32,909 bases of DNA from Candidatus Cloacimonadota bacterium. GTDB lineage: Bacteria > Cloacimonadota > Cloacimonadia > Cloacimonadales > Cloacimonadaceae. Position numbers and translations under genes: made by a program. Shown piece by piece: positions 1-32,909 of this stretch; the stretch's first letter is position 1, and every line of letters begins with the position of its first letter. The notes under the pieces were generated by a model. It ran no database searches and was not told the origin of the DNA. It worked only from the letters and a program-made list of their open reading frames with translations. Location: positions 1 to 32,909 of the forward strand of contig JALNWR010000001.1 in the NCBI GenBank assembly GCA_023230795.1. Reading direction: 5' to 3'.

Positions 1-1560
1 AAAAGCAGCTTGCATGCGGATATGCCAATTTGGATTTATATCGTGAGCAGTTTGGAAGGTCTCCTGCAGTTCATCCGGAATCTCGGTGATATGTGCCACA
101 GAGCCGCTTTGACCCACTTCTTCCAGGAGTTCCTGAGTAAGCAGATTCCATTCTTCCAGACTTGCTTCAAACCATTTATTCACATAGAGCAGCTTTGCAT
201 CGTCCATCACGTTTTTCACGTAAACCAGAGAAAATTGAGGTTCGACTCCGCTGGATGTATCCGCGATCATGCTGATGGTGCCGGTGGGGGCGATGGTGGT
301 GAGAGTGGCATTACGAAGCCCATTTTCCTGAATGTCCCGGGCCAGCTTTTCCCAATCGCAGTATTTCCCTTCGCGATTAAGCTCGCCCTGGGCGTAAATG
401 CTCTGTTGGAAATTTGGGAAACTGCCCTTTTCCCGGGCCAGCTCCATGCTTCGGGTCTTGGCTTCAAAATCGATGAATTCCATCACTCGCTCTGCTAAAT
501 CCACCGCTTCCTGACTCATATACGGTATTTTAAGCTGATAAAGCAGGTCTGCCCAGCCCATCACACCAAGGCCGATCTTACGGTTTGACCTGGACATTTC
601 GGCAATAATCTGCAAAGGGTATGAGGATTGGTCTATCACGCAGTCCAAAAAGTCCACGCTGTCTCGCACCACTTCCCGCAGCCGAATCCAATTGATGTCA
701 TCTTCTACGGCCAGGGCAGCCAGGTTTATGGAGCCCAGATTGCAGGCTTCATTTGGCAAAAGCGGCTGCTCTCCACAGGGATTGGTGGATTCTATGTCCC
801 CCAAAGCCGGAGTGGGGTTTACCTGATTGATCCTGTCTAAAAATACTATGCCTGGTTCTCCATTTTTGTGGGCCATTTCCACAATGAGGTCAAATACCTT
901 GCCGGCATGGAGCTGTCCTGCTACTTTGCCGGTATGTGGGGAGATGAGATCATAGTCCTTGTCTTCGTTCATAGCGCGCATAAAATTCTCGGTAAGAGCT
1001 ACGCTGATATTAAAATTGGTCAGTTCCAGAGGATTCTTTTTACAGGTAATAAAATCCAGAATCTGGGGATGATCTACATTCAGGATAGCCATATTGGCGC
1101 CACGACGAGTACCGCCCTGCTTCACCGCATCTGTGGCGGAATTGAAGACCTTCATAAAGGAGATGGGCCCGCTGGATACGCCATTGGTAGAGCGCACGCG
1201 GGCATTGGCCTCTCTCAATCTGCTGAAGGAAAAGCCGGTGCCTCCGCCGCTTTTATGGATCAAAGCGGCGTTTTTCACGGTCTCAAAGATGCTTTCCATG
1301 CTATCCTCAATGGGCAGCACGAAACAGGCTGAAAGCTGTTGCAAATCCGCCCCGGCATTCATCAAAGTGGGAGAATTTGGTAAGAAATCTCCACTATCCA
1401 AGAGTGCGTAAAACTTCTCATACAGGGCTTTATCGCCATTGGCAATATTTTTGGAAACGCGCTCGACCAGAGCTTCCCAATCCTCGATAAAGTCACCTTT
1501 TTCGTCTTTTTTATAGTAGCGCTTTTGCAGTACTATCTGCGCATTTTCGCTTAAGTGCAT
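1..1560 (-). CDS. nrdJ: Class II (adenosylcobalamin-dependent) ribonucleotide reductase, first 520 codons; 3' end runs off the window
   Basis: Absent from the ORF track because it is open at the window edge. My translation of the minus strand from ATG 1560-1558 (AGGAGA upstream) has no stop down to base 1. It reads MHLSENAQIVLQKRYY...NSPTLMNAG...CFVLPIEDSM...GGGTGFSFSRLR...STNPCGEQPLLPNEACNLGSINL...TIAPTGTIS, which are RNR catalytic-core motifs. The + strand ORFs at 10-1411 are antisense artefacts. Confidence 0.85.
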   Translation of the reverse strand, partial: MHLSENAQIVLQKRYYKKDEKGDFIEDWEALVERVSKNIANGDKALYEKFYALLDSGDFLPNSPTLMNAGADLQQLSACFVLPIEDSMESIFETVKNAALIHKSGGGTGFSFSRLREANARVRSTNGVSSGPISFMKVFNSATDAVKQGGTRRGANMAILNVDHPQILDFITCKKNPLELTNFNISVALTENFMRAMNEDKDYDLISPHTGKVAGQLHAGKVFDLIVEMAHKNGEPGIVFLDRINQVNPTPALGDIESTNPCGEQPLLPNEACNLGSINLAALAVEDDINWIRLREVVRDSVDFLDCVIDQSSYPLQIIAEMSRSNRKIGLGVMGWADLLYQLKIPYMSQEAVDLAERVMEFIDFEAKTRSMELAREKGSFPNFQQSIYAQGELNREGKYCDWEKLARDIQENGLRNATLTTIAPTGTISMIADTSSGVEPQFSLVYVKNVMDDAKLLYVNKWFEASLEEWNLLTQELLEEVGQSGSVAHITEIPDELQETFQTAHDINPNWHIRMQAAF

Positions 1561-1569
1561 CAGCTCTCC

Positions 1570-2424
<855 letters not shown>

Positions 2425-2477
2425 TTATCAAACACATATTTTTCCGGTAAGACATATTATGCCACCGGGCATAAAGT

Positions 2478-3281
2478 TTATTCTACAAACCAGCTCTCGT
2501 ACAGCCGCACTCGTTTCAATGTGCTAAGGTCTGCGCCGAGAATTCTGCTGGCGATAGTGGCAAATTTATCTTCGTTATCACTTACAAAATAACTGTCTTT
2601 ACCGGGCTTGGCATCATGCTCTGCAGGCATTAGCTTTTTCAGATACTCGCCAATGGCATTGGCGCTATCCACCAGCTTCACCTTTTCGCCCAGGTATTCC
2701 TGGATCACGTGGGAAAGCAGGGGATAGTGAGTGCAGCCCAGCACCAGAGTGTCTATATCATTATCTTTCATAGGCTTTAGATATTCCTGCACGATCCTGA
2801 GCGCGATGGGATGATCCTGCCAGCCTTCTTCCACAATGGGAACGAAGAGGGGACAGGCCAGGGAAAAGACCTGTGCATTGGGCTCAAGGCTTTTGATCGC
2901 CTTGCTGTAAGCCTTGCTGCGGATGGTTCCTTCGGTTCCGATCACCCCGATCTTTTTGTTCTCAGTGGACCTTACGGCTATTTCACTGCCGGGATCTATC
3001 ACCCCGATAATGGGGATATTGCTAAGCTTGCTCAGATCAGGTATAGCCACAGAGGAAGAGGTATTGCAAGCCACGATGAGGGTCTTGATTCCTTGTTGCA
3101 AAAGAAATCTGGCATTTTGCACAGAGTATTCTATGATAGTATTCGGAGATTTTGGCCCATACGGCACTCTGGCGGTATCCCCGAAATAGATCAAATCCTG
3201 CTGGGGGAAAGCCTGACGTATCGCTTTAAAGACCGTAAGTCCACCCACTCCGGAATCAAATATCCCTATTGCTTGCTTCAT
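2478..3281 (-). CDS. murI: Glutamate racemase
   Basis: 267 aa with GIFDSGVGGLTV, the catalytic-Cys motifs VACNTSS and LGCTHYPLL. The ATG shares one base with the rnr stop (TAATG on the minus strand at 3279-3283). Confidence 0.93.
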   Translation of the reverse strand: MKQAIGIFDSGVGGLTVFKAIRQAFPQQDLIYFGDTARVPYGPKSPNTIIEYSVQNARFLLQQGIKTLIVACNTSSSVAIPDLSKLSNIPIIGVIDPGSEIAVRSTENKKIGVIGTEGTIRSKAYSKAIKSLEPNAQVFSLACPLFVPIVEEGWQDHPIALRIVQEYLKPMKDNDIDTLVLGCTHYPLLSHVIQEYLGEKVKLVDSANAIGEYLKKLMPAEHDAKPGKDSYFVSDNEDKFATIASRILGADLSTLKRVRLYESWFVE

Positions 3282-5569
3282 TATTTTTTCTTCCTGCTTT
3301 GCTTTCTTGTCTTATTGTCACTTTTTTTGCGGGCAGCTCTTACGTCAACCCTTATTCTTTTCTTGCCGTTTTTACTGCCTGTTGCAGCCGGCCTCTTGAT
3401 ATTGTGATAATGTGTGTGAGCATCAGGAGCATCGGTAAGCTCCAGGTAAACATCGTCGCTTACTTCCATGATCCTTACCTTCAGGCTGTCCATGAGCTCA
3501 AAAGACCGGTTGTTAGCGGGATTTACAAAGCGCATTTCCCGTTCGTGGAATTCCCACTTGCCTTTGCCAAATTGATCCTTTTTCAGCACAGCCGTCACCG
3601 GCATCTCGTTCAAACGCAGGAAAGCTGCAGAGCTATTGGCTGAGACCATCATGGCCGTAAACTCATCACCTATCCGATCTTTCATAAAGGTGGCGCTATA
3701 CACGCGCTCGATATCACGCTCGGATTGATCGGCCTGAAGTTCCTGTTCTGAAGCTACGCTGGCCCAATGCTTGATCTGTTCTTTGCTGATGTTTTCCTTA
3801 CTGGTTTTGCATATATAACGCTTGCACAGATGATGCACAGCCAGATCACAAAGCCGGCGGATGGGGCTGGTGAAGTGAGTGTAATCCTCCAAAGACAGGC
3901 CAAAATGGCGAATGTGCTCGGTGGTATATTTCGCCTTCTTCATGCTTCTGAGGATGATGCGATCAAAGACTCTGTGGTAGTCCTTATTGGGAAGCGAGTA
4001 TAAAAGATGTTGTATGCTTTTATTCAGGTTCTCTTTTTCTATATAGGATATTCCGTAGAAATCAAGCACGGTAGCCATACGCTCAATCTTCTGGCTATCA
4101 GGGTCTTCATGGATGCGAAATATTGTTGCCGGGGCACGCTTGGAGAGCTCTGTGGCCACATACTTATTAGCCACGAGCATAAAGTTTTCGATCAATTTAT
4201 GACTCTCGGTTTCTTCAGCCAGGCTGAGGCGATGCACAAAGCCATCCTCGTCATATTCATATTCGATGTCGGGCAGATCAAAGAAGATGTATCCTTCGTC
4301 TTTAGCCTTTATGGTGAGCTTTCTGGACAGCTTCCGGCCTTCTTGCAGTGCCTTTTTGAGGGTGGGGGAGAGTTGAGAGGGTTTGCCTTCAAAAAGATCA
4401 TCCACATCCTCATAAGCGAGACGGGCATCAGAGGATATCACGCTCTCATACAGCCGCTGTTTTTGCACCCGGCCGCTGAGGTCAAAATCAGTCTCAACCG
4501 TCATGCAAAGCTTATCTTCTCCAGGTCTGAGACTACAGATAAGATTCGAAAGCCGCTCCGGAATCATGGGAATCACCTTCTTGGGAAAGTAAAAGCTATT
4601 CCCCCGTTTGGCCGCCTCAGCAAAAGCAAGGCTATTTATTGGCAGATAATGTGCTACGTCTGCAATGTGAACCCAAAGTCTATAGCCCTTATCCAGCTTC
4701 TTGATAGAAATGGCATCATCAAAATCCTTGGCAGAAGCAGGATCTATCGTGAAGGTAAAAAGGCTTCTGAGGTCCAGACGCTTTGAGATATCGGCCTTTT
4801 GTGGATGCTCCGGCAGGCGGGATACTTCTTCTATCACCTCCTGAGGGAATTCCAGGGGCAGTTGATATTCACGGATCACTGCCAATAGCTCCACCTGAGG
4901 ATCGCCAGATTCGCCCAAAATCTCGGTGATCTTGCCCACCGGCATCTTGTTGCTAAGGGGATTGCCCCAGTTTGTAACGGTGAGTATAACCTTTTGCCCC
5001 GGCTGAGCATTGCCCAGATCACTGATCTCAAACCAGGTATGGATCTTGGGGTTTGACGCTACGAAGATCCAACGGTTTTGAACCTTTCCGACGCTTCCGG
5101 GGAGCATTTCATTGGCCCTTTTGACTATCCGCCTCACCACTCCACTTTCGCCCTGACGGCTGCGTTTACGGGCTTCAATAAGGACTTTGTCGTTATGATA
5201 GGCATTCAAGGTGTCTTCGCTATCTACGAAATAGTCATGTTCGGGAGTGCGCACAAAGGCAAAGGAGCGGTCCCGGGCCAAAGAGGTGGCGTCAAATGTG
5301 CCTTCGATGAGAGCCGAGCTCTGCTGTTGCAGCTTTTCCTGCTTCGGAGCTTCTTGAGCAGCTTCTCGTGGTGGCTTGCTGAGCCGGTAGCGTTTTCGTT
5401 CTTTGATGAGCTTTCCATCCAGTAGCATAGCCGCCAGGCTTTGGCTCACAGAGGATTTTGTCTTCTTGGTAGAGCCTGTTTCTGAGCATATCTCACTGTA
5501 GGTAAGACCTTTGGGGTAGTTTTTCGATAATATACTTGATATCTTATCTTTTATATTGTTGGTACTCAT
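3281..5569 (-). CDS. rnr: Ribonuclease R (RNB-family 3'-5' exoribonuclease)
   Basis: 762 aa. RNB motifs FTIDPASAKDFDDAISI and HFGL...YTHFTSPIRRLCDLAVH are present. There is a C-terminal S1-like segment and a Lys/Arg-rich tail. Confidence 0.92.
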   Translation of the reverse strand: MSTNNIKDKISSILSKNYPKGLTYSEICSETGSTKKTKSSVSQSLAAMLLDGKLIKERKRYRLSKPPREAAQEAPKQEKLQQQSSALIEGTFDATSLARDRSFAFVRTPEHDYFVDSEDTLNAYHNDKVLIEARKRSRQGESGVVRRIVKRANEMLPGSVGKVQNRWIFVASNPKIHTWFEISDLGNAQPGQKVILTVTNWGNPLSNKMPVGKITEILGESGDPQVELLAVIREYQLPLEFPQEVIEEVSRLPEHPQKADISKRLDLRSLFTFTIDPASAKDFDDAISIKKLDKGYRLWVHIADVAHYLPINSLAFAEAAKRGNSFYFPKKVIPMIPERLSNLICSLRPGEDKLCMTVETDFDLSGRVQKQRLYESVISSDARLAYEDVDDLFEGKPSQLSPTLKKALQEGRKLSRKLTIKAKDEGYIFFDLPDIEYEYDEDGFVHRLSLAEETESHKLIENFMLVANKYVATELSKRAPATIFRIHEDPDSQKIERMATVLDFYGISYIEKENLNKSIQHLLYSLPNKDYHRVFDRIILRSMKKAKYTTEHIRHFGLSLEDYTHFTSPIRRLCDLAVHHLCKRYICKTSKENISKEQIKHWASVASEQELQADQSERDIERVYSATFMKDRIGDEFTAMMVSANSSAAFLRLNEMPVTAVLKKDQFGKGKWEFHEREMRFVNPANNRSFELMDSLKVRIMEVSDDVYLELTDAPDAHTHYHNIKRPAATGSKNGKKRIRVDVRAARKKSDNKTRKQSRKKK

Positions 5570-5578
5570 ATTGTTCCT

Positions 5579-6016
5579 TTAATATTCTTTGCCGATTTTC
5601 TCTCTTAAGATCTCGAGCAGGGCCGGCAGTTCTGCTCCAGTTTTGGAAAAGCGCAGAGACTGACCTCTAAAAGGATCCAGTCTTCTGGGCACTTTAAATG
5701 TAGATAGCATTACTCCGCGTTTGTCCTTGTAAAAACATCCAAAATCTGTCCAGGGACGTCTAACTTTGAAGAATATGTAACGTATGCGGACTTCACGCTC
5801 GTAAAGTTCGTATTCTGTAATAATGAAGTAGGGGAGAAGGTTGCCTATTACCAAGACCCAGCCGGCTATATAGAAGAAAGGCATGCTCCACTGTACTATG
5901 GCCAGTCTATACAGAAAGAAATTCAGGAAAATGAGGAAGGCAACCAGCAGAGTCGAGCTCAAAGGACGTTCCACAAAAGGCCAAGATTTCCAGGAAAGCA
6001 GAGGTTTAGGCGACAT
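5579..6016 (-). CDS. Small membrane protein, function unknown (two predicted TM helices plus a soluble C-terminal domain)
   Basis: 145 aa. Hydrophobic segments LLVAFLIFLNFFLY and FFYIAGWVLVIGNLLPYFII. It is co-oriented with yicC and overlaps it by 11 nt. No family was recognised. Confidence 0.55.
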   Translation of the reverse strand: MSPKPLLSWKSWPFVERPLSSTLLVAFLIFLNFFLYRLAIVQWSMPFFYIAGWVLVIGNLLPYFIITEYELYEREVRIRYIFFKVRRPWTDFGCFYKDKRGVMLSTFKVPRRLDPFRGQSLRFSKTGAELPALLEILREKIGKEY

Positions 6017-6887
6017 TTTGCACTATCTCCCTGCACTTTTCTATCTCTTCTTTGATGATCAGTATATCGGGGAAAGTCTTGCTATTGGAGAATTTAGAGC
6101 CCAGAGTATTCGCCTCGCGCTGCATCTCTTGGCTGATGAAATTCAGGGTCTTCCCGATATCATCTTGTTTGGGTCGGTTCAAGGTGTCCAAAAAAGTGCT
6201 GATATGTGATTCCAGGCGACTCATCTCTTCCTGTATATCGTACTTATCAATATATATAGCAAGCTCTTGCACTATACGCTGCTCCATATTTTCCAGCTTG
6301 TAAGTGTTCACTATCTCGTGGCTGCGCTTCATCATATTGTTAAAGAGCTCTTCTTTGAAGGGATGGATTTGTTTACTGATGCGCTTGATAGCAGGCAGAA
6401 TCTGGTGCATGGAATTCATCAGAACCTCTTTGATATCCACGGCTTCCTTATACATAGAGCTTTGCAGGTTGTTCAAGGCTTCGCTTAAGGTTTCCTGCAA
6501 AATCTGCAGCATATCAGGGTCTTCATCCAGCTGATTTACGCTTTGGATCACACCCGGTTCTTCCAGGATATACTCCAAAGGGGGATCGCCCTTGATACCC
6601 AGTACTTTTTGGGCTTGCAAGATGATTTCATGGTATTTTCGCAATTTAGACTCGTTTAAGCGCACTTTAGGCTCTCGCAGGTCATTTGTATTGACCCTGA
6701 TCTCGATAGTGCCACGGCTGACGTATTTTGAAAGCTCTTTGCGGAGGGTGTGCTCAAAAAAGCTCAATTCACGAGGAACATAGGTTTTTAGATCCAGATA
6801 GCGGCCGTTCACACTTTTTATTTCAATGTCACATTCGATATTGCTTTGTGTTTTATGGCTTTTCCCAAAGCCGGTCATGCTTTTCAT
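6006..6887 (-). CDS. yicC: YicC-family stress-induced protein / endoribonuclease
   Basis: 293 aa. N-terminal MKSMTGFGKS and C-terminal DUF1732-type motif EMQREANTLGSK. Confidence 0.85.
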   Translation of the reverse strand: MKSMTGFGKSHKTQSNIECDIEIKSVNGRYLDLKTYVPRELSFFEHTLRKELSKYVSRGTIEIRVNTNDLREPKVRLNESKLRKYHEIILQAQKVLGIKGDPPLEYILEEPGVIQSVNQLDEDPDMLQILQETLSEALNNLQSSMYKEAVDIKEVLMNSMHQILPAIKRISKQIHPFKEELFNNMMKRSHEIVNTYKLENMEQRIVQELAIYIDKYDIQEEMSRLESHISTFLDTLNRPKQDDIGKTLNFISQEMQREANTLGSKFSNSKTFPDILIIKEEIEKCREIVQNVA

Positions 6888-6995
6888 ATAGTCTCCAATA
6901 CTTTAGATGGGGAAGATGCAAGTATCTGCACCTGAGGACGATGCCTGGATGCCGGCAAGTTTACATAACATGCCTTAAGGCGACAAGTATATATC

Positions 6996-8276
6996 TTACT
7001 CACAGATCAGTGTCCCCGCTGTCGCAGCAATAACTTTTGCCCGTACCAAAGTTCCAATCTGAGATCGATCGCCGTCTAAAACCGCTATTTTGAAATCTCT
7101 GGTCTTGCCTGATACCTGGCGCATACTTTTTTTACTAAAGCTTTCCACATAGACTTCGACTTCCTTTCCGATCTGAGCGCGGAATTTATTGAGTGTGATT
7201 TCTCGCTGCAGTTCGATCATGGTTTGCAATCTGCTCAGGCGAAGCTCTTCCGGAAGCTGATCCTGATATTTGGCCGCAGCAGTTCCTTCCCGCTCACTGT
7301 ATTTAAAACAAAATGCATAATCAAATTCGATTTCACGCATTGCTGACAAGGTAGCTTCAAAATGCTCCTGGGTTTCACCCGGAAAACCTGCAATAAGGTC
7401 TGTAGTGATAGCGATGTCTTTTGAGGCTGCCCTGAGGGCTTTTACCCGGTTTAGATACTGCTCATAAGTGTAAGAGCGGTTCATGCGTATCAGGCTGGCA
7501 TTGCTGCCGCTTTGCATGGGTAAATGTATATGCTCGCATAGCTTACCGCCATCTCCCATTACCTGAACCAGATCGTCGGAAAGGTCTTTGGGATGAGAGG
7601 TCACAAAGCGCAGCCTGTATAGCTCCGGCACATCCTCCTGCAGTCTTTTCAGCAAGGCCGGAAAGCTTAAATCCTTCCAGTGATATGAATTCACGTTTTG
7701 CCCCAGCAGAGTGACGTCCTTCATGTTTCGTTTCACTGCACTTTGCAGATCCTGCAAAATATCCTCATAAGGACGGCTGCGTTCTCTGCCGCGCACGTAT
7801 GGAACTATACAGTATGAACAGTAATTGTTACAACCCCGCATGATGGTTACAAATGCGCAATGTTCACCCTGATGTACAGGCAGCAGATGCTGATAATTTT
7901 CGTTTGTATCAAAATCCAGCAAGCAGCCCTGATTCTGCTCCAGGAGGCGGGGCAGGGCCTTGTATTGATCTACTCCCACGGCATAATCTATCCCCAGGTC
8001 TTCCCTTATCAGCCTCTCCCCTATCCTCTGTGCCATGCAGCCCAACAGCACTATCTTCAGCTCTGGTTTGCTCTTTTTCCGATGCCGCTCGTTTGAGATT
8101 CTACCCAAAACTCTCTGCTCTGCATGCTCGCGCACCGAACAGGTATTAAAGAGCAGAATGTCTGCAGCATCAATGTCTTGAACATATTTGTAACCGGCAT
8201 CGTTCAGGATACAGATGATGAGCTCAGTATCCGCTACATTCATCTGACAGCCGTAGGTTTCTATATAGTATTTCAA
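6996..8276 (-). CDS. miaB: tRNA-i6A37 methylthiotransferase (MiaB-type radical SAM MTTase)
   Basis: 426 aa. UPF0004 motif ETYGCQMN, radical-SAM motif RGCNNYCSYCIVPYVRGRERSR, and LLGQNVNSY, followed by a TRAM-like C-terminus. The start codon is TTG (8276-8274) and overlaps the upstream TGA (TTGA). Confidence 0.88.
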   Translation of the reverse strand: MKYYIETYGCQMNVADTELIICILNDAGYKYVQDIDAADILLFNTCSVREHAEQRVLGRISNERHRKKSKPELKIVLLGCMAQRIGERLIREDLGIDYAVGVDQYKALPRLLEQNQGCLLDFDTNENYQHLLPVHQGEHCAFVTIMRGCNNYCSYCIVPYVRGRERSRPYEDILQDLQSAVKRNMKDVTLLGQNVNSYHWKDLSFPALLKRLQEDVPELYRLRFVTSHPKDLSDDLVQVMGDGGKLCEHIHLPMQSGSNASLIRMNRSYTYEQYLNRVKALRAASKDIAITTDLIAGFPGETQEHFEATLSAMREIEFDYAFCFKYSEREGTAAAKYQDQLPEELRLSRLQTMIELQREITLNKFRAQIGKEVEVYVESFSKKSMRQVSGKTRDFKIAVLDGDRSQIGTLVRAKVIAATAGTLICE

Positions 8277-9037
8277 AAGTTCGCCTTTTTGGTGAGTGAG
8301 CGCAGCTCTGGAGCAAGGCTCAGGATCATGCTGATCACATCCGGGCTCACGGTTTGACTTGCATCACAAATGCTATCTTTGGGATTCAATTGAGATTCTA
8401 TCATCAGGCCATCTGCTCCGGCGGCGATAGCGGCCAAAGCCAGAGATGGCACCAAAGTCCGATCTCCCGCGGCATGAGAAGGATCGATAATGATGGGAAG
8501 TTTGCTTTTACTCTTTATCATCGCTATAGCCGAAATATCCAGCGTATAACGTGTTTCCCGCTCAAAGGTGCGGATGCCGCGCTCACATAGGATCACGCGC
8601 TCGTTTCCGCTTTCCATGATGTATTCTGCTGCTGCCAGCCATTCATCATAGGTTGCCGCGATTCCGCGTTTGAGAATCACCGGTTTATCTATCTTACCCA
8701 GTAGCTCCAGCAGCGGGTAATTGTGCATATTTCGGGTACCCACCACCAGGATGTCTATATGCTTTGCCATATATTCCACCTTATCGGTCTGGGTCACTTC
8801 AGATACTGTGATTAGTCCGAGCTCATTGCCCACTTGGGCCATGTGCATGATGCCGACGTCCCCCAAGCCGCGGAAGCTATGAATTGAGGTTCGGAGTTTA
8901 TACGCTCCTCCCCGCAACATAGTGATACCACGCGCTTTGAGGTCTTTTGCGGTCTCGTAAAGGCTTTCATAATCTTCTATCGAACAGGGCCCGGCGATCA
9001 CCTTAAAATCGTCTACCCCAAAAGTTAATTCATTCAT
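8273..9037 (-). CDS. aroF: 3-deoxy-7-phosphoheptulonate (DAHP) synthase, type I-beta
   Basis: VIAGPCSIE...MLRGGAYKLRTSIHSFRGLG...VILKRG...ILCERGIRTFE...IIDPSHAAG...GADGLMIE matches the DAHPS I-beta pattern, not KdsA. The likely start is MNELTF at 9037, in an ATGA overlap with the upstream stop. The track ORF extends to 9079. Confidence 0.82.
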   Translation of the reverse strand: MNELTFGVDDFKVIAGPCSIEDYESLYETAKDLKARGITMLRGGAYKLRTSIHSFRGLGDVGIMHMAQVGNELGLITVSEVTQTDKVEYMAKHIDILVVGTRNMHNYPLLELLGKIDKPVILKRGIAATYDEWLAAAEYIMESGNERVILCERGIRTFERETRYTLDISAIAMIKSKSKLPIIIDPSHAAGDRTLVPSLALAAIAAGADGLMIESQLNPKDSICDASQTVSPDVISMILSLAPELRSLTKKANF

Positions 9038-10965
9038 TTTATCCACTTTGCATATCCTATAGATATTCCATCGTTGCATACCATAAAATTCCAGCAGTCA
9101 TATCTGTCCAGCAATTGCTCCATTACCAATGCTGCCATGTGTATGGAAGACAGTTCGAATTCACTGTTCATCAGGTACTTATATTCTTTCGTGTCCTCGC
9201 TTTCAAGCGCGGATTTAAATTCTACTATTTCGCTGTGACCGATAACAAGCTCTGTGCTGCTTAGAATCTGTCGGTAATTCATCTTCTTCAGAACTCTGGC
9301 CAGCACAGTAGCTGTAAGTCCCACTGCGATGATATTGACGTTTTGCATATCGGGTAGATCCGCAAAGTCCTGGCGCACTTTTAGGATAGCAGAATTACCT
9401 GCCGCTTCTTCCCGCAAAAGGCTTTGCAGACCAAAATTCAGGGAAATGCCCAGAATCTTTTCTTTTGCACCCAACCAGGCGATTTCGGTGCTGGCTCCTC
9501 CAATGTCTATTACGACGTTGGTTTTCCCCTGCTGCATCCAAGGCAGAGCCGCCTGCCAGGCATAATTCATCTCGGTTTTTGCGCTGATAACCTTGGTTTT
9601 GTAATGATATTCTTTTTTGATGCGATTCAGCAGCTCAGAGGCGTTTTTGGCCTGCCTGTTCACACCGGTGGCAATGAGATACTTTTCTGAATGTATACAT
9701 TGATCTCTGTTTAAAATTTCTGCGATGGCAAAAAATGCTCGCACCAGGCTTCGTGCCGAGAGCAAGCCATCTGATATATCTTTTCCCAGATAGGTACTGC
9801 ACCAGGTGCGATAGATCAGCTCTTCCCTGCTCTTATTGTAAAGCAGATAATTCATATTGTTTGAGCCCAGATCGCACACGCTGATCAGCCTGTCTTCGGG
9901 GTACTTTATTTTGAGATATTCGGATAGCATCTTTCCTGCCAGCTCGCTATTGGATGTTTCCTGCTCATAATCCCCATGCGGGACTTTGGCAAAAAGCTCT
10001 CTGATCTTCTGAATATCCTGCGGAAAGTCTTCCACTATCACCGCCGGAGGATAGTCCTTTATCCCTTCCAATAAAACTTCTTCTTCGGGGTAGTTTTTGC
10101 GGGGAACACAAATCATGGATTTGCCCAGCGCAAGTATCTCCGAGAATGTGCTATAACCCGGCTTGCAGATAATGAGGTCGGCTGTATAGATCAGACTCAA
10201 AAAGTCTTCATCCGGTGAAACCCAGATCAGATTGCCGATATCAGTGGCCTGATAGGGAGTCATTACCACCCCGTCCCAAGCTTTACAGATCTCAGATACA
10301 GGCAGGTCTATAGTTCCTTCTCCACCAAAGATCATCAGCAAAATAGGCTCGTCATCGGCGATGTCATATTCATGACGTATGTCTTTGATCACATTCTTTT
10401 CCCGGCTCAGGAGTCCCCCATGCGCCGGGTTCTTAAATCCTGGTACGCTATCTATGCTGCCCAGATCGAGCAGATAGCTTTTGTCCATCCTGCGATACAA
10501 GCTCCAGATGGTATTTATCACCGGAAGCATCTCCTCATCTTCCGCGAAGATTGCTTTGTAGATAAAAGCCCAATCAAAATTTGAAACTCCGAAGACCGGA
10601 ACCCCGGCATAACCGCAAGCTTCTACTATAAAGAAGGGGATATCGGCTACTACCAGATCGATATTCTCCTGGCGCAGGAATTCCACTTCCCGTGCTACTA
10701 TCTCTTCTCTCTGGCTAAAAAGCCGCAGCAATTCAAGCTTGGTCGCAGGCAAATCTGTAACCAGATTCTCTGCATGCACCACTCCCCCATCGATGCAGAC
10801 TTCCCGATATTGATAGTCTTCATCCTTCAGCTCTTGAAAGAGAAACTGCGGACGGTCTGTACACAGATATACATAGATGCCAAAGCGGATGAAACTATCG
10901 GCCAGAGCGGCTATTCGAGTGGCATGGCCAAAGCCGTGACCGGATGCGTAAAGCGCTATCTTCAT
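9034..10965 (-). CDS. Fusion protein: N-terminal GT-B-like domain (GHGFGHATR type) plus C-terminal Ppx/GppA-family ASKHA domain
   Basis: 643 aa. Residues ~1-340 carry SGHGFGHATR, NFDWAFIY, CKPGYSTFSEIL and VPRKNYPEEE. Residues ~355-643 carry the Ppx/GppA motifs CDLGSNNMNYLL, ATGVNRQAKNA, VISAKTEMNYAW and VVIDIGGASTEIA. Confidence 0.7.
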   Translation of the reverse strand: MKIALYASGHGFGHATRIAALADSFIRFGIYVYLCTDRPQFLFQELKDEDYQYREVCIDGGVVHAENLVTDLPATKLELLRLFSQREEIVAREVEFLRQENIDLVVADIPFFIVEACGYAGVPVFGVSNFDWAFIYKAIFAEDEEMLPVINTIWSLYRRMDKSYLLDLGSIDSVPGFKNPAHGGLLSREKNVIKDIRHEYDIADDEPILLMIFGGEGTIDLPVSEICKAWDGVVMTPYQATDIGNLIWVSPDEDFLSLIYTADLIICKPGYSTFSEILALGKSMICVPRKNYPEEEVLLEGIKDYPPAVIVEDFPQDIQKIRELFAKVPHGDYEQETSNSELAGKMLSEYLKIKYPEDRLISVCDLGSNNMNYLLYNKSREELIYRTWCSTYLGKDISDGLLSARSLVRAFFAIAEILNRDQCIHSEKYLIATGVNRQAKNASELLNRIKKEYHYKTKVISAKTEMNYAWQAALPWMQQGKTNVVIDIGGASTEIAWLGAKEKILGISLNFGLQSLLREEAAGNSAILKVRQDFADLPDMQNVNIIAVGLTATVLARVLKKMNYRQILSSTELVIGHSEIVEFKSALESEDTKEYKYLMNSEFELSSIHMAALVMEQLLDRYDCWNFMVCNDGISIGYAKWIK

Positions 10966-10974
10966 GTTTTTGTC

Positions 10975-11337
10975 CTATTGCAGGATCAGCTTGCGCTGTT
11001 TTTCCCGATCTTCAAATTCCAGCACTATCCTATTAGGCAAGCAGATGATGGGCATGCTTTTGTTAAAACCTTGTCTTACACAACGCTTATCCGGACAATC
11101 AGATGAGAGCATACGCGCCTTCCCATCCTGAATTTGCACCGTATTGTGCTGATCAATTTCGATGATTGTATCATGTGAGAGCTCGTACTCTCCCCACAGG
11201 GCGTCTTCCTTATATATATAGAGCATTTCATCCGTAGCAGCACTAAAATTACGCCACAGCAGATATGCTACTATCAGACAAGCCAGGATCAGGATCGCAT
11301 CGCTGATACTGAGCTTTTTAAAAATATTAATGGTCAT
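10975..11337 (-). CDS. NusG domain II-containing small membrane-anchored protein
   Basis: N-terminal TM helix ILILACLIVAYLLW, then the NusG_II-like signature SSDCPDKRCVRQG...PIICLPNRIVLEF. The likely start is MTINIF at 11337, giving an 11-nt overlap with the upstream gene. The track ORF extends to 11388. Confidence 0.68.
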   Translation of the reverse strand: MTINIFKKLSISDAILILACLIVAYLLWRNFSAATDEMLYIYKEDALWGEYELSHDTIIEIDQHNTVQIQDGKARMLSSDCPDKRCVRQGFNKSMPIICLPNRIVLEFEDREKQRKLILQ

Positions 11338-12331
11338 ACTGGCCGTAGATTGTTCTCCCACAATAAGGACAGTTCTTATCTGCCCCAATCAGGCTGTCGC
11401 AAGAGTACATTGACCTGCGGATCAGAACTTTACCGCAGTCCGGACACACGCTATTCTGAAAGCCATCCACTGCCAAGTTTCCACCATATACATAAGATAG
11501 CTTTCTCAAAGCAATCTCGCGGGCCCGAACAATATCCTGCGCCTTTGTAGCGGGCAGATCGGTAAGATAAGTGGGATGATATGCCGAGATATGCAGCGGG
11601 ATTTCAGGGCTGACAGAGGCGATAAAATCCACCAATTCATTCAGCTCTTCCTCACGATCATTGAGCCCGGGGATCAGCAGCAAGGTAAGCTCCAAATGCA
11701 CACCTGCTTCCCAGACCTGGCGGATATTTTCTTTGATCTGTTTGAGGCTCCCACCGCACTGCTGCCTGTAAAGCTCTTCCGTAATCCCCTTGATATCGAT
11801 GTTCATGGCGGTAATATGTGGTAAAAGCTGCGCCAAAGGCTCCGGATTCAGATAGCCATTGGAGACCAGGGCGAGCTTTACTTCCGGATACATAGCCGCA
11901 AAATCCAGGATATATTCATACCAGGTAAGCGGCTCTGTATAGGTAAAAGCAAGCTGCATGGTAGTAGGATTGTGTTTCATTACCGCCCTGTACAGGTCCT
12001 CCAGACTGAGCTTTACGGTCGGACTATCAAATTGTGAAATCTGATAGTTCTGACACCAGCGGCAGCTGAGATTACAGGAATTCGGCCCCAAAGAAAGTAT
12101 ATTGCTACCGGGACGGAAGTGGTAAAAGGGCTTTTTCTCTATGGGGTCCACCGAGATGCCCAAAGCTTTGGCATAATTCACTGCCCAAAGTTTTCCCGCT
12201 ATATTTTCCCGAGACCTGCATTTGCCCATCTCGCCCACCGGGATTACACAATAATGTGGGCACAGCTCGCACTGCAATACATCTTTGCCGAGCTTTTTGT
12301 AATACATGGCTTCACGAATCATTTCAGACAT
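11327..12331 (-). CDS. amrS: AmmeMemoRadiSam-system-type radical SAM enzyme (PflA-like activase fold)
   Basis: 334 aa. N-terminal Cys cluster CELCPHYCVIPVGEMGKC, then DPIEKKPFYHF, radical-SAM motif CNLSCRWCQN, and a C-terminal zinc-ribbon-like CPDCG...CPYCG. Confidence 0.78.
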   Translation of the reverse strand: MSEMIREAMYYKKLGKDVLQCELCPHYCVIPVGEMGKCRSRENIAGKLWAVNYAKALGISVDPIEKKPFYHFRPGSNILSLGPNSCNLSCRWCQNYQISQFDSPTVKLSLEDLYRAVMKHNPTTMQLAFTYTEPLTWYEYILDFAAMYPEVKLALVSNGYLNPEPLAQLLPHITAMNIDIKGITEELYRQQCGGSLKQIKENIRQVWEAGVHLELTLLLIPGLNDREEELNELVDFIASVSPEIPLHISAYHPTYLTDLPATKAQDIVRAREIALRKLSYVYGGNLAVDGFQNSVCPDCGKVLIRRSMYSCDSLIGADKNCPYCGRTIYGQYDH

Positions 12332-13563
12332 TGTTTTATACCTCTTACATGAACATCTAACGCATGGGCATTTTCCGTCAAGACTATTTTTGCATTTCTC
12401 CCCATTTCTTCTCTTTGCCCGCTGTCGCCGGCCAGAGCCAAAAGGTCTTCCAGCAGCTTATCCGGCTCTGAGATCAGGATGGCACTCGCTTTTTGCAAGA
12501 TGCGCACCGAATCCCGGCAAGAGGAATGGTAGCCTCCCATTACTATGGCTTTGGCATAAAAAGCAGGCTCCAGGGGATTGTGCCCGCCAAAGTCATAAAA
12601 ACTGCCTCCCACTATCACCAGATCTGAGATAGAGTAGGCTTTGCTCAGCTGCCCCAGGGTATCTATCAAAAGGACGTCCCATCCGGCTTTAGTATCCAGG
12701 CTGGAAAGCTTTTGGTAGTTTATACCACTCAGCAATTTCTCCACTTCCGGGATGCGCTTGGGATGCCTGGGTGCCAGGATCAATTTTAGAGCTGGTATGC
12801 CTTTCTTGAGCTCAGGAAGCAGCCCCAAAATCAGCACCTCTTCCCCGGGACGAGAGCTTCCCCAAACCAGGATAAAATCATCGTTCCTTATGCCCAGATC
12901 ATCCTTGATCTTGGCAGCATCGTATTCAGGTAAAGAAAGGCAAAACTTGAGATTTCCGGCCTGGGATACCGGTACCTGCTGGAATAGCTTTTCAAATCTC
13001 GCTTTGTCCTCTGCACTTTGGGCCAGGATGGCCTTGATGCTGCTGCCTATGATGCGCAATAGCGGCCCTATCTTCAGATAGTTTTTCAATGATATTTCCG
13101 AAAGCCGGGCATTTACGAAAACGATAGGAATAGCAAATTGACCGGCTGCATATAGTAGATTCGGCCAGATCTCGGTTTCCACTATCAAGATCAAGCGGGG
13201 CCTTAGCATCCTCATCTGCCTCTTCCTCAGATGCAATACATCCAGGGGAGCCAGGCTGATGCCAAGCTGGGGAAACATGCTCTGCGCCAAAGCTCTGCCT
13301 GTGATGGTAACCGTATTTATATGGATGGGATAGCCTTCTTGCAAGAGAGTTTTGATCAAAGCGGAAGCGGCATTGACCTCACCCACAGAGGCTGCGTGAA
13401 TCAAGATCGGCCTGTCCTGACGCCTGGCAGGCCTTTGAAAGCCTTCATTATATTGATACGGCAAAGCTATTAGCCTCGATAGCGGATAGCTAATATAGTA
13501 AATCACCTCAAGTATGAGGTTGAGCAGGGAAAATATAGCTTTATACAGTATCATATTCTTCAC
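12319..13563 (-). CDS. waaA: 3-deoxy-D-manno-octulosonic acid (Kdo) transferase
   Basis: 414 aa. Contains IHAASVGEVNAA and has WaaA/KdtA-like GT30 architecture. The track start is GTG at 13563; the first ATG is at 13554. Confidence 0.87.
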   Translation of the reverse strand: MKNMILYKAIFSLLNLILEVIYYISYPLSRLIALPYQYNEGFQRPARRQDRPILIHAASVGEVNAASALIKTLLQEGYPIHINTVTITGRALAQSMFPQLGISLAPLDVLHLRKRQMRMLRPRLILIVETEIWPNLLYAAGQFAIPIVFVNARLSEISLKNYLKIGPLLRIIGSSIKAILAQSAEDKARFEKLFQQVPVSQAGNLKFCLSLPEYDAAKIKDDLGIRNDDFILVWGSSRPGEEVLILGLLPELKKGIPALKLILAPRHPKRIPEVEKLLSGINYQKLSSLDTKAGWDVLLIDTLGQLSKAYSISDLVIVGGSFYDFGGHNPLEPAFYAKAIVMGGYHSSCRDSVRILQKASAILISEPDKLLEDLLALAGDSGQREEMGRNAKIVLTENAHALDVHVRGIKQCLK

Positions 13564-13569
13564 TTAACG

Positions 13570-13595
13570 AAAAAAGGACGCCTGAACAGGCGTCC
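13570..13595 (-). terminator. Rho-independent terminator downstream of tRNA-Asp
   Basis: Perfect 8-bp stem GGACGCCT/AGGCGTCC (13576-13583 / 13588-13595) with a 4-nt loop. On the minus strand it is followed by T6 (13575-13570). Confidence 0.65.
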
Positions 13596-13602
13596 GAATT
13601 TA

Positions 13603-13680
13603 TGGCGGGAGCGACGGGACTCGAACTCGCGACCTTCTGCGTGACAGGCAGACGTTCTAACCAAACTGAACTACGCCCCC
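13603..13680 (-). tRNA. tRNA-Asp (anticodon GTC), CCA encoded
   Basis: The reverse complement reads GGGGGCG-TA-GTTC-AGTTTGGTTA-GAAC-G-TCTGC-CTGTCAC-GCAGA-AGGTC-GCGAG-TTCGAGT-CCCGT-CGCTCCC-G-CCA. It folds as a cloverleaf with one A-C mismatch in the T stem. The anticodon loop is CT-GTC-AC. Confidence 0.9.
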
Positions 13681-13709
13681 AGCGTTGTTCTTGTTGCATA
13701 TGTTTGATC

Positions 13710-13738
13710 AATATCCTCAATGCCCGCTTTTTTGTCAA
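13710..13738 (-). promoter_or_regulatory. Candidate sigma70-type promoter for tRNA-Asp
   Basis: On the minus strand: TTGACA (13738-13733), a 17-nt spacer, then GATATT (13715-13710), about 25-30 nt upstream of the mature tRNA 5' end. Confidence 0.35.
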
Positions 13739-14329
13739 GCAGAATCTTTATCCGGAAGGCATTTTTTATCTTCATAATTTTGAAAACATCACTTATACAA
13801 TTACTTACCACCTTGATATTCCTTATGGATTTCTGCCATTTTAGTGATGAATATACCCGTGATGCCACAAACTGCTGCCTGTCCAGGGTCTTTTCCATAG
13901 CCTGATAAGTTCAAACCTTCGTGCTTATGTGCACATCATAATCCTGCACACTCCATTTCATGACGGGCATACTCCTGCCTTCCGTAAAAACTATATCTGT
14001 CCTCCTGCTATCCATATATTGGATAATGCCGCAAGAAAACCTCCATCAACAATCTGCCTTGAAAGACTTTAGCTGACGGTTTAACCGTCATTCAAAGAGC
14101 TCATACCCGCCGCAAGACTTTTCCCCCGCCTTTGAAGGCGTGACAATCCGAAGCTACATATCCTACCTCTGATCAAACTTGACTTGGCTGCGATTATAAA
14201 GGCTATAAAGCTAAACCATCTCAACTCTCCAAAACTCCAAAAACAGTCCTTGACGAAATATCAAGACTTAGAATATCATGTATTTGTTTGATATTATTAT
14301 TCAAGATCAGCCTTAAACATATATAGTGT

Positions 14330-14566
14330 GTGGTAAAGACTTGCCGAAATTTACCTGCCCATAAAGCACCAGACAACTGTATCGAAATATACAATATCAA
14401 GGGGCAGAAAGTTAGAAGTATCCCAATGAGTAACGCAGCCAGTCCTATCGCTCATGTAGTGTGGAATAGACGGGATAATGAAGGCAGGAGGTGTCCCACA
14501 GGAGTATATCTGATTCGTGAAACAAACAATCCACAGAATACCAAGAAAATAACCCTGGTAAAATAG
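14330..14566 (+). pseudogene. 5'-truncated remnant encoding only a T9SS/FlgD-Ig-type C-terminal sorting domain
   Basis: The 78-codon ORF starts at GTG, right after an in-frame TAG. IEIYNIKGQKVRSI...VVWNRRDNEGRRCPTGVYLIRE...KKITLVK parallels the C-terminal ~80 aa of the 30665-32909 protein (VGIYNVKGQKVKDL...VVWDGKDKHQRDVSSGIYFVKM...RKIMLMK). No passenger domain or signal peptide lies upstream. Confidence 0.5.
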
Positions 14567-14676
14567 GAGATTATCATGAAAAATTTAATTCTCTTCGCCC
14601 TTTGCATTATGTTGGGAAGTCTTTTAGATGAGCTATGATTGCTGATAATCGCTTTTTATCGAGAAAAGTTAGATAT

Positions 14677-15144
14677 ATGCTAAGAAAGAGCATTATCCTT
14701 TTGCTCATTGCGCTTGGCACATTGCTGTTGTCCTTCGGTTGCAAGTGCAAAGTGCAGAAAAGCCCTCCTGCTGTGGAAGCTGAAGCGCCCCAGGCGGCCT
14801 CTGCTAAACCCCAAAGCCTGAAAGAGGCTATTCAGCTTTATGAGACTTCTTTCCACCCTTTGGACGCAGAGGAATCTGTGAGAGTATTTTATTCCAATGC
14901 TTACGGTAACGACCCAGAAGCTCAGTATTACCTGGGGCTGGCCCGCTGGGAAGGCAGAGGGGCAGAGCAAAGCGAACTGGAAGCCTACGTTTGGTGGACC
15001 ATAGCTGCCCGGCAATACCATTTGGATTCCATGAACCGGATTGAGAATGTAAAGGAGATTTTCAGCAGGGAGGATCTGGCCGAAATAGATAACCGGGCTA
15101 AGGACTGGGCGGAAAAGGTGCGTAATACTCCGGAAATGCAATGA
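14677..15144 (+). CDS. Sel1-repeat lipoprotein
   Basis: Likely start MLRKSIILLLIALGTLLLSFGC, a signal peptide with lipobox LSFG|C. A Sel1-like repeat follows (AQYYLGLARWEGRGAEQSELEAYVWWTIAARQ). The track ORF begins at 14635. Confidence 0.68.
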   Translation: MLRKSIILLLIALGTLLLSFGCKCKVQKSPPAVEAEAPQAASAKPQSLKEAIQLYETSFHPLDAEESVRVFYSNAYGNDPEAQYYLGLARWEGRGAEQSELEAYVWWTIAARQYHLDSMNRIENVKEIFSREDLAEIDNRAKDWAEKVRNTPEMQ

Positions 15145-15235
15145 GGTTGATCTGGATTCAGATTAAATGGATTTCGGAGTCGGTACTGAGGAGGCTCGAT
15201 ATACTGGGGAAGGGCAGATGAATTCGAACTGCTAT

Positions 15236-15949
15236 TTATTGCAGGTTACGATTGCGATAAGCCTGAAACTGTGCTGAGATGGCTATCGCGGCCGTTTCAG
15301 CCCGGGTAACAAGATGTGAGAGGCGGATACCGGGTAAAGCTTTGAGCAGGGCAAATTCCTCTTGAGTAAAGCCGCCTTCGGGACCTATCAAAAAGCATAG
15401 GTCATCCCCGCAATCCAGGTCTTGCAGCCACAGGCCTTCTTCCCGCTCCGAGCACAACACAGGGGTATAGCCAGCACCTTGAATCTCGGTGATGGCAGTC
15501 TCCAAGTTCCTGACCGGATGCACTTTTGGCAGCCAGGGATTATCGCACTGTTTGATCGCCGCCAGAGCGATCTTTTCAAAGCGGGAAATAGTGTTTTTGC
15601 CCTCCTCCCGCACGGTGCGCCCGGTGATTAGCGGAAAGAAATCTTGCGCCCCAAGTTCGGTGCACTTTTCCACAGCCAGCTCATCATGATGATTTTTCAG
15701 CAGGGCAAAAGCAATGGCAAAGCGGGGCCGGAGCATCTCGTGGAATTCGGTGGAAATAATCTCCAGGGCTGCGCTGTGCTTTTCCAGCTTCATCAGCCTT
15801 GCCTTTGCCAGATAGCCATTCCCGCCATTGATCAGAATCTTTTGATCTTTGGCCAGGCGTTTGACCCGGGCAAGATGGTGAAATTCTGTGGCATCCAAGC
15901 TGAGGATTTGGGTCTCTTGATCCAACTGGGGATAGTATTGCGAAGGCAT
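15236..15949 (-). CDS. rsmE: 16S rRNA (uracil1498-N3)-methyltransferase
   Basis: 237 aa. N-terminal PUA-like segment (HHLARVKRL) and C-terminal SPOUT motif LIGPEGGFTQEE. It starts 2 nt after the dnaJ stop. Confidence 0.86.
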   Translation of the reverse strand: MPSQYYPQLDQETQILSLDATEFHHLARVKRLAKDQKILINGGNGYLAKARLMKLEKHSAALEIISTEFHEMLRPRFAIAFALLKNHHDELAVEKCTELGAQDFFPLITGRTVREEGKNTISRFEKIALAAIKQCDNPWLPKVHPVRNLETAITEIQGAGYTPVLCSEREEGLWLQDLDCGDDLCFLIGPEGGFTQEEFALLKALPGIRLSHLVTRAETAAIAISAQFQAYRNRNLQ

Positions 15950-15951
15950 TT

Positions 15952-17109
15952 TCAGCTAAAGTAGTCTCTCAATTTTGAGAAGAATCCGCGGCCCGGCTTC
16001 AGATCGCGCTTGCTGTCAAATTCGCGCAGCCTGGTATATAGCTCGGTCTCTTCCTTGTTGATTTTAGTGGGTGTGACTAAGACTACTTTCACGATCTCAT
16101 CGCCCTTGCTATAGGTATTCAGCCCCTGGATTCCCTGTCCTTTGAGCCGGAACAGTCTGCCGCTTTGGGTGCCGGCGGGAACCTTCATCTTGACTTTTCC
16201 GGTAAGGGTGGGCACCAGGATTTCATCTCCCAAAACCGCCTGTGAGACCGAGATGGGGTATTCGATGAGGATGTCATTGCCATGCCGTTCAAAAAGGTCG
16301 TCCTGCTTTTCATGGATGAGCACCAGGATGTCTCCGCGGGTTCCGCCCCGTGGGCCCATGTTTCCTTGTCCTCTGAGCCGGATATACTGGTTTTCTTCTA
16401 CTCCTGCGGGGATTTTCACGGTGATCTCTTTGACCTTGCCCATTCTGCCTTCGCCATAGCATTTGGTGCATTTGCTCTTGATGATCTTGCCTTCTCCGCG
16501 GCAGGATGGACATTCGGACACGGTTTGCATCTGGCCAAAAAGAGATTGACGCACCTGGCGCACCTGGCCTGTGCCGCGGCATTGGGAGCAGGTCTCCACT
16601 TGCCCGTCTGCACTTCCGGTGCCATTACACTTGTCGCATGCTTCTTTGGTGCCGATCTTGATCTTCTTTTCTGTGCCTGTGGCAATTTCTTTTAGCGATA
16701 AGGATAGCTCTATCTGCAAATCCTCTCCGCGATTTGAAGCTCTGGATGATGATCCGCGTCCGCCCCCAAACCCTCCGCCAAAGAGACTCTCAAAGATGGA
16801 AGAGAAGCCATCTCCAAAGATATCGTTGAGATCACTGCGTTGGGTAAAGTTCTCCCAGGAAAAGCCTCCGGCACCAAATTGATTTTCTATGCCGGCATGT
16901 CCGTATTGGTCGTAAAGCTGCCGCTTTTCCTTGTCGCTGAGAATCTCATAGGCTTCACTGGCTTCCTTGAATTTCTCTTCTGCTTCCTTGTTATCGGGGT
17001 TTTTATCCGGGTGAAACTGCATTGCCAGCTTGCGGTAGGCTTTCTTTATCGCCCCTTCATCTGCGTCTTTGGGCACGCCCAGAATTTCATAATAATCTCG
17101 TTTCGCCAT
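15952..17109 (-). CDS. dnaJ: Molecular chaperone DnaJ
   Basis: J domain DYYEILGV...HPDKN, a G/F-rich linker, and four CxxCxGxG zinc motifs ([32 protein letters not shown]). Confidence 0.96.
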
Positions 17110-17134
17110 CTTTTCTCCTGAAAAATATATTGCT

Positions 17135-17235
17135 GATCTTTATAGCTGCTGCCCGGCCCGGCCGCAGCTATAGATCTTCTGAATCAAATAGCCAAACAGC
17201 TTGCCTGCGGGGTTTGCCGACAGGCAAAGCTGTTT
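17135..17235 (-). terminator. Two long hairpins between dnaK and dnaJ (attenuator or partial terminator)
   Basis: Hairpin A pairs 17194-17207 (AAACAGCTTGCCTG) with 17221-17235 (CAGGCAAAGCTGTTT), with a 1-nt bulge. Hairpin B pairs 17135-17149 with 17164-17176 (TATAGCTGC/GCAGCTATA core). Only a weak T-run follows hairpin A on the minus strand. Confidence 0.45.
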
Positions 17236-17253
17236 GAGCTAATCAGTTTATGT

Positions 17254-19230
17254 TTATTTATCGTTGTTATCGTCCATTACTTCGAATTCTGCATCGATTG
17301 GGCCATCATCGCTTTGGGGCTGCTCTTGCTGCTGCCCTTGCGAGGCAAAGTCTTCAGGATTGAAGCCCTGGGCATTGGGATCAAAGCCCGCTCCACCTTC
17401 CTGTCCTTGCTGCTGCTGCATATTAGCATAGATGATCTCACCCAGTTTCTGAGCCTTTTTGGACAGATTTTCTTTAATCTGATCCAACTGTGCTTTGTCG
17501 CCAACTTTGTCAAGCTGTTCTTTGGCGCTCTTCAGCTCATCTTCGAGTTCTTTGCGCTCGGTCTCAGAGAGTTTATCGCCATGTTCTTCCAGGCTTTTTT
17601 CGGTGCTGAAGATCAAAGTATCCAGCTCGTTTTTGGCACTGACAAATTCCTGACGCTTCTTGTCTTCTTCAGCGTGCAATTCAGCATCCTTGATCATGCG
17701 ATCAATATCTTCTGAACTGATGCTGCCGGCGCGGTCTATCTGTATGGATTGCTCCTTGCCGGTGCCCTTGTCTTTGGCGGATACGTGCAGAATGCCATTG
17801 GCATCCAGATCGAAGGTTACCTCTATCTGTGGCATCCCCCGCGGGGCGGAAGGAATTCCCACCAGATCGAATCTTCCCAGACTCTTATTATCCGGAGCCA
17901 TAGGTCTTTCACCCTGCAATACATGGATGGTCACTGCGGTCTGATTGTCTGCCGCGGTGGAAAATACCTGGCTCTTTTTGGTGGGTATGGTGGTATTTCT
18001 GGGAATCAGCGTAGTCATCATATTGCCCAGAGTCTCTATTCCCAGAGAAAGCGGGGTTACGTCCAGCAGGAGCACATCGGATACGTTGTCATCACCGGAG
18101 AGGATAGCTCCCTGGATTCCGGCACCGATAGCCACCACTTCATCCGGATTCAGGCTGCGATTTGGCTTTTTGCCAAAGAACTTTTCTACGGCTTCGCCCA
18201 CTGCGGGGATTCTGGTGCTGCCGCCGACCATCAGTATCTCCTGAATATCGGAGGCATTTAGTTTGGCATCGGCCAGAGCCTTTTTACAGGGGCCCAGAGT
18301 CCGCTCTACCAAATCTGAGGTGAGGCGGTTGAATTCTGCCAGACTAAGGTCCAGATTCAGGTGCTTAGGCCCGGTGGCATCAGCAGTGATGAAGGGCAGA
18401 TTGATATTGCTGGTCTGGGTTCCGGAAAGCTCGATCTTGGCCTTTTCGGCAGCTTCACGCAGGCGCTGCAGTGCCATGGGGTCTTTGGAAAGGTCTATCC
18501 CTTCCTGCTTCTTGAACTGTTCCAATATCCAGTTTATCACCCGCTGATCAAAATCATCTCCACCCAGATGAGTATCGCCATTGGTAGCCAATACTTCCAC
18601 TACGCCGCTGGAAATATCCAGGATAGAGATATCAAAAGTACCTCCACCCAGATCATATACCGCTACCTTCTGCTCTTTCTTATTTTCCATGCCATAGGCC
18701 AAAGCGGCTGCGGTAGGCTCGTTTATGATGCGTTTCACTTCCAGGCCGGCAATGCGTCCGGCATCTTTGGTAGCCTGCCGCTGGTCGTCGTTGAAATAAG
18801 CCGGAACTGTGATCACAGCTTCATTAACCGTGGTGCCCAGATAGGCTTCTGCGGTTTCCTTCATCTTGCCCAGCACCATCGCGGCTACTTCTTGCGGAGT
18901 GAAATCTTTATTTTGATTACTGATATGCACCGCCGCTTGATTCTTGATGCCAGAAATCACTTTGAACGGTACCTGTTTTATCTCTTCGCTCACTTCGCCA
19001 TAGGAGCGTCCCATAAAGCGCTTGATCGAAAAAACGGTGTTTTGGGGATTGGTAACAGCCTGCCTTTTGGCCAGCTGACCTACCATCCTTTCACCTTTTT
19101 GAGTAAATCCTATTACGGAGGGGGTGGTTCTGCCACCTTCCGCGTTTGTTATCACGACGGGTTTCCCGCCTTCTACTACTGCCACACATGAGTTTGTGGT
19201 TCCGAGATCAATTCCAATTATCTTTCCCAT
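17254..19230 (-). CDS. dnaK: Molecular chaperone DnaK (Hsp70)
   Basis: 658 aa. Contains [25 protein letters not shown] and VGGSTRIP. The Q/G/D-rich C-terminal tail is typical of Hsp70. Confidence 0.98.
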
Positions 19231-19788
19231 TTAATCCTCCTGGGTATTCATTTTGTTGCCATTTGAGACCGCCACTCGCACCGGACGTATCACCTTGTCG
19301 TGCATGGTGTATCCATTTTGAATAATGGCGGCCACAATATTTTCTTCATAATCACTGGGAATGTGGGCCAAAGCTTCGTGATATTCTGGGTCAAATTCCC
19401 GTCCCAAAGCTTCGATCTTCTTGATTCCCTCTTTTTCAAGGGCTGTAGCCAATTGCTTTTCGATCAATATCATCCCCTCTATAAAGGGGGTTTTCAGGTC
19501 TTCGGCATTGGCTTGCAGCAAAGCGCGCTCAAAATTGTCTAAGACGTCACAGATATGCAGCGCCAATTCCTTGGTAGCGTGGCGAATCCAATCCGCCTTC
19601 TCGGCATTTGTTCTTTTGCGGTAATTCTCAAATTCCGCCATGGTTCGCAAATACCTATCTTTAAAGTCTATTATCTCCACAGCAGCCTCAGGCTTTTCTT
19701 CTGCCTCTGGTTCTATCTTAGTCTTTGCCTTCACTTGCTCTTCTTTCTGCGACTGCATTTTCTTATCCTTTTGCTGTTTTTTACTCAT
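19231..19788 (-). CDS. grpE: Nucleotide exchange factor GrpE
   Basis: The likely start MSKKQQKDKK at 19788 overlaps the hrcA stop by 8 nt. The GrpE core is RTMAEFENYRKR...LDNFERAL...GYTMHDKVIRPVRVAV. The track ORF extends to 19851. Confidence 0.92.
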   Translation of the reverse strand: MSKKQQKDKKMQSQKEEQVKAKTKIEPEAEEKPEAAVEIIDFKDRYLRTMAEFENYRKRTNAEKADWIRHATKELALHICDVLDNFERALLQANAEDLKTPFIEGMILIEKQLATALEKEGIKKIEALGREFDPEYHEALAHIPSDYEENIVAAIIQNGYTMHDKVIRPVRVAVSNGNKMNTQED

Positions 19789-20839
19789 TTTTACTCCACT
19801 TGGGCACGACCATTCCCTTCCTTGTAGTCTGTGTGATCGTATTTGTAACATCCCGGATCAGAGGTATCAGCTTTCGATACTCGGCCCGGAGCGGGGTGAG
19901 CACACCCAAATAACCGGGTATGCCAAAAACTTCATATTTACCGTATATTAAGGCAAAATCATGCCATTTGGGATCGATAAAATCCTCTCCCATCAATATG
20001 GTTACATCACCTTCATCGTTTCTGCGCATCGAATTCAGCAGTACATCCTGCCGCTGTATCATATTCATGAAGTTCAGGATCGCTTCCTTGGAATCAAATT
20101 CAGGCTGCTCCAAAAACTTGATGCTGCCGTCATAGTGAATAAAGAAATCGCTGATCTCAATAAAAGCCTTGTGCAGTTCTGACAGAAAGTTACTTAAGAG
20201 ATCACTTTCATTTTCTCTGCGCTCTCTCATCTCTACCAATACTTTATTCGATATCTCATATACCCTCTGCCCCACCAATTCATCGTTAAGATAACGCACC
20301 AGCTTTTTCAGCTGAACTTCATTGATCTCATAGTCACACTTCATGATCACGGTCTTGTCCAAACCGCTATCCAGACTCATCAGAAACAGCAGCTTTTGCT
20401 CTTCTATGGCAAATACTTCCAAGCGGGAAAGATATCCGCTGGATACCTCCGGCTCGGCCACAAAAGATAACTGGTCTGTTTCATGAGCCAGCATCTGCAT
20501 GATGTAGTGCAGGGCCCGCGGCGTATCTTTGTAGTTTCGCACCAATAGCTCCCGCAGGGTGTCCATACGCTCATACCGAACGTTTTTGTGCTCCGGTGCT
20601 ATGTGTTCCAGATATCTGCGGTAGCCGGATATGGTGGGAATCCGCCCCGCTGAAGTATGAGGCTGGGAGATCAAATTCTGCTTCTCCAGCTTCAGTAAAT
20701 CCAGCCTCAAAGTGGCTGAGGATATATCCGTCATATACTTTTCGTTCAAAATCCGCGAGGATACCGGCTCACAATTCAGGATATACTCATCCACCAATGC
20801 TCCCAGAGTGTGGAACAATCGTGCTATGTTCTTCTTCAT
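19781..20839 (-). CDS. hrcA: Heat-inducible transcription repressor HrcA
   Basis: The likely start is MKKNIARLF at 20839. The upstream extension in the track would read through the CIRCE operator. Signature ISQPHTSAGRIPT is present. Confidence 0.9.
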   Translation of the reverse strand: MKKNIARLFHTLGALVDEYILNCEPVSSRILNEKYMTDISSATLRLDLLKLEKQNLISQPHTSAGRIPTISGYRRYLEHIAPEHKNVRYERMDTLRELLVRNYKDTPRALHYIMQMLAHETDQLSFVAEPEVSSGYLSRLEVFAIEEQKLLFLMSLDSGLDKTVIMKCDYEINEVQLKKLVRYLNDELVGQRVYEISNKVLVEMRERRENESDLLSNFLSELHKAFIEISDFFIHYDGSIKFLEQPEFDSKEAILNFMNMIQRQDVLLNSMRRNDEGDVTILMGEDFIDPKWHDFALIYGKYEVFGIPGYLGVLTPLRAEYRKLIPLIRDVTNTITQTTRKGMVVPKWSKNE

Positions 20840-20862
20840 GCTTACCGCCTCGTTATTTATTA

Positions 20863-20889
20863 TTAGCAGTCCACCTTGTAAACTGCTAA
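20863..20889 (-). promoter_or_regulatory. CIRCE-like HrcA operator (variant core)
   Basis: TTAGCAGTC-N9-AACTGCTAA has 8/9 complementary arms and a 9-nt spacer, against the canonical TTAGCACTC-N9-GAGTGCTAA. It sits between the -10 box and the hrcA ATG. Confidence 0.75.
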
Positions 20890-20897
20890 TTAGTGAC

Positions 20898-20925
20898 AAT
20901 CTAATCAAGACGGCATAATTGTCAA
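20898..20925 (-). promoter_or_regulatory. Candidate sigma70 promoter of the hrcA-grpE-dnaK operon
   Basis: On the minus strand: TTGACA (20925-20920), a 16-nt spacer, then TAGATT (20903-20898). The CIRCE operator begins 9 nt downstream of the -10 box. Confidence 0.55.
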
Positions 20926-20945
20926 TCAAAAAGTGAGACTGCTAA
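20919..20945 (-). promoter_or_regulatory. Second, degenerate CIRCE-like element overlapping the -35 box
   Basis: TTGTCAATC-N9-GACTGCTAA. The right arm is the exact complement of the left arm of the main CIRCE. The left arm matches at 6/9, and the spacer is exactly 9 nt. Confidence 0.4.
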
Positions 20946-21007
20946 GTTTTGGCGATAAGAGCATAGGCAAATTTGAATGTAAAGAGTCACCCCAAACTGC
21001 AAATGGG

Positions 21008-21087
21008 CGTCGGTGTGACAAGTGGGGATAAGGCTTTGATTGGTGGCAAGTTATAGCGGACTGGATTTAGACTGTGTCACAGCGACG
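21008..21087. repeat. Left-end pair of the 13-nt motif TGTCACA(C/G)CGACG in opposite orientations
   Basis: 21008-21020 reads CGTCGGTGTGACA (reverse orientation). 21075-21087 reads TGTCACAGCGACG (forward), and is identical 13/13 to 22368-22380. Confidence 0.7.
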
Positions 21088-21090
21088 TTT

Positions 21091-21110
21091 GGACTTTTTT
21101 GGACTTTTTT
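21091..21110 (+). repeat. Tandem 10-bp repeat GGACTTTTTT x2 (helically phased T6 tracts)
   Basis: Two exact adjacent copies lie 3 nt after the forward end motif. Related TTTGGACT and GGACTGG words occur at 21058-21064 and 21140-21149. Confidence 0.6.
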
Positions 21111-21186
21111 GATCACCGTTTCTGCAAATATGCGCTGATTTTGGACTGGTTTCGGATATTCCTGTATTACAACAGTTTATCGCATT

Positions 21187-21915
21187 TCAGCAAAGCTGCA
21201 GGTGGACAGCGAGTGTGCCGATCAGAAAAACGTCACTGGTCTGATCTCCGTCCAATATAAGAGAATTAAAGTCTGAATTGAGAGGGTCGAGTACCAGTGC
21301 AGCCCTTTTGTGATCTAACTTCACCTGCTTAAGAGTGATGCCTCCATCCACCTGCACAGCACAGATCTTACCATTGGCAGTATCCCAGTCTATCGTCTTG
21401 TAGATCAGGACTATATCTGCATTCTTGATCTGCGGAGCCATGCTATCGCCATTAACCAAGAAGGCCATGTAATTGGATGCACCTCTGGGAATGTAACTAT
21501 CTGGTATTTCAATCTGTTTACGGGAATCACGATCATCGACTGCTTCCATAGGGGGTCCGGCGGAAATTTCCGCCAAGATCGGGAAAACTGCAGAGCGAAT
21601 GTAAGTATCTCCAAATTCATCAATTAATAGCTGTCTACCACCCACGATCTGATATCGCTGGTTACGTCTGATGGCAGTGTCTTGCTCCCAGGGACCCGGG
21701 ATCATCATCGGACCTTCACCCTTCAAAACCCAGTTGATGTTCACCTTTTCGTCTGCCATTTTGAGGAGAAAATCGGGGTCGGGAAGACGCTCGTTGGTCT
21801 TGTATCTGATCACTGAGTTCTTTGAAACACTAAATTTTTCCGCAAACTCCCACTGCTTCAAGTTCATTGATTTCATAAGGGTTTGGATGCGATCGCCGAT
21901 CGTCATAATATTCAT
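21187..21915 (-). CDS. Phage repressor: XRE-type HTH plus S24 (LexA/CI-like) autopeptidase domain
   Basis: 242 aa. N-terminal HTH is LKQWEFAEKFSVSKNSVIRYKTNER. The cleavage-site-like region is AEISAGPPMEA. Ser and Lys dyad motifs are LVNGDSMAP and ITLKQVKL. It is transcribed divergently from the transposition genes. Confidence 0.85.
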   Translation of the reverse strand: MNIMTIGDRIQTLMKSMNLKQWEFAEKFSVSKNSVIRYKTNERLPDPDFLLKMADEKVNINWVLKGEGPMMIPGPWEQDTAIRRNQRYQIVGGRQLLIDEFGDTYIRSAVFPILAEISAGPPMEAVDDRDSRKQIEIPDSYIPRGASNYMAFLVNGDSMAPQIKNADIVLIYKTIDWDTANGKICAVQVDGGITLKQVKLDHKRAALVLDPLNSDFNSLILDGDQTSDVFLIGTLAVHLQLC

Positions 21916-21943
21916 TCTATCCCCCTTAGGGCGTAATTTCTCA

Positions 21944-21972
21944 TTGACAATAACCGTATGGGTATCATTATG
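21944..21972 (+). promoter_or_regulatory. Candidate rightward early promoter
   Basis: TTGACA (21944-21949), then a 16-17 nt spacer, then CATTAT/ATTATG (21966-21972). It lies 29 nt from the repressor start codon, on the opposite strand. Confidence 0.3.
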
Positions 21973-22201
21973 TATCTGTGCACAACGCTAAATAACCACG
22001 GCGTTATGTCAAGACTAAAAATTCATAGTGTGATTTGGCGGCGGATTTTTCCGCCAGTGTTCAGAAAAAAAACCAAGTTCCTGTTTTCGCAGAAAGGACT
22101 TCCCAAGTTGTTGCTATTGCGTGCAGTAGCACCCATATACAAAATGAGGGAGGCGCTTATGAAAGCGACTACTTACGAGCATGGCAAGAAGGTGGAGAAA
22201 A

Positions 22202-22380
22202 TGTCACAGTGTGACAAAAAACTCGCGGTGACCAGTGTCACACCGAAGCCCAAACGGGAATCACAGCAGTTAAAGCTAATAACGAGAACGGTTTTAAGGC
22301 ATGTCACACCGAGCGTCGGTGTGACAAACAGGAAAAGGCTCGGTGTGACACGCAGACCGGACAGATTTGTCACAGCGACG
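22202..22380. repeat. Cluster of 7 copies or half-copies of the TGTCACA(C/G)CGA motif (candidate operator/enhancer)
   Basis: 22202-22216 is TGTCACA-G-TGTGACA. 22236-22248 is TGTCACACCGAAG. 22302-22326 is TGTCACACCGA-GCG-TCGGTGTGACA, with perfect 11-bp inverted arms. 22338-22350 is GCTCGGTGTGACA. 22368-22380 is TGTCACAGCGACG. A further copy lies at 22635-22648 (TGTCACACCGAGCG). Confidence 0.75.
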
Positions 22381-22416
22381 GTTAATCAGAGTGGAATCTA
22401 TATAGCGAGACTTAGA

Positions 22417-22761
22417 ATGAGCAATGAGATGATTAAGGCAATCTGGCTCACCATTGAAAGGGTGGCTGAACTCAAGAGCTGTTCGAACCGGACAGTCTGG
22501 AGATACATAACCGGGCAGCGAATGCTAACTCACAAGCAGTTGGTCAGGTCCGGGCAGCGCAATGTAAGCAAAACCTTCGTGCTGACTAACCCGGAGATCT
22601 ACGATATGGAGATCAATGACTGTGAGGCACGCAGTGTCACACCGAGCGAGTATCTGGAAGCGCAGATCGAAGTGGATGGCAGGATAATTACCGGAGCCCT
22701 GATCTATGGGTATGCTTCGGTGGATCAAGTGCAATTGGGAGGATCGGATGAGCTTCTATAA
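22417..22761 (+). CDS. Small HTH DNA-binding protein in the Ner/early-regulator position; start uncertain
   Basis: MSNEMIKAIWLTIERVAELKSCSNRTVWRYITG is an HTH. The gene lies directly upstream of the transposase and overlaps it by 14 nt. The same frame is open back to an ATG at 22159, which has a strong GAGGGAGG Shine-Dalgarno sequence, and to 21958. Confidence 0.45.
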   Translation: MSNEMIKAIWLTIERVAELKSCSNRTVWRYITGQRMLTHKQLVRSGQRNVSKTFVLTNPEIYDMEINDCEARSVTPSEYLEAQIEVDGRIITGALIYGYASVDQVQLGGSDELL

Positions 22762-24808
22762 AGCAAGCAGTTCGGAATACGCAGAATTCTATCATAGCTA
22801 CGTGGTAACAGGCAGCAAGCAGACCATCACTCCCGTGCAGTTCACGATCACCAGCCCGGAGGGTACTGTAATTGATAAGAGTTCTGATAATGATCATGAG
22901 AGCGGGAGCAGTATCGATAAACCTGTTCCAGTCTGCGGACCACGCTATCTGGAGCGCAATCCAGATGACTATATCGATCTTACTCCTCCTGAGTATATCC
23001 CCTATAAGTATGAAAATGAAGCAAAGCTCTATGGTCAGTTCTGCTCGACTGTCCTTTACCGCCTGGAGCAATGCAGTTCCCGGACTGAAGAGTGGAAACA
23101 GATAACAGAGGATTACAACCACAGGACACTCATCCCTGATTTGTATAAAGCTGTCGGGAGCCGTAGTGAACGCTCTCTAAGAGTCTGGCTGGAACGTTAT
23201 CTGGCAAACAATCATGATATGTACTCACTGCTGCATAAGGGCAAGAATCAGAGCAGGGGACGCAAAGTCACCTTTATAGAACAGAACTATCTACTCAATC
23301 TGCTGCTGAATCCCAACAACATCAAAATCTCCACTGCGGTGGGAAGTTTGAAGGATGCAGCCCGCAGGGATCTCTTGGTATCGCCCTCAAGTGAACCAAC
23401 GCTACGCAGATGGAGCAAGGACTGGGAAGCCAATAACCAGGCGATCTGGGTACAAGCAAGAAAGGGCAGCAAAGCGGTAGCGGAGACCATCGTCAAGACG
23501 ATCATCCGTGATGCCAGTCTCCTGAATGTAGGAGATGTCTGGGTAGCAGATGGTCATAACCTCGCCTTCGATATTATGAATCCTAAGACCGGCAAAGCCC
23601 AACGCATGACTATGATCATGGTCTTCGACTGGGCAAGCAGATATCCGGTAGGTGCCTCACTTGCCTTTACCGAGGACAGCCATCATATCCAGGTAGCCTT
23701 CAGGAATGGCTTCCTCAACTGGGGTGCCTTACCAGAAACAGTATATCTGGATAACGGCAAGGCTTTCAAGAGCAAGCTGTTCCATGAGGGCTGGGAAGAT
23801 CATGATCTGGAGCAGGAACTCTGTGGTATCTTCCCCCGACTGGGGATCAAGGCGGTGTTCGCCAAGAGCTATAATGCCAAAGCAAAAGTGATTGAGCGGT
23901 TCTTTAGGACCTTCCAGGATCAGTTTGAACGGTTCATCTCTTCCTTCCGGGGCTCATCCATAGCAGATAAACCCTCGACCTTGATGCGCAACGAAAAGTG
24001 GGCAAAGAAGCTGTTCGAGGCGCACCCTCCCACAATTGAGGAGACGATGCAGATGATCGCATACTACATAAGACACATCTATGGTGAGCATCCCCACTCC
24101 GGGTTAAACGGCAAGACTCCCTGGCAGGTATTCAGTTCATCAAAGCTACCCGAAGATCGCATCATCGAAGCTGGCAAGCTCAACAACATGCTGCTCAGCG
24201 CAGAGCGTAAACGCATCCGTAATAATGGCATCCGGCTCGATAAGCTGCTCTACTGGAATGTTGAACTGATGAACCACATCGGCAAAGACGTGATCATCCG
24301 TTACGATCTGGGAGATGCCAGATGGATACTGGTCTATGATACCAATGACAAATACCTCTGCCAGGCAGAGTTGCGCCGTACCCAGCATCCGATGGTGCAA
24401 CTGGCTGATGATGAAGCCACCTCATTTAAGGAACTCAAGAAAGAATACACCGAGATCAAAAAGCTGCAGAGGCGCACTGAACAACGCACCAGGATGGTGG
24501 TGAAGCAAGCGCAAATAGCAGTCGACAGGTTAACTCCTCCGCTTAAGTCCAGAATCCTTGAAGCCAATCCCATCTTCAAGCAGCCTGCCATGATCGAAGC
24601 TCCCAAACCCAGCAGAGATGAAGCCATCCATGCGATGGAGAAGCAGATCGTTAAGCATCTGCCTGAACTTGATCCGATCAATACTGAGATCAGCAACCCA
24701 ATAGCAATCACCCCGGAACACTCGATTGTGAATCCGGCAGCTCAAACACCCAATACCGCATCCGATAAGAGCTTTCAGGATATGCTCAAGCGGGTGGGGA
24801 TCAGATAA
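22748..24808 (+). CDS. DDE transposase, MuA-like (rve catalytic core plus Mu-transposase C-terminal barrel)
   Basis: The likely start MSFYKA at 22748 is preceded by GGGAGGA. The DDE triad candidates are VWVADGHNLAFDI, VYLDNGKAFKS and AKVIERFFRTF. The downstream segment IRLDKLLYWNVELMNHIGKDVIIRYDLGDARWILVYD resembles the Mu transposase domain III barrel. Confidence 0.88.
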   Translation: MSFYKASSSEYAEFYHSYVVTGSKQTITPVQFTITSPEGTVIDKSSDNDHESGSSIDKPVPVCGPRYLERNPDDYIDLTPPEYIPYKYENEAKLYGQFCSTVLYRLEQCSSRTEEWKQITEDYNHRTLIPDLYKAVGSRSERSLRVWLERYLANNHDMYSLLHKGKNQSRGRKVTFIEQNYLLNLLLNPNNIKISTAVGSLKDAARRDLLVSPSSEPTLRRWSKDWEANNQAIWVQARKGSKAVAETIVKTIIRDASLLNVGDVWVADGHNLAFDIMNPKTGKAQRMTMIMVFDWASRYPVGASLAFTEDSHHIQVAFRNGFLNWGALPETVYLDNGKAFKSKLFHEGWEDHDLEQELCGIFPRLGIKAVFAKSYNAKAKVIERFFRTFQDQFERFISSFRGSSIADKPSTLMRNEKWAKKLFEAHPPTIEETMQMIAYYIRHIYGEHPHSGLNGKTPWQVFSSSKLPEDRIIEAGKLNNMLLSAERKRIRNNGIRLDKLLYWNVELMNHIGKDVIIRYDLGDARWILVYDTNDKYLCQAELRRTQHPMVQLADDEATSFKELKKEYTEIKKLQRRTEQRTRMVVKQAQIAVDRLTPPLKSRILEANPIFKQPAMIEAPKPSRDEAIHAMEKQIVKHLPELDPINTEISNPIAITPEHSIVNPAAQTPNTASDKSFQDMLKRVGIR

Positions 24809-24820
24809 AGGAGGAGAACC

Positions 24821-25537
24821 GTGAAACAGAACAAACTGGTAGCAATCCGAAATGTACTGGAAGCCGATGCCTGCATCCGCTTCCTGCTTAACAGACCGAA
24901 GATGGAGATGGTGGGACTGGGCATGCTGTATGGCTGTCCCGGACTCGGCAAGAGCACCTATGCGCAAAGGATGGCGTTTCAGCGAGGCTACATTTACCTG
25001 CGGCTGGAATCCACCACTACCCCCAAAGCCTTTATGATGGCATTGTTAACCGCACTATACACAAAGTTCAGGATGGGTCCGGTTATTCCCTGCGGCACTG
25101 CCAATAATCTACTCAAGCTTATCCTGCGTACCCTGGAAGATCATAAGGACACGGTAATCGTAATTGATGAGATCGATTACGCCTTTGGGCATGAGAAACT
25201 CTTAGGTGCGATCCGGGACATCGTTGACGAGACTTTGACGGTGATCATCCTGGTGGGAATGCAGAATGCCAGGGATAGGCTCTCACAGGTCAATGCCCAC
25301 TACTTTGACCGATGCAATTACTTTTATGAGTTCCAATATATATCCAGACAGGATATCGCCATGGTAGCTCGGGAAGTAATGGATGTGGAAGTCACAGAAG
25401 AGGTTATCGAGAAGATCGATTTCAATAACGGTGGCAACATGCGTAAAGCCATGAAGGTGATGTACATCATCGAGACAGAGCAAATGAAGCAACCCGATAT
25501 CGAAATATCCGCAATTGATTTGAGTACAGCCTTATGA
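24821..25537 (+). CDS. AAA+ ATPase, MuB/TniB-like transposition partner
   Basis: GTG start after AGGAGGAG. Walker A is YGCPGLGKST and Walker B is VIVIDEIDY. It lies immediately downstream of the transposase. Confidence 0.78.
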   Translation: MKQNKLVAIRNVLEADACIRFLLNRPKMEMVGLGMLYGCPGLGKSTYAQRMAFQRGYIYLRLESTTTPKAFMMALLTALYTKFRMGPVIPCGTANNLLKLILRTLEDHKDTVIVIDEIDYAFGHEKLLGAIRDIVDETLTVIILVGMQNARDRLSQVNAHYFDRCNYFYEFQYISRQDIAMVAREVMDVEVTEEVIEKIDFNNGGNMRKAMKVMYIIETEQMKQPDIEISAIDLSTAL

Positions 25538-26226
25538 GCCCAAGTGAACTGATCCGGAACTTCGTCAATCTGTATAATCATCCCTTTACAGCAGAATTGG
25601 CAGCGGAGATGACAGCTCAAGAAATCAGCTTGGTGCTGCCGATCTTGGAGCAACTCCATAGTGATCAGACTATCAAGCTGATCTCCCCAGAGGACGGCAT
25701 CTATGTGCGTAACAACCGCTATAATCCAGTAGTAGGGTATAACAAAAAAGGGGACTGGAGATTCGATCAGGTTGCAGCAAGTGCTCTCCTTGATCTGATC
25801 GATCAGGGTCAGTTCAAGTCGATCCGAGCCATCGCAAATGCCTTTGGTCGGAGTCGCCAGTGGGTATTCGTTTATATGGAAGCGATGGCATCAATCGGCA
25901 TAATTAGTATGTCGGGAAACACTTATAAACTGAGATCGAGAGCCAATCTACAAGACCTCGGAATGAGTGTAGAGTCGGGTATTCTATCCAGAATGCGAAA
26001 CACTCAAAGTGAATTACAGAAACGCATTGTAGAGGAAAGGAAAGAGAAAAGACGGCAGATCCGTAACCAAAAGAAAGCTGAACAGGAAACCCGGGAGATG
26101 GAGTTTCAACAAGAGAAAGCAAAGAAAGAAGCGTTCATCCAAGCCTGGAACGATTATCTGAAGTCTGGTTGGATCAGTGACCATGACTTTCAAGCATACT
26201 TAAGAAGCCGTAACAATAACCAATAG
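25534..26226 (+). CDS. Hypothetical early protein (two winged-helix-like segments plus K/E-rich coiled-coil tail)
   Basis: 230 aa with an ATGA overlap to the upstream gene. No family was recognised. The C-terminal charged stretch is RIVEERKEKRRQIRNQKKAEQETREMEFQQEKAKKE. Confidence 0.55.
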   Translation: MSPSELIRNFVNLYNHPFTAELAAEMTAQEISLVLPILEQLHSDQTIKLISPEDGIYVRNNRYNPVVGYNKKGDWRFDQVAASALLDLIDQGQFKSIRAIANAFGRSRQWVFVYMEAMASIGIISMSGNTYKLRSRANLQDLGMSVESGILSRMRNTQSELQKRIVEERKEKRRQIRNQKKAEQETREMEFQQEKAKKEAFIQAWNDYLKSGWISDHDFQAYLRSRNNNQ

Positions 26227-26245
26227 CTGATTTAGGAGACATTCT

Positions 26246-26746
26246 ATGGAACAGGAACTACGGGAACGACAACTACGGCAACAAATCCATGCCCTCCGGG
26301 TCAAGAAGTTCCACTGGCCCCCGGATGGATTCAAGTTCATCATGAATGGTCTTGGTTTTGGTGAATCGCTCTCGGTACTGCCGGAAGAGCGTCTCCTTGA
26401 GCTGAAGTCAATCATGATCAGTTATCGGAAGCATGGGCGTCCCTATGAATTCACCTACGATAAGCAGGGCAAATACATGTTCTCACTCATGAAACAAGCC
26501 GCTTGGACTGATCCCGATCTCAGGGCATTCATGATCATTCATTACAAAAAGAGCCACTGGAATCTACTCAGCAAACCGGAACGCAGAGCTATTATCGCCA
26601 TGCTTCAGAACTATATCAAGAAGCAGGCATCACAACACGAAAATGATAATTTAACAGATAGAACAGAAAATCATCCTAAGGAGAACTCTAATGGAAAATC
26701 AAACCACACCCAAAGCGAAAACGACAGCAGAACGCACCAAGATTGA
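26246..26746 (+). CDS. Hypothetical early protein; weak resemblance to Mu GemA/gp16 (DUF1018)
   Basis: 166 aa with AGGAGA 6 nt upstream. Repeated helical segments (...GESLSVLPEERLLELKSIM... and ...LLSKPERRAIIAMLQNY) recall DUF1018. This is an unverified impression. Confidence 0.45.
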   Translation: MEQELRERQLRQQIHALRVKKFHWPPDGFKFIMNGLGFGESLSVLPEERLLELKSIMISYRKHGRPYEFTYDKQGKYMFSLMKQAAWTDPDLRAFMIIHYKKSHWNLLSKPERRAIIAMLQNYIKKQASQHENDNLTDRTENHPKENSNGKSNHTQSENDSRTHQD

Positions 26747-27314
26747 CGCACAAGGTCGAGCCATCCCGGTCTCTGTAATCAAATCCGAGATGCTCAAACA
26801 GGATAGCGTAGTTAATAACACCCTTGATCGGGTAATCCGGCTTCAGAAGCGCATAATATCCGACAAGATCAAACTCTATGCCGAGATCGAAGGCTATCTT
26901 GAGTTTGTAGCCAAGAAGAGCGGTTTGGCATGGAAAGGTAATGCTGGGTTCACCAGCTTCGATGGTAAGTACAAGATCGAAATCCGCTTCAAAGAACGCA
27001 TTGAATTCGGACTGGAGTTGCAGCTTGCTAAGCAGAAGATCGATGAGTGCATCAAAGCCTGGACAACAGACTCCAACGTTAATCTACGTGCGATCATTAA
27101 CGAAGCCTTCCAAGTCGACAAGAAAGGCCAGATTGCTAAGTTCCGTATTCTTGCCCTGCGTAAGTACAACATCAAAGACCCGATCTGGAAAGAAGCGATG
27201 GAACTGATCGATAAAGCCATCATGGTAGTCTCGACTAAACAGTATGTGTCTTTCTACGCAAGAGATGAACATGGCGAATACAAGATGATCGTCCTCAACT
27301 TCACCGCACTCTAA
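26691..27314 (+). CDS. DUF3164-family protein (typical of Mu/B3/D3112-like transposable phages)
   Basis: 207 aa. SFDGKYKIEIRF...LQLAKQKIDECIKAW...LRAIINEAFQVDKKGQIAKFRILALRKY...DPIWKEAMELIDKAI...YVSFYARDE is collinear with my recollection of DUF3164 proteins. It overlaps the previous ORF by 56 nt. Confidence 0.62.
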   Translation: MENQTTPKAKTTAERTKIDAQGRAIPVSVIKSEMLKQDSVVNNTLDRVIRLQKRIISDKIKLYAEIEGYLEFVAKKSGLAWKGNAGFTSFDGKYKIEIRFKERIEFGLELQLAKQKIDECIKAWTTDSNVNLRAIINEAFQVDKKGQIAKFRILALRKYNIKDPIWKEAMELIDKAIMVVSTKQYVSFYARDEHGEYKMIVLNFTAL

Positions 27315-27374
27315 ACTAAGAAAGAGTGGTAGCGTCATACAAACCGATTTGATAGAAATACAGGAGAATGATTA

Positions 27375-27626
27375 ATGGCACCTATGAATACCAATACAGC
27401 AGAGGTAATAGAAACGATGAGTATCTTTAATGACGACCGCAACTACCGCACGGATGAGATAGCAGATATCCTCCGGGTTGACCGTTCCAGTGTTTACCGC
27501 TGGATACGGGTCATTGGCGACCCTCTGCCTGCCTTCCGCACCAAAGAGAACGGACAGTTACGCTGTGCCGGGAAAGACTTAAACGAATACCTGCTCAAGC
27601 ATAAGGTTCGCCCGGAATATGAGTAA
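27375..27626 (+). CDS. Excisionase-family (HTH_17-type) DNA-binding protein; possible middle or late regulator
   Basis: 83 aa with AGGAGA upstream. Contains the HTH TDEIADILRVDRSSVYRWIR followed by LPAFR...G.LRC...LNEYL. Confidence 0.6.
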   Translation: MAPMNTNTAEVIETMSIFNDDRNYRTDEIADILRVDRSSVYRWIRVIGDPLPAFRTKENGQLRCAGKDLNEYLLKHKVRPEYE

Positions 27627-28068
27627 TGCAATAGAGTTCCGTATCAAGCGGGGCAACTGCAAAGATGCTTATCTGAATGGTAAGACCGATCCACTCGAGC
27701 TGGCGGTGATCTTCGGTGTTTCCGATATCACCGTCCGCAAGTGGATCAAGAGTGGTAAGTGGGATGAGCTATTCAAGGAAGAGCGGAAGCTTGACCATGA
27801 GATCAGCTTAGCCCGTAAGAAGGCACTCATCCAAGCATTACGTGAGTATGCTAAGAATCCTGCAGACACAGCATTACAGAGCCTCGTAAGCTTAATCAAA
27901 CAGAACCAGAAAGATAGTGAACCTGCCAAGGAGCTGAACGACTATATCGTGCGCTTCCTGGATCAGGTTACCGACTTTATGATCGAGAAAGGGCATGAGA
28001 CTATGCTCAAACAGTTCCAGGGTATAGTTCTTGACCTTGCCGAGTACTTAAGAGTTAGAAATGGATAA
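27619..28068 (+). CDS. Putative terminase small subunit (HTH-containing)
   Basis: 149 aa with N-terminal HTH LELAVIFGVSDITVRKWIKSGKW. It lies immediately upstream of TerL and overlaps the previous gene by 8 nt. The call rests on position and architecture only. Confidence 0.48.
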   Translation: MSNAIEFRIKRGNCKDAYLNGKTDPLELAVIFGVSDITVRKWIKSGKWDELFKEERKLDHEISLARKKALIQALREYAKNPADTALQSLVSLIKQNQKDSEPAKELNDYIVRFLDQVTDFMIEKGHETMLKQFQGIVLDLAEYLRVRNG

Positions 28069-28088
28069 TTATACAGCCACGGACATGG

Positions 28089-29738
28089 TTGCCTCCAAAC
28101 AAGCCTACCCTCCAACCCAAACCTGCCAAGCGGAGCCGTCGCCTCCGGCTCCGCACTTTCATGGTTACCCTCCAAGTCCCGGTTATGTCTAAGAAGTTCA
28201 TTCAGCGACATAACAAGGCATTGGCGGAGATCGCTTCAAAAACGATCTCCGTCTTGCCTTTTATATACGATAATCCTGAAGCCAAGACTGAGAGGATAAG
28301 ACGAACCACAGCCGAGGGTTGGGATGCCTTCTCGTTCTTCTGTCATACCTATTTCCCGCATATCTTCCTACTACCATTTTGCCCAGCACATGAGACTATG
28401 TTCGATGTGACTGATAAGGGCTCAGGCATCATCGGAATCACAGGTTTTCGTGGGCTGGGCAAAACGGTACTAATGGGAGTGGTCTATCCCATCTGGAGGA
28501 TAATCCGAGGTGAACGCTACGTGATCCATACTGCTGCTGACGTAGATCTGGCACAGGAGCGCACAGCGTTTACTTTACATGAACTGCAGAACAATAAGCG
28601 ACTCACTATGGACTATCCTGAGCTGCAGCCGGTTGATGCCTTTGATCTGGACTTCTATCTCAAGAATAAAGCCAGGATCAGAGCCAGAAGTATCAAGCAG
28701 TCCCATAGAGGTACTATCAATCCCAAGACTGCCAAGCGGCCCGGACTGATCGTATGCGATGATATCGACAAAGAAGAGAACATGGGCAACCAGTCCATCG
28801 GCAAGAGACGCATGGAGAAGATCACCCAAGAGCTTGCCGGAGCTCTCTCACCGGAGGGCAATGGCAAGATCGTCTGGCTCGGTAACCTGGTACATCCCAA
28901 TTACTCCATCTGCCAGTTTCAGGAGCTCATATTAGGCGAAATGCGAGCAGATAATCCAGAATTAGACGTTACCTACCAGATTGTATTAAAGACGCACCAA
29001 AAGGCGATATTGCGCTTCTCTCTTGAAGATATGCAGGGCAAGTCCATCTGGGAGGAGCAATACCCTACTGCCACTCTGCCAAACCTGCGAGCCAAGTTTG
29101 GGCATACCGGTTATCAGAGGGAGATGCTCGGACAGTCGGTAATCGAAGGTAACATCTTCAAGAACCACTGGTTCACCAAGTATAGAACACTACCTGAACC
29201 ATCCCAGATGAAGCGTGTCTGGCTCTATGCCGATCCTGCTTGGGGAGAGAAGGGCTGCTATAAAGCTGTTATCTCTATTGGCTATGATGGTAACAGATTC
29301 TACGTGCTTCATGTCTGGATACGTCAGACTGAGAATACCAAGTTCTTCAGATACTATTATGATGCCTATCAGGAGTTAGATAGAATCTACCGAGTCAAAG
29401 CCAGAGCTGCCTGTGAAACCACCTACGGACAAGCTCGCATCCTTGCTGACTTCGACAGGTGGGCTACTGATAACCATCTGCCACCGATATCTCACAGAAT
29501 CAAGCGGATCGATAACAAGGACAACAAGAACCTGCGTATAGAACGCACTGAAACCATCATCGAAACTGCCAAGATTCTGTTTCCGGAGGGACAGGACACA
29601 CCAACTCTCATAAGTCAGTTCCTCACCTATCCTGATGGCTATATCGATGGCTGTGATGCCTTGGCTGGATGTCTGGAGCGTTTCTCTGAATATGATATAG
29701 GCAGGAACAGAGTGAAAGTCCGGAGATTCTCCTTCTAA
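28089..29738 (+). CDS. Terminase large subunit
   Basis: Walker A-like GITGFRGLGKT and Walker B LIVCDDID. The C-terminal RNaseH-fold nuclease region is VWLYADPAWGEKGCYKAVISIGYDG...VLHVW. The track start is TTG at 28089; in-frame ATGs lie at 28161 and 28185, and the real start is uncertain. Confidence 0.84.
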   Translation: MPPNKPTLQPKPAKRSRRLRLRTFMVTLQVPVMSKKFIQRHNKALAEIASKTISVLPFIYDNPEAKTERIRRTTAEGWDAFSFFCHTYFPHIFLLPFCPAHETMFDVTDKGSGIIGITGFRGLGKTVLMGVVYPIWRIIRGERYVIHTAADVDLAQERTAFTLHELQNNKRLTMDYPELQPVDAFDLDFYLKNKARIRARSIKQSHRGTINPKTAKRPGLIVCDDIDKEENMGNQSIGKRRMEKITQELAGALSPEGNGKIVWLGNLVHPNYSICQFQELILGEMRADNPELDVTYQIVLKTHQKAILRFSLEDMQGKSIWEEQYPTATLPNLRAKFGHTGYQREMLGQSVIEGNIFKNHWFTKYRTLPEPSQMKRVWLYADPAWGEKGCYKAVISIGYDGNRFYVLHVWIRQTENTKFFRYYYDAYQELDRIYRVKARAACETTYGQARILADFDRWATDNHLPPISHRIKRIDNKDNKNLRIERTETIIETAKILFPEGQDTPTLISQFLTYPDGYIDGCDALAGCLERFSEYDIGRNRVKVRRFSF

Positions 29739-30613
29739 TGAACTACTATGATCAGCTAATGCTGGAGTACTACCGGGTCCTGAATAATTCTTGGAAAACT
29801 GAGATCAGAGATGCAACCCGGCTTGCCATCCAGATGCTAAGTGACATGCCGAGAGCCGAGAAGATCAACAAGGACTCCATAGATAAGCTTATGGGCATCA
29901 TTAATACCCAGTTGGGAGATGACTTCGCAGCACTGGTCAATGAGCCCACCAAAGCGTTAATAGACCGCTGTGTGCGGTTTGGACTCAAGGACACCCAAGT
30001 ACAAGCTCCAACCAAGACCAGCATCGGGCTCTGGGGCATTGAAGACCAGCATCTCTCATCCACCATTCAGAAGCAGCAGTTGTTCTGGATCGGGAATCAC
30101 TTTGAAGCTGATGTCAGGCAGAACTTCGCAGACACCCTCTCCAAGGCAATAGAGCAGGGCTATACCAAGGAGATGCTTGCCGATACCCTCAAAGACCAGT
30201 TCAATGATCTCGCCAACCGCTCATCACACTACTGGCAAGGACTGGCAGAGCATACAGCCCTGAGAATACGAGAGTTCGGAAGGTTACAGGGTTACAAGAA
30301 AGCCAAAGCCAGATATTACAAGCTCGTAGTGATCCTGGATGATCGCACTAGTGACATATGCCGGGCATTGGCTGCCCAAGATAGGGTCTATCCGCTAAAC
30401 GATGCAATCGAAGTAATGGACAATCTCATGGCTCTGAATACGAAATCAAACAGCCTGGATGATGCCCGGGATTACATCAAAGCTCTGGCACCTTGGATCA
30501 AAGACGATCAGATCGAATATGACTCGGAGATGAACCCGGTAGGTGTCTCCGGAGCGCATACTCCGTTTCCGCCGTTTCATTGGAAGTGCAGGACGACAAG
30601 CTCTATTCTGTAA
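29738..30613 (+). CDS. Phage head morphogenesis protein, MuF / SPP1 gp7 family
   Basis: 291 aa. ILDDRTSDICRALAAQDRVYPL and the C-terminal FPPFHWKCRTT correspond to the Phage_Mu_F D.RT..C and PP.H.NCRC motifs, with the second Cys absent. The start overlaps the TerL stop (TAATG). Confidence 0.78.
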   Translation: MNYYDQLMLEYYRVLNNSWKTEIRDATRLAIQMLSDMPRAEKINKDSIDKLMGIINTQLGDDFAALVNEPTKALIDRCVRFGLKDTQVQAPTKTSIGLWGIEDQHLSSTIQKQQLFWIGNHFEADVRQNFADTLSKAIEQGYTKEMLADTLKDQFNDLANRSSHYWQGLAEHTALRIREFGRLQGYKKAKARYYKLVVILDDRTSDICRALAAQDRVYPLNDAIEVMDNLMALNTKSNSLDDARDYIKALAPWIKDDQIEYDSEMNPVGVSGAHTPFPPFHWKCRTTSSIL

Positions 30614-30618
30614 AAGAA

Positions 30619-30649
30619 ATTGAGCCCGATTTATCAGATCGGGCTCAAT
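30619..30649 (-). terminator. Terminator hairpin between convergent genes (functional orientation: minus strand)
   Basis: Perfect 12-bp stem ATTGAGCCCGAT/ATCGGGCTCAAT with a 7-nt loop. On the minus strand it is followed by TTCTTTTA. No T-run follows it on the + strand. Confidence 0.62.
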
Positions 30650-30664
30650 ATGGCAATGTGATCC

Positions 30665-32909
30665 CTATTTCATTAGCATTATCTTCCTGGTTGGTATGGC
30701 TCCGGATGCTTGCATTTTCACGAAGTATATTCCAGAGCTTACGTCACGCTGGTGCTTGTCTTTGCCATCCCACACTACTTTGTGGAATCCACGTAGCATT
30801 TCAGAATCGCATAGATCTTTTACCTTTTGGCCTTTCACGTTGTAAATGCCAACCTTAACCAAGCCATCCTTAGGTATGCTGAACGCGATCGTCGTGCTGG
30901 GATTGAAGGGATTTGGGTAGTTTGAACTGATGAGGGCTTTATTGGGAATCGGAATCATATCTTCTTCAGTTCCATTCAGCAATTCATCAAGCAGATCCCA
31001 GTGCTCCTGGTGTTTTGCTTTGAACACATTCCTATCGGGATAGATGTATTGAGTGTATTTGGTGCTGATGGGCTTCTTATTTTCGCTCATGGCAGCCAAT
31101 TGCAGCACAATCTCCAGATTCATCACAGCGTGGAGAGAATCAACGGGACTTTCTGCATTAAGGATTCTCAGCTCAAGCAAGTCAATAGCTGTTTGAAAGG
31201 CTTCGGCTTGCAGACAGTTTTTAATCAGATAATCCTGCAAGTACTTGGTAAGAATGGGATTATCAGTATCGTATTGAGCAATCTTGGCCAATAAGTAGGA
31301 TTCTGTTCCGGTGAGTGTAACGCCAGCTTGATCAGCAGTACGGTAATAGGCATCAAGGGCGTCATACAACAATTCAGCTTCGCTGATCTCATTCTCATTC
31401 AGAATCGTTTTATACGTATCATTGGCGGTCAGGTAATTCCCGGCTAGTTCCGCACTCATAGCCTGAGCCATCCTTTCGTTATTTTCCAAGTAAACGTTTG
31501 GCGAAGGATCGTAATAATTGCAGTAGGCGTAATCTGAAGGTGTGCCAGGACTGCTTATTTTTGCAACACTGTCCTCAAACCAATTGTAACTGGCATTAAT
31601 GGGACTTTTAAATAGACCACCAACGTCCCAGTTTGCATCGAAATGAAAATCCAAACTTAGATTGAAGGGACCAGGATTCTTATGGTAGAAATCATTATGG
31701 CCTCCATACAGCTGGACTCGGGCTGTGTACGAAGACGTATCTTGGAACTTCAGATTTTCATATTCTGCCTGATACAGGTTTTTAGCTGCATTTCCCATAT
31801 TCAATATCGAGCCGGCATGATTCAGGATTCCTGTATCTGTGTAGAATTTGTTATAGGCAACCCGTTGGTTTGAACCTCTGCTTTCAATCCCAATATCTCC
31901 CAAACTGAAGGTAGAATCGAAGATTCCTCCAGATTGGGCAGTTGATAGCTCTGTGCGGATACCAATATCGCAACTTGTAAAATCGCATTCCACAACCTTG
32001 GGAGAGGTCACTTCAAAATACGCCCCCAAGTCATTCTTAAAGAAAGTACAGTTTCGGATTAAAGGCGAATACTGAAGTCCTATAAAATGCATCCCAGTGC
32101 TGTTCTTGTTGAAGTGGCAGTATCGAATGGTGTCTCCCAAGGCTGGGTTTGATCCATTCGCTAATCCTAACCACAGATCTTCGAATACTACACCATGTAA
32201 GAATAGGTTGGCATAGGGATTATCATAGTACAATCCAATATTATCTGTCCCTGCGCCATAAAAACCCTTGTTGTCGGTTGACGCGGTAATTCTGATACTT
32301 TGGCCTGGTAGTTTGTTTGCAATCGATAATCCAACTCCATTTGTTGGAACATTGAATAGGCAATCGGCAAGCAGCACTTGGGAACCTAGCACCTCATTAT
32401 AGTCAGCCCCAGAGATTGTAGTATTAGTCATAGTCACTATCCCGGCATTTGATATCCGCATTCCTTGCCAAGTTTCACCATCATCTGTTTTCTTAAGGAT
32501 AGTGTTGGTAGCTGTGATACCAGAATCATCCACCAGCAAAATAGAATTATCACCCCAATTACAGGTAGCATTGTTGAATACAATAGCGCTTCCGTCTTCC
32601 ACTATGATCGACACACTATCTGCGATCTCCACGGTACCGCTGATACTCAGAGTTGAGCCACCCTTCACCAATATGGTGGAATGAGCGAAAATCCTAGTTT
32701 CGGTTCCTGGATGAATGGTAACTACTGCACCTTGATCAATGGTGATCGAACCAGATAGATAAGCGATACTTTTCACATCTGCATCACCGGTAACGCTTGC
32801 TGGCAAACTGGAGCACATTTGAAGAAGTTTCCCATCTCCCGCACCCAGGCAAACATTGATATCCTGATCACCAGAAATATAAATATGTTCATCTGCAGAA
32901 TCATAGAGA
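30665..32909 (-). CDS. Large secreted beta-helix-repeat surface protein with T9SS/FlgD-Ig-type C-terminal sorting domain; 5' end beyond the window
   Basis: The track gives 717 aa from an internal Met at 32818. My translation of the same frame upstream (…LYDSADEHIYISGDQDINVCLGAGDGKLLQ-MCSS…) has no stop up to base 32909. The N-terminal region has repetitive G/N/T/I-rich strands typical of parallel beta-helix. The C-terminus is NYPNPFNPSTTIAFSIPKDGLVKVGIYNVKGQKV...SGIYFVKM...RKIMLMK. Confidence 0.75.
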   Translation of the reverse strand, partial: LYDSADEHIYISGDQDINVCLGAGDGKLLQMCSSLPASVTGDADVKSIAYLSGSITIDQGAVVTIHPGTETRIFAHSTILVKGGSTLSISGTVEIADSVSIIVEDGSAIVFNNATCNWGDNSILLVDDSGITATNTILKKTDDGETWQGMRISNAGIVTMTNTTISGADYNEVLGSQVLLADCLFNVPTNGVGLSIANKLPGQSIRITASTDNKGFYGAGTDNIGLYYDNPYANLFLHGVVFEDLWLGLANGSNPALGDTIRYCHFNKNSTGMHFIGLQYSPLIRNCTFFKNDLGAYFEVTSPKVVECDFTSCDIGIRTELSTAQSGGIFDSTFSLGDIGIESRGSNQRVAYNKFYTDTGILNHAGSILNMGNAAKNLYQAEYENLKFQDTSSYTARVQLYGGHNDFYHKNPGPFNLSLDFHFDANWDVGGLFKSPINASYNWFEDSVAKISSPGTPSDYAYCNYYDPSPNVYLENNERMAQAMSAELAGNYLTANDTYKTILNENEISEAELLYDALDAYYRTADQAGVTLTGTESYLLAKIAQYDTDNPILTKYLQDYLIKNCLQAEAFQTAIDLLELRILNAESPVDSLHAVMNLEIVLQLAAMSENKKPISTKYTQYIYPDRNVFKAKHQEHWDLLDELLNGTEEDMIPIPNKALISSNYPNPFNPSTTIAFSIPKDGLVKVGIYNVKGQKVKDLCDSEMLRGFHKVVWDGKDKHQRDVSSGIYFVKMQASGAIPTRKIMLMK

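Follow-up and report, generated by a model that had tools for sequence, protein, structure and literature searches.

The prophage and its left end

The window analysed here, a stretch of 32,909 nucleotides from a Candidatus Cloacimonadota bacterium, contains a Mu-like transposable prophage with genes for a MuA-like transposase, a MuB-like protein and an S24 repressor. The features at its left end and in its early region are given below, where "word" denotes the repeated 13-nt sequence, TGTCACASCGA and two further bases, that is the subject of this analysis.

20978-20986, + strand: left terminus, 5'-TGTAAAGAG (TATAAAG in most relatives)
20987-21004, + strand: L1-type terminal repeat TCACCCCAAACTGCAAAT, proposed transposase end-binding site
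21008-21020, - strand: word copy 1, TGTCACACCGACG, core at nt 37 from the left terminus
21075-21087, + strand: word copy 2, TGTCACAGCGACG, nt 98 from the left terminus
21088-21110, + strand: two tandem copies of TTTGGACNT, class-independent, conserved across all word classes (alignment A4)
21113-21129, + strand: L2-type repeat TCACCGTTTCTGCAAAT
21187-21915, - strand: CI-like repressor, XRE HTH and S24 peptidase (Pfam Peptidase_S24, 2.7e-17, and HTH_3; PHROG transcriptional repressor)
21944-22007, + strand: early promoter-like site TTGACA-16-CATTAT (-35/-10 stretch 21944-21971) with two palindromes
22159-22761, + strand: ORF200, the first early gene, with an array-coded 5' third and a C-terminal winged helix
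22202-22216, no strand assigned: core palindrome TGTCACAgTGTGACA, start of the array, nt 1225-1239 from the terminus
22236-22248, + strand: array word TGTCACACCGAAG
22302-22326: two array words on opposite strands (22302-22314, +; 22314-22326, -) with one central base in common
22338-22350, - strand: array word TGTCACACCGAGC
22368-22380, + strand: array word TGTCACAGCGACG
22635-22647, + strand: single word apart from the others, in the 3' part of ORF200 and 101 nt before the transposase ATG, kept in class A relatives
22748-24808, + strand: MuA/TnsB-like DDE transposase, without a recognisable I-alpha-type domain
24821-25537, + strand: MuB/TniB-like AAA+ protein (Pfam, PHROG)

The left terminus can be placed at 20978, where the homology of approximately 55 relatives begins exactly, the upstream flanks being all unrelated, so that the first word cluster does lie at the element end, as had been proposed. 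The two matches to TCAC-N7/8-TGCAA(AT) in the whole window are the L1- and L2-type repeats at 20987-21004 and 21113-21129, the former of which is kept across all word classes in the alignment. The right ends of 13 relatives each carry 4-8 direct copies of the same repeat; the word, which as an att L/R site of the transposase would be expected at both ends in inverted orientation, is absent from the 400 nt examined at each of these 13 right ends (classes B, C and D and several unclassified contigs, none of class A). This repeat is thus likely to be the class-independent recognition sequence of the transposase at both ends, in which case the L1-L2 spacer contains the two left-end words; the word itself does not look like a transposase end site. 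Left ends were the only matches when mirrored pairs of words, or a composite of the word with TTTGGAC, were scanned for, and a scan with the pattern TAAAGAGTCAN{7,9}TNCAA included chance matches among the matches listed.

The right ends of relatives lie 34-37 kb from the left ends, and the element, with phage genes including those for terminase, tape measure and lysozyme, has a size of roughly 34-37 kb. Homology with more than 30 relatives ceases at 30597-30613, the end of a MuF-like gene, and for this reason that site was at first considered to close a 9.6-kb element on the right. It was rejected since it has neither an inverted repeat nor a target duplication, since the downstream modules recur across classes and the same contigs carry lysozyme and tape-measure genes further on, and since the true right ends were located at the distance given above. 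Exact look-ups of the T9SS-sorted protein (30665-32818, - strand) and of the GrpE proteins gave no matches.

The word and the gene that carries the array

Within the window, TGTCACASCGA has eight exact matches, confined to 21008-21087 and 22236-22647: 21010-21020 (-), 21075-21085 (+), 22236 (+), 22302 (+), 22316-22326 (-), 22340-22350 (-), 22368 (+) and 22635 (+). Outside both clusters there is a single match with one mismatch, at 9230-9240, in agreement with the original prediction that no full copy exists elsewhere in the window. When up to one mismatch is allowed, 0.58 matches are expected, and nine or more were seen in none of 100 shuffles. The 7-mer TGTCACA occurs 11 times against 3.1 expected, ten of these within 21014-22641 and the remaining one at 6827, and the word is absent from the 21 kb of the window that are host DNA. 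All copies that had been listed are present, including the pair at 21075-21087 and 22368-22380 with identity at 13 of 13 positions; at 22202-22216, only 7-nt cores are found, in the palindromic arrangement TGTCACAgTGTGACA, whereas two relatives (L074 and L075) have two full words at the same position. The two words at 22302-22326 form inverted arms of 11 nt, TGTCACACCGA, with a 3-nt spacer. Outside its 7-nt core the word is asymmetric; its copies are in mixed orientation, and those in the array vary less in the variable half than do the left-end copies.

The second cluster had been assigned to the control region between the repressor and the transposase. It does lie between these genes, but inside the open reading frame 22159-22761 and not in the intergenic 21916-22158, a divergent promoter region of 243 nt in which no word was found. 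The array begins 43 nt into ORF200, with about 230 nt separating it from the promoter-like site upstream, and by their coordinates six of the internal copies share one codon phase. The promoter region instead contains operator-like palindromes, ATAMCC-N4-GGKTAT, at 21950-21965 and 21992-22007, with a perfect version, ATACCCAcaTGGGTAT, in L074 and L060; being unlike the word, these palindromes are separate candidate sites for the repressor.

The original prediction overlooked the gene that bears the array, whose product, an HTH_17 winged-helix protein, is the leading candidate for the reader of the word. Residues 1-86 of ORF200 are encoded by the array and predicted to be disordered; residues 87-190 comprise the winged helix followed by a helix and a beta-hairpin. 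HTH_17 is matched by 37 of 38 homologues, and some of the 78 homologues identified are annotated as DNA-binding proteins. The AF2 model is a confident winged helix (pLDDT about 90 over residues 90-190), for which the best Foldseek matches are Xis (Pukovnik Xis), BldC and other winged-HTH proteins, all weak (best E 0.12); phmmer and profile searches against PDB sequences gave nothing meaningful. As in Xis/BldC-like systems, an HTH_17 winged-helix gene adjoins an array of at least three short sites. With regard to Ner, the position as the first gene of the early operon fits, but the domain of this 200-aa protein is HTH_17 and not of the Ner family.

Conservation and class switching among relatives

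In 43 related elements, the word occupies fixed positions, at nt 37, at nt 98 and then in an array from nt 1233. The first left-end word, with a class-specific sequence, is found at nt 37/38 in 43 of 43 elements and the second, at nt 96-98, in 38. The array has a median of seven copies per element; counted from the terminus, long forms have it at nt 1233-1403 and compact forms at nt 591-836. With only eight stray words in 232 kb of the remaining element bodies and none in the host DNA of the window, the word is not a generic dispersed repeat.

The sequence at these positions is not the same in all relatives. At least five word classes can be distinguished (TGTCACA-CCGA, TGTCCAA-GTGG, TGTCCAA-GTCC, TGTCACA-GWGG and TGTCACA-GTGC), which points to an element-encoded reader; moreover, several classes are present together in one MAG, which again suggests that the reader is encoded by the element and is not a host factor. 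The peptides encoded by the array words vary with class (VTP/GVT, CPSG, CPSP, HCD/TVT), whereas the DNA word and its positions are constant. The recognition helix of ORF200 is CS(N/T/K)RTVWRY in elements with the TGTCACA core and KS(V/I)KT(I/V)RR(M/L) in those with the TGTCCAA core, and the wing is SG(S/G)YR in class B and SGK(S/T)H in class C. The separation of classes B and C by the winged helix is marginal (minimum within-class identity 58%, maximum between-class identity 58%), and because these classes are sister groups in every protein, helix and wing covary with the word in a way only partly independent of phylogeny. L006 (class B) and L013 (class C) have DNA that is 88% identical from about residue 69 of the transposase on, but ORF200 is unalignable between them.

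Nine compact relatives (L083, L085, L088, L090, L092, L093, L096, L101 and L106), which encode only a transposase, MuB, a p230-like protein and cargo, have neither the repressor nor the ORF200 winged helix and retain both left-end words and an array of 5-9 copies. This implies another reader in these elements, for example the transposase, or supply of the reader in trans. MITE-like elements of approximately 340 bp also retain words.

Which protein reads the word?

The hypothesis that we consider somewhat better than evenly probable is that a protein of variable specificity, encoded by the element, binds the word, the most likely reader being the HTH_17 (Xis/MerR-type) winged helix of ORF200. 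The word would mark two places, the left-end spacer between L1 and L2 and, some 1.2 kb further in, an enhancer-like array with 7-9 copies, and ORF200 monomers would load onto the array and the two left-end words. The bound protein could then bend and loop the 1.2 kb between array and left end and so organise the left end for transpososome assembly, and/or the array might gate early transcription. The transposase would instead recognise TCAC-N7/8-TGCAA at both ends. Such a system would merge jobs that are separate in Mu, namely those of HU in the L1-L2 spacer, of the enhancer and of the winged helix of the I-alpha/repressor type.

The obvious competitor is a true Mu-type enhancer, with the transposase reading the word at the left end and in the array through an unrecognised N-terminal region. 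This is rather improbable in our view, even though the array, at approximately 1.2 kb from the left end, resembles the Mu enhancer, at about 1 kb (PMC3145075), the compact relatives keep words and array with their minimal gene set, and the first ~70-95 residues of the transposase vary with class, as between Mu and D108. The protein is clearly a transposase (Pfam Mu-transpos_C, 7.8e-18, and rve; TnsB in the PDB, 1.6e-8; PHROG transposase, 4e-87), but no I-alpha family match was obtained with Pfam, including with the N-terminal region alone, and a profile search of that region against the PDB was empty; a single-sequence AF2 model of residues 1-300 was, at a pLDDT of 33, unusable. The variable N-terminus reads as acidic and of low complexity, unlike a DNA-binding domain, and neither the 575-aa transposases of class B nor the compact forms have it. 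The HTH-like regions of the transposase do not track word class, including B versus C, and are, like MuB and p230, mosaic relative to it. Finally, the end and enhancer sequences of Mu differ, whereas here the left end and the array have one word and the right end has none. The original analogy, by which the transposase would read the word at the ends, is therefore not supported, given that both ends share a different repeat and that the HTH-like regions do not follow class. The broader analogy with Mu is retained for the Mu-like genes and for the enhancer-like position at 1233-1403 nt, and lost for the 13 right ends, none of class A, from which the word is absent.

Could the words be operators of the CI-like S24 repressor (21187-21915), by which early transcription is repressed and the left end blocked? 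The repressor gene lies between both word clusters and its HTH differs among most classes. The original prediction was correct that the repressor is unrelated to the transposase N-terminus. A dimeric repressor of the CI/S24 type is, however, expected to use palindromic operators, and the word is asymmetric, in both orientations and irregularly spaced, with no copy in the 243-nt divergent promoter region, where the two other palindromes are found. Nor do the repressor HTH regions track word class: the recognition helix of L006 (class B) resembles class C more closely than it does the rest of class B, and classes D and E have one repressor type in common. The compact relatives keep the array without any repressor. 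Thus, notwithstanding the overlap of operators and enhancer in Mu (PMC3145075), this assignment seems to us quite unlikely. We give slightly less credence still to another reader, be it the second HTH_17 protein, p83 (27375-27626; HTH_17 at 1e-9), p230, which is always found alongside the transposase and MuB, compact forms included, or a host nucleoid protein. The p83, p230 and MuB types do not follow word class, and these three proteins were rejected as readers for that reason; the multiple classes within one host genome argue against a host factor. That the word is no binding site at all but a repeat of the coding sequence, a product of chance or a repeat dispersed through the host genome is the least credible reading: the internal copies do lie within an open reading frame, six in one phase, but copies occur on both strands and in non-coding left-end DNA, the encoded peptides change between classes while the DNA word stays, and strays are very rare in relatives. 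The copy statistics and the conserved positions in relatives refute it.

Returning to ORF200 as the reader, a more elaborate joint reading can be put forward, if only tentatively. Enhancer binding would have been split off into a stand-alone winged-helix protein that carries its own array in a translated, disordered 5' third; its sites would replace HU in the left-end spacer; at least five specificity classes would be interchangeable; and the compact repressor-less transposons and the ~340-bp MITE-like elements may need the protein in trans.

The dozens of relatives, with the same scaffold and with swapped words and winged-helix residues, amount to a natural experiment that bears on the coupling of end recognition, enhancer function and immunity in transposable phages, and these swaps make both the recognition code and a left-end-specific architectural site directly testable. 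The annotation of these prophages is also corrected: in a phage family widespread in anaerobic-digester Cloacimonadota, the genuine terminal repeats, the two ends of the element and a slot for variable cargo have been defined.

Comparison with known systems

MuA reads the E element through its domain I-alpha, which, like the domain of the Mu repressor, has a winged-helix fold; the homology of the N-termini of the Mu transposase and repressor was reportedly noted by Harshey in 1985 and Mizuuchi in 1986 (both cited in PMC3820752). Between Mu and D108, most of the divergence falls in the repressor, in the early gene that follows it and at the 5' end of the transposase gene, along with the corresponding DNA sites, and Mizuuchi et al. 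are said to have described in 1986 the variability between the two transposases at the N-terminus. Winged helices of the Xis/BldC HTH_17 type load cooperatively on arrays of short repeats of similar length.

The Mu enhancer is located about 1 kb from the left end, is overlapped by the operators and has sites distinct from the end-binding sites (PMC3145075). The array described here likewise consists of short sites in either orientation, clustered inside the element at about 1 kb from its left end and beside the early promoter; its sites differ from the end-binding sites, and its candidate reader, ORF200, is a predicted winged helix. Unlike in Mu, this candidate is a separate 200-aa protein rather than part of the transposase, it is unrelated to the repressor, which is CI/LexA-like, the left-end spacer between L1 and L2 also contains the word, the array is inside the coding sequence of the candidate reader's own gene, and no overlap of the array with repressor operators, as inferred here from the promoter palindromes, is seen. 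In Mu, HU bends the DNA between the first two transposase sites, at the left end only (PMC3145075). The two left-end words fall exactly in the corresponding spacer, but HU is a non-specific host protein, whereas two sequence-specific, class-variable sites imply an element-encoded factor. As in the heteroimmunity of Mu and D108, L006 and L013 diverge across the same interval; here, however, there are at least five classes rather than two, and ORF200 with its embedded array is the most divergent part.

The resemblance to Xis and BldC lies in the HTH_17 domain family and in the weak fold matches, Pukovnik Xis and BldC among them; the roles of such proteins are in site-specific recombination or in transcription, whereas the present element is a DDE transposable phage with an array of mixed orientation embedded in a gene. 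TnsB of Tn7 and CAST elements is the nearest solved structure to the transposase core, and these systems likewise have multiple direct end repeats, more numerous and closer at one end; the word, however, is not that end repeat, and the element is a phage of roughly 34-37 kb without TnsA, TniQ or CRISPR parts. As judged from sequence, the best reading is a Mu-enhancer-like system that would be read by a stand-alone winged-helix protein, that is, a variant of a known arrangement.

Prophage organization

The 13-nt word built around TGTCACASCGA belongs to a Mu-like prophage whose left terminus, set by comparison with relatives, lies at 20978 (5'-TGTAAAGAG). About 55 related left ends share this starting base with unrelated flanks, which fits the expectation for transposition; one metagenomic locus (L262, JGI) represents the identical insertion. 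Relatives of the transposase come almost exclusively from Cloacimonadota MAGs and IMG/VR contigs. A literature search yielded no description of Mu-like phages from Cloacimonadota; the closest transposable phage under study that it turned up was the Bacteroides hankyphage (PMC12135933).

Features of the prophage and its flank
Up to 20839, minus: host hrcA-grpE-dnaK-dnaJ operon
21187-21915, minus: S24/XRE CI-like repressor
22159-22761, plus: ORF200, 200 codons, the first early gene
22748-24808: MuA/TnsB-like DDE transposase
Right of the transposase: MuB-like AAA+ protein, DUF3164, small HTH_17 protein, TerS-like protein, TerL, MuF-like protein

A CIRCE-like inverted repeat (TTAGCAGT-N11-ACTGCTAA) occupies 20863-20889, upstream of hrcA (19781-20839, minus), and the left end lies some 90 nt beyond it, so that the element is inserted just upstream of the heat-shock operon control region.

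Homology with relatives breaks off where the MuF-like gene ends, at its stop codon. We reject this point as the right end of the element; it borders a variable cargo slot: identical downstream modules stand behind early regions of differing word classes (A to G, the window being class A), and locus L264 extends through two genes of T9SS type and a group II intron as far as a phage lysozyme. IMG/VR contigs with transposase loci also carry lysozyme and tape-measure relatives, and true right ends lie about 33.6 kb (L006 contig) and 36.9 kb (L017 contig) from left ends; the window thus holds the left 11.9 kb of the prophage. In L264, the group II intron reverse transcriptase sits between the cargo and the lysozyme gene. 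In the window, the slot (30597-32909) carries a minus-strand gene for a large T9SS-sorted protein; its content varies among L261-L269. Recent recombination is implied by an identical MuF protein that, in different samples, accompanies early regions of classes A, C and E/F; beside it there is again a large gene on the minus strand, T9SS-sorted wherever an annotation exists. At 27619-30613, no portal gene separates the TerS-like gene and TerL from the MuF-like gene that comes directly after them; protein identity in this module is 85-96% across classes whose early genes share only 40-66%. Contigs of L003, L015, L017, L018, L021, L027, L054, L382 and L393 break off 126-127 nt beyond an element end of either type, an assembly k-mer signature indicating several flanking contexts of the element per sample.

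The word and its layout

Inspection of 20700-22900 located every predicted copy, with exact TGTCACASCGA matches (n=8) at 21010-21020 (minus), 21075 (plus), 22236 (plus), 22302 (plus), 22316-22326 (minus), 22340-22350 (minus), 22368 (plus) and 22635 (plus). As originally claimed, there is no full copy elsewhere in the 32.9 kb, the sole one-mismatch match outside the two clusters being at 9230. With up to one mismatch, 0.58 matches are expected and nine were reached in 0 of 100 shuffles; the 7-nt core is present 11 times where 3.1 would be expected. The finding is real and has biological significance. The site at 22202-22216 contains the core palindrome but not full word copies (L074 and L075 have two full words at this position). 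One detail requires amendment: the internal cluster, placed by the original prediction in a repressor-transposase control region, is not intergenic but lies inside ORF200, with the array in its first ~75 codons.

The layout is nearly invariant in 43 related elements, though the word itself differs by class. Counted from the terminus, the core of end copy 1 is at nt 37/38 and end copy 2 lies at nt 96-98; the array (median 7 copies, both orientations) begins at nt 1233-1236 in the long forms and at nt 590-593 in compact forms (nt 294 in L092). The remaining element bodies, 232 kb in all, contain just 8 stray copies. The layout is kept and the word changed in relatives with 53-60% transposase identity.

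Word classes
Class A (window): TGTCACA-CCGA
Class B: TGTCCAA-GTGGT
Class C: TGTCCAA-GTCCA
Classes D/E: TGTCACA-G(A/T)GGTC
Class F: TGTCACA-GTGCT
Class G: TGTCAAA-GTGC

A single MAG can contain several classes (CAZVXH01 has A, D and G), which points to a reader encoded by the element rather than by the host.

End repeats

No TGTCMMA word is present in the terminal 400 nt of 13 right ends, which come from classes B, C and D and from several unclassified contigs. Every one of these ends carries 4-8 direct copies of TCAC(C/T)GAAAA(T/C)TGCAA(AT) or a closely similar sequence, with the first copy at nt 10-25. The left terminus of every class is the same TCAC..TGCAA repeat (20987-21004 in the window, TCACCCCAAACTGCAAAT), found once more at nt 136-152 (21113-21129). 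Repeats of this kind at both ends are what a MuA-type transposase would be expected to bind, and the word does not appear to be a transposase end site.

Between end copy 2 and the second repeat, all classes keep a tandem TTTGGACNT (21088-21110) and nearby GGACTGG motifs (21140-21150), which could be a packaging or host-factor site. L082 has a right-type end directly adjoining a left end (5690-5730), the two together forming the palindrome GACTCTTTATAAAGAGTC; the junction may be a tandem insertion, a circle junction or a remnant. MITE-like mini-elements of ~310-345 bp (L395 7971-8313 and 9663-10005; L076 106-417) combine a left-type end bearing a word and an opposite right-type end with TCAC..CAA repeats.

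Candidate readers of the word

We lean towards the view that the ORF200 winged helix binds the word, both in the spacer between the first two left-end repeats (L1-L2) and in an enhancer-like array. By inspection of the sequence, ORF200 has a strong ribosome-binding site (GGGAGG); it has 78 homologues called as ~200-aa proteins, some named DNA-binding protein, and Pfam HTH_17 matches 37 of 38 homologues. In the AF2 model, residues 1-65 are disordered and 90-190 confident (pLDDT about 90), comprising a strand followed by two helices with a beta-hairpin wing and, beyond these, a further helix and hairpin; the structures it matches best, all weakly, are those of mycobacteriophage Xis, BldC and further winged-helix proteins. 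M87 is invariant and is the gene start for some callers. The frame is open in all classes while the array peptides differ (VTP/GVT, CPSG, CPSP, HCD/TVT), so that the conserved feature is the DNA word and the frame is merely kept open. The recognition helix reads CS(N/T/K)RTVWRY wherever the core is TGTCACA and KS(V/I)KT(I/V)RR(M/L) wherever it is TGTCCAA, and at the wing tip class B has SG(S/G)YR, class C has SGK(S/T)H, and A, D, E and F differ again, a covariation not fully independent of descent since B and C are sister lineages. L006 (class B) and L013 (class C) share 88% DNA identity between transposase residue ~69 and the MuF gene and 70% over the left end and repressor; over ORF200 they are unalignable. 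The ORF200 leader contains a conserved hairpin (22043-22058, GGCGGATTTTTCCGCC) and a highly conserved block (22085-22115, TTTTCGCAGAAAGGACTTCCCAAGTT).

That the transposase itself reads the word, as at a true Mu-type enhancer, seems unlikely. Evidence against ORF200 as the reader comes from nine compact relatives without the repressor and the ORF200 winged helix (L083, L085, L088, L090, L092, L093, L096, L101, L106), which retain the two words of the left end and an array of 5-9 copies. This array is located in a 122-codon ORF or joined in frame to the transposase (the latter in L083, L086, L088 and L096). In these forms, either the transposase reads the word or a co-resident phage supplies the reader in trans. 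The acidic N-terminal helix of the transposase is also absent there, which would fit co-loss of two putatively interacting parts. Against the transposase, its HTH1-like and HTH2-like regions are mosaic, with identities of 71% and 83% between L006 and L013 compared with 65% and 71% between L006 and L057, both of class B. We rate as improbable that the words are repressor operators, given that the repressor HTH fails to separate B from C (64% between classes, 61-62% within) and the 243-nt divergent promoter region lacks any word. This region holds two 16-nt palindromes, ATAMCC-N4-GGKTAT, at 21950-21965 (over an early promoter-like site; perfect at this position in L074 and L060) and just downstream at 21992-22007, which would suit a dimeric CI-like repressor and are probably its operators. 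Slightly less probable still is another element-encoded or host factor, as the types of MuB, p230 and p83 (the HTH_17 protein at 27375-27626) are independent of word class, and a word devoid of function is barely credible.

Compact relatives are ordered left end, array, transposase, MuB, p230-like gene and defence-like cargo (AAA ATPase, Nmad3, DUF4268, UDG-like, WD40). CRISPR-like arrays (AAGGATTGAAAC x11 and AGCATTCCGATG x11) precede the left ends of L037 and L096, within 2.7 kb upstream of the transposase.

Comparison with Mu

In Mu, the L1-L2 spacer is bound by HU, the enhancer is situated ~1 kb in from the left end, and the part of MuA that contacts the enhancer is distinct from its end-binding region (PMC3145075). 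The originally proposed analogy holds for position but not for a single word serving as both end site and enhancer, there being no word at the 13 right ends. ORF200 bound to the word would couple left-end architecture with early-region control. Unlike in Mu, the candidate reader is a separate protein, the array lies within that protein's own gene, the left-end spacer carries the array's word, and there are at least five specificity classes.
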